From Lachnospiraceae bacterium AD3010 (GTDB lineage: Bacteria; Bacillota; Clostridia; Lachnospirales; Lachnospiraceae), in contig JHWU01000007.1 in NCBI GenBank assembly GCA_000622025.1, positions 81,049 through 145,048 on the forward strand: DNA of 64,000 nucleotides. The letters are read 5' to 3'. This document shows positions 1 through 64,000 of the stretch, piece by piece. Each line of letters starts with the position of its first letter. Position 1 is the stretch's first letter. The position numbers and the translations under genes are program-made. The notes beneath the pieces were generated by a model that saw only the letters and a list, made by a program, of their open reading frames with translations, had not been told where the DNA came from and searched no databases.

Positions 1-1402
1 CATTTGAGGTCTTATCACTTGCCTTGTCGCTTTTAAGGGTATGCTTCCTGCCGTTATAGGTGACCTTTTCACTGTATTTTACGGTAAGGTCTATACCAAG
101 GGTCTTTAATTCCGCTATCTTCGAGGAATCAAATTTTACGGATCTTATATGGTTAATAATATCCAGAACATCATACTCGGTATCCGTTATAGGGCTGTTA
201 TAATGAATCTTCACCTTTGAACTGTCAAGCCCGGCTTTTTCAAGATGGTCAAAAAGAATGGTCTTTCCGTTAAGACCCATTTTATTAAGATGCCCCTTAT
301 CAAGACTAAAGTCCCAGCATTCTATCTCCTTCCACTGGCTTTCGCTTCCTTCATAGTAGATATCCGTGATATTGCTAAGGGCCTCTCCGTTGTCACTTGC
401 AACGCTAAAAGCCTTCTGTCCCACTCTTTTTAAGCTCTTCGGCAGATGAACAGTCTTTAGATTGCTGCAGTCATAGAAGGCCTCAAGCTGTATGCCCTTT
501 ACCGTTGTTCCGACAGTAAGGTCGGTAAGGGACTTATTATTATAAAAGGCCCAGTACTGTATATCCTCTGTTCCCTTAATAACGGTGTATTTACCTCCTG
601 CTTCCTTTACGAGACCCTCAGGCACGAACATAAGACAGGGTGTCTTGTAAACACTTCCCCTGACGGCAGCATAGGGATCGTTTATCTCATAAATTGTGTT
701 TTTTACTTCCCTCATATAGGGATTGTCTTCCGAAAGCTCCAGCTCCTTTAGTGATGAAGCGCCGCTGAAGCTGTCCCCCCGTACATTATGGATATTATCG
801 GGGAATACGAACCTTGAAAGCCCGGTACAGTTTCCGAAGGTGTTCCGTCCGAAATGGCATACTCCCTTTCCGATGGAAATATCCGTAAGCTCAGGGCAGT
901 TATAGAATGCCTCCTTGTTGATCTCAAGTGCCTCTCCGTCCCGGGCATAGCCTATTGTTACCTTCTTAAGCTTCGGACAGTCCTTAAACATTCCGCTTTC
1001 AATAAAGCACATTCCCTTTATTTCCACAGGGCTCTTGTACTCTACCTCCGTAAGGTTCGGAAGACCGTTACATTTATCGATATCGTCCGAGTCGGCTCTT
1101 CCTGACTCAAACACAATCTTCTGAGCCTTATCCTTGCATTCATCAAAGTCGGAAGAGCTGCTGCTGTCATTCGTATACCTGAGAACCCCGTCGGAAAAAT
1201 GCCAGTGCCAGCTTCCGGAAGATACTTTTGCTTCAGCCCTGTCCCCGCTTTCCCCGGCTGCATCCGAAAGATCCGCTTCCGCGATTTCCGCATCCGCTTC
1301 TGCAGCATAAGCAACAGCCCCGGAGAGCACTCCTCCTGCTGAAAGAGCCGCGCTTAATAAAACCGCCAGAAGGCTTCTGTAATAGGTTTTAATATTCTTC
1401 AT
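1..1402 (-). CDS. Secreted leucine-rich-repeat (BspA-type LRR) surface protein; partial, 3' end lies outside the window
   Basis: ATG at 1402-1400 on the minus strand is preceded by AGGAGG. The frame stays open to the window edge, so the ORF is absent from the ORF track. The N-terminus is a signal peptide (MKNIKTYYRSLLAVLLSAALSAGG). Hand translation shows repeated BspA-like LRR units (FKDCPKLKKVTIG..., INKEAFY.CPELTDISIG). Confidence 0.6.
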   Translation of the reverse strand, partial: MKNIKTYYRSLLAVLLSAALSAGGVLSGAVAYAAEADAEIAEADLSDAAGESGDRAEAKVSSGSWHWHFSDGVLRYTNDSSSSSDFDECKDKAQKIVFESGRADSDDIDKCNGLPNLTEVEYKSPVEIKGMCFIESGMFKDCPKLKKVTIGYARDGEALEINKEAFYNCPELTDISIGKGVCHFGRNTFGNCTGLSRFVFPDNIHNVRGDSFSGASSLKELELSEDNPYMREVKNTIYEINDPYAAVRGSVYKTPCLMFVPEGLVKEAGGKYTVIKGTEDIQYWAFYNNKSLTDLTVGTTVKGIQLEAFYDCSNLKTVHLPKSLKRVGQKAFSVASDNGEALSNITDIYYEGSESQWKEIECWDFSLDKGHLNKMGLNGKTILFDHLEKAGLDSSKVKIHYNSPITDTEYDVLDIINHIRSVKFDSSKIAELKTLGIDLTVKYSEKVTYNGRKHTLKSDKASDKTSN

Positions 1403-1439
1403 AAATAATTATCCTCCTTGTGATATTATATTCGTCAAA

Positions 1440-1474
1440 TGTCATCCTGAGGAGCGATAGCGACGAAGGATCTT
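1440..1474. repeat. Copy of the dispersed palindromic intergenic element (TGTCATCCTGAGG...CGAAGGATCTTT)
   Basis: Same motif as at 39201-39341, 42519-42662, 45049-45162 and 49713-49748. ATCCT...AGGAT forms an inverted repeat. It lies just downstream of the S8 protease stop. Confidence 0.45.
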
Positions 1475-1476
1475 TC

Positions 1477-4374
1477 TTAGTATTCAATGTACCCGAAATA
1501 ATTCCCCGTTCCTTCAAGTGTGACTTTGTCTCCTGAAGACAAAGTGGCGTTTACAGCCGCCTTAAAATCCTTATCCTTAGCTTTGCTGTATTTAAGCTTT
1601 AGCTCCTTCTCTTTACCGTCATTATATTTTATGCTTATCCCGGCCTTTTTAAGCTTCATCTTGTTCTTATCAAAGGAACCTTTTTTTATTATATAACGGT
1701 TTTCTTTCCCGCTGCCGTCGGTATAGTTTCCGGAGCTTCCCGAAATGCCGATAAATATGGGATATACAGGGATCACAAGCTTAAGCTCCGTCCCTACGCA
1801 GGGCTTCATTAGGTCAGCATCGGTCAAGGTGCTGCTCTTATTATTTTTAAGCTTTTTATTAAGCTCCTTTATCTCCTTATCAAGCGCTTTCCCGAGAGTC
1901 CGGTCAAGCTCCTTATTCTCCAGTACTATTCCTGAAAGATATGCCGCATTACCTATGGCTTTAATATTTCCGGACATCCTGCCGAAGCAGTCAAAGCTTG
2001 CGTTCTTTGCGTTCTTGATCTTTGCCTTCTTTACCCTTGCTTCCTTCCATTCGCCGCTTTTTTCGGAGTAGAATACCTTCACATCTATATCGTTATTTTT
2101 AGACCTGCCTGTCTTATTCTTATTATAAAGATGCTTTCTCCCGTCTGCACGGAGAGCCCCGTTCATACTGAGCTTAACCCGGTATTTCTTAGACGTATCC
2201 TTTCCGCTCGCCGTTATGGCTGAATCAAAGACTACCTCGGAAGTACTGCTGACCCTGCTTTCAATGGCTTTATCCAGCCCGGAAAGAATCTTATTTTTGG
2301 ATAAGGCGGAAACATTCGGATCATTAAGAAGCGCCATTTCATTTTCCGTCACAACATTACTCAGTGCCTCTCCCTCAGCAGGCAATACCGTAATATCCTT
2401 TGAATAGCTTACACTGCCGTAGCTATATGTGACCCGTGCCTTTCCGGGTTTTAGTCCGCTTATCTCCAATGAATAATGGGAATCTATGATCTTTTTTTCA
2501 CCGTTACGCTCTATTTCTGTTTTCGTATGATCTGCCTTCAGTACCGATCTGTCAGAAATGTCAAGAGTCCAGATGATCCCGTCCTTCGGCTCAAAATCAA
2601 AGCTTAAGCCTGCCTTTTCACCGGCTCTTATGCTGTCAGGCCCGTTAAATTCCGCATCAATGACCGCCATGGATCTGGTTAAGGAAAATCCCCTTTCATC
2701 AAAAGCCGTGATCCGTACTACTCCGGAGCCTACACCTTTTATAACACCCTTATCCACGGTGGCTACAGCTTCGTCGCTTGTTTCCCAGCGGTAATTACCG
2801 CTTCTTAAAGGAGTAAGAGTCAGGGTCTCACCCTTTTTAAGCTCCGTTCCTCCGTTAAATACGAAGCCATCCTTAGCAAGCTTCACGGCATTATAGGCAT
2901 TCACTTCCCCGAAGCCGTATCCTTCATCCCAGAGAGGGTCTCCCATATCGACAGCAGAACTCAAAAGTATATCGGTAAGCTGTGCCACCGTGAGATCCGG
3001 TCTTGCGGCTAAGACTAAGGCCGCTACCCCCGAAACAACCGGAGCTGCCATAGAGGTACCGCTAATAAAATAGTAATTATTAAATCCACTGCTTAAAATT
3101 CCCCACCCCGGAGCAGAAATATCCTTTGTAGTCTGTCCCGGCATATTATAATTTGAAAAGTATGACCGGGATAGGGGTTCGTCCATTAATAATTCTTTGG
3201 AATGCTCATCCTGAGTGCCGTTTCCAAGTGAAATGACTTCAATGCTGCGGGTGACAGCATCTCCCCAGGCCCCGAAGAAAGGACCTCCAAAAATTTCCGC
3301 AGAATTCCCTGCAGCGAATATGGTGACTATTCCTTCATCATAGGCACTAAGGACACATTCGTTCATCAATATGTCATAGTATCCGGGTTTTGTTATGAAA
3401 TCCTTATATTCCAGGTTAAAACCTTCGGCCAAACTCATATTAATTGCTCTGATATTATATTTTTCCCTGTTTTTCAGGATGCATTCAAAACCCTTTAATA
3501 TATTGCTCTCTAAAAGCTCTCCTTTACTCTCTTTCTTTGCTGCATTGACAGGAAACAGTCCGGCATCATAGGAAACACCGGCAATACCTTTATTATTATT
3601 GGCCTTTGCAGCAATTATCCCGCATACATGGCTGCCATGGTTTATTATAAGCTCTGAACCCTGCCCTCCTTCTATCCCGTCCCCGGCTGCATCATAATAA
3701 CCAACTATATTATCTTTAAGATCCGGGTGGTTTATATTGAAGCCGCCATCAATTACAGCTACTGTGACCTTCTTTTCCGTTTTCTGAACATCCCATGCTT
3801 CACAGGCGCTGACAGACTGAAGATACCAGCAATCAGAAATATAAGGATCATTTACTGAAGCAGTGTTTTTCCTGCCTTCATCTGTCTCCGGATGAGAGGA
3901 GGATCCGTAATTTACCATCTCCTCCTCCGGAATGTGGTAAATATAATCCGGCTGGGCATAGCTTATTAATGGAATGGAGCTTAACTGCGCCATAGCAGTC
4001 CCCGTATCCACATTGTCCCTTAGCTCAAGCTTTACGGTATTAAGATACACGTCATTCTCCGTCACGGTAACACTCTTAACGGAGTCTGCAAATCTTAAGT
4101 ATCTGTTCAGCTCATTGAGGGAAGCATCCTCATGAAGCCGTATAAGAACGGACTCCGGATCGTGCTCAGCTTTGATATCCGGAACCATTTCCTCCGGGAT
4201 CTCCGAAACAGAGAGTATGGACGCACAGTACTCATCCTCATAGGAAGAAGCCTGAGCCTCTCCGTTACTTCCGGAGGCGGCCAAAGTCATCGTAAATGTC
4301 AACGTAAGTGAAAGGATTACTGCCGTTAATTTTTTTCCGTAACCAAAGTTACACCGGTTCAAATGCCGAAACAA
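1477..4374 (-). CDS. Secreted S8 family subtilisin-like serine peptidase with C-terminal bacterial Ig-like (Big_2) domains
   Basis: ORF 1477..4431. Catalytic triad motifs are present in order: VAVIDGGFNINHPDL (Asp), HGSHVCGIIAA (His) and GTSMAAPVVSGVAALV (Ser). Big_2-like repeats follow (TLTLTPLRSGNYRWETSDEAVATVD). The likely true start is TTG at 4374 (AAGGAGG 9 nt upstream), giving a signal peptide KKLTAVILSLTLTFTMTLAAS. The ATG at 4431 has no RBS. Confidence 0.8.
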   Translation of the reverse strand: MFRHLNRCNFGYGKKLTAVILSLTLTFTMTLAASGSNGEAQASSYEDEYCASILSVSEIPEEMVPDIKAEHDPESVLIRLHEDASLNELNRYLRFADSVKSVTVTENDVYLNTVKLELRDNVDTGTAMAQLSSIPLISYAQPDYIYHIPEEEMVNYGSSSHPETDEGRKNTASVNDPYISDCWYLQSVSACEAWDVQKTEKKVTVAVIDGGFNINHPDLKDNIVGYYDAAGDGIEGGQGSELIINHGSHVCGIIAAKANNNKGIAGVSYDAGLFPVNAAKKESKGELLESNILKGFECILKNREKYNIRAINMSLAEGFNLEYKDFITKPGYYDILMNECVLSAYDEGIVTIFAAGNSAEIFGGPFFGAWGDAVTRSIEVISLGNGTQDEHSKELLMDEPLSRSYFSNYNMPGQTTKDISAPGWGILSSGFNNYYFISGTSMAAPVVSGVAALVLAARPDLTVAQLTDILLSSAVDMGDPLWDEGYGFGEVNAYNAVKLAKDGFVFNGGTELKKGETLTLTPLRSGNYRWETSDEAVATVDKGVIKGVGSGVVRITAFDERGFSLTRSMAVIDAEFNGPDSIRAGEKAGLSFDFEPKDGIIWTLDISDRSVLKADHTKTEIERNGEKKIIDSHYSLEISGLKPGKARVTYSYGSVSYSKDITVLPAEGEALSNVVTENEMALLNDPNVSALSKNKILSGLDKAIESRVSSTSEVVFDSAITASGKDTSKKYRVKLSMNGALRADGRKHLYNKNKTGRSKNNDIDVKVFYSEKSGEWKEARVKKAKIKNAKNASFDCFGRMSGNIKAIGNAAYLSGIVLENKELDRTLGKALDKEIKELNKKLKNNKSSTLTDADLMKPCVGTELKLVIPVYPIFIGISGSSGNYTDGSGKENRYIIKKGSFDKNKMKLKKAGISIKYNDGKEKELKLKYSKAKDKDFKAAVNATLSSGDKVTLEGTGNYFGYIEY

Positions 4375-5545
4375 TATCAAGTACCTCCTTACCGTACTCC
4401 GGGTAATCCTGCACGATGGAATTGATCTCATCCCTTGAAATATCCCTGGTCTGGGTATTATATTCTATACGCTTTCTGATAGAAGAACGGCGCTCAAAGA
4501 GCTCATGTCTTACCTCCACCATTTCTCCGGGGCTTACCAAAGCCTCGCAGCGGTTAAGCCAGACGGTAGGATCCTTTACCCTGTAGCTCCTAAGCTCGCG
4601 GAGCAGTGCCGTTCTTTCCGCCGAGAGATCATCATTAGCCCTCTCAACCGCAAGCCGCGCCTGCTTTTCTTCCAGAAATACATCCCACTGGTAGCTAAGC
4701 TCATCCGACGCGTTCACGCTGTACTTCCTGTACTCATATTCCAGAAGATTTGAGGTATTTACAAAGCGTATCTTTACCTTATTAAGCTCGGAGATCACGG
4801 CATTAAGATATTTATCCGTTCTCTTAAGATCCCTTTTTGCCTTTGTAAAGGTAAGATACTCGTAAATAAAGGAACCTGCGGAAATAAAGGCAGTAGCGAG
4901 AAAGCCTATCTCTGCATGCATTAAGAGTCCGAACTGCAGGAAGGAAAGGAGTCCCATAAGGGTCAGGCCGAATAAAAAGGTTATGCCAACCATATTCTTC
5001 ATATTCCTCATGGTGCCCTTAAGCTCACGGATCTTATACTCACTTACGGCCTTCTCCCCCTCAAGCTTCTGGAGGTCTGAGCGCACAAGCTCCTTATATT
5101 CCTCGTTCTTCTTCATATTCTTTATATCACCGGGAATATCAGCTTCATAACGAAGAAGTATACGATAGCGCTCCTCTGAGATCCGCCCGATGCTCTTTGT
5201 ACTTGCCCGGCTCTGCTTATTTAGGGTATTGATCCTGTCAGCTATCCTTGAAAGCCTTCTTTTTGAATCATCCGGAAGAGCCTCTATTACCTCTATATCC
5301 GTGAGATACTCGGTGACAAGGCGGTACTCCATCTTTGAGCGCTCTATCTCCTTATCCGCTTCTATCATCTGCTCGCAGCAGCTTTCGATATAACGCTCCC
5401 TCTGATCCTTGACCCGCATATCAACGGAATCACGGCGTATGGGATGATTTTCCTCCCTTACGGTCTCCCCGTAGATGCCGTTATCATAGTCCTGATCCCC
5501 TCTGATATCAGCTATTATGTTTTTTATCCATGAAACCAGACCCAT
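4349..5545 (-). CDS. Hypothetical coiled-coil protein with two central transmembrane helices
   Basis: 398-aa ORF with charged coiled-coil-like flanks and a hydrophobic pair (GITFLFGLTLMGLLSFLQFGLLMHAEIGFLATAFISAGSFIY). I recognise no catalytic motif. It is last in a co-directional four-gene set. Confidence 0.5.
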   Translation of the reverse strand: MGLVSWIKNIIADIRGDQDYDNGIYGETVREENHPIRRDSVDMRVKDQRERYIESCCEQMIEADKEIERSKMEYRLVTEYLTDIEVIEALPDDSKRRLSRIADRINTLNKQSRASTKSIGRISEERYRILLRYEADIPGDIKNMKKNEEYKELVRSDLQKLEGEKAVSEYKIRELKGTMRNMKNMVGITFLFGLTLMGLLSFLQFGLLMHAEIGFLATAFISAGSFIYEYLTFTKAKRDLKRTDKYLNAVISELNKVKIRFVNTSNLLEYEYRKYSVNASDELSYQWDVFLEEKQARLAVERANDDLSAERTALLRELRSYRVKDPTVWLNRCEALVSPGEMVEVRHELFERRSSIRKRIEYNTQTRDISRDEINSIVQDYPEYGKEVLDIVSAFEPV

Positions 5546-5569
5546 TTTCCGATTAATCCCTGCAGCCTT

Positions 5570-6391
5570 TTAATTTCTGTATTCCGACTTCCAGCCTTGT
5601 AAAACCGAATGTCTTAAGGAGATATATTTAGGGAAATCCCCGTCCTGCCTTGCCTTGACAGCCTCCTTAAACCGCCTTGCGTCTTCATTTCTCATGGAGT
5701 GCTTTCCGGCCTCCGTGACACGCCTTAAGCATTCCGAGTAGATATTCTCCGGGATGTTCCTGGAAACCATATATACATAGAAAGCATCATCATTCTTACT
5801 GAGTCTTGCGGCGGCGATTAGCTTATTAAGTATCACCGGATCCTCAGGAGTAAGCTCCGATGCTTCCTCAAAATATCTTAAGGCACGGTCAAAATTGAAA
5901 TTTCCCGCAGCAGCATTTCCCATTCCGCATAAAAGCTTTGCGGCATCCTTCGGATCCTCTTCGCGGTTTATGACCTTTAGTGCCGCATTAAACTCGATAA
6001 CAGCCTCTGCCGTTCTTCCGCTTTTAAGGAAAAATTCGCCCCGCACCCTGTGTGAATCACTCACACTCATATGCTCTCCATGGCTCAATGCCTTCCTCAG
6101 GGTCTCGATCTCCGTATCGTTTGCGAATCTGCTCTCCTTAAAGAGCATTGAGATCCTGTCCGCGAAATCCTTCCCTCTGTCAAGCATCTCATCATACTTC
6201 GCTGCAAGATCCGGGAGCTCCAGCCTCTTCCTTAAGAAGCGGGAAAGAGCGGGACCGAAGTCCTCGGGATTAAGCATAAAGACATTTTCCCTGACATAGT
6301 ATAAAAGCTCCTCCAGGGAATAGATCCCTGTCTGAGTATCCCGGATTATATATGGTCTGTCAGACCTTATGCCTATGCACTGATAGATCAA
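5570..6391 (-). CDS. Hypothetical TPR-like repeat protein
   Basis: 273 aa. The TTG start overlaps the upstream stop by 4 nt (TTGA), with AGAGGAG 8 nt upstream. TPR-like helical repeats are present (LLCGMGNAAAGNFNFDRALRYFEEASELTPEDP). Confidence 0.5.
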   Translation of the reverse strand: MIYQCIGIRSDRPYIIRDTQTGIYSLEELLYYVRENVFMLNPEDFGPALSRFLRKRLELPDLAAKYDEMLDRGKDFADRISMLFKESRFANDTEIETLRKALSHGEHMSVSDSHRVRGEFFLKSGRTAEAVIEFNAALKVINREEDPKDAAKLLCGMGNAAAGNFNFDRALRYFEEASELTPEDPVILNKLIAAARLSKNDDAFYVYMVSRNIPENIYSECLRRVTEAGKHSMRNEDARRFKEAVKARQDGDFPKYISLRHSVLQGWKSEYRN

Positions 6392-7638
6392 ATAAGTATC
6401 TCCTCTTTTACCGATCTGTCCGTTGATCTGAAGATCTCTCCGAAGCCCAGATCCGTTATGGTCAGTATCAGCTTTTGGGCGGATGAAAAGCTGAAATTGA
6501 GCCTTATCCTTCCCGCCCTGTCCGGACGGACCGGGAGAAAATCAAGCCTTATCACCTTATTTCTCTCGTCCTTATCGAGAATGTCGGTAATGACTATGAT
6601 AAGCTCCCTGTCCTGCCCGACCATAACCTCCATATCCTTTTGCGCCTCATACCACTTATCCCCCGCGTCCGCTACAGGGATCAGAACTTCCTTTCCCTCT
6701 GAAACAGCTCTTATACTCACGTTGGAGGAAATGGAATCATCTCCGAAATATACATATCTCCTGCTTATCCTGACAAGATCCACAATGTCAGCTGCGGCAT
6801 AGCAGGCGCCCTTGGAGTAAAGGTTCTGCCCCTTAAATACCCTTGACTTTGACAGGATAACCCTTAAGGTCTTCTGCTCCCATCTCTCGTTAAAGGCTTC
6901 ACCCGTAAGATAGGTTCCGCTTACCCCGCCTTTCAGGTCCTCCATGGCAATGGCTGAAAAACGCTCATCCAGTCTTTTCCTGTCTGCTCCGAAAAAGGGA
7001 ACCATATCCTCCCTGAATCTCTTCTTATTCCTGACAAGCGCAGGAGAAGTTGAATGGTCTATAGAAAGACAGTTAGACTCGAAGGAATTGTCGCTGTAAT
7101 CATATAAAAGCACGCCGTCACGCCATAAGCCGATGGGCTGGCTCAGAGCATAATAATAGAAGCTCTCAGCATAGCTTATGACACGGACCGATGGTATCCC
7201 TATACCTGCAGACTTCACAGCCTCCATTATGACCTTTCCCGAAAGAGGATGAACCTTCCTTTCGGTGATACAGAGCGCGTTCACTCTTGAATAGGCGGTT
7301 TCCTCGGGCAGCCTCAGAAGAAAGGATAAGAATTTCCCGAGGAGAACTATGTCCGGATCATCCCTTTTAATACCGTTTTTTTCCGAAGAATCCAGAGCCC
7401 TGCTTAAAAGAGCGGTCTCATACTCCATCTTAAAGGCCGCAGCAGAAGAGACAGCCTCCTCGCCGAATACGTACTTCTCACTTCCCGGAAGCTTAAAGGC
7501 CGCCACCGGGATCCTGAAGGCACCTTTTTCCCTGTCAACGGAATAAGTGATAACTCCCTCCTGAGGATCGTGGCAGGTGGAGATCAGTGTATACTTTTCA
7601 GATAGGTCGATTCCAACGACCAGCTGATTATTTTTCAA
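6388..7638 (-). CDS. Hypothetical protein, possibly a divergent actin/Hsp70-fold ATPase
   Basis: 416 aa. TTG start with GGAGGAG upstream. The N-terminal VVGIDLSEKYTLIS resembles the phosphate-1 motif of Hsp70/actin-fold ATPases (IGIDLGTT). DLKGGVSGTYLTG weakly resembles connect-2 (DLGGGTFD). Assignment is tentative. Confidence 0.4.
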   Translation of the reverse strand: MKNNQLVVGIDLSEKYTLISTCHDPQEGVITYSVDREKGAFRIPVAAFKLPGSEKYVFGEEAVSSAAAFKMEYETALLSRALDSSEKNGIKRDDPDIVLLGKFLSFLLRLPEETAYSRVNALCITERKVHPLSGKVIMEAVKSAGIGIPSVRVISYAESFYYYALSQPIGLWRDGVLLYDYSDNSFESNCLSIDHSTSPALVRNKKRFREDMVPFFGADRKRLDERFSAIAMEDLKGGVSGTYLTGEAFNERWEQKTLRVILSKSRVFKGQNLYSKGACYAAADIVDLVRISRRYVYFGDDSISSNVSIRAVSEGKEVLIPVADAGDKWYEAQKDMEVMVGQDRELIIVITDILDKDERNKVIRLDFLPVRPDRAGRIRLNFSFSSAQKLILTITDLGFGEIFRSTDRSVKEEILI

Positions 7639-10600
7639 AGAACTCCTCCACCGTTTCAGAAAGCCGCATATACTGTTCCATCAGGTCTTCAAGACTCGGA
7701 TCGTCATTCACCGATTCCGAAAGAAGCATATCGTTTATCATATCGTAGCGGGAGTCTGTTCTGCCGTTTCGCATAAGGTCTCTCTCCAATGTCTCGCTCT
7801 GAGTGGGGAAGCTGTCATCATTATTCTCTTCAGTGATATAGTACTGAAGCTTCTCCCCGTAAAACAGGACAAAATCCCTGCTGTATATTCCGGAATAGTT
7901 TTCCTCCATATTCTCGCTGATAAATTCCGCATTGGGGCTCTCTTCATCGGAGATGCAGTAGTGTATCAAAACCTTCTTGTCGGGTTCGGTCCTGTATTCC
8001 ACAAAGGTCCTGTCATGATAAAGTCCCATGGCGGGAACATATTCCCTGTATTCCTTAAAGAATTCAAAGATCCTTCCGCTCTCGATAAGCCTGTCCACAA
8101 GCGAAGACAGGGATTTTTTCAGTTCATCATCCTCACTATGTGAGAAGTGCTTTAGAAGCGCCAGAGCGGAGATATCGTTAAGCTCCTCCCCGTCCCTGTA
8201 TCTTTTCAGCAGCGCATCAAAGATCCTTTCATCCACAATATTTGCATATACAAAGTACTCGTGGGAAATATAGTCAAGGCTCGCATTTATTATCTTTTCC
8301 CTGCCGCCGTTTTCTATGCAGCTTAAGAGTATCTCATCCCTGTCTGCCGTAAAGGATCCTGCATAGAGCATCTGTGACAGTATCCTCTCCTCTATCCGGA
8401 CGGTATCGATATTAAATGACCTGGCGGCCTTCCATATATCCCGGAGATCCTTTATATTTCCCTGAAATTCCACACAGAGATAATTAAGTATATTTTCATC
8501 ATACTTCCCAAGCTTCAGAGCTTCTCTTGCGAGGTTTAAGAGTGTGGGATCCTCCGTATTTATCCCCTCACCGATCATACGGCTGATAAGTCGCACAAGT
8601 ATCACCGGATCCACTCCCTCCGGTCCGTACTCCTTGATAAGCTCATATACCTTTCTGTGCATACCGCGCGCCACATAGAGCCTGGCGATCTCTGCCCTGA
8701 CTTCCGGAGAAACTCTGGAAATATCCAGCTCATCAAGGATCTCATCCAGTTCATCGAATCTGTCATGATCGGTATAATGGCGGATAAGGGCAAAGTAGCA
8801 TTCATCCCTTAAGCTCCTCTCGATCTCCTCCGAAGCAGAGAGGGTACGTATGCTGCTCTCATTTACCTGATTGACCTGAATACTGTGCCGTCCTGAGCCG
8901 CAGACATAATATGCCTGTCCCACCTCCCTTTCAAGGGTGAGTCTTATGGCCTTTGTAAACTTGACAGGATTAAGAAGGGTACGGTCCACCACACCCTTTC
9001 TCGCAACAGAACGGCGCATATCATTGTACTCTGTAACAAGATCATAATCCCCGCCGTACAGATTGAGATAAGCCTTTCCTCCGGTGACAGTGGCATTCCT
9101 TTCTCTTATAAAGCCGTTCTCCACGGAAGACACCGCCCTTACCAAAGGATCCTTTACACTTATCTCATGCGTGAATATCAAAGGACTTACCGCCAGGAAA
9201 AATCTCTTTGAAAGCTCCGGGATACTTAAATTTGACACATACTCATAGATACAGGAAAGATTTTCGCTTATCTTCCTGTTCTCAGCTTCCTTTACCGCAA
9301 ATGCTGCTATCCTCTGTTCATTGCTTTTTAATATATCCGCCGCCTCATTCTTATGCCTTATTAGTGAAGCATAGAAGAAGGCCATTCTGTCATTTCCCAC
9401 TCCCGCACCTATACTGAAGTACATCAGAATGGATTCAGGCATCAGCTCTTCTAAGGTATCCGGAACAGTATTCAGATAGGATTCGTATAATCTTGTGATC
9501 TTCAGTCCGTATTTCACACCGGCTTCAAACCAGCGGAAATCATCCTTGTTTCTCTTTCGGTTTCCCCTTTCCCTGATAAGCAGTGTACAGATCGCTTCCA
9601 AAAGCTCTATGGATCCGTATTTATTGTAATAAGCCTTAAGGACATTAAGATAAACAGCCGAATATCCTTTTAGGCTGTAGCTCACGGAAATGATGGATGA
9701 GATCAGCTCTTCATAATAAATATGGTTTTTTATCCCCCAGTTTATGGCATAGATCTCAGCCATACCGCCGGATTTAAAGCCCTCGTGGCTCTCGGTCAGG
9801 GCTCTTAAGATCTCTATGTAAAGAAGCGGGCTCCTGACCCCCTTCTCGAACTGGTTTATTAAGAGCTCAAGCCTGATTCCCGCATGGTTCCCAAGCTCTT
9901 CATCCAGATAGATCCTTAGCCAAAGGAGTATGGCGGAGCCTGGATCTTCGTCGCAGAGAGCGTGTACCTCCCGGGACTTCTCCCTTGTATATGCCCTGTC
10001 CTTTTTTAAGACTGCCTCCAGATATTTCCGGTACCCCTCCGCCTCAGAATGCATCTGTCCAAGCATAAATTCGTTATCTATAAGGGAAAGCATAAGGGAG
10101 GCATCATTGTCCCGTCCCTCCATCAGATATACGTGTGTCATTATAAGCCTGGGGAAGATATCCCTGCTGTTTTCGTCAGTCATGCCGGCGCAGATCTCCC
10201 TAGCCTGTTCGCAGGTCTCGCTTAGCCCCTTCCTTTTCAGCCTGAAATCAACGTAGAGACGCATTATGTCAAAGATGCCCTTATGTCTTCTAAAATTCTT
10301 CGAGTTTTCATCCGTCTGCCATCTGAAGGAAGCATCAACGGTCACCGGAATATGGATCTCTGAATTATAGGACTTCAGAACTATACTGCCGATATTCTTT
10401 CCCCTGTGAAGGGCGTTTTCGTCTATCCTGAAGGGAAGTACCGCGATATCCCCCTTAAAATCCCCTTCAAGTATCGTCTCTTTTTCGGGACGGATAAAAT
10501 CACCCTTCCCTTTTACACTGAGCCTTATATAACCCCATCCGCTCTTTCTTATCCTTATCTCCTGCAGGGCTTTAAGATCCGGCTCATTAATAAGCAGGAC

Positions 10601-11197
10601 CTCATCCTGTTCCGTGGTGTATATTACCGGGGATTTTTTGTGTATCGCGACCAGAAATTCCTCCACATTTATCTTCAATCCCGGATATACGGAAAAAGCC
10701 CTGTACAGGTTTTTGAACCTCCTGTCCGGAGTCTGGAAGATATTTATCATTTCGGGGGAATAAAAGATATTTACCGCTTCGCTGAACCGGTTTCTCGCAA
10801 GATTTGTAAAGTGAAAAAGGTTCTTTATAACACCCAGCGAGCTTTGCGGGTATTTCATCACAACACTTACGGAAAAGGGCAGACGGTATTCACCATCCTC
10901 CGTAATAAGGGAAATATCACCCTTTATCACAGTTCCCGTCATAAGACCCTTGGAATGAAATACGTAGTGTAGCTCTGCTTCTCCTTTGTCGAAGGTCACA
11001 TTGTCACATACCATCCGGGGATCACTGGTTGCGACCATTCCTCTTATTTCCTTTTTGTCTTCGGAAAGCACATGAAAAACGCCTTCGGTATCCTCATTCG
11101 GAAACACCGTAAGCTCAAGCTTCTCCTCGGGAAATTCCAGGGTCGAATGCCCGTACCCGAACTCCCCGTTTAATATCCGGTCAATATGACTCTCCAA
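7628..11197 (-). CDS. Large (1189 aa) conserved hypothetical cytoplasmic protein
   Basis: Long uninterrupted ORF with a TTG start at 11197. There is no Walker A/B motif, no transmembrane segment, and no enzymatic motif that I recognise. It is first in the four-gene co-directional module. Confidence 0.5.
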   Translation of the reverse strand: MESHIDRILNGEFGYGHSTLEFPEEKLELTVFPNEDTEGVFHVLSEDKKEIRGMVATSDPRMVCDNVTFDKGEAELHYVFHSKGLMTGTVIKGDISLITEDGEYRLPFSVSVVMKYPQSSLGVIKNLFHFTNLARNRFSEAVNIFYSPEMINIFQTPDRRFKNLYRAFSVYPGLKINVEEFLVAIHKKSPVIYTTEQDEVLLINEPDLKALQEIRIRKSGWGYIRLSVKGKGDFIRPEKETILEGDFKGDIAVLPFRIDENALHRGKNIGSIVLKSYNSEIHIPVTVDASFRWQTDENSKNFRRHKGIFDIMRLYVDFRLKRKGLSETCEQAREICAGMTDENSRDIFPRLIMTHVYLMEGRDNDASLMLSLIDNEFMLGQMHSEAEGYRKYLEAVLKKDRAYTREKSREVHALCDEDPGSAILLWLRIYLDEELGNHAGIRLELLINQFEKGVRSPLLYIEILRALTESHEGFKSGGMAEIYAINWGIKNHIYYEELISSIISVSYSLKGYSAVYLNVLKAYYNKYGSIELLEAICTLLIRERGNRKRNKDDFRWFEAGVKYGLKITRLYESYLNTVPDTLEELMPESILMYFSIGAGVGNDRMAFFYASLIRHKNEAADILKSNEQRIAAFAVKEAENRKISENLSCIYEYVSNLSIPELSKRFFLAVSPLIFTHEISVKDPLVRAVSSVENGFIRERNATVTGGKAYLNLYGGDYDLVTEYNDMRRSVARKGVVDRTLLNPVKFTKAIRLTLEREVGQAYYVCGSGRHSIQVNQVNESSIRTLSASEEIERSLRDECYFALIRHYTDHDRFDELDEILDELDISRVSPEVRAEIARLYVARGMHRKVYELIKEYGPEGVDPVILVRLISRMIGEGINTEDPTLLNLAREALKLGKYDENILNYLCVEFQGNIKDLRDIWKAARSFNIDTVRIEERILSQMLYAGSFTADRDEILLSCIENGGREKIINASLDYISHEYFVYANIVDERIFDALLKRYRDGEELNDISALALLKHFSHSEDDELKKSLSSLVDRLIESGRIFEFFKEYREYVPAMGLYHDRTFVEYRTEPDKKVLIHYCISDEESPNAEFISENMEENYSGIYSRDFVLFYGEKLQYYITEENNDDSFPTQSETLERDLMRNGRTDSRYDMINDMLLSESVNDDPSLEDLMEQYMRLSETVEEFFEK

Positions 11198-11540
11198 AGC
11201 TCCCCCTGATGGAATATGTGTTATACTGTTTTTTGTTCAGAGTCCTTCTGATTCCGTCAACAACTGAACATTACTTTATAATTACTTTGATAATCATCTG
11301 CCAGATTATTATATCACAAATATTGTATCTAAAGGGAGAATACCTGATCTTCAGGCAGGATGTACAAGGCAGATTGATAGCGAACGACTGCAGTTTTGTG
11401 CCGAAACGTGGCGGCGCGATGCTAAAACGCTTTTTTTTAGCAGGAGCGCCGTCCAGATGTTTCGGTACAAAACAAAGGTAGTGAGCGTAATCTGACTGTA
11501 CATACTGTCTGAAGATCAGAGAAGTTACAGGAGAAATAAA

Positions 11541-12650
11541 ATGCTTGAACATAAGGACCATTTTCACGGAAGCGATCTGGAAATGATAGAGAGGATATAC
11601 GGAATAAAGAAGGAGGAGATCGTCTCCTTTTCCGCAAATGTGAATCCTCTGGGTATTTCCCCGTTACTAAAGAAAACCCTGGCAGAGAAAATAGACTGTA
11701 TCTCATCCTACCCGGACAGGGATTACAGGGAACTCCGGGAAACCATTGCACAGTACTGCAGAACTTCTCCGGAAAAAATAATCCCCGGAAACGGTTCCAC
11801 AGAGCTTATCTCTATGATAATCGATATCAGGAAGCCGAAAAAGGCGCTTATAATCGGCCCCACCTATTCCGAATATGAGCGGGAGCTTTCCCTTATGAAG
11901 GGGAAATCCTACTATTTCCAGCTTAAGGAAAAGGAGGACTTTATAGCGGATACCGGCAGGCTTGATGAGCAGCTTCGTGACGATACGGATATGCTTATAA
12001 TCTGCAATCCTAATAACCCGACTTCCACCGTGATAGACCGGAGTACGCTCCGGAGCATAATGGATATCTGCAAGGAAAGAGATATCTTTGTAATGGTGGA
12101 TGAAACCTACATAGAATTTGTTGACAACAGGGAAAAGACGGAGGGAATCCCCCTTACCGACTACTATAATAATCTCTTTATCATACGGGGAGTATCCAAG
12201 TTTTTCGCATCCCCCGGTCTTCGCCTGGGCTACGCGGTGACTGGAAACAGGGATCTTATCCGGGAGATAAATAAAAGGATGAATCCCTGGAGCATAAACA
12301 CTCTCGCAGAAACTGCTGGAAAGATCATGTTTAAGGATAATGAATATATTGAAAAGACCTCTTCCCTGATAAGGAAGGAACGGGAGTATGTAACAAAACG
12401 GCTTTCTTCAGTAAAAGGGATCTCAAGAGTTTATGCACCCTCGGCGAATTTCGTTCTTTTTAGTATCGATCCGGAATACGGAAATGCAGACCTCCTCTTT
12501 GATGAGTGCATAAAGAAAAAGATGATGATAAGAAACTGCTGCACCTTTCCCTTCTTAGACAACAGATACGTCCGTATCTGCTTTATGTCAAATGAAGACA
12601 ATAAAAGGCTCCTTGATATTATTGAGGAAGAACTGTCAGAAAAACTATAA
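11541..12650 (+). CDS. cobD: Class I/II PLP-dependent aminotransferase family, CobD-like L-threonine-O-3-phosphate decarboxylase (or HisC-like)
   Basis: 369 aa. N-terminal HFHGSDLEMIERIYGIKKEEIVSFSANVNPLGISP is typical of CobD/HisC. PLP-lysine region IIRGVSKFFASPGLRLGYAV. The RBS is purine-rich (GGAGAAATAAA) before the ATG. Confidence 0.65.
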   Translation: MLEHKDHFHGSDLEMIERIYGIKKEEIVSFSANVNPLGISPLLKKTLAEKIDCISSYPDRDYRELRETIAQYCRTSPEKIIPGNGSTELISMIIDIRKPKKALIIGPTYSEYERELSLMKGKSYYFQLKEKEDFIADTGRLDEQLRDDTDMLIICNPNNPTSTVIDRSTLRSIMDICKERDIFVMVDETYIEFVDNREKTEGIPLTDYYNNLFIIRGVSKFFASPGLRLGYAVTGNRDLIREINKRMNPWSINTLAETAGKIMFKDNEYIEKTSSLIRKEREYVTKRLSSVKGISRVYAPSANFVLFSIDPEYGNADLLFDECIKKKMMIRNCCTFPFLDNRYVRICFMSNEDNKRLLDIIEEELSEKL

Positions 12651-12656
12651 GAAAAA

Positions 12657-12683
12657 CAGCCCGCCGGATATTCCTGCGGGCTG
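12657..12683 (-). terminator. Rho-independent terminator hairpin, bidirectional-type, for the sigma-factor gene and the cobD 3' end
   Basis: CAGCCCGCcggatattcctGCGGGCTG forms an 8-bp GC stem. On the minus strand it is followed by TTTTTC, and on the plus strand it is preceded by GAAAAA. Confidence 0.55.
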
Positions 12684-12705
12684 CCTGATCATCTGAAAAC
12701 TATTC

Positions 12706-14697
12706 TTATATTTCTCCGTCAACAATAAAATCATTAACGGCTGATTCTGAAACAGAACTCTGCTCAGCCTTTTTCTCTGCTTCCGGACTCACGCTTTCGA
12801 CCTCAAGTATCTCCTCAACTGCGGTTTCTGTTGCTTCAGTCACAAAGTCAAGGCTCTCTGTCGGCTGGACCTCGTCACCGGTATTCAGCAGATTATCGGA
12901 AACAGCGGCCTGCTCTTTCTTTTCAGGCTCCTTCTTTTCCTGCTGCTCCTTATTCTGCTCAGCTGCTTCAGCGTTATCCTTTCTGCTTATAGAAAGATCC
13001 TTCGAAACAAAGTGTCCGAACAATCCCTTTTCCTCATCACGAACACCGTGAAGGATAAAGGTATAATTCTCGTAACTGATGTTTCCGCCCTCATCGGATC
13101 TTCCCACATCAAAGCTTCCCTCAACTGTTATGATCTCACCTTCCTTCGAGGAAGAGGTAACATCGGGGCTGCTCACGAATACAGCATTTCCTGAAAGCGT
13201 ATTTATCTCCTTCTTTGTCTTAAAGAGACTGTTTTCTACAATATATGCAGCCTCAAGAGTATCATTACTTACTTCGCCGTTATAAAGATTTCCGGACCCG
13301 GCCATAAAGAGTGAAGCTACCGCCGAAGCAATGTGCTTCTTCAGTCTGTCGGTCATTCCGTATTCATCAGCTTCGGTATCCGCTTCTTCCTCTGTGTCTA
13401 TATCCTCAGCGGGTACATCCAGGGTGGGAGCTGTATCATTAACAGCCTCCGCCTCATCCGGTACTTCAGTCCCTATCTCTCCGTTTCCGGAAGCTTCAGC
13501 GGATTCATCATAAGCATCCTCAGCAGCATCAAGTGAAGGATCTGTATCCTCCGGCATATCAGGATGTTCATTATCGGAATATTCGGTCTCTGCAAGAATG
13601 TCCGTACTCTCAAAGGATGTCTCTTCTTCATTTGCAGATACCTTGTCTATAGATGAAACAGTATTTCTGTAGATGGTCGTTCCTACGGTGCCACCGGTCC
13701 CTGCTACCGCAACAGCCACTGCAACCGCTATTCCCTTGGCTGCTCCGGCTCCTGCCGCTGCTGTTCCGGCTCCTGCCGCTGCTGTCCCGGCTGCTGCCGC
13801 TGTCCCTGCGGCTGCTGTTCCGGCTGCGCCTGCTGCTGCAGCTCCTGTCCCGGCTGCTGCTGCTGTTCCGGCCGCTGCTGCTCCCGTTCCGGCTGCTGCA
13901 ACTGCCGCGGTTCCGGCTGCCGTACCGGTAGCTGCGGATATTCCGGCGCCGCCTGCAAGTGCTGTTCCCGCAACAGCAGCTCCGGTAGCTGCAATACCAA
14001 GACCTGAACAGATATTACCAAAAACTCCGGCAGCTAAAGGTGCTGCAAGCACGGTTTCTTCCGACATTATCTGTACGGCGCCGAAGATAAGTGCTCCGGT
14101 GAGAGCCATCTTCCCTGCACCGCTTTTTCCGCTTTTCTTTTCGATTGCCTCCAGCTTTTTCTTTAAGGCCTGTCTCGCATAGCTTAATCTGCTCTTTACG
14201 GTTCCGACGGAACAGTCCATAACCTCGGCAATTTCTTCTATCTTTATATTATCGTAATAGAAAGCCACCATTGTGGCGCGCTGAACTTCAGGAAGAGAGT
14301 CAATGAGCTCAGCCAGTATCCGCTGCTGCTCCTTCCTCTCATAGGAGAGATCCGGCCTGGAATCCATATCAGAGGTCTCGACTGAATCAAAGATGTTCTC
14401 GAAATCCTCATCCAGCAATATTTCTTTTTTCTTCTGGAATATTTTCATCCCCTGCCTAAAGGTAATCGAACTGAGCCAGGAATAAACGCTTTCCGCCTTG
14501 TCGAGACTTTTTATCGACTTATAGGCCTCCATATAAACCGTCTGCATAAGATCCATTGCGTCATCTTCATTCTTCATGATCTGACGGGCCCGGAAATATA
14601 CATAATTGTAGGTCTTCTGATAAACCTCGTTAAAGGCTTCATCATTCCCGCTCTTTAGTTTTTCAACAGCCGATTTGAGCTTAGGATCCACTTCCAT
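12706..14697 (-). CDS. ECF-type sigma-70 family factor fused to a transmembrane/low-complexity linker and a C-terminal extracytoplasmic domain
   Basis: The N-terminal ~190 aa carry sigma region 2 (YNYVYFRARQIMKNEDDAMDLMQTVYMEAY) and region 4 HTH (RATMVAFYYDNIKIEEIAEVMDCSVGTVKSRLSYARQALKK). This is followed by a hydrophobic segment (MALTGALIFGAVQIM) and ~150 aa of Ala/Gly/Thr-rich low complexity. An acidic Glu/Asp-rich region and a C-terminal globular region complete the protein. Confidence 0.7.
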   Translation of the reverse strand: MEVDPKLKSAVEKLKSGNDEAFNEVYQKTYNYVYFRARQIMKNEDDAMDLMQTVYMEAYKSIKSLDKAESVYSWLSSITFRQGMKIFQKKKEILLDEDFENIFDSVETSDMDSRPDLSYERKEQQRILAELIDSLPEVQRATMVAFYYDNIKIEEIAEVMDCSVGTVKSRLSYARQALKKKLEAIEKKSGKSGAGKMALTGALIFGAVQIMSEETVLAAPLAAGVFGNICSGLGIAATGAAVAGTALAGGAGISAATGTAAGTAAVAAAGTGAAAAGTAAAAGTGAAAAGAAGTAAAGTAAAAGTAAAGAGTAAAGAGAAKGIAVAVAVAVAGTGGTVGTTIYRNTVSSIDKVSANEEETSFESTDILAETEYSDNEHPDMPEDTDPSLDAAEDAYDESAEASGNGEIGTEVPDEAEAVNDTAPTLDVPAEDIDTEEEADTEADEYGMTDRLKKHIASAVASLFMAGSGNLYNGEVSNDTLEAAYIVENSLFKTKKEINTLSGNAVFVSSPDVTSSSKEGEIITVEGSFDVGRSDEGGNISYENYTFILHGVRDEEKGLFGHFVSKDLSISRKDNAEAAEQNKEQQEKKEPEKKEQAAVSDNLLNTGDEVQPTESLDFVTEATETAVEEILEVESVSPEAEKKAEQSSVSESAVNDFIVDGEI
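13690..13990. repeat. Imperfect tandem GC-rich codon repeats (GCTGCYGYTCCGGCT...) encoding an Ala/Gly/Thr low-complexity tract
   Basis: Visible reiteration of gctgctgttccggctgctgc-like units inside the sigma-factor ORF. The antisense strand reads as a Pro/Ala-rich shadow ORF (13673..14182). Confidence 0.5.
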
Positions 14698-14976
14698 CTT
14701 TTAGCTCCGATTACCTTTTCCTCCTTTTGGTGGTGCTTCTTCTTAAATCTCACAGTGCCATTATCCGGCACCGTGAGATGAGGCTTCATTCCTCAAACTC
14801 ACGTCCCTTTATCCCGGCAGCCCCCATTTCCCTCAATGTAAGGCACATTACATCTTGAAAAACAAAAGCTGTCCGAATGCCGTTCCGGTCATTATCGGAA
14901 ATAACCTTTTTTAATCGGCTATACTATAGTACAGCCTCAGGAGAAAAAGGTTTTAAATATTTTTATTTTCCTTAAA

Positions 14977-16896
14977 TCATACCGCGCGAAGCCCGGTATA
15001 GAGCTGGTAATACCTGCCCTTTTCCTTTAACAGCGCCTCATGGTTTCCACGTTCAACTATATGTCCGTTTTCCAGCACCATTATGCAGTCGGCATTTTTG
15101 ACCGTGGAAAGTCTGTGGGCTATGACAAAGCTGGTTCTGCCCTTCATAAGGGAGTCCATGCCCTCTTCAATGATCTTCTCTGTTCTGGTATCTATGGAAC
15201 TTGTGGCTTCATCCAGTATCAATACCGGAGGATCAGCCACTGCAGCCCTCGCTATGGATAATAACTGTCTCTGCCCCTGGGACAGTGACGCTCCGTTTCC
15301 TGTTATAACCGTATCATAGCCCTCCGGAAGGTTCCTTATAAAGCTGTCTGCACTCACAAGCTTTGCAGCATTTATAACCTCGTCATCGCTTGCATCAAGC
15401 CTTCCGAAGCGTATATTTTCCATAATGGTCCCGGTGAATAAGCTTGTGTCCTGAAGCACCATCCCGAGGGAGTGGCGCAGATCCGCCTTCTTTATCTTAT
15501 TTATATTGATACCGTCATAACGGATCTTTCCGTCCTGTATATCATAGAACCTGTTCAAAAGATTGGTAATGGTGGTCTTTCCGGCGCCGGTCGATCCCAC
15601 AAAGGCGATCTTCTGACCCTGATGCGCATACATCTTTATATCCTTGAGCACAAAGTGCTCTCCGTCATAGGCAAAATCAACACCATCCAGGGTTATATCC
15701 CCTTTAAGCTCCACATAGTCAACGCTCCCGTCGGCACTGTGCCGGTGCTTCCATGCCCAGAGCCCGGTCCTCTTATTGCTCTCCTTTAAGGAGCCGTCAT
15801 CCATCCTTACGGCATTTACAAGGTTCACATACCCTTCATCCTTTTCGGCTTCTTCATCCAGAAGGGAAAAAATCCTCTCTCCGCCTGCCATCGCCATTAT
15901 AACAAAATTAAGCTGGTTGCTTATCTGGCTGACCGGCATATTGAAGCTTTTATTGAAGGTCAGGAAGGAAGCAAGAGCTCCAAGTGTCAGTCCGGATATC
16001 CCGCTTACCGCAAGAAATCCTCCCGTTATGGCGCAGACAACATAGCTTAAGTTTCCAAGCTGCATATTTATGGGTCCCAGGATATTCGAATACTGGTTTG
16101 CGTTATAGGAGCTTAAGAACAGCTTTTCGTTTTTCTCCTTAAACTCTGTTTTCGCCATATCCTCGTGACAGAATACCTTTACGACCTTCTGTCCCGCCAT
16201 CATCTCTTCGATGAAGCCGTTTAGGTTTCCCAGGGACTCCTGCTGGGACTTAAAGTATTTACCTGAAATCCCCATAGCGGTTTTTGATGCGGCAAAGGAA
16301 ATACCGACCATCAAAAGAGTCACAAGGGTAAGCGGAATACTCAGGATAAACATACTTACCATAACACTTACGATGGTGATAAGGGAATTCAGAAACTGAG
16401 GCAGAGACTGGCTGATCATCTGCCTCAGGCTGTCTATGTCATTTGTGTATACAGACATTATATCCCCGTGGGCGTGGGTGTCAAAGTATTTTATGGGGAG
16501 GAGCTCCATTTTACGGAAAAGCTCGCACCTTAGATCCTTTAGTGTACCCTGTGATATTTCCACCATCAGCCGCTGATATATATAAGTGGCACCTATCCCT
16601 ATAAGATAAAATACCGCTACCCTCAACATTGCCAAAAGGAGGGGCATGAAATCCCGGTCTCCGCTAGTCAGCATTGGAAGGATATAGCTGTCTATCAGGG
16701 TTTTGGTAAAGAGCGTGCCCTGCACATTTGAAAGTACTCCCGCAAAGATACAGATTATGACGATGATGAGTCTCAGCCTGTATTTAAGCATAATACGACC
16801 CATGATCCGCTTAAATATCTTCCCGGGATCCTTCACCTTAACTCCGGGTGAGTGGATCCTTCTTCCATGGAATTGTCTTACCTTTACTTCCGGCAT
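14977..16896 (-). CDS. ABC transporter permease/ATP-binding protein, type I exporter half-transporter (second subunit of a heterodimeric multidrug-type exporter)
   Basis: 639 aa. Six-TM domain plus NBD with Walker A GSTGAGKTT, signature LSQGQRQLLSIARA and Walker B ILDEATSSID. A long basic N-terminal extension is typical of this subunit class. Confidence 0.85.
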   Translation of the reverse strand: MPEVKVRQFHGRRIHSPGVKVKDPGKIFKRIMGRIMLKYRLRLIIVIICIFAGVLSNVQGTLFTKTLIDSYILPMLTSGDRDFMPLLLAMLRVAVFYLIGIGATYIYQRLMVEISQGTLKDLRCELFRKMELLPIKYFDTHAHGDIMSVYTNDIDSLRQMISQSLPQFLNSLITIVSVMVSMFILSIPLTLVTLLMVGISFAASKTAMGISGKYFKSQQESLGNLNGFIEEMMAGQKVVKVFCHEDMAKTEFKEKNEKLFLSSYNANQYSNILGPINMQLGNLSYVVCAITGGFLAVSGISGLTLGALASFLTFNKSFNMPVSQISNQLNFVIMAMAGGERIFSLLDEEAEKDEGYVNLVNAVRMDDGSLKESNKRTGLWAWKHRHSADGSVDYVELKGDITLDGVDFAYDGEHFVLKDIKMYAHQGQKIAFVGSTGAGKTTITNLLNRFYDIQDGKIRYDGININKIKKADLRHSLGMVLQDTSLFTGTIMENIRFGRLDASDDEVINAAKLVSADSFIRNLPEGYDTVITGNGASLSQGQRQLLSIARAAVADPPVLILDEATSSIDTRTEKIIEEGMDSLMKGRTSFVIAHRLSTVKNADCIMVLENGHIVERGNHEALLKEKGRYYQLYTGLRAV

Positions 16897-16941
16897 ATGT
16901 ATTCCTTTTTAAGATTCTTCGGGCTTCGCCCTCAGAATGAC

Positions 16942-18720
16942 TCAGGAGTCAAAATCCGAAAGAGCCGCTCCGCTTACCTGGGATTCATAGACCTCACGGT
17001 ATATCTCATTTGACGAAAGGAGCTCCTCATGGGACCCAAACCCTGCAATACTTCCATTATCCATAACTATTATCCTGTCCGCATCCATTACGCTTGAGAT
17101 CCTCTGGGCAATTATAAACTTTGTGGTTCCCGGGATATAGTCCCGAAAGCCCTGTCGTATCTTCGAATCGGTGGCTGTGTCAACCGCAGATGTGGAGTCG
17201 TCCAGTATAAGTATCTTTGGTTTCCTGAGAAGAGCCCTTGCAATACATAATCTCTGCTTTTGCCCGCCGGAAAGATTGGACCCGCCCTGTTCTATAAGGG
17301 TTTCATACTTTTTCGGGAGCTTTTCTATAAACTCATCCGCTGAAGCAAGGGCGCAGGCTTCCCTGCACTCCTCCTCAGTTGCGTCCTCTTTGCCCCAGCG
17401 CAGGTTATCGAGGATCGTCCCCGAAAAAAGCTCGTTCTTTTGCAGGACATGTGCCACGTTATTTCGTAAGACCGTCAGATCATAATCCCTCACATCCACG
17501 TTTCCCACCTTTACACTTCCCTCAGTAACATCATAGAGCCTGCTGATAAGATTGATAAGGCTGGTCTTCGAGCTCCCTGTACCTCCTATGATCCCGACGG
17601 TCTCTCCGTCCCTTATCTCTAAATTTATGTTTTTTAATACCCTTCCGCTGTTCTTCCCGTAATATGAAAAAGATACGTTTTCAAAGGATACGCTTCCGGA
17701 AGTAAGCTCTTTCACCGGATCATCGGGATTCACGATCACAGGTTTTTCGATGATCACCTCGGTTATCCTTTTTGCGCTGGCTGTAGACATACTGACCATA
17801 ACAAATATAAAGGAGAGCATCATTAGAGACATCAGGATATTCATACAATAGGCGAGAAGGCTCATAAGCTCCCCTGTGGTCAGGGATCCCAGCACTATCA
17901 TATGGGCTCCGAACCAGCTTATCAGAAGGATACAGGCATAGACCGTAAACTGCATCACCGGCATATTAAGGATTATCATTTTTTCAGCCCTTACAAACAT
18001 CCGGTAGATATTGTCCGCGGCCTTAAAAAACTTCTCTGTCTCGTATTCCTCCCGAACATAGGCCTTCACCACCCTTATTCCTGATACATTCTCCTGCACA
18101 CTTTCATTAAGATCATCATACTTTGTAAACACCTCGGCAAAGTATTTCGTGATCTTTCTCATCAGGCTGAAAACGAAGACAGCAAGGAACAGTACCGCAA
18201 CAAGGTAGATCGTTGAAAGCCCCGCATTTATGGAAAAAGCCATGACCATTGCGATGACTATCGAGGCGGGAGCACGCATAAACATACGGAGCAACATCTG
18301 ATACGCATTTTGGATATTTGTGACATCCGTGGTGAGTCTGGTCACCAGTCCCGCAGTAGAGTATTTGTCGAGATTTGGGAAACTATAGTTCTGAATGTTT
18401 TCAAACATCCTGTTTCGGAGATTTCTGGCAAGACCTGCAGAAGCCCTCGAACCGAAATGCGCCCCCATAAGGCCGAAAAAAAGGCCGAAAACAGCCGTAA
18501 CAACCATAAGACCCCCTGTGGTCTTAATATGATTAATATCACCGGGGGTCACTCCCTTATCTATGATCGATGCCATAAGATATGGTATGATCATCTCCAT
18601 TACCACCTCCAGTATCATAAATACCGGAGTAAGCAAGGAGTCCATCTTGAATTCCTTTATCTCACTCCCCAGGGTCCTTATCACGAGCCCTGCGGGAATG
18701 CTTTCATATGATTTTTCCAT
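16942..18720 (-). CDS. ABC transporter permease/ATP-binding protein, type I exporter half-transporter (first subunit of the heterodimeric pair)
   Basis: 592 aa. TM domain plus NBD with GGTGSSKTS, LSGGQKQRLCIARA and ILILDDSTSAVD. It sits 45 nt upstream of the partner gene. Confidence 0.85.
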   Translation of the reverse strand: MEKSYESIPAGLVIRTLGSEIKEFKMDSLLTPVFMILEVVMEMIIPYLMASIIDKGVTPGDINHIKTTGGLMVVTAVFGLFFGLMGAHFGSRASAGLARNLRNRMFENIQNYSFPNLDKYSTAGLVTRLTTDVTNIQNAYQMLLRMFMRAPASIVIAMVMAFSINAGLSTIYLVAVLFLAVFVFSLMRKITKYFAEVFTKYDDLNESVQENVSGIRVVKAYVREEYETEKFFKAADNIYRMFVRAEKMIILNMPVMQFTVYACILLISWFGAHMIVLGSLTTGELMSLLAYCMNILMSLMMLSFIFVMVSMSTASAKRITEVIIEKPVIVNPDDPVKELTSGSVSFENVSFSYYGKNSGRVLKNINLEIRDGETVGIIGGTGSSKTSLINLISRLYDVTEGSVKVGNVDVRDYDLTVLRNNVAHVLQKNELFSGTILDNLRWGKEDATEEECREACALASADEFIEKLPKKYETLIEQGGSNLSGGQKQRLCIARALLRKPKILILDDSTSAVDTATDSKIRQGFRDYIPGTTKFIIAQRISSVMDADRIIVMDNGSIAGFGSHEELLSSNEIYREVYESQVSGAALSDFDS

Positions 18721-18723
18721 GTA

Positions 18724-19656
18724 TCAGACGGTTATCATCAGCACATCTCCGTGGCCTTTTATCCTGTATCCGCCGTGATCGGCACTTACCAGTGTTCCGT
18801 TGCCCTTTAGGAGCTCCATCCTTATGTCGCCCGAGGTAAGTATGAGATCTCCCTCCACCACAAGGAGGTGCTGGAAGCTGCTTCCATCGGTTGAAAGATC
18901 CGTCTCGCCGTTTATATGGATCTTATCGATCTTAAAGGTATCACAATCGCAGAGGTGTCCGTGCATATCCTTTTCCGGAACACCCTTTTTAAGTATCGCG
19001 GCCTCCTTCGCTTCTTCGATCATCAGCTCACGCGGGCTCCCGTCAGGCTTCACACGTCCGTAATCGTAAACCCTGTATTTTACCTGCTTCATCTGCTTAA
19101 CCTCTAGAGCAAGTACCCCCGCCCCTATGGAATGAAGAAGTCCGGGTCCGCAGTAGAACACATCTCCCTTATTTACAGGCTGGAAATGAAGCACCTTCTT
19201 AAAGGTATTGTTCCTTATCATCTCCTCAAATTCATCCGGAGTCACATCCCTGTCAACACCGTAAAAGATCCCTGCATTGGGAAGAGAATCAAGGATATAC
19301 CAGCACTCGTCATTTCCCTTTGGGAGACCCTTTTTCTCCGCGTATTCGTCCGAAGGATGGACCTTTATGGAAATATTCTGATGGGCGTCGATAAATTTGA
19401 CCGAAAGGGGCCAGCTGTCAAAGCGGCTGTAATTAGTACCCAGAGCGCGCTCCCCTTCCGCATCGAAATACTCCTTCAGGGTCTTCCCCTTAAAGGAACC
19501 GCTGTCTATCATCGTGGGATGCTCTTCGTCACAGGACAACTCCCAGGTCTCTGATAATACATAGCCCGGATATTCAGACTTGTTGTATTCTTTTTTCAGC
19601 CGGCTGCCTCCCCAAAGGTCACTGAAATAAGCCGGTTTAAGTCGTAAGATCGCCAT
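18724..19656 (-). CDS. manA: Mannose-6-phosphate isomerase, class I (cupin-type, Bacillus Pmi/ManA-like)
   Basis: 310 aa. LKPAYFSDLWGG, SIKVHPSDEYA, ECWYILD and HSIGAGVLALE match the conserved blocks of Firmicutes type I PMI. Confidence 0.85.
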   Translation of the reverse strand: MAILRLKPAYFSDLWGGSRLKKEYNKSEYPGYVLSETWELSCDEEHPTMIDSGSFKGKTLKEYFDAEGERALGTNYSRFDSWPLSVKFIDAHQNISIKVHPSDEYAEKKGLPKGNDECWYILDSLPNAGIFYGVDRDVTPDEFEEMIRNNTFKKVLHFQPVNKGDVFYCGPGLLHSIGAGVLALEVKQMKQVKYRVYDYGRVKPDGSPRELMIEEAKEAAILKKGVPEKDMHGHLCDCDTFKIDKIHINGETDLSTDGSSFQHLLVVEGDLILTSGDIRMELLKGNGTLVSADHGGYRIKGHGDVLMITV

Positions 19657-20149
19657 TGTTATTCTCCTTTTTATACGTCACGAAATGGTACACCAGATCA
19701 AAATAAGTCTGCTCCTCGCTTTCCTCCGCAATGCTCCATTCACTTAAAGCGTCGAGATCAGGAAGAAATACGTCAGCCTCATATTCCTCATCTATCCTTG
19801 TGATAAGCGCCTTGTCGCAGTAAGGAAGAAGCTCCTTATATACTTTAGCACCGCCTATGCAGAAAACGGAGTCCCCGGGATACTTTTCGATCTCCTTAAG
19901 CAATTCCTCAATGCTGTGGACAACCGTTACTCCCTCCTTCTTAAAGGCCGGATTTCCGGTAAGAACGATATTTATCCTGTTTTTAAGGGGTTCTCCCTTG
20001 GGAAGGCTCTCCAGTGTCCTCCTTCCCATAACCACAACATTCCCCGTGGTGGTCTCCCTGAAAAACTTCTGATCTGCGGGAATATGGGTAAGAAGCTCGT
20101 TATTCAGCCCTATTCCCCAATTTCTATCTGCTGCCGCGATAAGGATCAT
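19637..20149 (-). CDS. folA: Dihydrofolate reductase
   Basis: 170 aa. MILIAAADRNWGIGLNNELLTHIPADQKFFRETTTGNVVVMGRRTLESLP...NIVLT is the canonical DHFR N-terminal pattern. Confidence 0.9.
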   Translation of the reverse strand: MILIAAADRNWGIGLNNELLTHIPADQKFFRETTTGNVVVMGRRTLESLPKGEPLKNRINIVLTGNPAFKKEGVTVVHSIEELLKEIEKYPGDSVFCIGGAKVYKELLPYCDKALITRIDEEYEADVFLPDLDALSEWSIAEESEEQTYFDLVYHFVTYKKENNNGDLTT

Positions 20150-20152
20150 ACC

Positions 20153-21766
20153 TTATTTCTCCCATTTGTCCGAAAGAGCATTTATCTGATCTGCAAATCG
20201 GGCAATATCCTTATTTGCACCATGCTCATATTTCTTTGCAACACCGAGAAGACGCTCTGCTGCAGACAAAAGCCTCTCAAATACCGTACTGATACGTGTG
20301 TGGATAATGGTCTTCTTCTGAACGGGAACTCCCTTTGTCTCAGCGATGAATTCCGCGTTTATCAGGTCGTATTTCGTCCCGCTGAAGGGTGCATAGGCGT
20401 CGTAGCCGTATTCCTTATGAAGAAGCTCTGCAAAGCTCTCCGTCACCCTGTCGTCGCCATGTACCACGAAAACCTTCTTTGTCTTTTCGGGATCGAAGCT
20501 TTTTCTTATCCAGTTTGTGAGACCGTTCCTGTCCGCATGCCCGCTCATCCCGGAAAGCATCTCTATATTGGCGTTCACGGAGATCTCTTCTCCAAAAAGC
20601 TTCACTGTCTTTGCCCCCTCTATTAGGGCACGCCCCAGAGTCCCAACTGACTGGTAACCTACGAAAAGTATCGTCGATTCCGCCCGCCAGAGATTATGCT
20701 TCAGGTGATGCCTTATCCGTCCGGCATCGCACATTCCTGAGGCAGAGATGATAACCTTCGGTTCGTCATCAAAATTGATGTTTTTTGAATCATCCGGTGT
20801 GATGGAAAGATTCAGATTCGTAAATGACAGGGGATTGATCCCCTTTTTTACAAGTGCGGTCGCTTCCTCGTCAAAGCACTCCATGGAGCTCTTTCCGAAG
20901 ATACTGGTTGCATCCACTGCAAGAGGGGAGTCAACATACACCGGAAAATCCTCAAATCCCCTTATAAGGCCTCTTTCCTTGATCTCCCTGATGAAATACA
21001 GAAGCTCCTGTGTCCTGCCTACCGCAAATGAGGGAATGACCACATTTCCTCCACGGTCAAAGGTAAACTGCAATATATCCACAAGCTCTTTGATGTAGTC
21101 GGGTTTTTCCTCCGAATGAAGCCTGTCACCGTAGGTGGATTCGGTAAGTACATAGTCCGCACCATCCACTGCCTCCGGATCCTTTATGATCGGCTGATCT
21201 ATGTTTCCCACGTCTCCCGAGAAAACTATCTTTTTTGATACCCCTTCCTCCGTTAGGAAGAGCTCGATAGCCGCAGATCCGAGGAGATGCCCCACATCCG
21301 TGAATCTTGCCTCTATCCCCTCATCTATATGTATCACTTCATTATAGCTTACGGGATTTAATAGCCTTATGGCACCGTCAGCATCCTCCATGGTATAGAG
21401 AGGCACAAAGGTCTCTATATTGGCGTTTCGTCTCGCTTTCCTGTTCCTCCACTCCGCTTCAAAGGTCTGTATATGCGCGCTGTCACGGAGCATGATATTA
21501 CATAGCTTCGCCGTGGCAGAGGTTGCGTATATCTTTCCGCGGAATCCCTTTTTATAGGCAAGAGGAAGAAGACCCGTATGGTCTATATGGGCATGGGTTA
21601 ATAGAATATAGTCGATATCAGAGGCCGGCACAGGAAGAGGCGCATTCTCGTACAGCTTCCTCCCCTGCTCCATACCGTAATCAACAAGGATGTGCTTCCC
21701 GTTCACATTGAGATAGTGGCAGCTTCCCGTAACCTCGTGGTCAGCTCCGATAAATTCAAGTATCAT
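20153..21766 (-). CDS. Metallo-beta-lactamase-fold beta-CASP ribonuclease (RNA-metabolising MBL, RNase J / CPSF-like family)
   Basis: HAHIDHTGLLP carries the HxHxDH motif, within ILEFIGADHEVTGSCHYL...HAHIDHTGLLPLAYKKGFRGKIYATSATAKL. Length is ~537 aa. The ORF track starts at GTG 21802, but ATG 21766 (MILEFIGA) is the more likely start. An A10 homopolymer lies between the two candidate starts. Confidence 0.7.
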   Translation of the reverse strand: MILEFIGADHEVTGSCHYLNVNGKHILVDYGMEQGRKLYENAPLPVPASDIDYILLTHAHIDHTGLLPLAYKKGFRGKIYATSATAKLCNIMLRDSAHIQTFEAEWRNRKARRNANIETFVPLYTMEDADGAIRLLNPVSYNEVIHIDEGIEARFTDVGHLLGSAAIELFLTEEGVSKKIVFSGDVGNIDQPIIKDPEAVDGADYVLTESTYGDRLHSEEKPDYIKELVDILQFTFDRGGNVVIPSFAVGRTQELLYFIREIKERGLIRGFEDFPVYVDSPLAVDATSIFGKSSMECFDEEATALVKKGINPLSFTNLNLSITPDDSKNINFDDEPKVIISASGMCDAGRIRHHLKHNLWRAESTILFVGYQSVGTLGRALIEGAKTVKLFGEEISVNANIEMLSGMSGHADRNGLTNWIRKSFDPEKTKKVFVVHGDDRVTESFAELLHKEYGYDAYAPFSGTKYDLINAEFIAETKGVPVQKKTIIHTRISTVFERLLSAAERLLGVAKKYEHGANKDIARFADQINALSDKWEK

Positions 21767-21899
21767 AGAAGCTATTATACTATCAGAAAAAAAAAATGTC
21801 ACCTATGAGCACCAATGCGGTATCATTATAACAATTGGCTTACAATATATGATCTTCAGTCATCATATGCGGGCAGAAGATCATTGTTGCCAATGGATA

Positions 21900-23909
21900 C
21901 TACTCCTCACGCTCTTTAATGAAATCCATATTATCTCTTTCAATATCGCTGAGCATTGTCTGTATATTAAAATCATCCGGATCAATTGTTCCGCTATACC
22001 AAGGCTTTGAATCAAAGTAAGCCTGTAACTCAGCATCCTGGAAACGACGTCCATGGCGGGCTACAATTTCATTTCTAGCTTTTCTTAGTTCATCATTTGA
22101 TAATCCTTCCAAGTCAGACTCGGTAAGATTCCTGCTTGAACTATATGGAAGAATATAATCATCATTATCATTAGTTATCGAAATTTCGTTCCCCTCATAT
22201 CCACTATATATTCCCCAATCCTCCAATTTCTGCTTAAACTCATTGTTGCCGACAGAAGTTCTAGAACACATGCTAACAGGTGTATCCTCTTTTATTTCTT
22301 CTCTTTCATCAAGCGATTTTCCAGTATACATGAAGTCTACTATAAAACCTGAGCTCCAAATTTCACAGTTTGGACAATATATTAAATTGTCATTTATTAT
22401 CGGGATATCAGTTTCGCCTATTTTGTCAGGAATTATTATACTCGCAGGCCCTTGGATAGCCACAACAATGTAATCCTTTTCATCAGAGAAATCTGGTTCC
22501 TCATGTTCTGGAGGTATCACTATTCCATATGCATAATCATATAATTTATCCTGTTCAAATCCAGATACTGCCACTAAAATTTCTGTATTATCAATTTTAT
22601 ACAATTGTTGATAACCATTATTATCTAAAGTAGTCTCATATGAAAGATCATATCCTAGTCGATTCAGATCTCCTATAGTTGTTCTATTAATTAAAATATC
22701 TCTATAAAAATCGGACGATACATCCTCGGAAATTGGCTGATCCGCTTTTTCTTTCAGTGAAAAACTAATCGTAATATCCGGCAAATATACTTCACTTTTT
22801 ACATCGCTTGTTTTCACTGACACATCTACGCCGGTATTATTCAAAACTATTTTACCTGATCCATGGTTATTCTCACTGTCATTAAAAGTAAAATCACTTC
22901 TACATCCATCAAATTTAATTGTTTCGCTGATGGTGCATTTTTTCCCTTCTTCATTCATAGCATATATTTCAATACTGCCATTGTCCTCATAGTGTTGTAG
23001 TTGAAAATATACACCATTTTCCTCATCATAATAATATCCTGAGTATTTTGCATAACATGTCTTAAGCAAAGCGGAACTATCTTTATAATCCCCCAATTCA
23101 GATAATTTTATAATTGCATCTGCATATTCACTGTTATCAATGTGTTTCAATGATTCAGAATAAAGCGCTTCTTTATCTTTCTGATCTGTCTCAGCTGCAT
23201 CCTCTTCACTTTTGTTAGTGGCTGCTATACCATCAGATAATTCATCTGTACTATTCCTCGGTTTTGCAACAAGATTCCATACTACAAGAGTTCCAACAAC
23301 AAGAATAATCAGCATAATGATCGAAATGACAATCACCAACACTCTCGTTTTGTTCTGCTGTTTATTCGATAGGATTTTGTAGTTCTGCTCTGTCTCTATT
23401 TTTCTTCCCAAAAATCTGGAAACAACTGAGATGAGATCCGATGAAGCACCTACCTGATCATATTTCAACGCTTGTATTGAATTAATTGCGGTCGGAATAT
23501 ATTTGGCATCCATTCCCAGATAAACAGGAATTATTTTTTTTGAACTTATATTTTTTTCATATCTTTCCCAAAGCTTTTCAAATGAATCTTTTGAGGTTCC
23601 AATAACCAATACAATTTTAGACACATTTAAGGCAGCCTCTTCAGTTACCTCTGCATCTCTTCCAGTAACATTTTCCAAAGATACTCTTTTATAAAACGCT
23701 TTGATTTTGTACTGCTCCAAAAGATTATATATTTCCTGGGCAATAACAGAATCCTTTGTTCTCCGTCCATTTTCATCACTTTCAGAATAGCAAATAAAAA
23801 CATCTACTTCTCCACAGAATTCCATCATGGAAAACTGACTTCCGCAGCTAGTACACGTCCATATTGAATTTTCAAATATTAGATCACCGCCACAGTTTTT
23901 ACACTTCAT
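21900..23909 (-). CDS. TIR-domain membrane protein: N-terminal zinc ribbon, TIR domain, single TM helix, extracellular region ending in a YARHG domain (paralog 3)
   Basis: Zinc ribbon CKNCGG...CTSCGS. TIR_2-like block VDVFICYSESDENGRRTKDSVIAQEIYNLLEQYKIKAFY...KIVLVIG. TM helix VLVIVISIIMLIILVVGTLVVW. Ectodomain carries a GDYKDS-type repeat and a C-terminal LSNDELRKARNEIVARHGRRFQDAELQAYFDSKPWY (YARHG motif). ATG at 23909 has GGAGG 7 nt upstream; the ORF-track start at 23927 lacks an RBS. Confidence 0.7.
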   Translation of the reverse strand: MKCKNCGGDLIFENSIWTCTSCGSQFSMMEFCGEVDVFICYSESDENGRRTKDSVIAQEIYNLLEQYKIKAFYKRVSLENVTGRDAEVTEEAALNVSKIVLVIGTSKDSFEKLWERYEKNISSKKIIPVYLGMDAKYIPTAINSIQALKYDQVGASSDLISVVSRFLGRKIETEQNYKILSNKQQNKTRVLVIVISIIMLIILVVGTLVVWNLVAKPRNSTDELSDGIAATNKSEEDAAETDQKDKEALYSESLKHIDNSEYADAIIKLSELGDYKDSSALLKTCYAKYSGYYYDEENGVYFQLQHYEDNGSIEIYAMNEEGKKCTISETIKFDGCRSDFTFNDSENNHGSGKIVLNNTGVDVSVKTSDVKSEVYLPDITISFSLKEKADQPISEDVSSDFYRDILINRTTIGDLNRLGYDLSYETTLDNNGYQQLYKIDNTEILVAVSGFEQDKLYDYAYGIVIPPEHEEPDFSDEKDYIVVAIQGPASIIIPDKIGETDIPIINDNLIYCPNCEIWSSGFIVDFMYTGKSLDEREEIKEDTPVSMCSRTSVGNNEFKQKLEDWGIYSGYEGNEISITNDNDDYILPYSSSRNLTESDLEGLSNDELRKARNEIVARHGRRFQDAELQAYFDSKPWYSGTIDPDDFNIQTMLSDIERDNMDFIKEREE

Positions 23910-23911
23910 GA

Positions 23912-26263
23912 TTAATCCTCCAGCCATACGTCTTTTACAGCTGTTTTCCCATCTGTTTCCGTGCCATCGCTTTTATAAATTGATCCGCTTTGTGAAATAC
24001 AGAATCCATCCTTTAGGTATATAGCACCTTCTAAGATCTTTATGTCACTTCCAAGTTTAGATAAGTTGTTTCTTGAATCTATGACATAAGCTGTATGATT
24101 CTCTGACCATAGGTCTTTAATGTTTTCCTTCTCAGAAATACTTCCATCATCAAAATTAAAAATATGCATTATGTCATTACTATCCAGTGCAGCAATATAA
24201 TATCTTGATATCTGAATATCTTTGATCTCAGATAATCCATCCAAAAAGGCTTCCATTTCTAAGCGATGATAGAATTCTTCTTCCGGATCTCCACTTGTAA
24301 AACCATTTATCTCATAATCAACATAATGAACTTTTCCAAAATTATCTAGACCTACTAAAACAGCTTTCGCAAGCGTCCCCGAACTATAAACACCTTTTTC
24401 ATCCCAGTCAATTTTTATTATGTTGCGCCAATTCTTGACAGGATTTAACCATTCATCGCTTGCAACGTTATCTTTTACTATTTCCCCAACAATAACTGAT
24501 CCATCATTTTTTAAGGCTACATTCGTAAAATTAAAACGGTCTGATATTTGGATTATATTCTCCCAGTCTTTATCTAATCCGTTAAGAACGGCCGAATTAC
24601 AAACAAATCCATCCTCATACAAAGCGTATAATCCAGGATAATTTGCTCCAATAGAAATAACCTTTCCATGACTATTAACATCAAGATCACCCTTTTTCGG
24701 ATATTCAACAAAGTCCCCGGAATCATCATAACCCAACTCAACATTGTTATTTCCTTTATCAAAGCCGAATGAATCGACTGAACCATTCCCATTTATATAA
24801 TATGACCCCGAAGGAGATCTTCCACCGTCAAAATCCGTAGTCAACGCAACTGTAGAAACACTTTCTCTCCACTTCTTTTCGCATTTTTCCAGCATTTCCT
24901 GAACTTCGGGATAGTCCCCGATCTTCTGTAATGCCCATGTCGCCTCTGCATATTTCCGATCATAATACAACTGCATGGCTGCATCATAATCAGCCTGATA
25001 GGTACATTTTACTGCCAGCTCCGCAGCGTCCTCATAACCCCCGATTCTGCCAAATATGGCCTTGGCCTCATCATATCGCCCGGAAGCAAACAGTTCCTGT
25101 GCCTCTTCATATCCTGCCTGATTGGATGTTTTTACAGACAACTCCGCCGCATCTTCATAATCTCCAAGTTCGTCATAAATAGCCTGTGCTTCTTCATATT
25201 TCCCGGCTGTATAAAGCTCCTGCGCCTTGGTATACTTCTTTTCATTTTCAGCCTGCTTCCGTGCCGGTATGGTTATCAGCAGAACAAGCGGAATTCCAAC
25301 CACTATCGCAACCAGCCCTGCGATCATAAGAGTCTTTCTGGTCTTTTTTCTCCGCTCTTTCAGGATTATCGGTGTGGGAATCAGTTTCTTTATGCCGCGG
25401 ATCAGCTCCTGTTCAAAATCCTCCGCCCCCATGTTCTGGGCAGAAAGAAGAGCGAACTCCTCCGGGAGCCCGCTTTCATCCATATCAAAATATACCGGGA
25501 TAAGTGTTTTTGACGTATCTTTCCTGCGGAGCGTCAGATATCTGCTCCATTCGTTCTTTACCCACGCAGATTGTATGTTCTCAGATGAAGAACATACTGT
25601 AATCATTACTTTGCTGGAAGAAAGAGCCGCATAGATATAAGGCTCGTACTCTTCGCCTATCTTGGACTCCAGAGTTATTCTGGAGAAGAATACCTTATAT
25701 CCAAGTTCTGTCAGTTTCTCGTATAATTTCTGGGCTTCTATACTATCCTTGGTACGGTTCCCGTTGGCATCAGTTTCCTTGTAAGATATGAAAACATCAA
25801 AGGGTTTCTCTCTCTTTGACACTTCAAGAATCCCTTTCTGAATATTTTCAATGATCCCGGCATCCCGCTTATATAATTCTGCCTTATCTCCCACAGATAG
25901 TTCCAGCGCCCGAAGATAATTCTCATCCTTCAGCACGGAATCCGTGTGTGTCCTGTTACAGGTCGGGATGTACCGACCAGTCTGGGGATCCTTTGCATAT
26001 GTCACGCCATACTTACAAAGCACAAGATCCCAGTATATCTCTGCATCATTAGGATTAACAGAAAGCAACTGGCTGAAAATACCTTCTGCCTTGTCATATT
26101 CATTATGAAGAAGATACTGATTTCCACGTTCATACAGCGCTTTTGAGCTATCATCCCCGAAGAGTGGAAGCGTCTGCTTTGTTCCGCAGTAGTCGCAGAC
26201 TGCGATGCGAGTCTTCTGATCAATAGTTAAACTACCGGCACAGATCTTGCATTTATACTCCAT
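23912..26263 (-). CDS. TIR-domain membrane protein: zinc ribbon, TPR-like region, TIR domain, TM helix, extracellular helical repeats plus beta-rich domain (paralog 2)
   Basis: 783 aa. Zinc ribbon CKICAGS...CDYCGT. TIR block PFDVFISYKETDANGNRTKDSIEAQKLYEKLTELGYKVFFSRITLES...VMITVCSSSENIQSAWVKNEWSRY. TM helix TLMIAGLVAIVVGIPLVLLITI. Three ~35-aa repeats (GKYEEAQAIYDELGDYEDAAEL). C-terminal beta-rich region. Confidence 0.7.
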   Translation of the reverse strand: MEYKCKICAGSLTIDQKTRIAVCDYCGTKQTLPLFGDDSSKALYERGNQYLLHNEYDKAEGIFSQLLSVNPNDAEIYWDLVLCKYGVTYAKDPQTGRYIPTCNRTHTDSVLKDENYLRALELSVGDKAELYKRDAGIIENIQKGILEVSKREKPFDVFISYKETDANGNRTKDSIEAQKLYEKLTELGYKVFFSRITLESKIGEEYEPYIYAALSSSKVMITVCSSSENIQSAWVKNEWSRYLTLRRKDTSKTLIPVYFDMDESGLPEEFALLSAQNMGAEDFEQELIRGIKKLIPTPIILKERRKKTRKTLMIAGLVAIVVGIPLVLLITIPARKQAENEKKYTKAQELYTAGKYEEAQAIYDELGDYEDAAELSVKTSNQAGYEEAQELFASGRYDEAKAIFGRIGGYEDAAELAVKCTYQADYDAAMQLYYDRKYAEATWALQKIGDYPEVQEMLEKCEKKWRESVSTVALTTDFDGGRSPSGSYYINGNGSVDSFGFDKGNNNVELGYDDSGDFVEYPKKGDLDVNSHGKVISIGANYPGLYALYEDGFVCNSAVLNGLDKDWENIIQISDRFNFTNVALKNDGSVIVGEIVKDNVASDEWLNPVKNWRNIIKIDWDEKGVYSSGTLAKAVLVGLDNFGKVHYVDYEINGFTSGDPEEEFYHRLEMEAFLDGLSEIKDIQISRYYIAALDSNDIMHIFNFDDGSISEKENIKDLWSENHTAYVIDSRNNLSKLGSDIKILEGAIYLKDGFCISQSGSIYKSDGTETDGKTAVKDVWLED

Positions 26264-26588
26264 AATTCCCCCATAAATTCAGTTTAATGATATTAATTAT
26301 TACTTCCAATCAAAGGTTTTTGTATCAACCAATTGTCCATCTGGATCATATAACCTAGCAGCGACTGTTAGACTTGGTGCTTTACTAGGCGTATCCCAAC
26401 TCCTGTTATACCACCAATAACTATAACCATCCGTTGACCTACTAACTACAACTTCCATTCTTTTGTTTGGTTCTCCTTTTCAAGTATAGCTTTCTCTCTA
26501 CTATTCCTCTCCAATATCCACCACAAAGGCTTATTGGCAAAATGACGCATTTTCTCAAACAAACAGTTTCAATTCAACAGATACCGCA

Positions 26589-28619
26589 TCAATGGAAGAA
26601 TTCACCTCCCCAATTTAGCATTCGTACATTATTCACCGTAACATAATACTCTTGCTTCGGTTCTTTTAAGCTGAGAATAGTCTTCGCTGCCTCATTATTT
26701 ACAGCATAATAAGAGTACTTATTATTTCCGCTAAATGCGTATCCATTTCGTGTATATATTATTTTATTATTATCTGAATAACTGATCCATTTCTCTCCCA
26801 GACTTTCTATCCTGTTTATTATTTTAAGGTATTGGTTGTTTGATAAATAGTAATCAATGTGATTAAAATCACCCATTTCCAATACTCTATCGTATAAATT
26901 GCTTAAATTATCACCTTCCTGAACATTCTCAAGTTGATACATAATATCGCAAAATTCCTGATATTTTTCATCTCCAGGTATTTCTTTGTAATAGGAATAT
27001 GCAACGTCATATTTTCGTGCATCCATAAGCTCTTTGGCATATGGCTCAATATATTGCGGATCCTTTTCCAGCAGTCCAATATCCTTAAATAAATCCAGTG
27101 CTTCAGTATATTCTTCTTTCTTAAACAGATTATCAGCTCGTTCGATACTATCCTCATTAATTTTTTCCTTACTGTTTTCAATAAGATCATTTATGTTTTT
27201 ATATCCTTCTATTTCTTCGGCAGCAGTCAAAAACGATTCATAATCACCTTTTTCATATAACTCTAGAGCACTTTTGTATTTTGAATTTAAAGATATTTCC
27301 TTTGCAACAAGAGAAGCTCCGTATCCCAGCATAATCAATACGAAAATTAGAATCACACAAACCAAAAAAAGCCTAGTCCTTTTTACTGCTATTTTCCTGC
27401 TTTCATCCTTTTTTTTTCGATAAATACTAACCTGTTTCTTGAGCAACTCTATATCTTCATTGCTGCCAAATCTGATAGCATTAATATACGAACTATTCTT
27501 ATCGAACGGTGTATTCTACTTTCCCAGTTCATCGATACTTTTCACATTAAGCTCGGCACATAGCTTCATAATGTATGTATTTGAATCTTCCGGAATTAAA
27601 TCTAATACTTTGTCACAATAAGATTTTGCATTTGCAAAATCACCATTATCTATAAAAACTTCAATTCTTTTCTTTAATGCTGCAACATCTATGTTACTCC
27701 GTAAATATTGGGAGGATTGTATTACCGGGTTAATAATCTTATATATTCCTCTAATCAAGTCCTGCATGCTCCCGAGTTTTCCCATATCTAAAGCCTGCAT
27801 ATATGAGAACTCATCCGGTAAATCATAAGGATCCATATCTTTGTATGCAGGAATAAGTGTTTTATTTTCACCGGAATTAATGAGTCCGATATATCTTGAC
27901 CATTCATTTTTTACCCAAGCGGCATTAAAATATTCTACCTTGGTCCCAACGACTATCATAATTTTTGCGGAATTAAGTGCAGCAAAGATATATGGCTCAT
28001 ATTCACTTCCCAGTTTGTCCTCCAATGATATTCGGGAAAAGAAAACTTTATATCCCTCACGTGTAAGCTCATTATAAATTTCCTGGGCTATTACACTGTC
28101 TACTGTTCTCTTTCCGTAATCATCTGTTTCCTTATAACAGATGAAGATGTCATAAGGCTCCTCTTTATTTGATATATCAAGTATATTTTTTTGGATATTA
28201 TCAATGATTCTTGCTTCTGACTCTATGACATCACATTGTTCAGGTGACGTGTATTTAATGGCTAATTTATAATTATGATCATCAAAAACAGATTGGAGTT
28301 GTGTCCTGTTTACTGTAGGAATTCTTTTTTTTGTTCTAGGATCTTCAACATACTCTATTCCATACCGGCATAACACCAGATCCCAATACACTTCTGCATC
28401 AGTATCATCTTCTAGCAACACCTGTTCATATAACGCGGCTGCCTTGTCGAAATCACTTATTCTACGGTAATGATCTGCCCTGTCATAGAGACTCGCTTTA
28501 CGCTCACTTGTCATTCTAGGAAGAATCTGCTTTGTACCGCAATATAAGCAGGTTGCAGTACCTTCACCATTAGGTTCCAAATCCCCACCACAGATTTTAC
28601 ATTTTAAAATTCCTTCCAT
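26589..28619 (-). pseudogene. Third ZnR-TPR-TIR-TM-ectodomain paralog interrupted by one in-frame amber codon (TAG at 27516-27518); possibly expressed as a soluble ZnR-TPR-TIR fragment of 367 aa
   Basis: ORFs 27516..28619 and 26589..27446 are in the same frame (72 nt apart). The 24 intervening codons read without another stop (NTPFDKNSSYINAIRFGSNEDIE). The upstream part contains zinc ribbon CKICGG...CLYCGT and TIR block PYDIFICYKETDDYGKRTVDSVIAQEIYNELTREGYKVFFSRISLED...AAWVKNEWSRY. The downstream part begins with TM helix LFLVCVILIFVLIMLGYGASLVA followed by ectodomain repeats. The fused architecture matches the two intact neighbours. Confidence 0.6.
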
Positions 28620-28648
28620 AGCAACCTCTAAAAGATGTCTTCCAGTGA

Positions 28649-29590
28649 TTATTGATCAGTTATTGATCTTTCTATGCTTTTTTGAATATCGTCCACAGCA
28701 TCATAATAGAACTTTTCATATAATTGGCTCTTTTCGGAATCATTACTATCAATTCTATATCCCAGAGTTCTTACTTCAGCGCCATAACATCTTAAAAGAT
28801 CGTGCTTTCTATCCGCATTATCTGTCTGCGGTTCATAGAAGAACAGCTTTCCATGGGAAGCTTTCTCTCTATTTTTCCTCTCCAAAAGCCACCACAGATC
28901 CATTTCTGCAAAATCGTATCCAAATCCCAGAACATAAATATCGTTCATAATAAAAGCATCTACCCAGGATCTGATGGATGCCTCTTTATTGTTTACTTCA
29001 CTCCACTTATACCGGGCACCTGATTTTTGCAGATATGATTTAATCTTAAATAACAGGTTGCCGTAATAATAATGCCCTATAACCATACTACTGGAATTTT
29101 TGCAATGACCATGTATGTGCCAGATTCTTTTATCCATGCCATCATTGGAAATCTTTTGAAATGTGTGCAAGAAAATATTAGCTTCTTTTCTGGTAATACC
29201 AATCCCTCGGATATAATCAGAAATAGAATTCACCCTTGAAGAAGATATTCTTTCTCCAATGATATGATTGGCTGCCTCTTCAAGTTCAAATCCATAGTTT
29301 ACTGTCAATATATCCTCCACAGGCAAGGATATTAGCTTCCCATAGTACTCCGCCTGCTTTTTTTGTGTTAGGCATCCCCATATCTCAGTGGCAGATTTCT
29401 TCATGGCATTATGAACATCATTATTAGTACCCAGAACTATTTTCAACGTAAATGGGATATCATCTGATTCTGATATCATCTGATTTCCCTTTGATGACTG
29501 CTTAAGTAAATTATCGAGTGAAATAGATCCTTTATCAAAAGACCGATTGATTCCATTCCCTATCAGTATTGATGATTTATACATACCCAT
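28649..29590 (-). CDS. Standalone SIR2-like (SIR2_2 family) putative NAD+-consuming enzyme, no SLOG or other sensor domain
   Basis: 313 aa. The motif order matches the ThsA-type SIR2 domain. ILIGNGINRSF aligns with the GAG motif. TVNYGFE aligns with TTNYD. IWHIHGH aligns with KMHGD. VLGFGYDFAEMDLWWLL aligns with FVGFSFTDPNLDYIL. The gene lies 29 nt upstream of the TIR paralog array. One base appears to be missing from the printed line at 29581, so coordinates follow the ORF track. Confidence 0.6.
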   Translation of the reverse strand: MGMYKSSILIGNGINRSFDKGSISLDNLLKQSSKGNQMISESDDIPFTLKIVLGTNNDVHNAMKKSATEIWGCLTQKKQAEYYGKLISLPVEDILTVNYGFELEEAANHIIGERISSSRVNSISDYIRGIGITRKEANIFLHTFQKISNDGMDKRIWHIHGHCKNSSSMVIGHYYYGNLLFKIKSYLQKSGARYKWSEVNNKEASIRSWVDAFIMNDIYVLGFGYDFAEMDLWWLLERKNREKASHGKLFFYEPQTDNADRKHDLLRCYGAEVRTLGYRIDSNDSEKSQLYEKFYYDAVDDIQKSIERSITDQ

Positions 29591-29616
29591 TCCTCATACT
29601 GCCAAAGATTCTGTTT

Positions 29617-31389
29617 TTATTCGAGGTTTATCCATATAGCAGGTCTTACTCCTTTATCCCTTACATGGATATCCCCGGTGCTTTCGACATTTGCGTCAGG
29701 CGTTGCGTACTTAAAGCCCTTTCTTGCTTCATCCCGGAGCCACCAGTCAGAATCACAGGACAAATCTGTTCCTTTTGACTTCAGCGCTTTTACTTCACCA
29801 TCTGATAACAGGGAAATCTTCAGTCCATCAGTATCTATGATCTGATTCAGATCCTTTTCTGTGAATTCATTCAGGAAGTCACCGTTGAGCCACTTGCATA
29901 TATCTGAATCCTCAAATGAAGTGTCAGTTATATCATCGCTTACCGGCAGATCCCTCATAGGCTTGTCGGCCAGAAGATGCATCTTCTCATATCCGACCAT
30001 TTCAATTATCCGCCAAGCAATGGGCTCCCCGTTATATGTTCCAAGATACAGTATCTTATCCGAGGACTGTCTGTTGAATATTTCCACAAGTCTTTCCCGG
30101 GAATCTTTATATGGGGTTACCTCAAAATACAATCCTGTTGCAGTTTCATAGTCACCCTTCGCATAAGCTTCCTCTGCAGCAGTATACTTCTGTTCGCAGA
30201 TAATAGCCCGAATCTCCTCGATCTTGTCATTACTATCTTTATATCCGTCAAGAGCTTCAAACGCTGAGATAGCCTCATCATATTTCTCTTCATTCATAAG
30301 CTGCATTGCGGCATCATATGCCTTTTCCTTAATAAGCATCTTTATTTCTTCTATCTTCTGGGGACTGTCAGAAAAATCTCCCAGTTCTTCAAAAGCTGCT
30401 ATCGCCGCATCATACTCGCCGGCTTCCATAAGCTTCATGGCTTCATCATATGCAGCCTGCTTTATTATGGTATGGATTTCCTCTATCTTATCTTCACTAT
30501 CCTTATATCCACCCAATTCTTCGAACTTTTCTATGGCAGAGTCATAATCCTCATTCTTCATGAATTCACAGGCTTTCTTGTATTCCATTTCTGGAGCCAC
30601 AAAAAATACAATGGCCAGGACTGCAATAATAAGCCCAAGGGAAATAAGAATCCCTGCAACAGCAAATTTATTTCCGGCACCGGGCTTCGCATCAACAGCA
30701 GGATCCTTAACCCTTTTAAGTGTCTTGCACTGATTATTCCTGTTTTTCATGAGATCCGATATTTCATCACAAAGTGTGACAGCGTTCTGCGGATCCCCGG
30801 CACTGTCCTTCAGGGCCATGGTTTTATTCAGAATCTCTTTTTCAATACCTTCTAGCTGGGAATGGCTCATGGGATCGCTGTATGTTATGTCCTCAATAAG
30901 CCTCTGAATCTTTTTCTTAAGCTCAGCGTCTTCTGTTTTGATCGTCTGCAGTTCGTTCTTTAGCGTATCCTTAAACAGGACTTTTTTAACGACCTGCTCA
31001 TCGTTTTCACCGATCTTTGATGTGAATGCTGATATAATCAATACAAGGAACGTATATGCTATAGCAATCCCAAGATTTACTACGAGAGCGGTTTCATAGG
31101 GAAGGAACCCGGATGTAATCTCCTTATATGAGTATGCAAGCTGCGCAACAAAGAACAGCCAGGATAGCACAACCACCGGAATATTCAGGAACTGTTCTTC
31201 TTTTGTCCTTTTGCTGAAAAATTTGAAGATGGATACGAACATAACGATCAGGGCGTACCCCCCGAACAGATATGCCATCCAGAACACCAGCGTCTTCTCC
31301 TGTGGAAGTAAGAATGATGCTATGGAAAACGCTGTAAAAGAAATAATGGCGATCAGCAGACTGATCCCCTGCCCTTTGTTAAGCTTCAT
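29617..31389 (-). CDS. Multi-pass membrane protein with cytoplasmic coiled-coil and extracellular GDYKDS-type helical repeats plus a C-terminal beta domain
   Basis: 590 aa. Four N-terminal TM helices, a fifth TM (FAVAGILISLGLIIAVLAIVFFV) and three ectodomain repeats (EDYDSAIEKFEELGGYKDSEDKIEEI; GEYDAAIAAFEELGDFSDSPQKIEEI; EKYDEAISAFEALDGYKDSNDKIEEI). These are the same repeat type as in the TIR paralog ectodomains. It sits 26 nt upstream of the SIR2 gene. Confidence 0.55.
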   Translation of the reverse strand: MKLNKGQGISLLIAIISFTAFSIASFLLPQEKTLVFWMAYLFGGYALIVMFVSIFKFFSKRTKEEQFLNIPVVVLSWLFFVAQLAYSYKEITSGFLPYETALVVNLGIAIAYTFLVLIISAFTSKIGENDEQVVKKVLFKDTLKNELQTIKTEDAELKKKIQRLIEDITYSDPMSHSQLEGIEKEILNKTMALKDSAGDPQNAVTLCDEISDLMKNRNNQCKTLKRVKDPAVDAKPGAGNKFAVAGILISLGLIIAVLAIVFFVAPEMEYKKACEFMKNEDYDSAIEKFEELGGYKDSEDKIEEIHTIIKQAAYDEAMKLMEAGEYDAAIAAFEELGDFSDSPQKIEEIKMLIKEKAYDAAMQLMNEEKYDEAISAFEALDGYKDSNDKIEEIRAIICEQKYTAAEEAYAKGDYETATGLYFEVTPYKDSRERLVEIFNRQSSDKILYLGTYNGEPIAWRIIEMVGYEKMHLLADKPMRDLPVSDDITDTSFEDSDICKWLNGDFLNEFTEKDLNQIIDTDGLKISLLSDGEVKALKSKGTDLSCDSDWWLRDEARKGFKYATPDANVESTGDIHVRDKGVRPAIWINLE

Positions 31390-31414
31390 ACCTCGACCCC
31401 TCCTGTTTCAAATA

Positions 31415-32587
31415 TTATTTCAACATATCCTTCATAAGTTCTGCTTTTGCTGCCGCGAACTCTTCATCTGATAACATGTTCATTTCCTGCATCATTTTCA
31501 GTTTTTCCAGTTTTTTCTTAAAATCATCAACCGACTGATCCGCAGGCTGTGCCCCGTCTGATGAATTAATGCTGTCTATGGTCTCATTCATCATTCCCCC
31601 GACCATGCCGCCAACAGTTCCTCCGACTCCGGCCATCATGCCCAGACCTATTCCCATGTTGGTAAACTCTCCGGAAGCCTCATTTTCGGCAATCTTTTCA
31701 GCCACATCGAAGCCTCTTTCCTGTTGATAGGTATATCCTTCCTGCTGCCGTTTCGTAGCCAGTGCCTGTGATTCTATCACGGTCTTCTTTGCTTCAGTCT
31801 CAGCATCAATAACCTCTGTCTTCTGACGTAGCTGCGCCTCCGCAATATCAGAGTACTGTCTAACATGGATTTCCTTATACTTCTCATATGCTGTGTCCCC
31901 AACAGGCTTGGCGATATTCGTAACCATGAATTTCTGCAGGGTTATACCATAATCGTCAAAGTCCGGGGTGAGCTTATTGAACAGGTTATCTGAGAACTCA
32001 TCCATATGGGAGTCCACTTCAAATATGGAATAATCCGCAGACTGCATGGAATTTGCAATATAGGGCTTTATCTTTGAATTAAGGATAGAACGGAATTTCT
32101 GAACCAGCGCATCCTGTGTCAGATTCTTTTCCGTTCCCACAACTTTAACGACCAGCCTTCTGGAATCGTTAACCGAGAGGATCATTTCTCCGGATAACCC
32201 TATCTGCAGAGGGAAATTATACTTCGGATCCATGTACTGAACCTGCGAGTCAGTTCCCCAGCGGATAGCCATGTGGCTGGTCATACTTATGAAATATACC
32301 TCACAATGGAAAGGACTCTTTCCGCCGGTAGGTATGTTTATCAGTTCTTTTAATATCGGGATATTGTTGGTGCTCAGGGTATACCGCCCTGCCGGGAAGA
32401 GATCGAGCGCCTGCCCGTCCTTAAAGAACAGAGCCTCCTGATTCTCGTGAACTATCAGCTGACTCAGTGTGTTAAAGTCTTCCTTGGGATGTTTCCAAAC
32501 AAAGTTGTTGTTATTCCCCTCATATTTGATTACAGATGTGATACCATCTATATTCAGCACATTCGGAATTATACTTGATAATGCCAT
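31415..32587 (-). CDS. SPFH (band-7)-domain protein with C-terminal SHOCT domain, B. subtilis YdjI-like
   Basis: 390 aa. N-terminal block FVWKHPKEDF...ALFFKDGQALDLFPAGRYTLSTNNIPILKEL...FHCEVYFISMTSHMAIRWGT matches the YdjI-type SPFH pattern. Gly/Met-rich linker GIGLGMMAGVGGTVGGMVGGMM. C-terminal SHOCT-like LEKLKMMQEMNMLSDEEFAAAKAELM. GGGGG RBS 8 nt before the ATG. Confidence 0.65.
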   Translation of the reverse strand: MALSSIIPNVLNIDGITSVIKYEGNNNNFVWKHPKEDFNTLSQLIVHENQEALFFKDGQALDLFPAGRYTLSTNNIPILKELINIPTGGKSPFHCEVYFISMTSHMAIRWGTDSQVQYMDPKYNFPLQIGLSGEMILSVNDSRRLVVKVVGTEKNLTQDALVQKFRSILNSKIKPYIANSMQSADYSIFEVDSHMDEFSDNLFNKLTPDFDDYGITLQKFMVTNIAKPVGDTAYEKYKEIHVRQYSDIAEAQLRQKTEVIDAETEAKKTVIESQALATKRQQEGYTYQQERGFDVAEKIAENEASGEFTNMGIGLGMMAGVGGTVGGMVGGMMNETIDSINSSDGAQPADQSVDDFKKKLEKLKMMQEMNMLSDEEFAAAKAELMKDMLK

Positions 32588-32730
32588 TGATCAACCCCCG
32601 TATAATTACTGTTGTTTCAAAAAGCAGACTTTCTGAAACAGGAGATTTATAATAAAAAGGCCGTAAATCATTGACATTCTTTTAGATTTTTTAGTGTTTC
32701 TTATTGTCTACATTCCAAAACAGGATGATC

Positions 32731-33345
32731 TTACTGTCGTATTTTCTGATGTAATATTAGTTCTTTACATCTTCGATAAAAGGTGGTGTGTGACATTTCA
32801 GCGAAATCAGCAGCTTCTCTTGATGAAAGTTCCCCTGAGACCCACCTGTTGTACGCGTCCATAAACTGATCTGTCTCATTAGTCCTTGGTCTTCCAAACC
32901 GTATACCGCGAATCTTTGCTGCGGTAATCCCCTCTTTTTGACGCTGTTTGATCATCACACGCTCTGTCTCAGCAACATATGCCAATATCTGCAATACTAG
33001 ATCTGAAATAAATCTGCCAGTCAGTCCTTCCTTACCGGTATTGGTATTCAAGAGCGGCATATCCAGTACTTCAATATCTGCGCCCTTTTCTTTTGTAATA
33101 ATTTCCCATTGTTTCAGTATCTCTCCATAGTTTCTTCCAAGCCGATCAATACTTTTTATCACAATACAGTCCTTATTTTTAATTCTTTTTAGCAACTGCT
33201 TGTATTGTGGGCGGTTAAAATCTTTTCCGGATTCAAAATCTATGAAAATTGATGACCTGTTTATTCCCCTTTCTACCAATGCATCTAACTGCCTGTCCGG
33301 CTTCTGATCTTTTGAAGAGATTCTCACATACCCATAAATACTCAT
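32731..33345 (-). CDS. Small serine recombinase (resolvase/invertase family)
   Basis: 204 aa. MSIYGYVRISSKDQ carries the catalytic Ser motif GYxRVSxxxQ, followed by IVIKSIDRLGRN and a C-terminal HTH (MSHTTFYRRCKEL). Confidence 0.85.
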   Translation of the reverse strand: MSIYGYVRISSKDQKPDRQLDALVERGINRSSIFIDFESGKDFNRPQYKQLLKRIKNKDCIVIKSIDRLGRNYGEILKQWEIITKEKGADIEVLDMPLLNTNTGKEGLTGRFISDLVLQILAYVAETERVMIKQRQKEGITAAKIRGIRFGRPRTNETDQFMDAYNRWVSGELSSREAADFAEMSHTTFYRRCKELILHQKIRQ

Positions 33346-33405
33346 CTTTCCCTGCCTCCTTTATGTTTTTAAAAACAATAAATCGGGCAATAAGAAACAC
33401 AATTT

Positions 33406-33428
33406 AATGTACTTAATTTAAGTACATT
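33406..33428. promoter_or_regulatory. Perfect 23-bp palindrome AATGTACTTAAtTTAAGTACATT plus a third half-site (33458-33468); candidate recombinase res/crossover site or RHH operator
   Basis: Read directly from the sequence between the recombinase start (33345) and the RHH ORF start (33491). The half-site AATGTACTTAA is repeated 30 nt downstream. Confidence 0.45.
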
Positions 33429-33490
33429 TTAAACATAATATCACATTCGGAACTTAGAATGTACTTAAATTGAACTTTTGAGATTATTAT

Positions 33491-33652
33491 ATGAATAAAC
33501 GGGAAAAAGATAAGCATTTGGGATTACGTATTGATTCGGAAATGCACAAAAAATTAAAAGAAATGGCTGAATATGAAGGTCGCTCCATTAATGGTGAAGT
33601 TCTTTATCTGATACGTCAGGCTATCAAGGAATTTGAAAAAACAGTAGAATGA
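33491..33652 (+). CDS. Arc/MetJ-type ribbon-helix-helix (RHH) DNA-binding protein, 53 aa, below the ORF-track length cutoff
   Basis: The ATG..TGA frame encodes MNKREKDKHLGLRIDSEMHKKLKEMAEYEGRSINGEVLYLIRQAIKEFEKTVE. The beta-strand LGLRID followed by two helices, and the RSINGEVLY motif, are typical of Arc/CopG RHH proteins. It is divergent from the recombinase and flanks the palindrome. The RBS is weak. Confidence 0.5.
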   Translation: MNKREKDKHLGLRIDSEMHKKLKEMAEYEGRSINGEVLYLIRQAIKEFEKTVE

Positions 33653-33744
33653 ATGTCTGTGATCGTAGGCTAGAGCGCAATCGATGGTTTTGTGCACGTA
33701 AATTCACAGCTTAGGTCTACACAGGCGTTAAAAAATGTAACAAG

Positions 33745-33790
33745 AAAACAGCTGCCATCATATGATGGTCATATGGAGATTGCCGCAGCT
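33745..33790 (-). terminator. Rho-independent terminator of the PD-(D/E)xK gene
   Basis: Immediately after the TAA stop (33791-33793), the minus strand has stem AGCTGC...GCAGCT enclosing palindrome CCATCATATGATGG, followed by TGTTTTCTTGTT. Confidence 0.45.
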
Positions 33791-34714
33791 TTATTTCTTT
33801 ATCAGCCCTTCATATAAAGAACGCTGAGACTGTGGGATTTTTAGAGAATCCATTGCTTTCTCAACATTAACCCCAAAGGAATCCATAACATTTCTTATTG
33901 CCCTAATTAGCGTTTCCTGTTCCTTTTCATTTACCTTTTCATTTACCTTTTCATCTACCCGGTCCTTCATGATTTCCATCAATATATCACCAGCCATATC
34001 ATTTCTCCTTATCTCCTCAAAGATCTGAGGGTTCTTCACTGCCAATAGTTCTATCAGAACTCTGTAATGATCCCTTAAACTGTCTGTCCTTTCTTTATCT
34101 GCGAATACTATTACCCGTTCCACATCTTCTTCAGCAGCTTTATCCGTTAAGGCCCTGTATGCTGCGTATTCCTCGCCCTGAAGCTCCCCCGTGATAATGA
34201 TCTGAAAAGGGATGTCCGTTATTCCTTTTACAAGATAGATTCCCGGTGCATCCCCTTTGATGAGATTCCCGGATCTCTCCATTGTCTTAAAGAGCTTCGG
34301 ATTCTTCACCGCGCGGAAGATGGATATCGTTACATCGTCTGCCTTAATATCTCCCTCATGTTCTGCGATTCCGATATATAGATACGCATAAGCAGCTATC
34401 TTTCGGATTACCCGTTCATTCAAAGAATCATGGGGATTCTTATATTCAAGAATGTTATGCTTATGGAAGATCTTGAAAATGTCCTTATCAAATTCAACCT
34501 TTTCATCTTCGATAAGCACCACGTAGTCCGCCCTTGGCGGTTCTTCTCCCAGAACTTCTTCTGTCAGCAAACGGATACTGTTTCCGTATTTATAGGTCTC
34601 TATCCTTAGAAGGGCTTCAAACCCTGTATGCCAGTCACTGCGGGGTGTAGCCAGAAGTTCCTTTAAGGCCGCCCGGTGAAAGGCTATTTTCTCTTTTCGT
34701 TCCTTATCTGTCAT
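33791..34714 (-). CDS. Putative PD-(D/E)xK nuclease of the Rpn/YhgA-like (transposase_31) recombination-promoting family
   Basis: 307 aa. PD-(D/E)xK-like motifs ADYVVLIEDE and ILEYKNP sit in the N-terminal half, with a helical C-terminal region. Assignment is by motif only. Confidence 0.4.
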   Translation of the reverse strand: MTDKERKEKIAFHRAALKELLATPRSDWHTGFEALLRIETYKYGNSIRLLTEEVLGEEPPRADYVVLIEDEKVEFDKDIFKIFHKHNILEYKNPHDSLNERVIRKIAAYAYLYIGIAEHEGDIKADDVTISIFRAVKNPKLFKTMERSGNLIKGDAPGIYLVKGITDIPFQIIITGELQGEEYAAYRALTDKAAEEDVERVIVFADKERTDSLRDHYRVLIELLAVKNPQIFEEIRRNDMAGDILMEIMKDRVDEKVNEKVNEKEQETLIRAIRNVMDSFGVNVEKAMDSLKIPQSQRSLYEGLIKK

Positions 34715-34942
34715 GATAATATTTTACTATTATTCTGTTCAAATCTCAATAATGCGCAAAAACCCTGTTTGTGCCATCATTTTTATTAAAGAAGCCCAAA
34801 AAAGCAACATATAATTTGTAGAAAAATATATCTTACATTTTTGATTTTGAAGTGTTAAAATCGACTTTGCACGGTTTGTTTTTGGTTTTGCAACAAGGGC
34901 ACAGGGACGATCCCGCCGCCCTATCTTAGGAAAGGAGCTATA

Positions 34943-35446
34943 ATGTATAAAACCGGAGATTATGTTGTTCATAAGGTTGACGGATTATGTAAGATAACTG
35001 ATATTTCCAGTCTTGACATTCCTGACTGCGATAACGATATCAAGTATTACTATCTGATCCCCACCGAGTCACCCGCAAGTAAGGTCTATGTGGCTGTCGG
35101 AAAAGGAGAAGGATCTCTTCGCGACCCGCTTACAGAGAAGGAAGCACTTGACGTTATCGATTCATATAATGAGCTTGACGAAATATCCGTTGAGAGTGAA
35201 AAGAACCGTCAGAACGCATATTCCCAGGCTCTTGTACAGAATGATGCCACCGAGCTTATGCGCCTTATCAAGACCACCTGGCACAGGAAGAATGAAAGGT
35301 TAAAGAAGGGACGCACAGCGACTACAGTGGATGAGCACTTCCTAAAATCTGCCGAGCATGCCCTCTATGGAGAGCTTGCCTATGCCCTCGGTATAGAGAG
35401 CGGCAACAATATGGTCGATTTCATTAAGGCAAGGATATCAAAGTGA
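34943..35446 (+). CDS. CarD/CdnL family RNA-polymerase-binding transcription regulator
   Basis: 167 aa. MYKTGDYVVHKVDGLCKITDI...IKYYYLIP...LRDPLTEKEA matches the CarD_CdnL_TRCF N-terminal domain (MFKxGDxVVhPxHGxGxI...YYxL). Confidence 0.75.
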   Translation: MYKTGDYVVHKVDGLCKITDISSLDIPDCDNDIKYYYLIPTESPASKVYVAVGKGEGSLRDPLTEKEALDVIDSYNELDEISVESEKNRQNAYSQALVQNDATELMRLIKTTWHRKNERLKKGRTATTVDEHFLKSAEHALYGELAYALGIESGNNMVDFIKARISK

Positions 35447-35512
35447 TATTTTAAGTTCTTAGTTTTATGTAAACCTCTCATGGAGATGGAACAAAGTGAT
35501 GATGTTTGAAAA

Positions 35513-35550
35513 GCCCGGATAGCTGAATATAGCTTTCCGGGCTTTTTTGA
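35513..35550. terminator. Bidirectional rho-independent terminator between CarD (plus) and the ABC-2 permease (minus)
   Basis: AAAAGCCCGGatagctgaatatagctttCCGGGCTTTTTT shows a GC stem with an A-run before and a T-run after. Confidence 0.55.
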
Positions 35551-35562
35551 AAGATCCTTCCC

Positions 35563-37731
35563 TCACTGTTTCTTCGGGACAAATCCCGGGATCTTATCCT
35601 TGTAGAAGGTCCTGTAGTAGCAGGTACTGTGAGAGTAGTCAGTCTGTGATGCTTCATCCGGATAGATCTCTATACTGTAATCGCCGCTTTCAAAGACAGT
35701 GCTCCTTGGCCAGGCTGAGCTGTATGTATTGGAAATGGAAGCCTCCATGATCTCCTTTATCTTGTCTGCCTCAGTATATTCCTCTGAATCGTTGATATAT
35801 TCTCCGGTTTCTTCAATATACTCCGTGCGGCTTACATTTATCTTGACCACCTCACCGCTCTCAAGGAAACCGCCGTGCCACATATCATGCTCTTTAAGGA
35901 AGGCGATGGTATCGTCATAGCAGTCATATATTGGCCAGGAAATACTGAAGTAACTGTTATCATAAACACTGATACTTCCAACAGGATTATTGTTAGACGC
36001 CATTGAGAAATCATAGTGTTCGCCAAGATCCTTCCTGTAGGCGTTTAAGAAGCCCTCTGTAAGATCTTCTCCGGTTTCAAGATAGCCGTGCTCTGTCGAA
36101 ACTGACATGGTGAGCTTATAGTTTTTCGATGAATTCCTTTTTGAATCGATGATCGGGAGCACGTTATCCATCTGGTAAACACCCTTTGTAAACTCCTCTC
36201 TGCCGGTTATACTGTCCATAAGAACGGGATCTATGTCTTCCGGAATGGTTAACCTTCGTGTAATAATGCTTCCGTCCTTCATTCTCCAGCCTATTACTGC
36301 TTCCCAGCAGCCCTCGTCAATATCGTCAGCATCCTCTATCTTCATCCTGTTTACAGCGTCACTCTGTCCGATGGCTGCAAGGGACAGGACATCATCGGTG
36401 TCGGTCAGGAACATATTCTTTTCCACGAATTCCGCCGTAGGAATAAAGGATGACTCATATTCCTCAGTATCTTCATAATAATCCGGATTGTAGTTATAGT
36501 TCACGAGATAGGAAGAAGCTACCTTCTCCTTAGCTGGAAGGAATCTGTCGTAACCGGTAATGCCGCTCTTATATATGAATAAAATGATAATGGAGATGAC
36601 GGCTATGATCGGGATCTGCCATGCCTTATTAAAAGCCATTCTCACATTCAGTGCAAAAACGGATTCCAGTATAAGGGATATGAGAAAGGCCATAAGGATA
36701 ATGGTTATTATCACAGGACCCGTACCGGAATTCTTATCCACATTGAATATAGCATTGATTAAGAGCCCCGCATCTAACGAGATGATGACTCCGGTAACAA
36801 ACTTGATGAAAACCTCCAGAGGCCGGTAGATCACGGCGTTCCCCGCAGACTCTGCCTTTCTCTTCTTATATACAATATATGAAAGGACGATTGAGACCAC
36901 AAAAAGTATAAGATTTACAATCGTTCCCTTTGTCGTGAAGCCAACAGACCTCATAACATAGTCATAGGAGCCGGTGAATGAATATTCATTAATGGCAAAT
37001 ATCATTGACCGTATTATGCCGCCCAGATAATTAAATGCAGGCAGGGTATATATATTATTCAGAAGACCGTCGCTTTTTCCCTGGTCAAAGGTTGCATAGT
37101 AAGCACCCCTGTAACCTAAGATCGTGAGACGGATCATTCCCTCCAGCCCGAACAGAAACAGGTTCATCATCACTGCCGTGACAACAGTTCCGGTAAGGAG
37201 TGAGGCGAGAACGCTCATTCCGTACACCGCGAGAAAGAGTACTGTCTGCAATCCGAGAGATATAAACATTTCCAAAACAAGCCATCCCGGAGCACAGCCA
37301 TTAGCCGCCGCTATGCAGATGGACAGTATGACCCCGAGGAGCGACGGAATAAGGTAAATTAATAAGCTGTTGATGATAATATTAAAAAACCTTGTGCTCC
37401 TCTTTTCCGGACGGCTCTCGTAAAAGTCCACGGTCTGCATCTTATAAAGATAAGCAAAGCCCTGTATGGCAAGAAGCACTGCACCCGTACAGCCGATAAG
37501 CCAGCTTAGGCTCCTTAGACCCATCAGACCTGAAATGACCGATGCCCCTCTTACGGCAAAGGGCTGATCAGAAAAAGCATAAACTCTTTCCCGCTGTATA
37601 AGCATCACTGTTCCGAATACGTCATATAGAAAATACATTATGATGGAAAGGGCTGCCAGCGGGAGCCGTCTCCAGAGTAATGCCTTCTGTTCTCTTATAA
37701 ACTTAACCAAGGATGAATTTGCGGATGTCAT
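35563..37731 (-). CDS. Large polytopic membrane protein, putative ABC-2-type permease partner of the upstream ATPase
   Basis: 722 aa with multiple hydrophobic helices in the N-terminal half and a large soluble C-terminal region. It overlaps the ATPase gene by 29 nt. The operon shape GntR-ATPase-permease is YtrA-like. Confidence 0.55.
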   Translation of the reverse strand: MTSANSSLVKFIREQKALLWRRLPLAALSIIMYFLYDVFGTVMLIQRERVYAFSDQPFAVRGASVISGLMGLRSLSWLIGCTGAVLLAIQGFAYLYKMQTVDFYESRPEKRSTRFFNIIINSLLIYLIPSLLGVILSICIAAANGCAPGWLVLEMFISLGLQTVLFLAVYGMSVLASLLTGTVVTAVMMNLFLFGLEGMIRLTILGYRGAYYATFDQGKSDGLLNNIYTLPAFNYLGGIIRSMIFAINEYSFTGSYDYVMRSVGFTTKGTIVNLILFVVSIVLSYIVYKKRKAESAGNAVIYRPLEVFIKFVTGVIISLDAGLLINAIFNVDKNSGTGPVIITIILMAFLISLILESVFALNVRMAFNKAWQIPIIAVISIIILFIYKSGITGYDRFLPAKEKVASSYLVNYNYNPDYYEDTEEYESSFIPTAEFVEKNMFLTDTDDVLSLAAIGQSDAVNRMKIEDADDIDEGCWEAVIGWRMKDGSIITRRLTIPEDIDPVLMDSITGREEFTKGVYQMDNVLPIIDSKRNSSKNYKLTMSVSTEHGYLETGEDLTEGFLNAYRKDLGEHYDFSMASNNNPVGSISVYDNSYFSISWPIYDCYDDTIAFLKEHDMWHGGFLESGEVVKINVSRTEYIEETGEYINDSEEYTEADKIKEIMEASISNTYSSAWPRSTVFESGDYSIEIYPDEASQTDYSHSTCYYRTFYKDKIPGFVPKKQ

Positions 37732-38608
37732 ATCCTACCACCTCCGTTTCACTTATAAATATTTCTTCGAGAGAGAGCTTCAGCATCTCAAAAAATACGG
37801 GCTCTGCTCCTCTGAAATGAGCTTCTATCTCTTCTCTTCCGCCTCTGATGGTTAAGGTATAAAGTCTTCCCCTCTGCTCCGAAAGAATAACATTTAAGCC
37901 TGAAAGAGCCTTCTCCTTATCTTCTTCGGAATTGAATACCACCTGCACCTTCTGGAGATTAAGCTTCATATCCTCAATATCCTCCGAAAGAAGCACACCT
38001 CCCTGATGCAGAAGTCCGATATGGTCGCAGATATCTTCAAGCTCCCGTAGATTGTGGGAGGCTATGACCGGTACTATTCCCTTATCCGACATATCACTTG
38101 AAAAGATGCTCTTTATCCCCTGTCTCATTACTGGGTCCAGCCCGTCAAAGGTTTCGTCACAGAGAAGGTACTTGGCTCCGCTTGAAACCGCGAGGAGCAC
38201 AGACAGCTGCTTTCTCATACCCTTTGAAAACTCGGATATCTTCCGGTTCTCCTTCAGATTAAAGCCTTTAAGCAGTGTATTGAACCTTTCCTTGTCAAAC
38301 AAGGGATAAAGGGATGAAAAATAGTCCCTCATACCCTCAGGTGTGGCATTCGGAAAAAAGTAGGCATCATCCGAAATAAAGAAAATCTTTTCCTTAACCC
38401 TCGGATCATCATATACCGGGTCATCATCCACAAGGATCTTTCCGCTGTCCGGCAGGAGTATCCCGGACAGCATCCTGAGCATGGTGGATTTTCCGGCACC
38501 ATTGGTACCGATAAGCCCGAATACCTCTCCCTCCTTTATCTTCAGGGAAGCATTGTTTACTGCCTTTGTTTCACCAAAGGATTTGCTGATATTATCTATA
38601 GTAATCAT
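37703..38608 (-). CDS. ABC transporter ATP-binding protein
   Basis: 301 aa. Walker A GTNGAGKSTMLRMLSG, signature-like FSKGMRKQLSV and Walker B LLCDETFDGLDP. GGAGG RBS. Confidence 0.85.
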   Translation of the reverse strand: MITIDNISKSFGETKAVNNASLKIKEGEVFGLIGTNGAGKSTMLRMLSGILLPDSGKILVDDDPVYDDPRVKEKIFFISDDAYFFPNATPEGMRDYFSSLYPLFDKERFNTLLKGFNLKENRKISEFSKGMRKQLSVLLAVSSGAKYLLCDETFDGLDPVMRQGIKSIFSSDMSDKGIVPVIASHNLRELEDICDHIGLLHQGGVLLSEDIEDMKLNLQKVQVVFNSEEDKEKALSGLNVILSEQRGRLYTLTIRGGREEIEAHFRGAEPVFFEMLKLSLEEIFISETEVVGYDIRKFILG

Positions 38609-39018
38609 ATCTTCTCTTCCTCCGCTCCTTTCCCGCTATGCCTATGATCAATTGCTTTTTCCTTAAGCTTTGAAAGGGCTTCCTCATAGATCTCATCAGG
38701 GCTGATCATAAGCTCCTCTCCCTCTCTGAAAATATCCGCAGCCCTGTCGATAAGCTCCTGCTTCTTCTTATCCTTAAGGACCGCATTTTCTGAAACAAAC
38801 ACTCCCTTTCCTCTCACCGTATAGGTCACACCCTGCCGTTCAAGTTCGGCGTAGGCTTTCTGCACCGTATTGGGATTTGTGCCGTTTTCCATGGCAAGAC
38901 TTCGGACCGATGGAAGCTGCTCTCCCGGCTGCAGGACGTCTATCAGAATAAGACGTTTCAGATTTTCCACGATCTGTTCATAGATCGGGCGGCTGTCCCG
39001 CCAGTCAATTAATGTCAT
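38605..39018 (-). CDS. GntR family (YtrA subfamily) transcriptional regulator
   Basis: Winged HTH RPIYEQIVENLKRLILIDVLQPGEQLPSVRSLAMENGTNPNTVQKAYAELERQGV. The ORF track extends to TTG 39081, but ATG 39018 gives the typical ~137-aa YtrA size. Confidence 0.8.
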   Translation of the reverse strand: MTLIDWRDSRPIYEQIVENLKRLILIDVLQPGEQLPSVRSLAMENGTNPNTVQKAYAELERQGVTYTVRGKGVFVSENAVLKDKKKQELIDRAADIFREGEELMISPDEIYEEALSKLKEKAIDHRHSGKGAEEEKI

Positions 39019-39120
39019 AATAGTCGCTGCCGCTCCTTTCTTAACTGTATCTGTTAAATCCCTCCGGATCTTATACAGCAATGCCTCTCCGGCTTTAGGT
39101 TTTATAACAGTGTTCTATAT

Positions 39121-39143
39121 CTGTACTAGTACTACTAGTACAG
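39121..39143. promoter_or_regulatory. 23-bp palindrome CTGTACTAGTAcTACTAGTACAG upstream of the GntR-ABC operon, candidate YtrA-type operator
   Basis: Perfect 11-bp inverted repeat around a central C, about 100 nt upstream of the regulator start. A bidirectional terminator hairpin (AACCTTCCG...CGGAAGGTT) follows at 39166-39198. Confidence 0.4.
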
Positions 39144-39200
39144 ATTGTATAGTAAAAAACCTTCCGTGTCAACATATTTTTCGGAAGGTTTTTATTATGA

Positions 39201-39341
39201 GGGCTCTGCTCGATACAAATGTCATCCTGAGGGCTCTGCCCGAAACAAATGTCATCCTGAGGGCTCTGCCCGATACAAATGTCATCCTGAGGGCTCTGCT
39301 CGATACAAATGTCATCCTGAGGGCTGTGCCCGAAGGATCTT
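39201..39341. repeat. Tandem array of 4 full 30-nt units plus one partial (GGGCTCTGCYCGAWACAAATGTCATCCTGA), spacerless, derived from the dispersed TGTCATCCTGAG element
   Basis: Units start at 39201, 39231, 39261 and 39291 with 1-2 substitutions. A partial unit at 39321 ends in CGAAGGATCTT. The array sits in the 3' UTR of the NSS transporter gene before the terminator. Confidence 0.75.
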
Positions 39342-39343
39342 TA

Positions 39344-40732
39344 TCACAGCAGTCCTATGGATTTGAATAAAAGCAGAGTCAGAAGCACAGGAGCCACAAA
39401 TTTAACCATTACCACGTAGAGTGACTTATTCCTGAATTTTTCTCCGTTCTTTGTTGCTTCCTTAATGACCATATCAGGCTTAACGACCCAGCCGATAAGT
39501 ATGCAGGTCCCTATGGCTGCGACCGGCATCAGGATATTATTACTGATATAGTCCATGATATCCAGTATCTGACCTGTGGAACCGTTGGGGAGCGGTGCCT
39601 CGAAGTAAAGGATATTGTAGCCTAAGCACACGGCAAGTCCTATTATAAGGGCAATGATCCCTTCAATTATCGTAGCCTTCTTTCTGGAGATCCTGAATTC
39701 CTCCATTATGGATGAGACCACGGCCTCCATAAGGGAGATAGAACTCGTTAATGCCGCAAGAAATACCATTACGAAGAACAAGGCTCCAAGAACACTCCCG
39801 GCAAGACCCATTGACAAAAAGACCTTCGGCATCGATACAAAGAGAAGTGAAGGACCTGAAGCATCCATACCCTCCCTTCCCATAAATACATAGATCGGAA
39901 GAATGGTCATTATACCGGCAAGGAAGGCTACAGCCGTATCAAAAAACTCGATCTGGCTCACTCCCTTAATAAGATCATTTTCATCCCCAAGGTAGGATCC
40001 GTAGGATATCATTATTCCCATAGCGACACTTATGGAATAGAAAAGCTGTCCCATGGCATCAAGCACTACTTTAAGAAAACCCGTTAGGGTAAGGGAGCTG
40101 ATATCGGGAACAAGATAGATCTTTAATCCCTGCATTCCTGTCCGGACCCCGCTTCCGTCATCATTTTTAAGTGTCATGGCGAATACAGCGATTAGCAAAA
40201 CTATGATCACAAGAACAGGCATCAGTATCTTTGACAGCCGCTCTATACCCTTATTTATTCCCCTGTATATTACAAAGGATGTAAACAGTACGAATACAGC
40301 CATAAAGATAACCGGCTGCATTACACCGCTTATGTATCCTCCGAAATAACCCTCCTGCACGGCATCCAGGGATCTGCCCGACAGATATACGGTACAGTAC
40401 TTCAAGACCCAGCCACCTATCGCGCAGTAATACGGAAGGATCATAAAGGGCACCAGAACTCCGAAGCAGCCTATCCAACCCCACTTCTTATTTAAGAATC
40501 CGTATGCACTTAAGGGACTCCGCCTGGTATTCCTCCCTATTGCGACCTCTGTCACAAGAAGGGTAAAGCCGAAGGTCAGAGCCAGCACAAGATAAACAAG
40601 GAGGAACAAGCCTCCTCCGTTCTTTGCGGCAAGATAAGGGAAACGCCAGAGATTTCCGAGACCTACCGCACTGCCTGCAGCAGACAGCACAAAACCTATA
40701 GAACCTGAAAATGAACTTCTTTTACTCTCCAT
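39344..40732 (-). CDS. Sodium-dependent transporter, neurotransmitter:sodium symporter (NSS/SNF) family
   Basis: 462 aa. N-terminal GFVLSAAGSAVGLGNLWRFPYLAAKNGGGLFLLVYL is the NSS TM1 signature. About 12 TM helices. Confidence 0.85.
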   Translation of the reverse strand: MESKRSSFSGSIGFVLSAAGSAVGLGNLWRFPYLAAKNGGGLFLLVYLVLALTFGFTLLVTEVAIGRNTRRSPLSAYGFLNKKWGWIGCFGVLVPFMILPYYCAIGGWVLKYCTVYLSGRSLDAVQEGYFGGYISGVMQPVIFMAVFVLFTSFVIYRGINKGIERLSKILMPVLVIIVLLIAVFAMTLKNDDGSGVRTGMQGLKIYLVPDISSLTLTGFLKVVLDAMGQLFYSISVAMGIMISYGSYLGDENDLIKGVSQIEFFDTAVAFLAGIMTILPIYVFMGREGMDASGPSLLFVSMPKVFLSMGLAGSVLGALFFVMVFLAALTSSISLMEAVVSSIMEEFRISRKKATIIEGIIALIIGLAVCLGYNILYFEAPLPNGSTGQILDIMDYISNNILMPVAAIGTCILIGWVVKPDMVIKEATKNGEKFRNKSLYVVMVKFVAPVLLTLLLFKSIGLL

Positions 40733-40739
40733 GATAAAT

Positions 40740-40990
40740 ACTCTCCATAATGCTGCTGTGACTATATCACTGTCATAGTCAAAGTATGATGGGCTTTTGT
40801 TTCATTGATTGTATCTGTTCAGAACCCTTCGGATTCTGAATAGATACTGCGCATTCGGCTAATTAAATCGTGCTTCGCACGATGAGCCGAATGCCATAAT
40901 GCCTTGGTTTTCATACGTCACTTGCGGTTCCGCAAGTGACTGTTCTGAATAGTTACCATCGATTTCTGTTAATCTGACCATTATAAGATA
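40740..40990 (-). promoter_or_regulatory. Highly structured ~250-nt 5' leader of the NSS transporter gene, candidate cis-regulatory RNA of unknown class
   Basis: Minus-strand transcript contains three strong hairpins. GTCACTTGCGGaaCCGCAAGTGAC is perfect with a 10-bp stem. GCATTCGGCTcATCGTGCgaaGCACGATttaattAGCCGAATGC is nested. TTCAGAAtccgaagggTTCTGAA is the third. I saw no T-box or known riboswitch box. Confidence 0.3.
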
Positions 40991-41009
40991 TTTATGATAA
41001 AATATACAG

Positions 41010-42482
41010 ATGTTAATTAATGAGCTGCCGGATAAATTTCTGGAACGGATGAAGAATGACCTCCATAATGCTGATTTTAAGGCTTTTCTGTCTTCATATG
41101 AGTCGGAAAGCTCTAAGTCGCTAAGGATCAACCGTCTGAAAAAATGCGGAAGCTCTGTGCCTCCCCCGGATCTTATGAGCCTTTTTTCTCTGGAAAAGGT
41201 GGAGTGGTGCGAAAACGGGTATTATTATGATGAAACTTCCCAGCCCGGAAAGTATCCCCTACACGAGGCCGGGGCATATTATATCCAGGAAGCCAGTGCA
41301 ATGGCTCCTGTATGCTGGCTTGATCTAAAAAAAGGTCTTCGTGTCCTTGATCTCTGCGCGGCCCCCGGAGGAAAAAGTACCGGGATCGCAGAATTAATAG
41401 GGACTGAAGGTCTCCTGGTCGCAAATGAACCGGTTCTCTCAAGGACAAAGATCCTCTCTCTTAATATAGAGAGAATGGGGATAATGAATACCCTTGTAAC
41501 CGGTGAGCCTCCTGAAAAGCTTTCACGGGTCTTCCCGGGATTTTTTGACAGGATACTGGTCGATGCGCCCTGCTCGGGCGAAGGGATGTTCAGGAAAAAT
41601 CCCGAAGCGGTAAATGAATGGAGTCCTGAAAATACGGAGCTCTGTGCCTCAAGACAGGATCTTATACTAAAGGAAGCTGCGAAAATGCTTGTCCCGGGCG
41701 GCATAATGGTCTATTCCACCTGCACCTTTAATAAAGAGGAGAATGAGGGCACTATCCGCCGCTTTCTTGATAATGAAGAGGATTTCAGCCTTATTGATCC
41801 GGAAAGCATACGTCCTCTTCCCGAAAGCTTTCAGAGGACCGTAATATCAACAGGGGACGGCGAGCTTAATTTCGGTGTACGTCTTTATCCTCATAAGCTG
41901 AGGGGTGAGGGTCATTTCTTCGCGGTCTTAAAGAGAAAGGGCGGAGTGGCTCCGGACGGAAGGGAAATATCCCCCGGGATAAGGCAGGCCTTAAGCGGAA
42001 GTCTTATTAAGGCTTCATCCGGGGTCCGTAAGCTTTTTTATGAGTTTTGGGATAGTGTAAGAAGAAAAGGAGATACTGATCCAAAAAAAACTCCGGTTTT
42101 TTCTGAGCTCCTTGATTCAGGGCTTATGCATGCCTTCGGAGATCAGCTTTATTTATCGAATAAGCTGATGCCGGGCATCACAGGCTTAAAGGTACTTCGT
42201 CCGGGACTGCATCTTGGGACACTGAAGGAAAAGCGCTTCGAACCCTCCCATGCTCTCTCACTCTTTCTTGATCCGGATGAAATAGAGAGAAGGGTGGAGC
42301 TTCCGGATAAAGAAACGGCTCTTAAATACCTTAAGGGAGAATCCCTGCCTCCCGGGCAGCTTGAAATAAACAAAGACAAAGGCTGGTGTCTTGTATGCTT
42401 CTCGGGAATGAGCCTTGGCTGGGGAAAATACGACGGGCGTATGATAAAGAACCATTATCCCAAGGGACTGAGAATACATTGA
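41010..42482 (+). CDS. rsmF: 16S rRNA (cytosine-C5)-methyltransferase, NOL1/NOP2/Sun family, RsmF-like with C-terminal PUA-like domain
   Basis: 490 aa. SAM-binding LDLCAAPGGKST. Catalytic motifs VDAPCSGEGMFRKNP and YSTCTF. Confidence 0.8.
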   Translation: MLINELPDKFLERMKNDLHNADFKAFLSSYESESSKSLRINRLKKCGSSVPPPDLMSLFSLEKVEWCENGYYYDETSQPGKYPLHEAGAYYIQEASAMAPVCWLDLKKGLRVLDLCAAPGGKSTGIAELIGTEGLLVANEPVLSRTKILSLNIERMGIMNTLVTGEPPEKLSRVFPGFFDRILVDAPCSGEGMFRKNPEAVNEWSPENTELCASRQDLILKEAAKMLVPGGIMVYSTCTFNKEENEGTIRRFLDNEEDFSLIDPESIRPLPESFQRTVISTGDGELNFGVRLYPHKLRGEGHFFAVLKRKGGVAPDGREISPGIRQALSGSLIKASSGVRKLFYEFWDSVRRKGDTDPKKTPVFSELLDSGLMHAFGDQLYLSNKLMPGITGLKVLRPGLHLGTLKEKRFEPSHALSLFLDPDEIERRVELPDKETALKYLKGESLPPGQLEINKDKGWCLVCFSGMSLGWGKYDGRMIKNHYPKGLRIH

Positions 42483-42518
42483 GGCTTCCGGTGCCGGGCC
42501 GAGGCACTGATTCGTTCA

Positions 42519-42662
42519 GCGCAGCGAAGGATCTTTTCGGATCCTGAGCCCAGCCATTGTCATCCTGAGCGCAGCCATTGTCATCCTGAGCGCAGCGAAG
42601 GATCTTTTCGGATCCTGAGCCCAGCCATTGTCATCCTGAGCGCAGCGAAGGATCTTTTCGGT
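42519..42662. repeat. Tandemly duplicated copies of the dispersed palindromic element (CGCAGCGAAGGATCTTTTCGGATCCTGAGCCCAGCCATTGTCATCCTGAG, about 2.5 copies)
   Basis: The motif is read directly from the sequence. Each copy contains hairpin AGGATCttttcgGATCCT. A terminator-like hairpin CTCACGgaaaaCGTGAG follows. The minus-strand ORF 42516..42764 is an artefact of the repeat. Confidence 0.65.
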
Positions 42663-42729
42663 TTTTCTCTCACGGAAAACGTGAGTTATTTTACAGCGAT
42701 AAAACATTAAAGAAAGGAAGGAAACAAAA

Positions 42730-43173
42730 ATGAGTGAAGAAATTACAAAGTCTGTAAACGACAAGGAGGCAACCGAACTCTTAAAGGAGCTTCTGGAATT
42801 TGAAAAAAGGGAGGCTAGGTATCAGAAGGCAACATCCATATTTATCTTCCTTCTGGTCGTAATAATGGGAATAGTATCCTTCATGATAGTTCCCGTTGCG
42901 GTCACGACCCTTACTACTGCCAATGAGACCATAGTTATGGCACAGGATGCACTTTCAAAGATCAATCAGGAAATGGACAGCATCAACACCATGACAAGCA
43001 GCATTACCGCCACCAGCGACAATATGAACAATATGGTGATAGAGAATTCCGAGCAGCTGTCCCAGGCAGTAAAGAACATCTCGGATATAGACTTTGAAGG
43101 ACTGAACAAGGCCATTAACGACCTTCAGGCTGCGGTAGGACCTCTGGCAAAGCTTTCAAATATCTTTAATTAA
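42730..43173 (+). CDS. Hypothetical small membrane protein (single TM) with coiled-coil C-terminus
   Basis: 147 aa. GGAAGGAAAC RBS. TM IFIFLLVVIMGIVSFMIVPVAV. No recognisable motif. Confidence 0.5.
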   Translation: MSEEITKSVNDKEATELLKELLEFEKREARYQKATSIFIFLLVVIMGIVSFMIVPVAVTTLTTANETIVMAQDALSKINQEMDSINTMTSSITATSDNMNNMVIENSEQLSQAVKNISDIDFEGLNKAINDLQAAVGPLAKLSNIFN

Positions 43174-44095
43174 AGGGGATCTCCGGCTTCCAGCCTGTAT
43201 CCCTCATAAGCTTATCAACCGAGGGTCTTAAGGAAAGCAGTGTCTTCGAAGGGTCAGCTTTTTCGTAGTCGATCGCTACGTCAGGGTTGACCCTTTTTCC
43301 GATGATATCCGTATACTCCCTTAAGGGCCTGAAGTTACCGCTTGCCAGATTGTATATCTCATTATCCCTGCCCTTTTCGGCAACCAAGATCAGGGCTCTT
43401 GCCGCATCCCTTACATCGAGATAATCCCAGTACTGCTCACAGGAAGAAAGGTGTGGCACCTCTCCCCTTTCCAGTGAACTCCTAAGATAAGACAGCATCG
43501 TATGCGGGTGTTCACATTCTCCGTACAGGCTGAAGATCCTCACCCAGTTCCATTTGATATCAAGATGACGGGCCAGATCACGGCTTACATACATTGCGGC
43601 GGTTTTCGCGGCTCCATAGGCATTAAGCGGCTCCGGAAGAAAATCTTCGGTAACAGCTGCTATTGTTCCGTCGGGAAGCGCTCTTCCCGCAGCCTTCAAG
43701 CCATATTCTGCCTGTGAGCCTGTTATTACGATCTTTGAAGCTCCAAGCTTTGCAGCAGTGACAAGGGTATCGACTGTTATGTTAATATTGGCATACTGCT
43801 CGTCAAAATTATCCCTTTCCCCGGACCACGCAAGATGAAAAAAAAGACAGCCCGACATATCGATATGCTTTTTCTCGAGCCAGGGGCCCAAGATCCTGAT
43901 ATCCTTCATGTCGAGACTTAAGAGGATAAGCTCCCCTAAAGTCCCTTCGCTGTCTTTCGATAATGCTTCAAGTCTTTTATTATGAGAAGAGCCCGGTCTT
44001 ACAGGACACAGGACTCTGAATCCCTCCGAAAGAAGGGATTTTACGAGACTGTATCCGGCAAAACCGGCTCCTCCCGTGACAATTGCTTTTTTCAT
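43166..44095 (-). CDS. NAD-dependent epimerase/dehydratase family (extended SDR) protein
   Basis: 309 aa. N-terminal Rossmann MKKAIVTGGAGFAGYSLVKSLLSEGFRV. Catalytic YxxxK region (YGAAKTAAMYV). Confidence 0.75.
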   Translation of the reverse strand: MKKAIVTGGAGFAGYSLVKSLLSEGFRVLCPVRPGSSHNKRLEALSKDSEGTLGELILLSLDMKDIRILGPWLEKKHIDMSGCLFFHLAWSGERDNFDEQYANINITVDTLVTAAKLGASKIVITGSQAEYGLKAAGRALPDGTIAAVTEDFLPEPLNAYGAAKTAAMYVSRDLARHLDIKWNWVRIFSLYGECEHPHTMLSYLRSSLERGEVPHLSSCEQYWDYLDVRDAARALILVAEKGRDNEIYNLASGNFRPLREYTDIIGKRVNPDVAIDYEKADPSKTLLSLRPSVDKLMRDTGWKPEIPFN

Positions 44096-44107
44096 TCACA
44101 AATTCAT

Positions 44108-44923
44108 TCAGGCGCTGAAATCAACCTTTGAGCCAACCATCATCATTTGTTCGCTCTGAACACTGTTCCAGTCAAAATTAACTATTTTTTCAAGGAGCTC
44201 CTCTGCAGAATCAGCCTTTATGCTGGCTTTCTTTATCTGATCCTTACCGAAGCCCTTATAGTCCTGCTCAACATCCCTTTCCCTCAGTCTCTTCTCTCTT
44301 CTCTTCTCTTCCTTCTCGGCCTCTTCCGCCCTCTTCTCTCTTCTTTCGGCTATGCGCTCTGCCTGCTCCCTGGAGGACTGCTCAAGCTTGGCAAAGAAGC
44401 TAAGGCTCCCGTCCTTGTTTACGGAGAATCCGATATTCTTCACTTCTCCGTCCTTTCCGGACTCCTTAAGCTGCTCCTTTATGCTGTCAAGCTGCTTCGT
44501 GCCGTCTTCGATGATGCCCATATATTTTTCTTTTGTTTCGGCATCACGCGCCATCTCTTCCAGAAGCTCCGGCTCGATCAAAACGCTGTATTCCTTTGTT
44601 CCACGGGAAAGATACTCCTCGGCTTCCTCATCAGATGAATAACTGGCAACGAAGAAATCCGTATTCTTCCCGTATTTTTCCTTTAATTCCTCAAGTATCT
44701 TCTTTGCGCCGTCTGACAGTTCGACACCGTTCTGAATACCGTTTACATTGTCATTCTTTTTATTTTTAATATACTCCGCCCCGTTTTCTTTATCCCTGTT
44801 AACCTTATCCGCCTCCGGAGGCCTGTTCCCTCCGAATTTCCGGATATTATCTCCTACCATTCCCGTATTCTGGTAGAAATTAAAGCTGCTCACATTGTTC
44901 ATTCCCTGAACCTCCTTTTCCAC
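44108..44923 (-). CDS. Hypothetical Lys/Glu-rich protein
   Basis: 271 aa, strongly charged, with coiled-coil-like C-terminal half (EKRAEEAEKEEKRREKRLRERD). No motif recognised. Confidence 0.4.
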   Translation of the reverse strand: MEKEVQGMNNVSSFNFYQNTGMVGDNIRKFGGNRPPEADKVNRDKENGAEYIKNKKNDNVNGIQNGVELSDGAKKILEELKEKYGKNTDFFVASYSSDEEAEEYLSRGTKEYSVLIEPELLEEMARDAETKEKYMGIIEDGTKQLDSIKEQLKESGKDGEVKNIGFSVNKDGSLSFFAKLEQSSREQAERIAERREKRAEEAEKEEKRREKRLRERDVEQDYKGFGKDQIKKASIKADSAEELLEKIVNFDWNSVQSEQMMMVGSKVDFSA

Positions 44924-45048
44924 TATTCCCTGTGTTGACTGCTGCTGTGTTATAACCTGTGTCTGCGAAAGATCTTTCCAAACGGTTATAGAAGATTCTT
45001 CGCTTCGCTCAGAATGACACTACCTTTATCCAATTGACCCAGATCCGA

Positions 45049-45162
45049 TGTCATCCTGAGGAGTATCACGGGGCACTGACGCGCTCAGCGCGTCAATACG
45101 TGCCCGAAAAATGTCCACTGGACATTTTTCCATCCTGAGGAGCGGTAGCGACGAAGGATCTT
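45049..45162. repeat. Composite intergenic repeat: two copies of the TGTCATCCTGAGG...CGACGAAGGATCTT element flanking two perfect hairpins
   Basis: GGGCACtgacgcgctcagcgcgtcaatacGTGCCC and GAAAAATGTCCactgGGACATTTTTC lie between copies at 45049 and 45131-45162. The region separates the rnhA stop from the start of the next gene. Confidence 0.55.
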
Positions 45163-45279
45163 AAAACTCTTCGCTATCATGTACTATATCGGCAGACACT
45201 CTCTGTAGTTTAGAAGAGGATTGTATTTTTTTAAAAACATTCCATCTGCCAGCAGTCCTGTTAAACCCATACAGCCCTC

Positions 45280-45750
45280 TTAAGTACCTGCTGCCCTGTC
45301 CGCAGCGGCTGTTGCCAGCCTGTCACAGCGCTCATTCTCCTCATGGCCGTTATGGCCCCTGACCCAGGTGAAATGAAGCTCATGTCCTTCGGCGGCCTTT
45401 AATAGCCTCTGCCAGAGATCCACATTCTTTACGGGCTTTTTGTCTGAGCCTCTCCAGTCCTTATTCTGCCAGTTTTCGATCCAGTTTTTGTTAAATGCGT
45501 TCACCACATACTGCGAATCGGAGATGATATTGACGCGGCAGGGCTTAGTCAGTTTTTCAAGTCCGGCAATGACTCCCATTATTTCCATCCTGTTATTTGT
45601 GGTTTCCGGAAAGCCCTCAGAATACTCCCTTTCAAATACCTTCCCCTCATCATTAACATATCTCAATATGGTCCCGTATCCGCCGGGCCCGGGATTTCCC
45701 CTGCTGGAGCCGTCGGAAAATAAAGTAACTTCTGTTATAGTTTCTTCCAT
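45280..45750 (-). CDS. rnhA: Ribonuclease HI
   Basis: 156 aa. TLFSDGSSRGNPGPGGYG...NNRMEIMGVIAGLE...FTWVRGHNGHEENERCDRLA is the canonical RNase H fold, with catalytic residues including DGS and E. Confidence 0.9.
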   Translation of the reverse strand: MEETITEVTLFSDGSSRGNPGPGGYGTILRYVNDEGKVFEREYSEGFPETTNNRMEIMGVIAGLEKLTKPCRVNIISDSQYVVNAFNKNWIENWQNKDWRGSDKKPVKNVDLWQRLLKAAEGHELHFTWVRGHNGHEENERCDRLATAAADRAAGT

Positions 45751-47288
45751 ACTCCCTCCTTCAGGAATGCATCGCTTAATTCAAAAGCCTCATCCGTAAC
45801 CTCACGGTCAAGTCCCATAATTGAAAGAAGCATTATCGCATCCCTGGAATCGGTCCGTCCCTTCCTAATCTCATAGGGGAAGGTGATACCGTTTTCCGTA
45901 ACACTCTCATCAAAATGATAATTTTCATATATGTCTTCCAGGATATATGTAAGAGGCGTATCGTGAGTAGCCGCAAAGCAGAGCCTGGCTCCTGAAAAGC
46001 TTTTCAAGAGTACCGAAAGTGAGGCTATCCTTTCAACCGTGTTTGTACCTTTAAGTACCTCGTCAAGGAATATTGCGCAGTCTGTATCTTTTTTCAGTCT
46101 GTCGGCGATCCGCTTTATGGATCTTATCTCGGTAACATAGAGACTGTCCCCCTTCTCTATACTGTCCCTAAGCGACATTGAGGAAAGGATCTCTACAGGC
46201 ATAAGGGACATTTTCCGGGCGGGAACGGTATAAAGTGTCTGTGCAAGTATAAGTGATATCGCAGCCGCCTTTAGGAAGGTGGATTTTCCGGAGGCGTTTG
46301 ATCCTGTGAGAAGCATAAGAGATACGTTTTCCACGTCACAGGGAACAGGCTCCTGAAGCAGAGGATGGTAGAGTCCCGAAAGCTCTATCCCTCCCTCATC
46401 TTTAAATTCGGGCTCGCAGTAGTATCTTAAATCGTCCTTCAGAAGCGACAGAGCTGTCATGGAATCCAGAAATCCCGTAACCTCGAAAAGCTCATATACT
46501 GCTTCACGGTTTTCCTTATAATTATCAAGTATCAGATCAAACTTGATCAAATCTATATGAAAAAAAATCCTGATGAAATCCAGAGGCAGCTCCAGAAAGC
46601 CTCCCGTCAAACGTTTTCCGCTTAAGATTATCCAGGCATTCCTGTCTATCCCCCGTAAAGAGTTCAGCGCGGCTTCAAGCCGTGAATCATACTCACAGAG
46701 ATCCTTCGAAGCAATGCCGATAAGCCTCCTGCATTCCCTTATCTCCCTTATAAGATACCTGATAACAGGGATAAACTTTTCTATCTCGGCCTTACGCCTG
46801 AAATATCCGGTGACATTAAAAAGTGCTGCGGCAATAAAGAGAATAAAGCCGGCGAAGGGGTAGACAAAAATAAAGAAAAGTGAGACCGCCCCAAGCAGAA
46901 ATGAGGCAAAATGCAGTAAAATGCTGTCTCTTCGTACACTCTCAAGCTTTTTAAGCATCTCATGAAAGCCGGAGCTTATATCCTCATCCGTTTCGAAGGC
47001 TTTCCGGTATTTATCACGAAGAGCCCTGTCAGTCCTGAACAGCTCGGAAACTCTGCCCCTCTCCTTAAGCTTCTTAAGATCGTCTTTTAAAACAAGAGGA
47101 CGGCGGAGCATATCATAAAAATACTCTCCGCCGTTTTGTGAGCAGGTGTTATTATACTTCTTAAAAAAGAGATCCATCTCCAGATCGTTCCAGGTTATGT
47201 CATCAATACAGGCAGAATCATCTTCTTCCGTCTTTGAATAAAAGTACCTCTTCAGTACCTCATATTCATCCCCGCTGAGTTTATGCAA
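45735..47288 (-). CDS. MutS domain V (ABC-ATPase) family protein with N-terminal transmembrane helices (MutS-related, non-mismatch-repair)
   Basis: 517 aa. Walker A LLTGSNASGKSTFLKAAA. MutS domain V signature context (TEIRSIKRI...FLDEVLKGTNTVERIA). Two N-terminal hydrophobic helices. Confidence 0.75.
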   Translation of the reverse strand: MHKLSGDEYEVLKRYFYSKTEEDDSACIDDITWNDLEMDLFFKKYNNTCSQNGGEYFYDMLRRPLVLKDDLKKLKERGRVSELFRTDRALRDKYRKAFETDEDISSGFHEMLKKLESVRRDSILLHFASFLLGAVSLFFIFVYPFAGFILFIAAALFNVTGYFRRKAEIEKFIPVIRYLIREIRECRRLIGIASKDLCEYDSRLEAALNSLRGIDRNAWIILSGKRLTGGFLELPLDFIRIFFHIDLIKFDLILDNYKENREAVYELFEVTGFLDSMTALSLLKDDLRYYCEPEFKDEGGIELSGLYHPLLQEPVPCDVENVSLMLLTGSNASGKSTFLKAAAISLILAQTLYTVPARKMSLMPVEILSSMSLRDSIEKGDSLYVTEIRSIKRIADRLKKDTDCAIFLDEVLKGTNTVERIASLSVLLKSFSGARLCFAATHDTPLTYILEDIYENYHFDESVTENGITFPYEIRKGRTDSRDAIMLLSIMGLDREVTDEAFELSDAFLKEGVWKKL

Positions 47289-48600
47289 ATGAGATCTCCC
47301 TGTTTATCCGGTCTACGGTCTTTTTCACCTCTTTATAAATATCTTCCTTTTTGAAGCCGATATTATACTCTCCGTCCTCGTATCTTATGACTCCGTCAAC
47401 CATGGTAAGATATACATTCTGTTTCGAGCCCGAATATACTATATTTTTAACAATATTATTCTCAGGCTGCATATTGGGACAGGACAGATCCAGAACAACG
47501 ATATCCGCCTTTTTTCCGGCCTTAAGGCTGTCACACTCCGGTGTCCCGATGGCCTTTGCTCCGTCTGAGCAGGCTATCCTCAAAACCTCGGAGGCATCAA
47601 CTTTAGCGGCATCATTTTCCCTGAGCTTTGCAAGAGCCGACGTTAAAAACATCTCCCTGAACATATCAAGACAGTTATTGCTGGCCGGCCCGTCGGTTCC
47701 TATTCCGAGGAGTATACCCTCCTTAAGGTACCTGTCTATCGGGGCTATTCCGCTTGAAAGCTTTAGATTTGAAGCGGGATTGGTAATAACTGCAATATTT
47801 CTTTTTTTTATGATCTCAATATCATTATCGGAAACATGAACCCCGTGAAAGAATACCCCGCCATAGTCAAAGAGCTTAAGTGAATCCAGATATTCAACCG
47901 GAGAAAGGCCGCCATGTCTCTCCCTGCAGCCCTGTACCTCAGGCTCGGTTTCAGACATATGAAGGTAAAGCGGAGCCTTCAGCTCCTGAACAATATCTGA
48001 TGTTATTTTTAAAAGCTCCTCCGAGCAGGTATATTCCGCATGTATTCCGATCCTGAAGGAGCTAAGGTCACTTCCCTTATTTAATCTGTCGTACCAGTCC
48101 CTGAGCTTTTCGGGGCTCTGGGAAAAATTGTTCATGCAGCCGCACTGAACGCAGCGGATCCCCGAGTCCAGGACAGCCCTGTCAATGGAGTCCGGAGTTA
48201 AATACATATCGCAGATCTCCGTTGTCCCGCCGCTTAAGTACTCCATTACGGCAAGGATCGTTGCATAGTAGATATCTTCCTCGGTAAGAAGGGCTTCCCT
48301 TGGGAATATCTGCTTATTAAGCCACTCATCAAGCTTCAGGTCATCGGCGGCAGAACGTAAAAAGGTCATGCCCGAATGTGTATGACAGTTCTTGAAGCCC
48401 GGCATTATAAGCTTCCCATTCAGGTCGATCTTTCTGTCAAAATCAATCCCCCGCAGGCTGTCATCATAGCCCGGGTCCGTCTTCTTTCCGGCAAAAGCAA
48501 TGCTGCTGCCAAGAACAGCAACTTCAGCATCATCAATTATCTCATACGGATCCTCACCCCCAAAGGACAGGAGCTTTCCGTTAAAAAATAAAGTATTCAT
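47281..48600 (-). CDS. Amidohydrolase family deaminase, MtaD-like 5-methylthioadenosine/S-adenosylhomocysteine deaminase
   Basis: 439 aa. Metal-binding HTHSGM near the N-terminus (PGFKNCHTHSGMTFLRSAADD). HxH...H...D pattern of amidohydrolase_1. Size fits MtaD. Confidence 0.7.
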   Translation of the reverse strand: MNTLFFNGKLLSFGGEDPYEIIDDAEVAVLGSSIAFAGKKTDPGYDDSLRGIDFDRKIDLNGKLIMPGFKNCHTHSGMTFLRSAADDLKLDEWLNKQIFPREALLTEEDIYYATILAVMEYLSGGTTEICDMYLTPDSIDRAVLDSGIRCVQCGCMNNFSQSPEKLRDWYDRLNKGSDLSSFRIGIHAEYTCSEELLKITSDIVQELKAPLYLHMSETEPEVQGCRERHGGLSPVEYLDSLKLFDYGGVFFHGVHVSDNDIEIIKKRNIAVITNPASNLKLSSGIAPIDRYLKEGILLGIGTDGPASNNCLDMFREMFLTSALAKLRENDAAKVDASEVLRIACSDGAKAIGTPECDSLKAGKKADIVVLDLSCPNMQPENNIVKNIVYSGSKQNVYLTMVDGVIRYEDGEYNIGFKKEDIYKEVKKTVDRINREISFA

Positions 48601-49427
48601 ATACTAAACTCTTTTATGGAATCAATGACAAGCTCCTTAAACCTGGGAGCTGCCTTTTCACCTGCTTCAAGAACCTCTTCCTCCGTAAGCTTATGCTCTG
48701 AGATACCGGCAGCGAGATTTGCGATGCAGGAAACGGCAACCACCCTCATGCCGGCGTGATGTGCCGCAATCGCTTCAACGACGGTGCTCATTCCCACAGC
48801 ATCGGCTCCCATATTCTTAAACATCCTGATCTCGGCGGGAGACTCATAGGAAGGCCCGGTGGTCTGGATATAAACTCCCTCCTTAAGGTCAATGCCCGCT
48901 TCCTTTGCCCTGGAACGAACCACATCATTGAGCTCGGGATCATAAACAAAGGACATATCGGGGAATCTCACCCCAAACTCCGGGATATTGGGCCCGATAA
49001 GGGGATTTGGAACAAAGGAAGAAATATGCCCCGTCATAAGCATAAAATCACCGGCCTTAAAGTCCGGATTGATCCCGCCGGAAGCATTGGTGAGAAAGAG
49101 TATCTTCGCACCCATAAGCTTCATCAGCCTGGCAGGTAAAACAACATCTGTTATCGGATATCCCTCATAGTAATGGATCCTGCCCTTCATACAGATGATA
49201 TTCTTTCCGCCGAGAGTCCCGAAAATAAACTGTCCCGCATGGCCCGGAGCCGTGGAGACGGGAAAGCCCTCGATGTCCTTATAATCAATAACACCCTTTA
49301 CTTCGATATTGTCGGCAAAATCACCGAGACCGGATCCGAGAACCAGTGCGATATCCGGCTGAAAATCCGTTTTCCTCCTGATATCTTCGTAGCATTTTTT
49401 TATCTTTTCATATACCGCATCAGCCAT
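48597..49427 (-). CDS. Purine nucleoside phosphorylase (PNP/MTAP family, trimeric type)
   Basis: 276 aa. VSTAPGHAGQFIFGTLGGKNIICMKGRIHYYEGY matches the PNP-I phosphate/ribose-binding block. It overlaps the upstream gene by 4 nt. Confidence 0.85.
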   Translation of the reverse strand: MADAVYEKIKKCYEDIRRKTDFQPDIALVLGSGLGDFADNIEVKGVIDYKDIEGFPVSTAPGHAGQFIFGTLGGKNIICMKGRIHYYEGYPITDVVLPARLMKLMGAKILFLTNASGGINPDFKAGDFMLMTGHISSFVPNPLIGPNIPEFGVRFPDMSFVYDPELNDVVRSRAKEAGIDLKEGVYIQTTGPSYESPAEIRMFKNMGADAVGMSTVVEAIAAHHAGMRVVAVSCIANLAAGISEHKLTEEEVLEAGEKAAPRFKELVIDSIKEFSI

Positions 49428-49434
49428 AACGTTT

Positions 49435-49668
49435 TCAGCTCTCCTTTATATTCTCTTTTTCAAGTATGGAGAAGGCCAGCTCCTTTTGATTGTCATTAAT
49501 AAAAATGACACAGATCTCCTTCGCCCCGTCATACTCACGCCTTTTGAAAAACGGGATCCTTTCCCACTTTTCAAGATATGATATACCGGCATTGACAAGA
49601 CGCCTCACAAGGACATCCTTCTTTTCCATATCAACTGTTCTTATTAGTTCGATCTCGTTATTTACCAT
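49435..49668 (-). CDS. Small hypothetical protein (77 aa), possibly DUF2007-like
   Basis: ORF with plausible start. Weak resemblance to small signal-transduction-like DUF2007 proteins. Confidence 0.3.
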   Translation of the reverse strand: MVNNEIELIRTVDMEKKDVLVRRLVNAGISYLEKWERIPFFKRREYDGAKEICVIFINDNQKELAFSILEKENIKES

Positions 49669-49712
49669 ACCAAGTATTATCCTGCGTACCCCATTGCAAA
49701 AACGTCAGTCCC

Positions 49713-49748
49713 TGTCATCCTGAGCTTCAGCGAAGGATCTTCTCAGGA
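49713..49748. repeat. Copy of the dispersed palindromic element (TGTCATCCTGAGCTTCAGCGAAGGATCTTCTCAGGA)
   Basis: Same terminal motifs as the other copies. It lies between the small ORF start and the L,D-transpeptidase stop. Confidence 0.45.
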
Positions 49749-50573
49749 ATGTACCCACACAGGATAACCCACAGGGACCGTCTCATAGAGAGGCGGCATT
49801 AGTGAAGGAGGAACATTTATACAGCCGTGTGAACCGCCGGTCTTATATATATTCCCGCCGAAATTGCTTCTCCAGGAAGCATCATGGATTCCCACATTAT
49901 TCACTATTCTCATCCAATAGTGTACGAAAGACTCATAATCCTCACCCTTCAGGGTCCTGTCCAGCTGCTTATACTGTACGGAGAACAGTCCCTCGGGTGT
50001 ATTGTGCCCCGCTCTCACATTTCCGGTAACAACAGGAACCGCGTAGGTGGCGATCCCGTTCTGGAAAAGAGTGAGTGTCTGGGTGCTGATATTGATATCA
50101 ATATAGTTTCCGCCGCCTATATCCATATTGACCGGAGTTGAAATAACACCCGTATTTTCCTGTGGTTCCTCCGCTGTAGGCTGAACTAAAGCAGGAAGGT
50201 TCTGGGGAAGCGCAGCATCCAGTGATGTGACTGCTATATACTGAGGCACATGATTACCGGGAAGGGCCGCGCCGCTTATAACAGCGGTAAGATAAGCGGC
50301 CTCCGCCCCCTGATCTATCTGCGCATAAGCGGTACTGTATTTTTCAGCCAGTGCCGATACATAAACATTGATGATAGCCGGATTCTGCCTGAAAAGATCC
50401 AGTGTGGCAGCATCAATTGAAAGGACCTCCGGCTGTCCATCCGGGATATCAAAGCCGGTAAACACATAGTTTACGCTTTCTCCCTCGGCCCTTGCCTCCT
50501 GCTCACACGTAAGCGGAATAAGCAGGAATGCCATCATCAATACAATGGCAATTTTTGTTATAAGCTGTTTCAT
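49743..50573 (-). CDS. L,D-transpeptidase (YkuD family) with signal peptide
   Basis: 276 aa. Catalytic domain HNTPEGLFSVQYK...GIHDASWRSNFGG...SHGCINVP matches the conserved H...S-H-G-C motif. N-terminal signal peptide KIAIVLMMAFLLIPLT. Confidence 0.8.
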   Translation of the reverse strand: MKQLITKIAIVLMMAFLLIPLTCEQEARAEGESVNYVFTGFDIPDGQPEVLSIDAATLDLFRQNPAIINVYVSALAEKYSTAYAQIDQGAEAAYLTAVISGAALPGNHVPQYIAVTSLDAALPQNLPALVQPTAEEPQENTGVISTPVNMDIGGGNYIDINISTQTLTLFQNGIATYAVPVVTGNVRAGHNTPEGLFSVQYKQLDRTLKGEDYESFVHYWMRIVNNVGIHDASWRSNFGGNIYKTGGSHGCINVPPSLMPPLYETVPVGYPVWVHS

Positions 50574-50599
50574 ATTCTCCTCCTGACCCTCATATACAT

Positions 50600-51196
50600 T
50601 TATGACTTTTTTATAACCCTGAATGTGGGTTCATTATCCTCCTCGTCATCATCGTCATCGTCATCGTCAAATAAAAGCTCATCATCATCATCCGTATCCG
50701 ATCCTTGAGGCTGTCCGAAACGGCCTCCTCTGTCTCCCCATCCGGATACTGATTTTTCATTATCATAATTCCCGTAACCCTGTGCAATGCCTCCGCTTAC
50801 TCCTGAGTACGACGCTATACTCATTCTCTTTTCTATCCGCTTTTTCTTAAGCTTTGCGGCCTCATGACCCGATATCACGGCAATCATCCCGATAATAAGA
50901 ACAGCAGCCGGTATCTCGATTGCAGCCCTTAATACCGCATGATCTAAGTCTCCCGTAGCCCTGATATAGAGATATGCCTGCAGCAGTATCCCGGCTATTG
51001 TAGCTATTAAGAGATTTCCGCACCATAGATACGCGCTCTTTCTCCCCTCCGAAAAAACGGTATCCAGAAAAGCAATGCCCATGGTAATGGGGAAGATCAA
51101 AAGTGCACTCATCTCCTCCAGCCTGTATAGGAACATCCAGGCAAAGATCAGTATATAATTCAGTGTCAGCAGAAAAAGAGTTTTTCTAATTGTCAC
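50600..51196 (-). CDS. Hypothetical membrane protein with poly-acidic C-terminal tail
   Basis: 198 aa. Four hydrophobic helices. C-terminus [23 protein letters not shown]. The start overlaps the leuS stop by 4 nt. Confidence 0.4.
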
Positions 51197-53595
51197 TTTA
51201 CTACCAGATTAACGATCTTTCCGGGAACATAGATCTCCTTGACAATATTCCCGTCAAGCCTGTCCTTTACCGCTTCCTTCGCCGCGTTAAGCACCTCGTC
51301 CTTTGAAGCATCCGCGGAAACACTAACTGTTCCGCGCACCTTTCCGTTGACCTGGATAGGAACCTCTATGGTATCCTCCTTCATTGCAGACTTGTCTGCC
51401 TTAGGCCAGGCTGCCTTAAATACGGATTCGCTGTGCCCAAGCTGCGCCCAGAGCTCTTCTGCCATATGGGGTGCAAAGGGGGCAAGTAAGATAACATATG
51501 TTTCTAATGTCTCCCTGTCAACGCCGTCAAGCTTTGCAAGGGCATTATTGAACTCCATAAAGCCCGAAACCACCGTGTTAAGTGAAAAGCTTTCAAGCCT
51601 TGTAGTTATGGTATCAATAAGCTTATGCCTTATACGTAGGAGCTCCTGAGAGGCAGGTACAGCCCTGTCCTTATTGTCCATGACCAGATTCCAGAGCTTT
51701 ATCAGGAATCTGTAGACTCCGTCTATTCCTCTGTCATCCCAGGCGCTGTCCTGCTGAGGCGGTCCGATGAAGAGCTCGTAGAGCCTCAGTGAATCGCAGC
51801 CGTAATCCCTTATCATATCGTCAGGGCTAATAACATTACCCAGTGACTTACTCATCTTTATGCCCTTCGGTCCAAGCACCATTCCCTGGTTAAAGAGCTT
51901 TAAGAAGGGCTCTTCAAAGCCCACTACTCCTATATCGTAAAGGAACTTTGTCCAAAATCTCGAGTAAAGGAGGTGGAGGACTGCATGCTCCACACCTCCA
52001 ATATACATATCAACAGGCAGGAATTTATCTGCCTTTTCACGGCTTACCAGTGCCTCTTTATTCTTCACATCCACATAACGTAAGAAGTACCAGGAGGAGC
52101 CTGCCCACTGTGGCATGGTATTTGTCTCCCTCTTTGCGTCATGTCCGCACTTCGGACACTTGCAGTTTACCCAGGAATCAATGGCTGCAAGAGGCGATTC
52201 TCCGGTGTCAGTAGGCTGGTATGATTCCACCTCCGGCAGAAGCACCGGAAGCTCTTCCTCTGGCACAGGAACCGCACCGCAGTCAGGGCAGTGGATAATG
52301 GGAATAGGCTCTCCCCAGTATCTCTGCCTTGAAAAGACCCAGTCACGGATCTTGAAGTTCTTTTTAGCCCGTCCGAAGCCCTTTTCTTCCACGATATGCG
52401 GTGCCTTCACCTTAAGCTCGGCAGATTCCATACCGTTCCAGTCACCTGAATTGATCATGGTACCGCTGGCCTCGGTGTAGGCCTCTTCCATATTCTCTAT
52501 TTCTTTCCCGTCCTTCGCAATTACCTGAATGATCGGAAGATCGAATTTCTTAGCAAAGGCAAAGTCACGGTCGTCATGTGCGGGAACGCACATGATAGCA
52601 CCTGTTCCGTAATCCGCCAGAACGTAGTCGGAAAGCCATATGGGAACCTTTGCCCCATTCAGGGGATTAATGCAGTAGGAGCCTGTGAAAACACCTGTTT
52701 TTTCTTTGCCCTGCAGCCTGTCCACATTGGACTTATTTGCTGAATCGGCAATGTACTTCTCCACATCCGCTCTTTTGTCCGGAGTTGCAAGACCGAGGGA
52801 AAGCTCATGCTCCGGTGCCAGAACCATAAAGGTTGCCCCGTATAAGGTGTCCGGTCTTGTGGTATATACCGTTACCGCATCATCCCTTCCGTCAATCTTA
52901 AAATCAACCTCGGCTCCGTAGGATCTTCCGATCCAGTCGGTCTGCATCTTCTTAACCTTCTCAGGCCAGTCAAGTCCGTCGAGTCCCTCCAAAAGCCTGT
53001 CTGCATACTCGGTGATCTTCAGCATCCACTGGCGGAGGTTCTTCTTTGTAACGTCACTGTGGCAGCGCTCACACTTTCCGTCAACCACCTCTTCATTTGC
53101 GAGAACCGCACGGCAGTGAGGACACCAGTTAAGAGGCATCTCCTTCTCGTATGCGAGCCCCTTCTTAAAGAGCTGTACAAAGATCCACTGGGTCCATCTG
53201 TAGAATTCCGGGTCCGTTGTATCAAGCTCCATATTCCAGTCGTAGATCGCTCCTATCTGCTTTACCTGGCGCTTGATATTCCTTATATTCTCAGCCGTCG
53301 AGATCCTGGGGTGCTGTCCTGTCTGTATGGCATAATTCTCCGCAGGAAGGCCGAAAGCGTCCCAGCCCATGGGATGCACGATATAGTAGCCGTTCATCAT
53401 CTTGTAACGGCTCCATACATCACTTATCACATAGCCTCTCCAATGTCCGACATGGAGACCCGCCCCCGAAGGATATGGAAACATATCCAGACAGTAATAC
53501 TTCGGCTTTTTGCCGTCATCAGTATTTACGGGATGCTCCTCCCAGATCTTTGTCCACTTATCTTCTATTTCCGTATGGTTATAATTCACCGACAT
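51193..53595 (-). CDS. leuS: Leucyl-tRNA synthetase
   Basis: HIGH motif in [21 protein letters not shown] present ([11 protein letters not shown]). Start ATG at 53595 (MSVNYNH) has AAGGAGAG upstream. The ORF track extends to 53628 without an RBS. Confidence 0.95.
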
Positions 53596-53761
53596 CTTCG
53601 ATACTCTCCTTAAAATCAGTATTAACAAGTTTAATGTTCATGCTAATAAAAGTCAAGCGCATGCGTTTTCCCGGGTATTGTCTTTATGGGATGTTTTTTC
53701 GTATAATCAATCAGGTTAGCAAGACAGATTCTTTAAGATAATTCATCAGGAAGGAGAAACA

Positions 53762-54343
53762 ATGGACAATTTTAACGAAGAAACATTGGGACTGATAATG
53801 GTATTTGGCGGATTTCTGGCGGTATTTTTTATAATATGGCTGGTATTCTACCTCATAGATGCCATTGCAAGATATCGCTATCTGAAGGTCAGGAGCTATG
53901 ATAATGCCTGGATGGCCTTTATACCAATAGTGAATATCTGGGCTTCTGTGGAAGCGACCTACGGAAATACGGAAAAAATAACCATATACGGTTGGAATGC
54001 ACCCGCGATAGTTATGAAGCTCTGGCCCGTTGTATGCTATATCCTTGGAACGCTGATCAATTTTCTTCCCGTTGCCGGCAGTATGCTAAGCCTTATTCTC
54101 TCTGTTCTGAATATCATAGTTCTGATCATGCTGTTTAAGGACATGATGGAAAGGCTGGAAAACCCCCAGGAAGGATTTCTGGCAGTGCTCGCAGTAATAA
54201 TACCCGTTATTTCATCCGCAGTTATCATTGACGGAACAAGGAAATTCAATGACGGTGACCAGAACTGGAAGGAAGACAGCCGGATACTGAAATCTCAGAC
54301 TGAAACAAACGGTCCCCTCTCCTTTATGAACGGCAGTCACTGA
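53762..54343 (+). CDS. Hypothetical membrane protein
   Basis: 193 aa with 4-5 hydrophobic helices. AGGAAGGAGAAACA RBS. Candidate promoter TTGTCT-18-TATAAT at 53672-53708. Confidence 0.5.
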   Translation: MDNFNEETLGLIMVFGGFLAVFFIIWLVFYLIDAIARYRYLKVRSYDNAWMAFIPIVNIWASVEATYGNTEKITIYGWNAPAIVMKLWPVVCYILGTLINFLPVAGSMLSLILSVLNIIVLIMLFKDMMERLENPQEGFLAVLAVIIPVISSAVIIDGTRKFNDGDQNWKEDSRILKSQTETNGPLSFMNGSH

Positions 54344-54387
54344 TAAGCTTACGGGACGGAGCTGTACGCCCCTCATTCCGGGATAAC

Positions 54388-55884
54388 TCATTCAAACAGC
54401 CGGTACAGCTCCTCTCCCTCATTATCCGCGACCAGCTCATAATTCGAATAGACGTAGTCCTTTACGTCCTCGTCATCAAAATCCCACATACGCTCACATA
54501 TGATCCACTTCGGGGGTTCAAAGCGGAGCTTATTCATAACATCAGTTTTTATGCGCGGATCGAGATGGAGGAAGTAGGGCAGATTCACCGGGTACTTATT
54601 TGTAGGCAGCGCCTGGTTTACCTCATAGTAGATCATTCCAGATTCAAGATTATAGATATCATCCCTTTCCCACTCCGGAACCAGTTCATATATCTCCCGG
54701 CAGGCAAGGACCTGGCTCTTCCCTGTTTCCTCATTGAAAATCATAATGTTTTCCTTGATCTTATCCACAGTCAGATCCCGGTAGCCAATTATAATGGTTG
54801 TTATTGCAAGAAATATTGCAAAATTTCTGACATCAGGCTTGAAAACAGACTTTCCCGATTTGATATCATTTGATATTCTTCCAACATCATCCTTCAGGAT
54901 ATAGATAAGCATTACGGTGAATACCGGCATCTGGGTAAGAAAGTAATAGAGATAGGGAGTTCCGAAATGAAGAGACAGAAATTGTATCACTGAGAGGATC
55001 AACAGATATATTTTTCTGTCCTTTTCCTCCCCGTCCTCCGGCTTCATACACAGGCCGTAAAATAAAGCCGCATAGCAGATAAGGAGATTACTCTCCCACT
55101 CAAAGGAAAATGGCTCGTAGTAATCCGTGGAGCGCCTGAACGCGAAAAGAAAGGCACAGTACAGGAAGTCCTTTACCGCTCCGTTTGCAATGAAATATAT
55201 GAAAACCGGAACCGATACGATGAGCAGTCCTTTCAGAAAAGAGAGTGCACAGTCCCTGATAGCCTTATAATCCTTCTCTTTAATAAGAATAATAAGAACG
55301 GTGAGTACCGAGGAAATAATAACCGCGGAAAGGGTAACCTTAGAATAGAGAAAGACTCCGAAGCCAATACCCATTATGAGAGCAGAGCGTTCTTTTGAAA
55401 AAAACGCTTTCTCCCTGTTTTTTATGTAATCCAGGGTAAGATATACCGCCCCGAAGGAAAGTGGCTGGAAAAGCTCTTCCACCGTATTTCCTCCCCAGAT
55501 CAGGGCATATGCCACAAAATAATATAAAAGAAGTACAGCCACGGACAGTAAGCGGTTCAGAAACAGTCTGGCCGTGATCCATAGCAGCACCACAGTAAGA
55601 ACAACGGATATGCACTGAATAAGAAAGATCCCCGGCCTGTTCCTTATGATCAGCTGCCCCAGAGCCTCATAAAAAAAGAATACAGGTCCCTTAAGGTCAA
55701 AGTAATCCCTGTAAGGAACACAGCCTTCTGTTATGGCCCTCCCCATAAGTGCATACCAGGAGGAGTCATATCCGTAGGCATAGGGGTAGAGGGGGCTTGT
55801 CCAGCTGGAGCACTGGAAAATATAGAGTATCCCCGAAACCGCCACAAGGAAGTATTCAATTATAGTTTGCTTTAATCTGCTCAT
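54388..55884 (-). CDS. Polytopic integral membrane protein (498 aa), possibly glycosyltransferase-39/YfhO-like
   Basis: Ten or more hydrophobic helices. The N-terminal motif region is rich in aromatic residues. Functional assignment is weak. Confidence 0.4.
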   Translation of the reverse strand: MSRLKQTIIEYFLVAVSGILYIFQCSSWTSPLYPYAYGYDSSWYALMGRAITEGCVPYRDYFDLKGPVFFFYEALGQLIIRNRPGIFLIQCISVVLTVVLLWITARLFLNRLLSVAVLLLYYFVAYALIWGGNTVEELFQPLSFGAVYLTLDYIKNREKAFFSKERSALIMGIGFGVFLYSKVTLSAVIISSVLTVLIILIKEKDYKAIRDCALSFLKGLLIVSVPVFIYFIANGAVKDFLYCAFLFAFRRSTDYYEPFSFEWESNLLICYAALFYGLCMKPEDGEEKDRKIYLLILSVIQFLSLHFGTPYLYYFLTQMPVFTVMLIYILKDDVGRISNDIKSGKSVFKPDVRNFAIFLAITTIIIGYRDLTVDKIKENIMIFNEETGKSQVLACREIYELVPEWERDDIYNLESGMIYYEVNQALPTNKYPVNLPYFLHLDPRIKTDVMNKLRFEPPKWIICERMWDFDDEDVKDYVYSNYELVADNEGEELYRLFE

Positions 55885-55915
55885 ATTATGATCAGGACAC
55901 CAAAAGTCACAAAAA

Positions 55916-55952
55916 CACCCCCGAAGTCACCTGAAGAAACCCCGGGGGCATA
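55916..55952 (-). terminator. Rho-independent terminator of the EF-G paralog gene
   Basis: On the minus strand, CCCCCGGGGtttcttcaggtgacttCGGGGG is followed by TGTTTTTGTG. Confidence 0.45.
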
Positions 55953-55967
55953 GTGTCATAAAATATA

Positions 55968-58058
55968 TTACTCTTCTATATTCTCGATCTTATCCTTCCG
56001 GGCCTCAATCTCCTTCGCCTGAACATCGGAAGGTGCAGGCTCGTAGCGGTTGAACTCATATGAGTACTCGCCGATACCGCCTGTCATGGAGCGTAGATCC
56101 GTATTATATCCGAATATCATACTCTCTGGAATCTCGGCTTCGATAACCTGCTTTCCGCCGTCTGTGGGATTCATTCCAAGCACACGGCCGCGGCGCTTAT
56201 TAAGATCACCCATTACGTCTCCGGTAAACTGATCCGGAACCGTGACCTTAAGGGTCATAATGGGCTCGAGAAGTATGGGTGTTGCCTTCATAAAGCCGTC
56301 CTTAAAGGCAAGCTTTGCAGCAGTCTTGAAGGACTGCTCGGAAGAGTCAACGGGATGATATGAGCCGTCATAGAGGGTAGCCTTTACACCAACAACGGGA
56401 TATGCCGCAAGAGGTCCCTTTTCAACGGACTCGGCAAGGCCCTTTTCTACAGCAGGGAAGAAGTTCTTCGGAACTGCTCCTCCAACGACCTTCTCTTCGA
56501 AGATGAAGGGCTTCTCCATATCTCCGCTGGGCTCGAATATGATCTTTACATCGCCGAACTGTCCATGTCCGCCGGTCTGCTTCTTATATCTTCCCTGTAC
56601 GTCGGATCTGCCCTTAATGGTCTCACGGTAAGCAACCTTCGGGGTCGAAAGCTCTATCTGAACCTTATATTCGCTCTCAAGCTTTGCCTTTACAACATCT
56701 ATCTGCTGGTCTCCTATACCGTAGAGGAGTGTCTGGCGGTTCAGTGAATCATTTACGTTTCTGAGTGTGAGATCCTCTGCGCACATCTTCGCAAGTGCCT
56801 GGGAGATCTTGTCCACATCCCCCTTATTAACAGGCCTGTAACGTACAGCCGTATAAGGTGTTGAGATAAGAGGCTTTCCGAACCTTATGGCTGTGGACTT
56901 TGTTCCCAGGGAATCTCCGGTCTTCGTAACGGCAAGCTTTGCAAAAGCACCGATATCACCGGCATGGAGCTCCGGTACCTCAATAGCCTTGTTTCCGCAA
57001 AGTGTATAGAGCTTACCTGTTTTCTCTTCAGTATCCTCATTTACGTTATAGAGGGCATCGCCGCTCTTTATTACTCCTGAGCATACCTTGAAGAGTGAAT
57101 ACTTTCCGATAAAGGGATCGATTATGGTCTTCCATACTATGGCTGTCTTCGGCTTCGAGAAATCATAGTCAGCTTCGAATACCTCGGAGCTTGCGGTATC
57201 GATACCCGCCATTTTCCTTCCCTCGGGGCTTGGCAGATACTTCACGCAGTCGTCGAGCAGAGTATATACGCCACGGATCAGTGTATTACTGCCCATGGTT
57301 ATGGGAACTATGGTGCCGTCGCAAACGCTGGTATGAAGAGCTGCCCTGATCTCAGCTTCGGAGAAGGTGTCACCTCCAAAATACCTGTCCATAAACTCTT
57401 CGCTTGTCTCTGCAACTGCTTCCATAAGGGAATCCCTGTAGGCCTGGAGATTTTCCTTTGAGTACTCGGGAATATCGCACTCAACAGCCTTTCCCTTATC
57501 ATCCCAGCGGAAAGCCTTTTCCGCAACAACATTTACGTATCCCACGAACTTTTCATCTTCCCTGATGGGGAAATGGAAAGGCGCTATCTTTTTTCCGTAG
57601 AGGTCTGTAAGCTCCTCAAGAACATTCTTGAATGAAGCGTTGTCAATATCCATATTTGAAACATAGATCATTCTGGGAATATTATACTTATCGCAAAGCT
57701 CCCAGGCTTTCTTTGTACCGGTCTCGACACCGGCCTTGCCGTTAACTACGATTATTGCGGAAGCCGCAGCCGTTGCAGCCTCTTCAACCTCGCCAACGAA
57801 GTCAAAAAATCCCGGAGTGTCCAAGATATTGAGCTTTGTATCTTCCCACTCAATTGGAATAAGCGAAGTACTGATCGAGAACTTTCTCTTCTGCTCCTCC
57901 TTGTCATAGTCGCTGATGGTGTTTCCATCGGCAATGGTTCCCAGTCTCGTTGTAAGCCCCGAAAGATTGGCCATTGCTTCCACAAGGCTGGTCTTTCCGG
58001 AGCCGCCGTGGCCCAGGAGGACAATATTACGGATCTTCTCTGTTGTGTAAACCTTCAT
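55968..58058 (-). CDS. Elongation factor G family GTPase (EF-G paralog, EF-G2-like)
   Basis: 696 aa. G1 GHGGSGKTS, G3 DTPGFFDF, and domains II-V are conserved. The size fits EF-G rather than TetM-type protection proteins. Confidence 0.8.
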   Translation of the reverse strand: MKVYTTEKIRNIVLLGHGGSGKTSLVEAMANLSGLTTRLGTIADGNTISDYDKEEQKRKFSISTSLIPIEWEDTKLNILDTPGFFDFVGEVEEAATAAASAIIVVNGKAGVETGTKKAWELCDKYNIPRMIYVSNMDIDNASFKNVLEELTDLYGKKIAPFHFPIREDEKFVGYVNVVAEKAFRWDDKGKAVECDIPEYSKENLQAYRDSLMEAVAETSEEFMDRYFGGDTFSEAEIRAALHTSVCDGTIVPITMGSNTLIRGVYTLLDDCVKYLPSPEGRKMAGIDTASSEVFEADYDFSKPKTAIVWKTIIDPFIGKYSLFKVCSGVIKSGDALYNVNEDTEEKTGKLYTLCGNKAIEVPELHAGDIGAFAKLAVTKTGDSLGTKSTAIRFGKPLISTPYTAVRYRPVNKGDVDKISQALAKMCAEDLTLRNVNDSLNRQTLLYGIGDQQIDVVKAKLESEYKVQIELSTPKVAYRETIKGRSDVQGRYKKQTGGHGQFGDVKIIFEPSGDMEKPFIFEEKVVGGAVPKNFFPAVEKGLAESVEKGPLAAYPVVGVKATLYDGSYHPVDSSEQSFKTAAKLAFKDGFMKATPILLEPIMTLKVTVPDQFTGDVMGDLNKRRGRVLGMNPTDGGKQVIEAEIPESMIFGYNTDLRSMTGGIGEYSYEFNRYEPAPSDVQAKEIEARKDKIENIEE

Positions 58059-58083
58059 ACGGAAATTACCTCCAATAAAATAT

Positions 58084-58140
58084 AGTCGTGCAAGCCGTCC
58101 GGTTAATTCTCCGGTATCTCACAGCAAGCACGACTATTTT
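58084..58140 (-). terminator. Long hairpin followed by a T-rich tract on the minus strand, between aroA and the EF-G paralog
   Basis: TAGTCGTGCttgctgtgagataccggagaattaaccggacggcttGCACGACTA followed by TATTTTATT on the minus strand. It could be the aroA-tyrA operon terminator or an attenuator of the EF-G leader. Confidence 0.35.
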
Positions 58141-58244
58141 ACCAAATTTTCTTATAATAAACAATGGTTTTTGTGTAATTTGACAGGCTAAACGCTTTAA
58201 TCTCTCCAGAAAAGTGTTGACTGCATATTCACATAGGCACGCAC

Positions 58245-59555
58245 CTATTTAAGGAGCAGATCCATATCCCTGTAAAATTCCGGAAATGAGATACCAACAC
58301 AGGAAGGATCCAGTATCTCCACCGGACGGACGTCCGAATTGATAAGCGCCGCAACGGAAAAACTCATAGCGATCCTGTGATCCTTTGCGGTTTCTATTGA
58401 GGCCCTGTGGAGAGCCTTTCCTCCGCATATCAAAAGGCCATCCTCCCTTTCCTCAGCATCGGCTCCCATAGCCTTAAGATTATTAACGGTAAGGCTTATC
58501 CTGTTTGACTCCTTTACCTTAAGCTCCGAAGCATCCCTTATCACGGTCTCTCCGTCAGCAGTGGCAGCCACCACCGAAATAAGCGGCAGCTCATCTATAA
58601 GAGTCGGGATGATATCTCCTCCGATCTCCACTCCTTTAAGGGATGACGAGTACCTTACAATGAGATCCGCTGACTTCTCTCCAGATTCATAACGCTCGTT
58701 TTCAATCTTGATATCCGCTCCCATATCCTTAAAAACACGAAGTATCCCGTCTCTTGTGGGATTGATACCCACATTTTTCAGTACGATCTCCGAGCCCGGA
58801 ACTATGAGAGCAGCTCCTATAAAATATGCCGCGCTGGAAATATCCCCGGGGACATTTACCTCTAAGCCCCTAAGCTCCCTGCAGGGTCTGACCGAGGCTT
58901 TCGGCTCATCAGTGCTTCCCCCGGTAATGTCCGCTCCGAAGGCTGAAAGCATAAGCTCCGTATGGTTTCTGGAAAGAGCGGGTTCGATAACAACTGTCTC
59001 TTTCTCAGCATATAAGCCGGATAAAAGAATGGCCGACTTTACCTGGGCAGACGCCACCCTGGTCCTTATCTCTCCGCCGGACAGCTTTCCCTTTTCAATG
59101 ATAAGCGGGAGAAGTCCGTTTCCTTTTTCCGATCTGATGGAAGCACCAAGGTTCTTTAAGGGGTCGATTATCCTTTTCATAGGCCTTCTTGAAAGAGAAG
59201 GATCTCCTGTAAGTACGGTCTTAAAATCCTGTCCTGCGAGGATCCCTGAGATAAGCCTTGCCGTAGTCCCGGAATTTCCGCAGTCAAGAGGCGTATCAGG
59301 CTTACTTAAGCCACGGATACCCTTCCCGGAAACCCGGATAAAATCACCTTTTTCATCCCTTTCTTCTTCGATCTCTATCCCCATAGTCCGGAAACAGTTC
59401 ATTGTGGATATGCAGTCCGCACTCTTTAAGAAGCCCCTTATGACAGTGTCTCCCGAGGCTATAGAGCCGAACATCACGGCTCTGTGTGAAATTGATTTGT
59501 CTCCCGGAACGCTAAGCTCACCGTGAAGACCGTTTGAAGCATGGTTTATTTTCAT
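58245..59555 (-). CDS. aroA: 3-phosphoshikimate 1-carboxyvinyltransferase (EPSP synthase)
   Basis: 436 aa. LSVPGDKSISHRAVMFGSIASGDTVIRGFL matches the EPSPS N-terminal block. GNSGTTARL phosphate-binding motif present. Confidence 0.9.
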   Translation of the reverse strand: MKINHASNGLHGELSVPGDKSISHRAVMFGSIASGDTVIRGFLKSADCISTMNCFRTMGIEIEEERDEKGDFIRVSGKGIRGLSKPDTPLDCGNSGTTARLISGILAGQDFKTVLTGDPSLSRRPMKRIIDPLKNLGASIRSEKGNGLLPLIIEKGKLSGGEIRTRVASAQVKSAILLSGLYAEKETVVIEPALSRNHTELMLSAFGADITGGSTDEPKASVRPCRELRGLEVNVPGDISSAAYFIGAALIVPGSEIVLKNVGINPTRDGILRVFKDMGADIKIENERYESGEKSADLIVRYSSSLKGVEIGGDIIPTLIDELPLISVVAATADGETVIRDASELKVKESNRISLTVNNLKAMGADAEEREDGLLICGGKALHRASIETAKDHRIAMSFSVAALINSDVRPVEILDPSCVGISFPEFYRDMDLLLK

Positions 59556-60655
59556 GTCCTGCTGTAGATCTTATATCCTTTCTCCATAAGGTCCGCGATA
59601 CCGAGGGCCATGGACTCCCTGTCATAAAATTCTATGCGGAGCGCCCCCTCCTCATATGTCCTGTTATGAACGATACCGATATTCTTTATCGAAAGACCAT
59701 GCGATGAAAGGATAGTTGCAACTATGGCAATTGCACCGGGCTCATCCTCCACATCAATATGGATAACGTATGTTTTCTTTATAGGTCCAAGAGGAGCATC
59801 AGGCACGGAATCCCTGTAGTTCTTTGCCTCCTCAAAGATCCCGCGGAGCTCGTCTCCCTTACCCGACTCAATAAACTCCCGTGTCTTACTGAGCATTTCT
59901 ATGTATTCATCCATAAGAGCAGTGATCTGCTCCGGGTTTTCCAGGCATATCTGCTCCCACATCACGGGATCGGATGAGGCGATTCGGGTAATATCCTTAA
60001 AGCCTCCGGCCGCTATGGCCTTCATATGCTGCTCCGGGGAATCCTCCTTTTCGATAAGCCGTACCAGAGTATAGGCTATCATATGGGGCACGTGGCTCAC
60101 AGCCGCAGTGACACGGTCATGGAGCGCCGGTGAAAGCACCAGCGGGATTGCCCCAAGCCTCCGTACCAGGTCCTCGTAACGCCTTATATGCTCTTCCCCC
60201 GCATTATCCCCCGGGGTAAGGATATAATAGGCATTTTCGATCAGATGATCATTTGAATTCTTATATCCGCTCTTTTCCGATCCTGCCATTGGATGTCCGC
60301 CGATAAAGAGGGCATCTCCGGCATACCTTTCAACCGCAGCGTGAATAACACCCTTTACGGATCCCACATCGGTGAGAATGGTTTCAGGGCTTAGATAGGG
60401 CTTCAAAAGGGAAAGGTACTCCGTATTGGTTTCCACCGGAGCACACAAAAAAATAAAATCACAGTCCCTGAAGCTGTCATCAAGCTTCAGGGTACCGTGA
60501 TCTATTATCCCTTCCTTAAGGGCAAGGTCCAGAGTTTCCTTGGATCTGTTCAAAGCCGTGATATAAGCGTCGGGAAAGACCCGCCGTATATTCTTCGCGA
60601 TTGAACCGCCGATCAGCCCGAGAGCAATAAAGCCTGCCTTCAGACACTCACTCAT
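59552..60655 (-). CDS. tyrA: Prephenate dehydrogenase with C-terminal ACT domain
   Basis: Rossmann GFIALGLIGGSIAKN. PDH domain. C-terminal ACT-like region (IHIDVEDEPGAIAIVATILSSHGLSIKNIGI). It overlaps aroA by 4 nt. ATG 60655 (AAAGGAG upstream) is preferred over the ORF-track TTG at 60775. Confidence 0.8.
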   Translation of the reverse strand: MSECLKAGFIALGLIGGSIAKNIRRVFPDAYITALNRSKETLDLALKEGIIDHGTLKLDDSFRDCDFIFLCAPVETNTEYLSLLKPYLSPETILTDVGSVKGVIHAAVERYAGDALFIGGHPMAGSEKSGYKNSNDHLIENAYYILTPGDNAGEEHIRRYEDLVRRLGAIPLVLSPALHDRVTAAVSHVPHMIAYTLVRLIEKEDSPEQHMKAIAAGGFKDITRIASSDPVMWEQICLENPEQITALMDEYIEMLSKTREFIESGKGDELRGIFEEAKNYRDSVPDAPLGPIKKTYVIHIDVEDEPGAIAIVATILSSHGLSIKNIGIVHNRTYEEGALRIEFYDRESMALGIADLMEKGYKIYSRT

Positions 60656-60771
60656 TTCCTGTCTATGCCGCTCCTTTCCGTCAATTGTTATCCTGCCGCC
60701 TGATGTGAGCGGCGTAGACCCTTTGATGCCGCGCTCTTCAGCGGCATCAAAGCAAGTTTGAAAGTTTTCTT

Positions 60772-60897
60772 TCAAACTTCTTCTTCCCTTCTGGACTCAA
60801 CATAGGCAACGCTTGCAACCACTGCGATCATTATACCCACTGCGATAAGCGTCATTACACAAAATGCCGATAAAGCAACAACCACTCCGATATTCAT
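60772..60897 (-). CDS. Possible 41-aa hydrophobic micro-protein (MNIGVVVALSAFCVMTLIAVGIMIAVVASVAYVESRREEEV)
   Basis: ATG at 60897 with CAGGAGAAAACTT upstream. Single predicted TM helix. Its TGA stop overlaps the TTG at 60775 that heads the long tyrA ORF. It is below the ORF-track cutoff and speculative. Confidence 0.25.
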   Translation of the reverse strand: MNIGVVVALSAFCVMTLIAVGIMIAVVASVAYVESRREEEV

Positions 60898-60962
60898 AAG
60901 TTTTCTCCTGTTCTATTAAATACCGCGTCTGTCCATAATCCCGTGCTGAACTTGACAGATGC

Positions 60963-61394
60963 TTAATCTCCCATACTGATGGCCTGCTCCATGATGCTCA
61001 TAAGCTCATCACGCTCTTCCTCTTCGGTCCTCGGCACATTTCCTCCCTGATCGGAATAATCCTGATAGGTCTCATACACCTCTATCCTGCAGGCATCTGT
61101 CTCCGGCATTCCGATGAAAACGCCGCCGTAGATATTTCCACCCTCCTGGTGGCTTACCCTGACCACATTAATAAATGCGGGTATCACATCTCCGGTCCAG
61201 ATCTTTATATTAGCCTTGTAGATAACGCCGTTCATCAGCTCCTGCTGGCAGATAAATCCCACACCGGCCTTTGAAATATCCAGAACCTCAACGGGGATGC
61301 CGAGACCGCTCTCATCATCTACCCGGGTCATAAAAAGCTTGACACTGAGTGTGTGTCTTTTATATTTTCTTCTGTTTAGATCGATATCTCCCAT
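60963..61394 (-). CDS. PilZ-domain (c-di-GMP-binding) protein
   Basis: 143 aa. RRKYKRH matches the RxxxR motif. DISKAGVGF matches the D/NxSxxG motif. Confidence 0.6.
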   Translation of the reverse strand: MGDIDLNRRKYKRHTLSVKLFMTRVDDESGLGIPVEVLDISKAGVGFICQQELMNGVIYKANIKIWTGDVIPAFINVVRVSHQEGGNIYGGVFIGMPETDACRIEVYETYQDYSDQGGNVPRTEEEERDELMSIMEQAISMGD

Positions 61395-61523
61395 ATTCTC
61401 CTCCGAAAAAACCTCTCCCTGTCATCCCTCCATCTGATAAAGAACCTTAAGCCTTCCGTCCTTCCTGGAATGACAAAACAAACACCTGATAATTATAAGA
61501 TAAAATGAATAAATATACAATCT

Positions 61524-62561
61524 TTACATTATAAACATCGCATCCCCGAAGCTGAAAAAGCGGTAGCGCTTGTCTATAGCGTCCCTGTAAGCATTCAGTA
61601 CATTCTCCCGTCCGGCAAGGGCGGAAACCAGCATAAGGAGCGTGCTTTCCGGAAGGTGGAAATTTGTGATAAGGCAGTCCGTAACCTTGAATCTGTAACC
61701 GGGATAGATAAAGATGTCGGTTTCCTCTCCATCAACGGTCCTCACAATCCCGCTGTCGTCCGCAGCTGATTCTATGGTCCTGCAGCTTGTGGTTCCAACA
61801 GAGATCACCCTTCCGCCTTCCCTCTTTGTATTATTGATGATCCCGGCGGTTTCCTGACTGACATAGTAGATCTCGCTATGCATACGGTGATCAAGTATAT
61901 TTTCCTCTTTTACGGGTCTGAAGGTTCCCAGTCCCACATGGAGAGTAACATATGCTATTTTTACTCCCTTTGCAGCGATCTCCGAAAGAAGATCTTCCGT
62001 GAAATGCAGTCCAGCAGTGGGAGCGGCTGCAGATCCGTCATACCTTGCGTACACGGTATTATATCTGTCACGATCCTTAAGCTTATGGGTGATATAGGGA
62101 GGAAGCGGCATTTCTCCGAGCTTATCAAGTATTTCCTCGAAGATCCCCCGGTATTCAAAGCGTACAAGCCTGTTGCCCCCGTCAAGAACATCTGTTATTT
62201 CAGCTTTAAGGAGTCCGTCACCGAAGCTTATCCTTGCTCCGGTCCTTAGCTTCTTTCCCGGCCGGACTATGGTTTCGAAGCTGTCGCCGCTTTTCCGCTT
62301 TAATAAAAGTATCTCAACAGCGGCACCGGTATCCTCCTTTACTCCGAGAAGCCTCGCCGGTATCACTTTTGTATTGTTTAAGACAAGGCAGTCTCCCGGA
62401 AGGAGGTATTCGGTTATATCCTTAAAATACCGGTCCTCTCTTTTACCGCTCTCACGATCAAGTATCATCAGCCTGGATCCATCCCTGTTTTCCAGGGGAT
62501 CCTGGGCAATAAGCTCCTCCGGGAGCTCGTAAAAATAGTCTTTTCTTAAAAGAGCACTCAT
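61524..62561 (-). CDS. queA: S-adenosylmethionine:tRNA ribosyltransferase-isomerase
   Basis: 345 aa. N-terminal [29 protein letters not shown] and VIPARLLG blocks are characteristic of QueA. Confidence 0.9.
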
Positions 62562-64000
62562 GACCTAAGCTCTATTCCCATTCCGTTAAGACCGTTAAGT
62601 ATCTTTTTCATTACGGAGTTGACTTCGTCATCGGACAGAGTCTTTTCAGGGTTTCTGAATACCAGAGTATATGCCATTGACTTATGTCCTTCCTCAATCT
62701 GGCTCCCCTCATAGATATCAAAGAGCTTAATGCTCTCCAGAAGCTTTCCGCCTCTTACGCGTATCATACCCTCGATGTCACCTGCGGTGATCTCTTTTTT
62801 TACAACCATTGAGATATCCCTGTTTACTGCCGGGAACTTTGCAATGCCCTTAAACTTCCTGTCAAAGGTTGCTCTCTTCACTATTTCCGGCATATCGATA
62901 ACGGCAACATACACACGCTCGGATATCTCGTAATTATTCCTGACAGCGGGATGCAGCTCTCCGAGATAGCCGATCACGGCACCGTCATAAACTATATTTG
63001 CCTGACGTCCCGGATGCAGGAAGGGCTTTCCGCTCTTCGGATCATAAGCCGGGAGCAGATCTAATCCGCTTTTTTGCAGGAACTCCTCGACCACGCCCTT
63101 CATATCGTAGAAATCCCCTTCACCGTAAAAGCCCAGGGCAAACTGCATTCTTTCAGAGGGATAATCATTTAAGGGCAGGCTCTTCGGGATATAGATATTC
63201 CCGAGCTCGTAGAGCCTCACATCCTTATTTCTCCTGTTAAAATTAACGGAGAGACTTGTAAGTAGCCCGTTTAATATTACGGTTCTCATTATTGAGAAAT
63301 CCTCTCCCAGGGGATTACTGATCTTTATTGCCTGTCTTTCAGGGGCATCTGCAGGAAGGAGAAGCTTGTCAAATACCTTCGGGCTCTCCATAGAATAGCT
63401 CATACACTGTGAAAAGCCGGCATACTCAGCCACATCCCTTGCAACCCCTTCTATCTGCAGCTTCAAAGGCATTCCGCCGCCCTCAGCTCCCAACTTCGGA
63501 AGTGTGACCGGGATCTTATCATAACCGTAGAACCTTGCGGCTTCCTCTGCAATATCCGCAAAGCCGATGAGATCCTGCCTGAAGGTGGGACAGATAAGCT
63601 CTTTATTATCCTTGTCATACTCTATTTCAAGGCGCTTAAAATACTTAAGCATATCATCCGAAGGAATATCGGTTCCCAAAAATTCATTTATCCTTTCGGG
63701 CTCAAATCTGACATGCTTCTTCTCCGGCAATGGCTCATGTATATCAACCATGCCCTTAAGAACCTTTCCGCATTTAAGCTCTTCAACAAGGGCACAGGCA
63801 CGGTTTATCGCATCAAGGGCATTATTGGCATCAAGTCCTTTTTCAAAAATACCGGATGCATCGGTCCGAAGACCGATCCTCTTTGCGGATTTCCTGATAT
63901 TCGGCCCGTTGAAGGTGGCGGCTTCAAACAATACCTCTTTAACATCACCTGTTATCATTGAGTTTTCTCCGCCCATGATGCCGCCGATACCGATCTCCTT
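62558..64000 (-). CDS. pheT: Phenylalanine--tRNA ligase beta subunit, C-terminal ~480 codons; 5' end lies outside the window
   Basis: The frame continues open past 63976 to the window edge ([11 protein letters not shown] is a B3/B4 motif). B5 domain and C-terminal FDX-ACB domain (ending GMGIELRS) are present. It overlaps queA by 4 nt. Confidence 0.9.

Follow-up and report, generated by a model that had tools for sequence, protein, structure and literature searches.

A widespread membrane-TIR cassette of gut and rumen Clostridia with an optional SIR2-type gene

Thoeris systems combine a ThsA effector with the TIR protein ThsB; ThsA is a SIR2-SLOG protein in type I and a TM-Macro protein in type II. 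Among the immune SIR2 proteins, KomC, ThsA and FAM118B have been solved as helical or filament assemblies. In all TIR and SIR2 defence systems known to us infection is sensed intracellularly, and we know of no report of phage sensing at the cell surface in bacterial immunity. To our knowledge, TIR receptors are also part of no described SPFH operon. Such an operon, ydjGHI-pspA, is found in Bacillus subtilis (PMC11237479). For the animal Toll-like receptor (TLR) pathway, which includes TIRAP and SIRanc/FAM118B, a SIR2-type partner was recently reported (bioRxiv 10.1101/2024.09.18.613514). Here we describe a membrane-TIR cassette in a stretch of 64 000 nt (the window, i.e. the whole DNA that was analyzed). 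It is one copy, partly decayed, of an uncharacterised type that is widespread in gut and rumen Clostridia. An earlier note on this DNA had read the genes from 21900 to 29590 as a Thoeris-like cluster of TIR and SIR2 genes. We found that the functional unit reaches 32587, with G6 and G7 joining the genes listed there. Literature searches (SPFH with TIR, SPFH with anti-phage, PDC-S66) returned neither a description of the cassette nor experiments on it.

Gene content of the locus

All cassette genes (G1–G7) lie on the minus strand. The conserved cassette is headed by G7 (31415..32587), which encodes an SPFH protein of 390 aa with a Band_7_1 domain (137.6 bits, Pfam cut-off 24) and a weakly matching C-terminal SHOCT domain. 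G6 (29617..31389, 590 aa) starts with four TM helices of the TMn type described below, to which a fifth TM helix, GxYxDS-type TPR-like repeats and a DUF6273 ectodomain (40.3 bits, Pfam) are fused; its hydropathy peaks lie at residues 6, 33, 66, 99 and 238. Then follows G5 (28649..29590), a stand-alone immune-type SIR2 (SIRim/AbiH-like) of 313 aa, separated by 26 nt from G6 and by 29 nt from G4, which agrees with the size and gaps first given for it. The TIR genes G4, G2 and G1 complete the island. We observed a GC content of 0.35–0.41 within the island against ~0.46 in its flanks, and this drop together with the adjacent recombinase gives the island the character of accessory genome. The flanks within the window consist of housekeeping genes, and a classical defence island was not seen there. 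The number of promoter-like sites (51 compared to 46.7 expected) was within chance, and a promoter was assigned to none of them.

The TIR proteins G2 (23912..26263, 783 aa) and G1 (21900..23927, 675 aa) are built as zinc ribbon-TPR-TIR, one TM helix, TPR-like repeats and ectodomain, and as divergent zinc ribbon-TIR, one TM helix, ectodomain and YARHG (85.9 bits, Pfam), respectively. G1 likely starts 18 nt further downstream, which gives 669 aa; a gene call of 669 aa exists in locus L003. For TIR_2 (Pfam cut-off 28) we obtained 53.2 bits for G2 and 46.2 bits for G4, while G1 with 27.1 bits stays just below, as G5 does for SIR2_2, so that the family assignments of the earlier note were confirmed by score for two of the TIR proteins; PF08937 was not matched in the Pfam search. 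The sub-threshold match of G1 has independent support in the W-x-x-x-E motif, which lines up across all three TIR copies, with W235 and E239 (G4 numbering) invariant also in G1 and G2. The motif reads WVKNEW from residue 234 in G2 and from residue 235 in G4 and WERYEK in G1, which places the catalytic Glu, whose presence had been named as a check, at E238, E239 and E124, respectively. In related TIR ORFs W[VID][KR]NEW was found in 145 of 145. A TIR_2 score above the gathering value (G2, G4) and a Glu within W-x-x-x-E are the marks of an enzymatic, NADase-type TIR. From hydropathy, a TM helix is predicted at residue 309 in G2, 191 in G1 and 18 in G3. The placement of the TIR domains inside large zinc-ribbon/TPR/TM/ectodomain proteins, as given in the earlier note, was borne out.

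The three TIR genes are co-directional as first described, but they are not strictly consecutive, with an ORF, G3, lying between G4 and G2. G4 (27516..28619, 367 aa; zinc ribbon-TPR-TIR-TPR) is the cytoplasmic N-terminal piece of a gene truncated by a single in-frame TAG at 27516-27518. The G3 region (26589..27515, minus strand; the ORF as listed spans 26589-27446 with a TTG start) holds the remainder of the ancestral receptor, i.e. linker, TM helix and repeat/ectodomain. A tblastn search with a 736-aa homolog gave one alignment covering 28625-27084 across the G4 stop, and the translation past the TAG still shows conserved family sequence. Since G4 and G3 share a frame and the conserved sequence runs on, we regard them as one disrupted gene of 677 codons. 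A reading of this TAG as a sense codon was rejected; TAG terminates two other ORFs in the window and was therefore treated as a stop here as well. The AlphaFold model of G4 has a mean pLDDT of 72.8 (~46–68 over the TIR domain), and Foldseek with this model returned only TPR proteins, all with E > 0.01, so the TIR domain was not placed structurally. Single-sequence searches of solved structures with G4 and with G7 gave no match; with a profile of the TIR family, the sole solved TIR matched was that of TLR15/TLR2 (E 3e-5).

G5 scores 23.0 bits against SIR2_2 (Pfam cut-off 24.5) and does not match the AbiH model. The SIR2 assignment has independent support: the AlphaFold model (pLDDT 93) matches the SIR2 domains of KomC, ThsA, DSR2 and FAM118B, and many homologs of G5 are on record with PF13289 and/or PF14253. 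The modelled fold is nearer to immune SIR2s, with KomC, ThsA and FAM118B closest, than to deacetylase sirtuins; by fold G5 is an immune-type NADase, which would be expected to cleave NAD+. Across 41 sequences G11-N12-G13, N98 and H158/H160 are invariant, and N98, which aligns with N112 of ThsA, and H160 are the predicted catalytic residues. Catalytic residues are therefore intact in both the TIR and the SIR2 genes of this operon. G5 consists of one domain. It has neither a SLOG nor a Macro domain, just as the earlier note had stated, nor any other domain for sensing a ligand, and the best 150 relatives are likewise all of single-domain size (186–359 aa), none with a sensor domain. A second SIR2-like gene has decayed to a relic of 56 nt directly upstream of G2 (26488..26543, minus strand; 80% identical to G5, E 1e-10), which encodes FANKPLWWILERNSREKA, the corresponding residues 227-244 of G5 being FAEMDLWWLLERKNREKA. 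Given the nonsense mutation in G4/G3 and the relic of a SIR2 gene, the copy of the cassette in the window may be partly inactive.

Conserved core and accessory slot in related loci

We compared the window with 80 TIR-query loci, which are metagenome loci with the closest relatives of G4 and, as samples, are not independent of one another. The core of the cassette in these relatives is formed by a Band_7_1 SPFH protein, a 4-TM protein of ~230 aa (TMn) and one to five TIR proteins. An SPFH homolog was observed in 58 of the 80 loci (38 of 46 among loci of at least 8 kb), a TMn homolog 3' of the SPFH gene in 59, and at least one of the two in 66. The same arrangement was seen in 16 species-level loci and also in L166 and L168. 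The SPFH proteins of the relatives themselves carry zinc ribbons. Neither the SPFH nor the TMn protein fits any PADLOC model, and no more than 9 relatives were returned when the TMn domain served as query in a word-based search.

The TIR proteins of the relatives follow one plan of zinc ribbon-TPR-TIR, a single TM helix and a variable ectodomain: in 102 of 129 complete TIR ORFs a TM helix follows the TIR domain, and 96 of those have exactly one. The C-terminal types comprise DUF6273 (45 of 91), RCC1-like propellers (21 of 91), LRR_5 and, in the window, YARHG. DUF6273 is C-type-lectin-like and serves in phage receptor-binding proteins (PMC10743442). The family of TIR proteins, with more than 5900 protein clusters as a lower bound, abounds in Clostridia of gut and rumen and carries no annotation in defence databases. 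Its membrane-spanning build and variable extracellular binding domains suggest that sensing takes place at the cell surface, which would be a new entry point into bacterial immunity. In a plasmid search G4 found no match and G5 one distant match from Vibrio. Viral contigs held two TIR loci and no SIR2-like locus, for which reason a phage-borne origin was rejected.

An accessory slot of variable content separates the TMn gene from the first of the TIR genes; in the window it is taken by G5. Elsewhere we found in it a second AbiH/SIR2-like group, DUF2971, a HEPN-like family, a ThsB-like TIR and unknown families, which makes the slot a ready catalogue of candidate effectors. A SIR2-like gene of the G5 family occurs in only 7 of the 80 TIR-query loci and is absent from ~90% of the cassettes; conversely, of the 80 species loci with a G5-family gene just 16 (~20%) lie inside a cassette. 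The second group (A4) is present in 5 of 80 loci; it is so labelled only from GAG, TTNY and HG motifs with weak AbiH and PADLOC SIR2 matches, and a profile–profile comparison with the G5 family gave a probability of 4%. Inside cassettes the SIR2-like gene often stands a few nt from the TIR gene or overlaps it (4–8 nt). Cassette-linked SIR2s are dispersed over the tree of the SIR2-like family, and G5 shares 42% identity with the SIR2 of locus L085 while the adjoining TIR proteins share 70%. The SIR2 is an optional, swappable add-on of the cassette. In another 16 of 80 cases the SIR2-like gene adjoins a BspA-type LRR_5 protein instead, mostly a secreted one, and these neighbours are left unexplained by a receptor model. 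Because the majority of cassettes lack a SIR2, and SIR2-like genes are for the most part situated elsewhere, a functional coupling between TIR and SIR2 can only be proposed.

These counts bear directly on an explanation that we regard as rather unlikely, in which G5 would be an autonomous abortive-infection gene of the AbiH kind that has settled in a recombination-prone hot spot inside the cassette and works independently of the TIR proteins. That about 80% of its family occurs outside cassettes, including the closest relative (66% identity, no TIR neighbour), is what one would expect in this case; the AbiH Pfam model on homologs of G5, the consistently single-domain family, the turnover of unrelated families in the slot and the decayed second SIR2-like copy also speak for it. 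However, the share of ~20% of species loci within one cassette, usually touching the TIR gene, is far over random placement, and few classes fill the slot more often than SIR2 types do (of 80 loci, 7 with the G5 family and 5 with the second group).

Inverted repeats, expression and proposed function

Directly upstream of the SPFH gene G7 lies a small serine recombinase of the resolvase/invertase type (32731..33345, minus strand; Resolvase 96.4 bits, Pfam), and a homologous recombinase was found at the same position in 8 other loci. The recombinase gene is flanked by an inverted repeat (32683..33411, no strand assigned) with arms at 32683-32706 and 33388-33411 and a perfect 13-nt core, GTGTTTCTTATTG, which occurs exactly twice in the window, inverted, compared to 0.07 expected. 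The segment 32683..33411 is a candidate invertible segment. Locus L003 has it in the same orientation as the window. In relatives, the stretch from the recombinase gene to the SPFH gene contains perfect repeats of 18–24 nt with spacers of 92–121 nt. Upstream of the SPFH gene, 14 of 60 loci have perfect inverted-repeat pairs measuring 14 nt or more, compared to 0 of 57 control windows. These pairs look like invertible promoters, whose inversion would render expression of the cassette phase-variable. If this is the case, the cassette could shape the dynamics between phages and their hosts in the gut.

Of the functions considered for the cassette, that of a phase-variable, membrane-based, NAD+-consuming module with the SIR2 as an optional effector is the likeliest, which fits what the earlier note had offered as its fallback, a different NAD-based module. 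In particular, we tentatively propose an undescribed cassette of SPFH scaffold, 4-TM protein and one to five paralogous single-pass TIR receptors, a scheme that comes close to being probable. The zinc ribbon, TPR and TIR parts of the receptors would be cytoplasmic and the variable C-terminal binding domain extracellular. A ligand, or a disturbance of the membrane, at the receptor/SPFH complex would cause the cytoplasmic TIR domains to cluster and to cleave NAD+ by means of the invariant Glu. A small cytosolic accessory protein, encoded beside the TIR gene and co-expressed with it, would supply a second activity; in the window this would be the stand-alone SIR2 NADase G5. We propose that the SIR2 is drawn in through direct contacts between proteins, e.g. 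via the TPR or zinc-ribbon parts, and not by a nucleotide sensor of the Thoeris type, which G5 lacks. The resulting depletion of NAD+ would lead to growth arrest or abortive infection.

The alternative that an activated TIR makes an ADP-ribose-derived nucleotide, which switches on the stand-alone SIR2 and so depletes NAD+, i.e. a true Thoeris-like mechanism, appears improbable to us. It would account for a TIR–SIR2 operon with intact catalytic residues, for the multiple TIR paralogs, which recall Thoeris loci carrying more than one ThsB gene, for ThsA being among the closest folds to G5 and for the repeated recruitment of SIR2-type genes of at least two or three lineages beside TIR genes. Nevertheless, there is no ligand-sensor domain in G5 or its best 150 relatives to receive such a signal, ~90% of the cassettes have no SIR2, other cassettes have in this slot unrelated proteins with no shared sensor domain, and the ThsA and ThsB models are unmatched. 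A role outside immunity, namely phase-variable surface sensing or adhesion (e.g. to host or microbial glycans) with the TIR as a signalling or NAD-metabolic switch and a regulatory SIR2, is quite unlikely: lectin-like, propeller, LRR_5 and YARHG ectodomains are typical of surface binding, candidate invertible promoters are classically tied to surface structures, SIR2-like genes also adjoin secreted BspA-type LRR_5 proteins, the flanks are housekeeping genes and copies on phages or plasmids are almost nil, but the TIR catalytic motif is strictly conserved, the slot genes belong to defence-typical classes (immune SIR2, AbiH-like, DUF2971, HEPN-like, ThsB-like TIR) and the G5 fold groups with immune NADases instead of deacetylases.

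Comparison with known systems

The cassette resembles Thoeris in that TIR and SIR2 genes stand in one operon, in many cases together with multiple TIR paralogs. Further common features are the conserved TIR Glu and SIR2 Asn/His and the similarity in fold of G5 to the SIR2 of ThsA. Membership in Thoeris, as first suggested, nevertheless finds no support. Thoeris is defined by an effector in which a signal-binding SLOG or Macro domain is fused to SIR2 or TM, a domain that G5 does not have, and by an obligate partnership of TIR and effector, in contrast to 7 of 80 and 16 of 80 loci here. The TIR proteins of the cassette are membrane receptors of 670–780 aa, whereas ThsB is small and cytosolic, and the constant partners are the SPFH and 4-TM proteins, with the SIR2 optional and the slot variable. 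None of the nine island proteins matched the PADLOC models of ThsA and ThsB (for ThsB at E <= 0.01 with G1, G2 and G4), so the suggested PADLOC check spoke against Thoeris. In NCBIfam nothing reached the cut-offs, with similarity at the level of the TIR domain only and far below threshold (Thoeris type III ThcB4: 21.6–24.6 bits, cut-off 220). The PADLOC candidate PDC-S66, a single-gene TIR, matches the TIR of G2 (E 2e-8) and G4 (E 2e-5) weakly, and strongly (E 7e-40) a TIR of 142 aa that is encoded in the slot of locus L142. Nothing but the TIR domain is covered, and the model omits zinc ribbon, TPR, TM helix, ectodomain, SPFH and TMn.

The known SIRim proteins (AbiH, KomC of Kongming, FAM118B/SIRanc) show an identity of only 12–16% to G5, and unlike them the G5 family has TIR receptors or LRR_5 proteins as genomic partners. 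G5 also stays under the AbiH and SIR2_2 cut-offs, and the KomA/KomB partner of Kongming is absent beside it. As in ydjGHI-pspA, a band-7 SPFH protein is encoded together with zinc-ribbon and membrane proteins, but the cassette has neither PspA nor a TPM-domain protein.

With the animal TLR pathway the cassette has in common a layout in which one TM helix joins a binding domain outside the cell to a TIR domain in the cytoplasm, encoded next to a stand-alone SIRim NADase. In contrast to animal TLRs, the domains run in the opposite order, with the TIR at the N-terminus, the ectodomains are mostly lectin-like or propellers with LRR rare, and the bacterial TIR retains its catalytic Glu. The likeness is one of design only, and homology was seen only at the level of domains. 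It is possible, yet on balance unlikely, that the receptors are bacterial counterparts of TLRs in design, immune receptors in which a diversifying extracellular lectin, propeller or LRR domain would sense a phage particle or another external cue and relay the signal through the membrane to catalytic cytoplasmic TIRs in an SPFH scaffold, with plug-in cytosolic effectors including the SIR2. If so, surface sensing of phage would extend over thousands of proteins of gut Clostridia and would possibly be switched by promoter inversion. The layout as such parallels animal TLR signalling, the SIR2-type partner included.

Gene organisation and decay of the cassette in the window

The cluster comprises seven open reading frames, G7 (first) to G1 (last), arranged head to tail at 21.9–32.6 kb of the window and all encoded on the minus strand; transmembrane (TM) helices were placed by a hydropathy scan. 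G7 (31415–32587, 390 aa) is an SPFH protein (Band_7_1, 137.6 bits) with a weak SHOCT match, and G6 (29617–31389, 590 aa) carries four N-terminal TM helices, a fifth TM helix, TPR-like repeats and DUF6273. They are followed by G5 (28649–29590, 313 aa; SIR2_2 at 23.0 bits, cut-off 24.5), G4 (27516–28619, 367 aa; zinc ribbon, TPR, TIR_2 at 46.2 bits, TPR), G3 (26589–27446, 285 aa; one TM helix, no Pfam match), G2 (23912–26263, 783 aa; zinc ribbon, TPR, TIR_2 at 53.2 bits, TM helix, ectodomain) and G1 (21900–23927, 675 aa; zinc ribbon, TIR_2 at 27.1 bits with a cut-off of 28, TM helix, ectodomain, YARHG at 85.9 bits). G7 and G6 are separated by 25 nt. An earlier note had described three consecutive TIR genes and a stand-alone SIR2 gene as a unit ending at 29590. 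We recovered TIR_2 domains in G1, G2 and G4 and the SIR2_2-type G5, with gaps of 26 nt (G6–G5) and 29 nt (G5–G4); the TIR genes do run head to tail on one strand, but G3 lies between G4 and G2, and the unit extends past 29590 to include G6 and G7.

G4 and G3 lie in one frame and are divided by a single in-frame TAG (27516–27518, minus strand), which is present identically in the independent assembly L003. A 736-aa homolog gives one unbroken alignment across this TAG, conserved family sequence carries on downstream of it, and TAG serves as a normal stop elsewhere in the window. G4 and G3 are thus two parts of one disrupted receptor gene of 677 codons (zinc ribbon–TPR–TIR–TM–ectodomain), and G3 is no gene in its own right; the predicted products of the split are a soluble protein of 367 aa (G4) and a TM helix with ectodomain (G3). 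Another SIR2-like gene has left a relic of 56 nt (26488–26543, minus strand) in the 325-nt gap upstream of G2; it is 80% identical to G5 and encodes the family motif ...LWW.LER..REKA. This relic suggests that a unit of SIR2 and TIR had been duplicated, after which one of the SIR2 copies was lost. With its nonsense mutation and SIR2 relic the copy in the window is partly decayed; relatives such as those at loci L085 and L025 are better preserved.

The conserved core and its TIR receptors

In a reverse scan with the TIR family against metagenomes, which yielded 80 loci, we found an SPFH gene in 58, a gene for the 4-TM protein that corresponds to the N-terminal part of G6 in 59, and at least one of these two genes in 66; among the 46 loci of at least 8 kb, 38 contained the SPFH gene. 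A SIR2-like gene was present in only 7 of the 80. Two further homologs of the 4-TM protein, looked up independently, also lie in Band_7_1–4-TM–TIR_2 clusters. These counts show that the conserved unit consists, in this order, of an SPFH gene, a 4-TM gene and one to five TIR receptor genes, and that the SIR2 gene is optional.

The TIR family is large, with more than 5900 clusters among the matches listed. W235 and E239 were invariant in an alignment that combined G4 and 24 of its homologs with the TIR regions of G1 and G2. G2 and G4 share the motif WVKNEW, G1 has WERYEK, and W[VID][KR]NEW occurs in all 145 related TIR ORFs. A W-x-x-x-E motif carries the catalytic glutamate of NAD-cleaving TIR domains, e.g. 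WVHKE in SARM1, and we take the conserved motif of G1, G2 and G4 to be its equivalent. A profile of the aligned TIR regions, searched against solved structures, matched as its sole TIR the animal TLR15/TLR2 domain (E 3e-5), while neither ThsB nor any other bacterial TIR structure was matched in this search.

A TM helix follows the TIR domain in 102 of 129 complete TIR ORFs, and in 96 of those 102 there is exactly one. The region behind the TM helix contains DUF6273 (45 of 91), RCC1-like repeats (21), a lipocalin-like domain (8) or LRR_5 (2). DUF6273 is a C-type-lectin-like fold, which phages use in receptor-binding proteins diversified by retroelements (PMC10743442, PMC11792537). TIR proteins encoded upstream of the SPFH gene usually have no TM helix. 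Many cassettes hold two kinds of TIR paralog: upstream of the SPFH gene one of about 660–900 aa with no predicted TM helix, and downstream of the 4-TM gene a membrane-spanning one; an upstream TIR gene was seen in L093, L096, L098, L104, L105, L108, L109, L112, L113, L122 and L123.

The SIR2-like protein and its variable slot

Among 41 homologs of G5, the GNG motif, N98 and H158/H160 are invariant, and N98 corresponds in alignment to N112 of ThsA, which is catalytic. The AlphaFold model of G5 is confident (pLDDT 93) and its top Foldseek matches are ThsA, KomC and DSR2. By these residues and the modelled fold, G5 is an immune-type SIR2, for which the term ‘SIRim’ has been used (bioRxiv 10.1101/2024.09.18.613514). 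It has no domain beyond SIR2. The family forms 2029 representative clusters, of which the best 150 all measure 186–359 aa.

A forward scan of the G5 family against one genome per species gave 80 loci, of which 16 place the SIR2-like gene together with TIR and/or SPFH homologs (8 of 43 where at least 3 kb are available on both sides of the gene); the closest relative of G5 (66% identity) has no TIR neighbour. In the 16 linked loci the SIR2 gene usually abuts a TIR gene, and spacings shrink as far as overlaps of 4–8 nt with the SPFH gene. G5 in the window is preceded by the 4-TM gene and followed by the first TIR gene. The ORFs between the core genes of other cassettes (among L084–L163; e.g. L092:8874–9998, L105:8585–9778, L132:692–1684, L110:2728–3267, L096:6270–6995 and L142:8960–9388), often at this same position directly upstream of a TIR gene, come from different families: one further group that has GAG, TTNY and HG motifs and matches AbiH/SIR2 weakly (5 loci), DUF2971 proteins (5 loci), proteins of about 180 aa whose HEPN-type match is weak (6 loci), two families of about 230 and 340 aa to which no function is assigned, zinc ribbon–TPR proteins without a TIR domain and, in L142, one 142-aa TIR matching ThsB (2e-23) and PDC-S66 (7e-40). 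The cassette-linked SIR2s are spread over the family tree (neighbour-joining, no support values), and the SIR2 that fills this slot in L085 is only 42% identical to G5, although the neighbouring TIR proteins are 70% identical. Taken together, the turnover in the slot, the scattered SIR2s, the tight spacing and the relic argue for a SIR2–cassette link that is real but facultative, and against an obligate sensor–effector pair of the Thoeris kind. A reading of G5 as an AbiH-like hitch-hiker, independent of the cassette and lodged in a hot spot, has the exchangeable slot on its side and the tight spacing against it; we consider it unlikely.

The SIR2-like family has other partners as well, outside cassettes. 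A gene for a BspA-type LRR_5 protein lies within 500 nt of the SIR2-like gene, always on the same strand, in 16 of the 80 species loci, and only farther away in 3 loci. These adjacent LRR_5 proteins are large and most have signal peptides; the LRR_5 protein of L070 and a repeat-ectodomain protein of L012 combine a cytoplasmic N-domain, one TM helix and an ectodomain. The family thus seems to be tied to genes of proteins with extracellular binding domains generally, and not to TIR alone. Loci with both genes include L006, L007, L014, L015, L019, L023 (where the LRR_5 protein is cytoplasmic and has a BRCT domain), L028, L040, L041, L045, L064, L070, L073, L079 and L082; in L021 a 1445-aa WD40 protein takes the place of LRR_5.

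Genomic setting, proposed mechanism and relation to Thoeris

The cluster belongs to a low-GC island (about 21850–35500; 0.35–0.41 versus ~0.46) that also holds a recombinase gene, a 53-aa Arc/RHH-like ORF (about 33490–33650, plus strand) and a 307-aa ORF (33791–34714). One flank holds genes for an RNase J-like protein, DHFR and ABC transporters, the other those for a CarD-like protein and an ABC ATPase; LeuRS, EF-G and RsmF are encoded farther out, so the surroundings are ordinary chromosomal genes; the cassette is nearly absent from viral contigs and plasmids. One relative adjoins TnpV, RhuM and HTH genes, a mobile-element setting (L166:1–1758), and another is flanked by FGGY-kinase, MutY-like and topoisomerase (GyrB/ParE-type) genes (L168); the cassette is thus found in differing chromosomal settings. 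Elsewhere in the window, genes unrelated to the cassette encode a 984-aa subtilase, a DUF5716 protein and a 1189-aa DUF5717 protein (1477–11197, minus strand).

The gene of the small serine recombinase (32731–33345) immediately precedes the SPFH gene. Eight other loci share this arrangement, and in them inverted repeats of 18–25 nt, 92–121 nt apart, occur between the two genes. Such pairs lie at L128:1629–1756, L144:3655–3782, L162:8207–8375 (perfect in these three loci), L115:1323–1489 and L158:1778–1920. In 14 of 60 loci, compared to 0 of 57 control windows, the 450 nt upstream of the SPFH gene contain a perfect inverted pair of 14 nt or more. The pairs have the anatomy of invertible promoters. 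In the window an inverted repeat surrounds the recombinase gene itself (32683–33411), with a perfect 13-nt core at 32694–32706 and 33388–33400 (2 occurrences, 0.07 expected), which would be a candidate Hin-like layout. The recombinase and repeats point to a possible phase-variable expression of the cassette.

Our best explanation, which we put forward tentatively, is an SPFH–TIR membrane receptor module that consumes NAD+, with the SIR2 as an optional add-on. Composition, conserved core, catalytic residues, predicted topology and the optional SIR2 form its observed basis. The SPFH and 4-TM proteins would organise receptors whose TIR domain faces the cytoplasm and whose binding domain faces outward; an event at the surface or membrane would cluster the TIR domains, which could then cleave NAD+. 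Where present, the SIR2 may act as a second NADase, probably recruited via protein contacts since it has no ligand sensor. The outcome would be growth arrest or abortive infection, and expression might be phase-variable. The secreted LRR_5 proteins are accounted for by none of the explanations proposed.

The earlier note had read the locus as Thoeris-like. The ThsA and ThsB models of PADLOC matched none of the nine island proteins, whose sole matches were weak ones, to PDC-S66 at the level of the TIR domain and, for G5, to LmuA; NCBIfam similarity, to a retron TIR and to ThcB4 of type III Thoeris, is far below threshold. G5 has no SLOG or Macro domain, and its partnership with TIR is not obligate. 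As none of these three defining features was found, we do not file the locus under Thoeris, though it may work in part like it. Such a mode, with G5 activated by a small molecule in true Thoeris fashion, for which its ThsA-like fold could speak, is improbable; a non-immune surface-sensing role of the cassette is similarly doubtful.

A description of the SPFH–TIR cassette was not found in the searchable literature. Compared with known systems, the domains and the NAD-centred logic are familiar, while the cassette architecture, its partners, a slot with swappable content and the likely phase variation are not.

Follow-up and report, generated by a model that had tools for sequence, protein, structure and literature searches.

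A conserved SPFH-TIR operon in Clostridia encoding predicted type II membrane proteins with exchangeable ectodomains

Animal Toll-like and IL-1 receptors cross the membrane once, their TIR domain facing the cytoplasm and a binding domain built of repeats facing outward. By the type I definition, a Toll-like receptor (TLR) runs from N-terminal leucine-rich repeats (LRRs) through a TM helix to a C-terminal TIR, and it signals by TIR-TIR contacts that recruit adaptor proteins. The known enzymatic TIR defence systems, such as Thoeris ThsB, AbTir, TIR-STING and TIR-SAVED, are instead cytosolic and sense intracellular cues or nucleotides; they have a TIR_2-type domain with the Glu of a WxxxE motif. 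For membrane complexes with an SPFH protein, the nearest case is PspA-YdjGHI (SamGHI) of Bacillus subtilis, in which membrane recruitment of the soluble SPFH protein YdjI requires the membrane proteins YdjG and YdjH (PMC8581546; bioRxiv 10.64898/2026.02.06.704340), and the printed ydjG primer encodes MIISYKCPNC, which is a CxxC start (PMC8581546). Finally, the C. difficile RecV switches (cwpV, flgB) and Salmonella Hin exemplify promoter segments that are inverted by a recombinase.

Here we analysed a 64,000-nt stretch (the window) of Lachnospiraceae bacterium AD3010, in which an initial annotation had recognised three paralogous genes at positions 21,900 to 28,619, here called A, B and C, and had read them as analogs of Toll-like receptors with diversifying ectodomains. 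The three genes are the distal part of a conserved operon and not free-standing receptors, and the larger unit reaches ~33.9 kb. The first gene of the operon (31415..32587, minus strand) encodes an SPFH protein of the Band_7_1 family (PF13421; Pfam E 5.9e-40, 137.6 bits), to which YdjI presumably also belongs; the protein is soluble, has no TM helix and carries a C-terminal SHOCT domain. It is followed by mem (29617..31389, minus strand), whose product has 4 TM helices, a conserved cytosolic helical domain with the motif YSDPMSHSxL...RNxxCKxLK, a fifth TM helix and a predicted outer part made of four GDYKDS repeats and DUF6273. Between mem and the TIR genes an AbiH/SIR2_2-like accessory gene is inserted (28649..29590, minus strand), which has a weak SIR2_2 match of 23 bits and homologues with precomputed PF14253 (AbiH) and PF13289 assignments.

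The order of SPFH/Band_7_1 gene, 4-TM gene and then at least one gene for a zinc ribbon (ZnR)-TPR-TIR-TM-ectodomain protein was seen in 50 of 76 species loci, and it is kept across unrelated chromosomal neighbourhoods. An SPFH gene is found in 53 of the 76 loci and SPFH together with mem in 50, adjoining in 49 and all 50 on a single strand; among the 23 loci lacking SPFH, 16 are situated at locus ends, and in seven loci with TIR-TM genes the SPFH gene is missing from stretches of 4 kb or more to either side. The island has a GC content of 0.35-0.43 vs ~0.46 in the flanks, and recombinase genes adjoin the cassette. No conserved downstream effector and no adaptor-like gene were found in the operon, nor a PspA-like gene in the cassette. 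No published account of an SPFH-TIR-receptor operon was found in the literature searched, and these operons of gut Clostridia are apparently a large and undescribed group.

Genes A (21900-23909), B (23912-26263) and C (26589-28619) all lie on the minus strand and have in common a zinc ribbon, a TIR domain and one strong TM helix. The N-terminal CxxC...CxxC ascribed to every paralog is present in all three ORFs (CKNC..CTSC in A, CKIC..CDYC in B, CKIC..CLYC in C), and the TPR-like segment ascribed to two of them is seen as Pfam TPR matches in B and C, e.g. TPR_14 at 30.6 and 25.4 bits. A TIR domain had been assigned to all three; with TIR_2 (PF13676) membership defined by a profile score that reaches the gathering threshold of 28 bits, this holds for B (53.2 bits) and C (46.2 bits), whereas A, at 27.1 bits, is degenerate and slightly under the threshold, yet the A family matches the B family in profile-profile comparison (hhalign probability 99.94, E 4.9e-37). 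The heads align as clear paralogues (TIR identity 57% for B vs C and 34% for A vs B), while the ectodomains are essentially unrelated (15-26% identity), so that the proposed relationship of the three genes stands.

The topology was assessed by a Kyte-Doolittle and charge scan, together with the Pfam domains that follow the TM helix. A, B and C each contain a single strongly hydrophobic 19-mer (Kyte-Doolittle 2.9-3.35), which bears out the single TM helix claimed for each, save that in gene C a TAG codon precedes it. On the N-terminal side of the helix the three window proteins have a surplus of K+R (4 vs 2, 7 vs 4 and 8 vs 3), and the scan gave no signal-like N-terminal segment in any of them. 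With one TM helix, a positive-inside bias and C-terminal domains of extracellular type, the family is predicted to be single-pass N-in/C-out (type II) membrane proteins, in agreement with the earlier assignment of a cytoplasmic ZnR-(TPR)-TIR head and an outside C-terminal part.

In gene B (23912..26263, minus strand, 783 aa), the zinc ribbon (~26174-26257) is followed by the TPR and a conserved Cys-containing linker (~25814-26152), the TIR domain (~25379-25801) and the TM helix (~25274-25330). The ectodomain consists of three helical repeats of GDYxD type (~24854-25258) followed by a predicted beta-propeller resembling RCC1 and BamB (23915-24853). The AF2 model of the ectodomain (pLDDT 90.6) places the helical repeats before the propeller, and thereby gives shape to the helical repeats of GDYKDS type plus beta-rich domain originally described. 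RCC1, Prp20 and BamB are the top Foldseek matches of the propeller, with probability 1.0 but TM-scores of only ~0.3, and a Pfam RCC1 match is missing in B of the window, though other family members match RCC1_2. Within the TIR, the Glu of AWVKNEW in B and C aligns with the WxxxE-motif Glu of flax L6 (SKWCLMEL) and AbTIR (WTNYEL), which we take to be the catalytic residues of those proteins. The putative catalytic residue of B is thereby Glu238 (25550-25552, minus strand), and W234, V235, N237, E238 and W239 show no change in 31 homologues. Matches of the window TIR to L6, TLR2/15 and AbTIR are weak, with E from 6e-4 to 1.4e-2. We infer from this single conserved residue, the WxxxE Glu of helix alphaC, that B and C fit an enzymatic TIR of the NADase type.

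Besides such a Glu in a TIR_2-type domain, the locus shares with enzymatic TIR defence a mobile low-GC island, and with Thoeris loci that have several ThsB genes the tandem TIR paralogues. It would be conceivable that membrane TIRs make a cADPR-type signal for a separate effector, here possibly the AbiH/SIR2_2-like neighbour, as the kept catalytic-type Glu, the weak similarity to Thoeris type III ThcB4 and TIR retron proteins, and the position of a SIR2_2/AbiH-family gene between mem and the TIR genes would suggest. We hold this to be improbable, however: the AbiH-like gene is not conserved at its position in the cassette, where other loci have nothing or an unrelated gene (290 aa in L005), and no signal-binding domain, whether SLOG, Macro or another, can be recognised in its product. 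Thoeris pairs a TIR protein (ThsB) with a ThsA effector of SIR2-SLOG or TM-Macro type; here the match to the NCBIfam Thoeris model ThcB4 reaches 24.6 bits against a cut-off of 220 and no PADLOC Thoeris model was matched, so the locus was not classed as Thoeris. PADLOC and NCBIfam recognised no known defence system at all, giving only sub-threshold matches at the TIR level (among them PDC-S66, 32 bits). Unlike the cytosolic systems, the TIR here is tethered to a TM helix and predicted extracellular domains, and in place of a linkage to ThsA, STING, SAVED or CBASS there is one to the SPFH and 4-TM genes.

Gene A (21900..23909, minus strand) encodes 669 aa from MKCKNC, within an ORF that extends to 23927. 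Its start is most likely at 23909, since the 24 aligned A homologues begin with MKCKNC and a GGAGG lies 9 nt upstream; a start at 23927 is disfavoured on the same grounds. The zinc ribbon (~23835-23909), the degenerate TIR-like domain (~23415-23804) and the TM helix (~23280-23336) are followed by the ectodomain (21903-23279), in which a single GDYKDS repeat is joined to an up-and-down beta-barrel of 8 strands, an alpha/beta domain and YARHG (~21906-22160). The combination of a repeat and YARHG had already been read from the sequence, and the Pfam search confirms YARHG (PF13308) at the C-terminus, at residues 590-674 in the numbering of the 675-aa ORF, with 85.9 bits vs a cut-off of 27 and E 1.8e-24. 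In an alignment of 25 A-type sequences, the column of the catalytic Glu holds E, G, K, S or R (Glu in A of the window itself) and is followed by an 8-residue deletion, by which the A-family TIR is degenerate and has no conserved catalytic Glu. The stop codon of B and the start of A are 2 nt apart and the RBS of A lies within B; an A-type partner occurs in 29 of the 76 species loci, and four loci (L035, L037, L038, L042) carry a duplicated B-A pair. B and A are a conserved pair and are probably coupled in translation, an arrangement which recalls the heterodimeric receptor/co-receptor pairs among TLR and IL-1 receptors.

Gene C (26589..28619, minus strand) is an extra paralogue, and the other conserved cassettes have no gene at its position. 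It had been taken as one receptor ORF, but it is broken by an in-frame TAG (27516-27518), which separates the product of the head ORF (27516-28619, 367 aa, ZnR-TPR-TIR-TPR) from the part with the TM helix (~27315-27371). The post-stop part, in the same frame down to 26589, continues with degenerate helical repeats and, in correction of an ectodomain described as helical repeats only, a short tail that is beta-rich by composition. All 16 aligned homologues read through the TAG column, mostly with Cys. The TAG recurs in only one other assembly, L001, which matches the window at 100% identity over 17.1 kb and hence provides no independent confirmation. In this strain, gene C may yield a soluble untethered head only, or may be a pseudogene.

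These results bear on the original proposal when it is read as one of three stand-alone, independently acting TLR-like receptors, which diversify by ectodomain shuffling and need no neighbours. Paralogous heads with unrelated ectodomains, a modular family and the seven SPFH-free loci are in its favour; we nevertheless regard it as quite unlikely in view of the SPFH-mem-TIR order in 50 of 76 species loci, of B and A being an obligate pair in their own subfamily with an A family devoid of a conserved catalytic Glu, of gene C being broken ahead of its TM helix, and of all three lying 3' of SPFH and mem.

At the level of the family, a conserved, predicted cytoplasmic head of zinc ribbon, TPR, Cys-containing linker and TIR is joined via one TM helix to exchangeable, predicted extracellular binding domains, and the family is very large in Clostridia. 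Clustered at 50% identity, the head module forms about 3,700 groups (3685 representatives at E<=1e-30); among the 150 matches listed, proteins that span 311-1978 aa, it always occupies residues ~1-300. Of 156 TIR-head ORFs from 87 loci, 144 have a strong TM helix behind the TIR. The post-TM domains in 64 other family members include DUF6273 (27), RCC1 (8), BspA LRR_5/LRR_8 (4), Listeria-Bacteroides repeats (3), SH3_3 (2) and Lipocalin_3 (2), and in the 31 homologues of B the identity is 76% for the TIR vs 38% for the propeller; the notion of a conserved TIR head with varied ectodomains is thus well founded. With regard to an immune reading, BspA LRR, SH3_3 and Listeria-Bacteroides repeats are just as characteristic of adhesins and of proteins that bind the wall.

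The likeness to eukaryotic TLRs, which had been called a topological mirror, stands insofar as both have the TIR inside and a candidate sensor outside, and as two family members (P0174, P0175) are TIR-TM-LRR proteins; it is an analogy of layout only, the N-to-C order being different. The TIR here is N-terminal (type II), the LRRs are BspA-type, DUF6273 and RCC1 propellers make up most ectodomains, an enzyme-type Glu is retained in the B TIR, the operon has no adaptor proteins, and the N-terminal zinc ribbon and TPR as well as the SPFH and 4-TM partners are without TLR counterpart. By the type I definition none of the window proteins is a Toll-like receptor, as the order is reversed and the Pfam profile search gave no LRR in A, B or C.

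As for expression, the operon in many relatives is, judging by sequence comparison, preceded by a recombinase-driven invertible promoter. In 14 related loci, an inverted repeat (IR) of 17-29 nt with the core ACATAATNNNNATTATGT surrounds a promoter segment of about 210-260 bp, with a spacer of 208-256 bp, directly 5' of the SPFH gene, an equally high score being reached by 1 of 136 control windows; in most loci the promoter has an extended -10. A tyrosine recombinase gene lies beside the IR in 13 of the 14, the remaining locus (L024) being at a contig end. The homologous inner segment and its promoter point toward the operon in L005 and away from it in L014, L015/16, L021 and L022, with local alignment scores between L005 and the flipped loci of 160-214 reversed vs 22-31 forward, and since the segment occurs in both orientations when genomes are compared, it is read as an inverton. 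Short IRs around a promoter segment next to a tyrosine recombinase, with both orientations in related genomes, liken these loci to the RecV and Hin switches, whereas an SPFH and TIR-receptor operon is a new cargo.

We tentatively propose, at somewhat less than an even chance, that the operon encodes a phase-variable, SPFH-scaffolded, outside-in TIR receptor complex, which would probably set off NAD+ cleavage. Like YdjI in B. subtilis, which depends on YdjG and YdjH, the soluble SPFH protein would be drawn to the membrane by its partners there and would arrange the receptors. On the outside, the ectodomains would bind a ligand, be it a phage particle, another cell or a structure of wall or glycan, and alter the clustering of the receptors, upon which B-type TIR domains could meet, with A as a non-catalytic co-receptor. 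The assembled TIRs might then cleave NAD+, leading through depletion or a nucleotide signal to growth arrest or abortive defence, and phase variation would make the system less costly and less exposed at the surface.

Surface structures are classically under inverton control, and it is possible, if rather doubtful, that the genes form a module of envelope organisation, stress or adhesion, namely a YdjGHI/Psp-like complex of SPFH, 4-TM and ZnR-TM proteins whose ectodomains anchor to the wall or bind host or dietary glycans, whose TIR is mainly an oligomerisation scaffold or has a housekeeping nucleotide role, and whose phase variation is antigenic or adhesive. Ectodomains of adhesin or wall-binding type (LRR_5, Flg_new, SH3_3, YARHG, and discoidin in P0143) argue for such a module, as does the failure of PADLOC and NCBIfam to recognise a defence system. 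The Band_7_1 SPFH protein lacks a TM helix, as does YdjI, which is recruited by the CxxC-initiated YdjG and by YdjH (PMC8581546); both modules combine a gene for a soluble SPFH protein with genes for membrane proteins, and the ZnR-TM proteins start with CxxC as YdjG does. The cassette differs in having no PspA-like gene, and in ZnR-TM proteins that bear TPR-TIR heads and large variable ectodomains. Further against the module are the islands of low GC flanked by recombinase genes, into which an AbiH-like gene is inserted here, and the WxxxE Glu, which with its neighbours is invariant in B-type heads (TIR 76% identical on average) and would be unneeded by a pure scaffold. The SPFH parallel in itself favours envelope-stress biology over immunity.

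The window differs from its relatives in that the tyrosine-type IR is absent and a serine recombinase gene of invertase size (32731..33345, minus strand, 204 aa; Pfam Resolvase E 2.2e-27) adjoins the cassette, which among the fetched loci is the case only here. No clear promoter was seen within the IR-flanked segment of the window, nor a flipped copy of this segment. Like hin, the small recombinase gene is enclosed by inverted sites, which are only 10-13 nt long here. CAATAAGAAA is present three times within 32694..33903, its orientation alternating (32697-32706 minus, 33388-33397 plus, 33891-33900 minus), and the first and second copies make up a perfect inverted repeat of 13 nt (GTGTTTCTTATTG / CAATAAGAAACAC) around the recombinase gene. 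The 10-mer CAATAAGAAA occurs 3 times in the 64 kb, always at the recombinase, and 0 of 100 shuffles reach 3, which is suggestive of candidate inversion sites.

Between 21.9 and 28.6 kb the minus strand carries three head-to-tail open reading frames, hereafter A, B and C, with gene B at 23912-26263, the head ORF of gene C at 27516-28619, and gene A within an ORF of 21900-23927 whose likeliest start is 23909. All three proteins open with a CxxC...CxxC zinc ribbon (ZnR), and the Pfam model TIR_2 scores 53 bits in B and 46 bits in C, both over the cut-off of 28, and marginally below it in A (27.1 bits), with TPR matches found in B and C. A hydrophobicity scan gave each protein one strong transmembrane (TM) segment and no more, and no signal-like N-terminus in any of them; Lys and Arg are commoner on the N-terminal side of that segment. 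These three features agree and fit an N-in/C-out topology, in which a ZnR-(TPR)-TIR head would be cytoplasmic and the part after the TM helix would form an ectodomain. In alignment the zinc ribbon and the TIR domain are clearly homologous among the three, with TIR identities of 57% for B against C and 34-40% for A against either, and the C-terminal halves are essentially unrelated. The initial annotation had described three paralogous ZnR-TIR-TM proteins, a description which holds for the homologous heads, the single TM helices and the predicted orientation, but not for the integrity of gene C, which is cut by a TAG.

This in-frame TAG, at 27516-27518, splits off a soluble 367-aa ZnR-TPR-TIR-TPR product, and past it the frame runs on into an ORF at 26589-27446 which encodes the TM helix and the ectodomain of C and has no good start. 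When aligned with 16 family members, all of which read through, the TAG column is mostly Cys. Since the stop comes before the TM helix, C would be either a pseudogene or the source of a soluble, untethered head, and an intact receptor is ruled out. The sole other assembly with this TAG is L001, a public Logan contig (SRR3501123) matching 16912-34034, which shows no difference from the window across 17 kb (100% identity) and hence gives no independent confirmation of the TAG and is uninformative on inversion. In the 326-bp gap between the tail of gene C and gene B there is a 52-aa ORF (MEVVVSRSTDGYSYWWYNRSWDTPSKAPSL...; 26300-26458, minus strand), which may be a remnant of another ectodomain. 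As for gene A, its start is almost certainly the MKCKNC at 23909, which lies two bases past the TAA of B, has a GGAGG nine bases upstream, and occupies a start position common to 24 aligned A homologues.

The TIR domains of the A and B families differ around the site where catalysis would be expected. The segment 'SAWVKNEW' of B was aligned with flax L6 ('SKWCLMEL') and AbTIR ('WTNYEL'), whose aligned Glu residues are catalytic, and on this alignment Glu238 of B falls where NADases have their catalytic Glu; 31 B homologues share W234, V235, N237, E238 and W239 without exception. The A family is, by profile comparison with the B family (hhalign probability 99.94, E 4.9e-37), a true TIR relative. 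However, 8 residues are deleted in it directly after the catalytic-Glu column, and the column itself holds E, G, K, S or R among 25 sequences. A is best regarded as a degenerate TIR, probably without catalysis. Two more invariant Cys, residues 83 and 102 of B, were noted in the TPR-TIR linker ('YWDLVLCKYGV...YIPTCNRT', window ~25958-26017), a highly conserved stretch matched by no Pfam model; they could form a second metal site or a redox-sensitive element.

Regarding the ectodomains, the YARHG domain previously assigned to one of them was recovered by profile search at the C-terminal end of A (Pfam, E 1.8e-24), and fold searches with the A ectodomain returned generic 8-stranded calycin/avidin-like barrels only, with no functional relative. 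The AlphaFold model of the B ectodomain (pLDDT 90.6) shows stacked GDYxD helical repeats followed by a beta-propeller, and its closest solved structures are RCC1, Prp20 and BamB. Database relatives of B number more than 8,000, a lower bound, many of them full length at 43-66% identity. A query with the 300-residue head alone, run against 1.84 billion representatives, matched 3,685 of them at E<=1e-30, which puts the family at ~3,700 clusters at 50% identity. Among the 150 matches listed the head is always N-terminal, in proteins of 311-1978 aa, and a strong TM helix follows the TIR domain in 144 of 156 head-bearing ORFs. Two peptide patterns located relatives in 391 species genomes, all from gut or rumen taxa, which comprise Clostridia-type groups, Solobacterium and Anaeroplasmataceae.

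What follows the TM helix varies greatly. Mean identity across B homologues is 76% in the TIR domain and 67% in the N-terminal part, and falls to 46% in the repeats and 38% in the propeller. The post-TM domains in 64 other members include DUF6273 (27), RCC1 repeats (8), BspA-type LRR_5/LRR_8 (4), Listeria-Bacteroides repeats (3), SH3_3 (2) and Lipocalin_3 (2), and relatives of A can end in discoidin (the homologue P0143) or Cys-rich ribbons (locus L005) in place of YARHG. The proteins P0174 and P0175 are literal ZnR-TPR-TIR-TM-LRR chains with BspA-type LRRs. The idea of the initial annotation, in which the signalling head in the cytoplasm is conserved and the domains outside are shuffled, is well supported. 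The TIR-head ORFs of three of the loci fetched for comparison (L050, L052 and L064) reach ~1,700 aa.

The TIR genes are not free-standing but belong to an operon. In the contexts of diverse B homologues the gene order is constant across unrelated chromosomal neighbourhoods (hut, trk, pan, folD-cinA): a small recombinase; a soluble SPFH/Band_7_1 protein, often with SHOCT; mem, a protein with 4 TM helices, whose cytosolic helical domain is conserved and which may or may not have its own ectodomain; an optional, variable accessory gene; then B and A. The window has exactly this order on the minus strand, with SPFH at 31415-32587, mem at 29617-31389, an accessory gene of ~311 aa at 28649-29590 and the extra gene C between the accessory gene and B-A. 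In our HMM survey of 76 species loci, SPFH occurs in 53, and 16 of the 23 without it are truncated by the locus end; 50 loci have both SPFH and mem, in every case running in the same direction as the TIR genes, and in 49 of these the two are neighbours. At least two TIR-head genes are present in 51 of the 76 loci, and an A-type partner in 29, every one in the closer subfamily. Since order and direction are kept across loci, the unit is, on this comparative ground, an operon of SPFH, the 4-TM protein and then one or more TIR receptors. Four loci (L035, L037, L038 and L042) have the B-A pair in tandem (B-A-B-A) downstream of a single SPFH-mem pair, which suggests receptor-pair expansion.

Homologues of the accessory gene are annotated AbiH (PF14253) and SIR2_2 (PF13289), and a sequence search against PDB gave no match. 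It is not conserved at this position elsewhere, an unrelated 290-aa gene or PF27257 (HI_0787_N) genes being found instead. The GC content at 22000-34000 is 0.35-0.43 versus ~0.46 in the flanks, which is consistent with a horizontally acquired island; a beta-CASP RNase gene (20153-21802) bounds the low-GC region on one side and a CarD-like gene (34943-35446) on the other.

Expression of the operon appears to be switchable in related loci. Directly upstream of the SPFH gene, 14 loci (L004, L005, L007, L010, L011, L014-L016, L021-L025 and L041) have an inverted repeat of 17-29 nt with the core ACATAATNNNNATTATGT around a segment of 208-256 bp, and only 1 of 136 equal-size control windows scored as high. 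A 280-aa tyrosine recombinase gene lies beside the repeat in 13 of the 14; the remaining one, L024, is at a contig end. A promoter lies within the segment, and most loci show an extended -10 in it (e.g. TTGAAT...TGATATAAT); it points toward the operon in L005 and away from it in L014, L015/16, L021 and L022, where the homologous segment is flipped: local alignment scores 160-214 reversed versus 22-31 forward. An inverton has this signature; the differing orientations were observed between genomes, not inside one population.

For the cassette proteins no system-level match was found in PADLOC, NCBIfam or PHROGs, only weak TIR-level ones, and Thoeris or any other PADLOC or NCBIfam system was rejected with matches far below the cut-offs. 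The full-text literature searched holds no description of the family, the operon, the SPFH link or the family's inverton. We rate the cassette, as judged from its genes, a bacterial TIR system in a new form that is transmembrane, SPFH-associated and phase-variable. The earlier likening to a mirrored TLR stands in part: TLR and IL-1R have the same layout, with the sensor outside, TIR inside and heteromeric pairs. The chain here runs in the opposite order, its TIR is an enzymatic-type one, and there are no adaptors; membership in the TLR family is rejected.

SPFH proteins assemble on membranes, and the role of such scaffolds in bacteria is poorly understood. Enzymatic TIR domains are active only on oligomerisation, as in SARM1, AbTir and TIR-STING/SAVED filaments; ligands that cluster the ectodomains would thus bring the B-type TIRs together, A serving as a co-receptor without catalysis, and so set off NAD+ cleavage. 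In B. subtilis the membrane proteins YdjG and YdjH recruit the soluble SPFH protein YdjI/SamI (PMC8581546; bioRxiv 10.64898/2026.02.06.704340), and MIISYKCPNC, the sequence encoded by the ydjG primer in PMC8581546, has a CxxC start as do the ZnR proteins here. By analogy with YdjGHI, the task of organising the TIR receptors would fall to SPFH and mem. The same parallel, together with the adhesin-like ectodomains, also suits the main rival, an envelope-organisation or adhesion complex in which TIR is mainly structural; the strict conservation of the catalytic-type motif counts against this rival. If the receptors do signal, direct NAD+ depletion is more likely than a Thoeris-like relay, because no conserved downstream effector was found in the cassette. 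A costly role in surface surveillance or abortive defence agrees with the mobile low-GC island, with the AbiH-like insert, with phase variation and with paralogues that stand in tandem and diversify. We put forward, quite tentatively, that gut Clostridia have a widespread, phase-variable surface surveillance, in which SPFH-corralled heteromeric transmembrane TIR receptors (active B, pseudo-enzyme A) with swappable ectodomains, including LRRs, sense extracellular threats or ligands and respond by cleaving NAD+ in the cytoplasm.

To our knowledge, characterised bacterial TIR systems sense intracellular events. If the surveillance reading is true, a TIR domain joined across the membrane to varied binding domains on the outside would be the first case of receptor-type TIR signalling in bacteria, an outside-in pathway that would make up a defence or signalling class of its own; the TLR layout would then either have been invented here independently or be present in a form resembling its ancestor. 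Human and animal gut Clostridia commonly carry the family, which has no functional annotation and is linked to an SPFH scaffold. Inverton control suggests a part for the system in shaping gut interactions between phage and bacterium or host and bacterium, and it offers a direct experimental handle, as locked-ON and locked-OFF strains can be compared.

The window itself lacks the tyrosine-type repeat (CATAATNNNNATTATG), the one 1-mismatch match, inside gene B, being consistent with chance. Upstream of the operon there is instead a 204-aa serine recombinase gene (32731-33345), flanked by the two arms of a perfect inverted repeat of 13 nt. The 10-mer CAATAAGAAA has three copies in the 64-kb window, all within 32697-33900 and alternating in orientation, a number reached in 0 of 100 shuffles; L001 ends ~130 nt past the third copy, at 34034. 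A Hin-like switch at 32694-33903, made of serine recombinase and inverted sites, is a plausible candidate. Beside other cassettes this recombinase was searched for and found only in the window's own locus. Lastly, a near-perfect 18-nt palindromic pair (AATTTAAGTACATTTTAA / TTAGAATGTACTTAAATT; 33415-33471) with a 21-nt spacer adjoins a 53-aa HicB/Arc-like gene (33491-33652, plus strand) divergent from the recombinase, which looks like an operator with a small repressor or antitoxin.

Follow-up and report, generated by a model that had tools for sequence, protein, structure and literature searches.

Gene organization of the locus

Three tandem paralogs coding for TIR-domain proteins are located on the minus strand of the window, which is the whole 64-kb stretch of DNA that was analysed, and the reading frame of the third paralog is interrupted by an amber codon. 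Reading directly from the sequence, the minus-strand frame opens with ATG at 28619 and runs for 367 codons to TAG at 27518-27516. The same frame continues after the TAG for 308 codons without a stop and ends with TGA at 26591-26589. Apart from the TAG the 676-codon frame is intact; it is divided into an N-terminal ORF of 367 aa and a tail of 308 codons that has no stop. The genes and the elements of the interrupted frame are as follows.

28649..29590, minus strand: SIR2_2/AbiH-like gene (Pfam SIR2_2), 313 aa, 29 bp ahead of the TIR gene
27519..28619, minus strand: upstream ORF of paralog 3, 367 aa, covering the zinc ribbon, TPR and TIR_2 and the greater part of the second TPR-like module; AGAGG Shine-Dalgarno sequence before the ATG
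27516..27518, minus strand: in-frame amber TAG at codon 368; with its flanking codons, AAG TAG AAT
27447..27515, minus strand: 23 stop-free codons that follow the TAG and precede the earliest possible restart codon, encoding a conserved F-D-x4-Y-x-N-A-x-R-F motif
26589..27446, minus strand: annotated downstream ORF with a TTG start, 285 aa, with a K/R-rich segment, a transmembrane (TM) helix, TPR-like repeats and a unique C-terminal region
26476..26543, minus strand: remains of a second SIR2_2-like gene, in the intergenic spacer of paralogs 3 and 2, with 76% DNA identity to 28847-28914
23912..26263, minus strand: paralog 2, intact, 783 aa, zinc ribbon-TPR-TIR-TM-ectodomain
21900..23927, minus strand: paralog 1, intact, zinc ribbon-TIR-TM-YARHG, with a likely start at 23909 and a TAG stop
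32731..33345: serine recombinase gene

The first-pass annotation had stated that the two ORFs share a frame that is interrupted by a single TAG, and this is confirmed by the tail, which is open as far as the terminal TGA. The same annotation placed 24 stop-free codons between the two ORFs; these codons are indeed free of stops, but they number 23, with TTG 27446 being the 24th. The DNA of the tail has no stop in the frame of the gene, compared with 13-43 stops in the five other frames. Shuffled versions of the tail contain a mean of ~27.8 in-frame stops and none of 20000 shuffles was stop-free; the open 308-codon tail is far from chance. Additionally, the GC content by codon position in the tail follows the same pattern as in the upstream part. 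Among ORFs of 100 codons or more, the 64-kb window has no other pair that a single TAG separates, and the TAG site lies outside homopolymers and repeats.

The signals for a second translation start were inspected within the tail. No Shine-Dalgarno sequence precedes the first in-frame restart codon, TTG 27446. The following TTG (27365) is located inside the TM helix with a weak AGGA 11 nt upstream, and is the start that gene calling on the Logan contig picked. Most other genes of the island feature G-rich Shine-Dalgarno sequences. A promoter and terminator scan gave promoter-like matches at the background rate, and the sole nearby hairpin (27641-27622) is weak and lies ~100 nt upstream of the TAG, inside the coding sequence.

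The island is low in GC, with ~35% at 21.9-34.8 kb and 45-48% in the flanks. The 313-aa protein encoded ahead of paralog 3 matches Pfam SIR2_2 with 23 bits, which is just below the cut-off of 24.5, and its homologues carry PF13289 and PF14253. The 68-nt relic of a second such gene translates to FANKPLWWILERNSREKA, which corresponds to FAEMDLWWLLERKNREKA in the intact SIR2_2-like gene, and the two share a FAxxxLWWxLERxxREKA segment. The array has already been losing genes, since the second SIR2_2-like copy survives only as this relic.

Domain architecture and the position of the stop

The domains of the protein encoded by the full 676-codon frame were located by profile searches, structure comparison and an AlphaFold model.

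28539..28601, minus strand: N-terminal 4-cysteine zinc ribbon, residues 7-27; C7, C10, C24 and C27 are invariant in an 18-sequence family alignment
27780..28148, minus strand: TIR domain, residues 158-280, with a WxxxE motif (W235, E239), from Pfam TIR_2 and Foldseek
27420..27692, minus strand: juxtamembrane helical TPR-like module, residues ~310-400, interrupted by the TAG (AF2 pLDDT ~89-95)
27306..27371, minus strand: single TM helix, residues 417-438, LFLVCVILIFVLIMLGYGASLV, from reading of the sequence and alignment with the TM helices of homologues; helical in the model

The upstream product had been described in the first-pass annotation as a 367-aa ZnR-TPR-TIR protein, and this description holds, with the 4-Cys zinc ribbon, TPR and TIR_2 all found in it. 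Residues 158-280 match Pfam TIR_2 (PF13676) with 46.2 bits, above the cut-off of 28. Foldseek matched the TIR folds of AbTir, SPARTA and MyD88 with a probability of 1.00, in addition to generic TPR proteins. W235 and E239 are invariant across the 18-sequence alignment, and the WxxxE glutamate, E239, would be the equivalent of the catalytic residue in TIR NADases. A sequence search of solved structures with the 367-aa and 313-aa proteins found no match, and a profile search returned only generic TPR proteins and a weak match to a TLR TIR domain.

The TIR domain is followed by a flexible linker, residues 300-308 (AF2 pLDDT <50), and by the juxtamembrane module. A second TPR is found in the 367-aa product at residues 314-345, and the profile of the family alignment matches the SPAG1 TPR over profile positions 309-373. 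The helices of the module in the AlphaFold model span residues 312-324, 328-341, 346-356, 362-366 and 376-384, and a further helix, residues 387-456 (AF2), extends beyond residue 400 and runs into the membrane. The TAG falls between helices 362-366 and 376-384; the TIR domain ends ~85 residues before it and the TM helix begins 49 codons after it. The split had been placed exactly at the boundary of the TIR and TM segments, whereas it is in fact inside a confidently modelled helical module. Immediately after the TAG the frame encodes an intact F-D-x4-Y-Q-N-A-x-R-F motif (F372, D373, Y378, N380, A381, R383 and F384). In the form FDxxxxYxNAxRF this is the most conserved motif of the juxtamembrane module, and it is cut off by the TAG. 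The downstream part does not begin with the TM helix, as had been proposed; the annotated ORF starts 25 residues before it. The positively charged K/R-rich stretch that precedes the helix implies an N-in topology, as judged from its sequence. The last 113 residues of paralog 3 gave no match and have pLDDT values <50.

Homology across the stop

With the TAG read as a sense codon, the protein has >8000 homologues in a word-indexed database, the best 120 of which are 45-69% identical over 56-82% of the query. Among the best 120 matches at the level of 90% clusters, 119 are at least 623 aa long. With the 367-aa part as query, an exhaustive HMMER search retrieved 4014 clusters at 50% identity with E <= 1e-30, and the closest 150 representatives of these 50% clusters are all 509-3073 aa long, with none ending near residue 367. 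The named matches come from Lachnospiraceae, Oscillospiraceae, Clostridia or Eubacteriales MAGs. Family members are 50-69% identical to paralog 3 over at least 385 N-terminal residues and have the same module order. The family is a very large group of single-pass membrane proteins of Clostridia, with the zinc ribbon, TPR and TIR in the cytoplasm, then a second TPR-like module, a single TM helix and a variable extracellular part. In at least one member, P0075 (623 aa), no TM helix was seen when the sequence was inspected. A literature search found no description of this TIR family or of TIR-SPFH-SIR2 cassettes.

The alignments run through the interrupted codon. BLASTP against P0001 (763 aa) gives one continuous alignment of residues 1-551 with 53% identity, across the TAG, and the 18-sequence alignment likewise passes through it. 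Residues 369-400, which follow the TAG, have a similarity to homologues of 0.31, compared with 0.32 among the intact homologues, and for residues 1-300 the identity is 0.70 compared with 0.71. All 37 invariant columns of the 18-sequence alignment are kept in paralog 3, and the N-terminal zinc ribbon, TPR and TIR that mark the family are all present. The juxtamembrane motif, the TM helix and the TPR-like repeats, which in the family belong to the same polypeptide, are in frame but are positioned after the TAG. The column that holds the TAG is variable in the homologues, which have S, A, Q, L, Y, V or C at this position; all have sense codons, and no conserved in-frame stop was found there. Several of the residues found in this column have codons that are one base from TAG.

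The tail also resembles parts of neighbouring genes, with matches to the TM helix and repeats of paralog 2 (E 2e-7) and to those of a 590-aa DUF6273 neighbour (E 9e-12). These matches dispose of the concern, raised in the first-pass annotation, that the downstream segment might be unlike the ectodomains of the paralogs. Comparison by hhalign of the last 122 residues with the common C-terminal domain of six homologues gave a probability of 0.2%, which speaks neither for nor against a deletion that would have left the SIR2-like relic and also shortened the C-terminus of paralog 3. No orthologue of the C-terminal 308 aa was found in a scan of GTDB with one genome per species or in JGI metagenomes. 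These scans returned only distant repeat matches with 28-47% identity over 50-100 residues. Paralog 3 is like the Clostridia zinc ribbon-TPR-TIR_2-TM family in its module order, tandem arrangement and neighbouring Band_7_1/SPFH gene, and differs by the interruption at codon 368 and the unmatched C-terminal 113 residues. A tail that is still translated would be expected to lack decay equally.

Related cassettes

The gene order around paralog 3 recurs on a 29-kb contig of GCA_016648615.1, which carries genes for Band_7_1 (390 aa), an unknown protein (443 aa), a SIR2_2/AbiH-like protein (288 aa) and a TIR protein in the same order. The TIR gene of this cassette (P0002, 61% identical) is an uninterrupted 771-aa ORF. 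On another contig of GCA_016648615.1, five full-length TIR paralogs stand in tandem behind a Band_7_1 gene. A cassette of TIR, SPFH/Band_7_1, membrane protein and SIR2_2/AbiH-like genes is found twice, in different genomes.

Origin of the amber codon

The first-pass annotation had left the choice between a sequencing error, amber read-through, the programmed production of a free TIR protein and a recent nonsense pseudogene. With an error of sequencing or assembly, the true codon would be a sense codon and the gene would be intact. A single base separates the allele from an intact gene, the downstream frame is undecayed and the allele is known from a single isolate, all of which would fit an error. 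Against this, an independent assembler (Logan) produced from run SRR3501123 a contig that matches 16,519 bp of the window with 100% identity, TAG included, and the same 367-aa gene is called in it. The site is in neither a homopolymer nor a repeat, and a short-read consensus very rarely contains substitution errors. An error at this codon is therefore a most improbable source of the TAG. Exact cluster look-up of the 367-aa, 258/285-aa, 783-aa and 311-aa proteins returned only one NCBI genome (307,770-bp contig) and its Logan re-assembly. Read-through or suppression of the amber codon, by a suppressor tRNA, pyrrolysine or a near-cognate tRNA, would produce both the 367-aa soluble form and the full-length receptor. 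The frame is fully kept after the TAG and TAG is the rarest stop among the real genes of the window, as read-through would have it; however, TAG works as a normal stop here, because aroA (58245..59555) and paralog 1 end on TAG at their expected C-termini. The aroA product is aligned by TIGR01356 to model position 412 of 415, and the C-terminus of paralog 1 is aligned by YARHG to model position 84 of 85. No tRNA gene was found in the 64-kb window and no Rfam element was matched in 21-35 kb, and the RNA structure of 131 nt around and after the TAG is no better than that of shuffles (z = -0.9). The window has no second long ORF pair split by a single TAG, and the homologues have no stop at the matching position. 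Programmed amber decoding, as with pyrrolysine, suppressor tRNAs or TAG-recoded phages, shares with this locus the in-frame TAG and the open frame beyond it, and differs in that TAG is a working stop here and that the window has no other in-frame TAGs, tRNA or structure. As far as the 64-kb window and the homologues go, the read-through option found no support and is very unlikely.

A third possibility is that the TAG was selected, freeing a cytoplasmic zinc ribbon-TPR-TIR protein that would act like ThsB of Thoeris, perhaps in partnership with the adjacent SIR2_2/AbiH-like protein and with the TM-ectodomain part made separately or discarded. Start signals and invariant residues, W235 and E239 included, are all preserved in the 367-aa ORF, it is 29 bp downstream of the SIR2_2/AbiH-like gene in an adjacency that recurs in another genome, and its downstream frame has not decayed; the family also contains P0075, in which no TM helix was seen. 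On the other hand, the TAG cuts the conserved folded helical module and not the disordered linker 300-308, the 150 closest cluster representatives all reach at least 509 aa, and the allele is known from a single isolate. The TIR gene adjacent to SIR2_2 in the other genome is full length, and a SIR2_2-TIR pairing needs no soluble TIR, because the TIR protein of that cassette is membrane-anchored. The downstream starts all lack a Shine-Dalgarno sequence. Thoeris itself is like paralog 3 in the TIR fold of ThsB, the conserved WxxxE glutamate and the adjoining SIR2-like gene, and the truncated product would be cytoplasmic as well. However, PADLOC matched neither ThsA nor ThsB, its only weak candidate being PDC-S66 (E 2.3e-5), and the NCBIfam Thoeris ThcB4 model scored 21.6 bits, below its cut-off of 220, which does not place the protein among ThsB or ThcB. 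Neither an SLOG nor a Macro domain was found in the 313-aa neighbour by Pfam, PADLOC or NCBIfam, which sets it apart from ThsA. Additionally, ThsB is a stand-alone TIR protein, whereas the ancestral or related forms of paralog 3 are membrane-anchored. With the stop inside a folded module, no relative that ends there and the Thoeris models unmatched, a programmed ThsB-like product is disfavoured and a selected split of this kind is unlikely. It is very unlikely that the amber is an adaptive switch by which a membrane TIR sensor became a zinc ribbon-TPR-TIR protein free in the cytoplasm, signalling to its SIR2_2/AbiH-like neighbour or under that neighbour's control, as a Thoeris-like pair derived from a receptor-type ancestor. 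With such a switch, some full-length or ectodomain product might still arise through reinitiation or read-through at a low level.

The TAG in paralog 3 is probably an ordinary nonsense mutation that inactivated one member of a redundant tandem array very recently. The option of a recent nonsense pseudogene is supported by the homology through the stop, the intact tail, the lack of restart signals and the uninterrupted relatives. The stop is premature and in frame, homology continues in frame beyond it, and independent start signals were not found downstream. The further decay that an older nonsense allele would show was not found, with no stops in 308 codons and residues 369-400 conserved; on this basis the mutation would be very recent in evolutionary terms. 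A nonsense mutation of this kind would require a single base change in one of the three tandem paralogs, turning codon 368 into TAG. Ribosomes that start at ATG 28619 would terminate at 27516 and release a soluble 367-aa protein that has neither the last juxtamembrane helix nor the anchor nor the ectodomain. Translation of the 308 codons beyond the TAG is most likely absent, or at a trace level only. The truncated product would have lost its receptor function, and this loss is probably tolerated through the two intact paralogs next door. A product retaining some activity is likely to be made from the 367-aa ORF, because it keeps every invariant residue and good start signals, and the label of pseudogene may overstate the loss.

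Comparison with other systems

Young nonsense pseudogenes and truncated alleles in bacterial multigene families and variable islands are like paralog 3 in having a single premature stop, full-length homologues that align across it, adjacent redundant paralogs and a gene relic in the array. Paralog 3 differs from them in that it has no second lesion, so that its inactivation is undatable, and its N-terminal product probably still folds largely. Paralog 3 and the animal Toll-like receptors share an overall logic, in which a protein crosses the membrane once and has its variable part outside the cell and its TIR domain in the cytoplasm; this is an analogy only. The topology is the opposite one, with the TIR domain N-terminal in paralog 3, which has no LRRs and features added zinc-ribbon and TPR modules. 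Beyond the TIR fold, this analogy offers no evidence of common descent between paralog 3 and the Toll-like receptors.

Implications

The annotated 367-aa and 285-aa ORFs are best treated as two pieces of a single disrupted gene. The stop codon itself would be a routine gene loss in a redundant tandem array and matters little; the size of the TIR family and its conserved cassette are more noteworthy. If the cassette is a defence or surface-sensing system, the truncation would be a ready-made allele for testing the roles of the membrane anchor and the ectodomain.

Gene Order of the Cassette

The gene order of window positions 28649-32587 is conserved in a second genome, on contigs of GCA_016648615.1, which features a variant of the cassette with five tandem TIR paralogs. 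The order is as follows:

SPFH/Band_7_1 protein, 390 aa
membrane protein
SIR2_2/AbiH-like protein, ~300 aa
zinc ribbon-TPR-TIR-TM protein

A PADLOC search matched the cassette at 28649-32587 to no known defence system and returned only a weak PDC-S66 match. The 590-aa protein encoded at 29617-31389 has a TM helix and post-TM TPR-like repeats in common with the TIR proteins, and it is similar to the tail of paralog 3, the part downstream of the in-frame TAG (E 9e-12). It differs from the TIR proteins at the N-terminus, which is multi-TM instead of a TIR domain, and its C-terminus is a DUF6273 domain.

The TIR Paralogs and Their Spacer

The start listed for paralog 1, ATG 23927, falls within the end of paralog 2. 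ATG 23909 is preceded by a GGAGGA Shine-Dalgarno motif, gives a 669-aa product, and is also the start called on the Logan contig, an independent re-assembly of SRR3501123; it is the more likely start. In paralog 3, a nine-A run, CGAAAAAAAAAGG, at 27405-27413 is part of the coding sequence, in a lysine-rich stretch directly before the TM helix, and is a potential slippage site, though it is in frame here.

The spacer between paralogs 3 and 2 features one further element:

26476-26543, 68 nt, relic of a second copy of the SIR2_2-like gene

The relic encodes FANKPLWWILERNSREKA and is 76% identical to 28847-28914, which points to a SIR2-like plus TIR unit that would once have been duplicated, with gene decay afterwards.

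The Low-GC Island and the 10-Mer Repeats

Positions 21900-34800 form a low-GC island (~35% GC vs. 45-48% in the flanks) that contains the TIR array, a recombinase, and a small Arc/RHH-like ORF. Within this ~35% GC island, GC content reaches 46% in the stretch of paralog 2 that codes for the ectodomain (25000-25999), which suggests a mosaic origin of the ectodomain. The 10-mer TTTCTTATTG occurs three times in the window vs. 0.35 expected, with all copies confined to 32697-33900:

32697-32706, copy of the 10-mer
33388-33397, copy of the 10-mer
33891-33900, copy of the 10-mer

Two inverted copies, with matches extended to 13 nt, bracket the serine recombinase gene (32731..33345), and the third is located ~500 bp beyond this pair. 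To its left, the middle site has the same flanking sequence as one copy; to its right, it matches the flank of the other. Upstream of the SPFH-TIR operon, the three copies may act as sites of recombination or inversion. The SPFH-SIR2-TIR cassette itself could represent a so far undescribed system for defence or envelope sensing.
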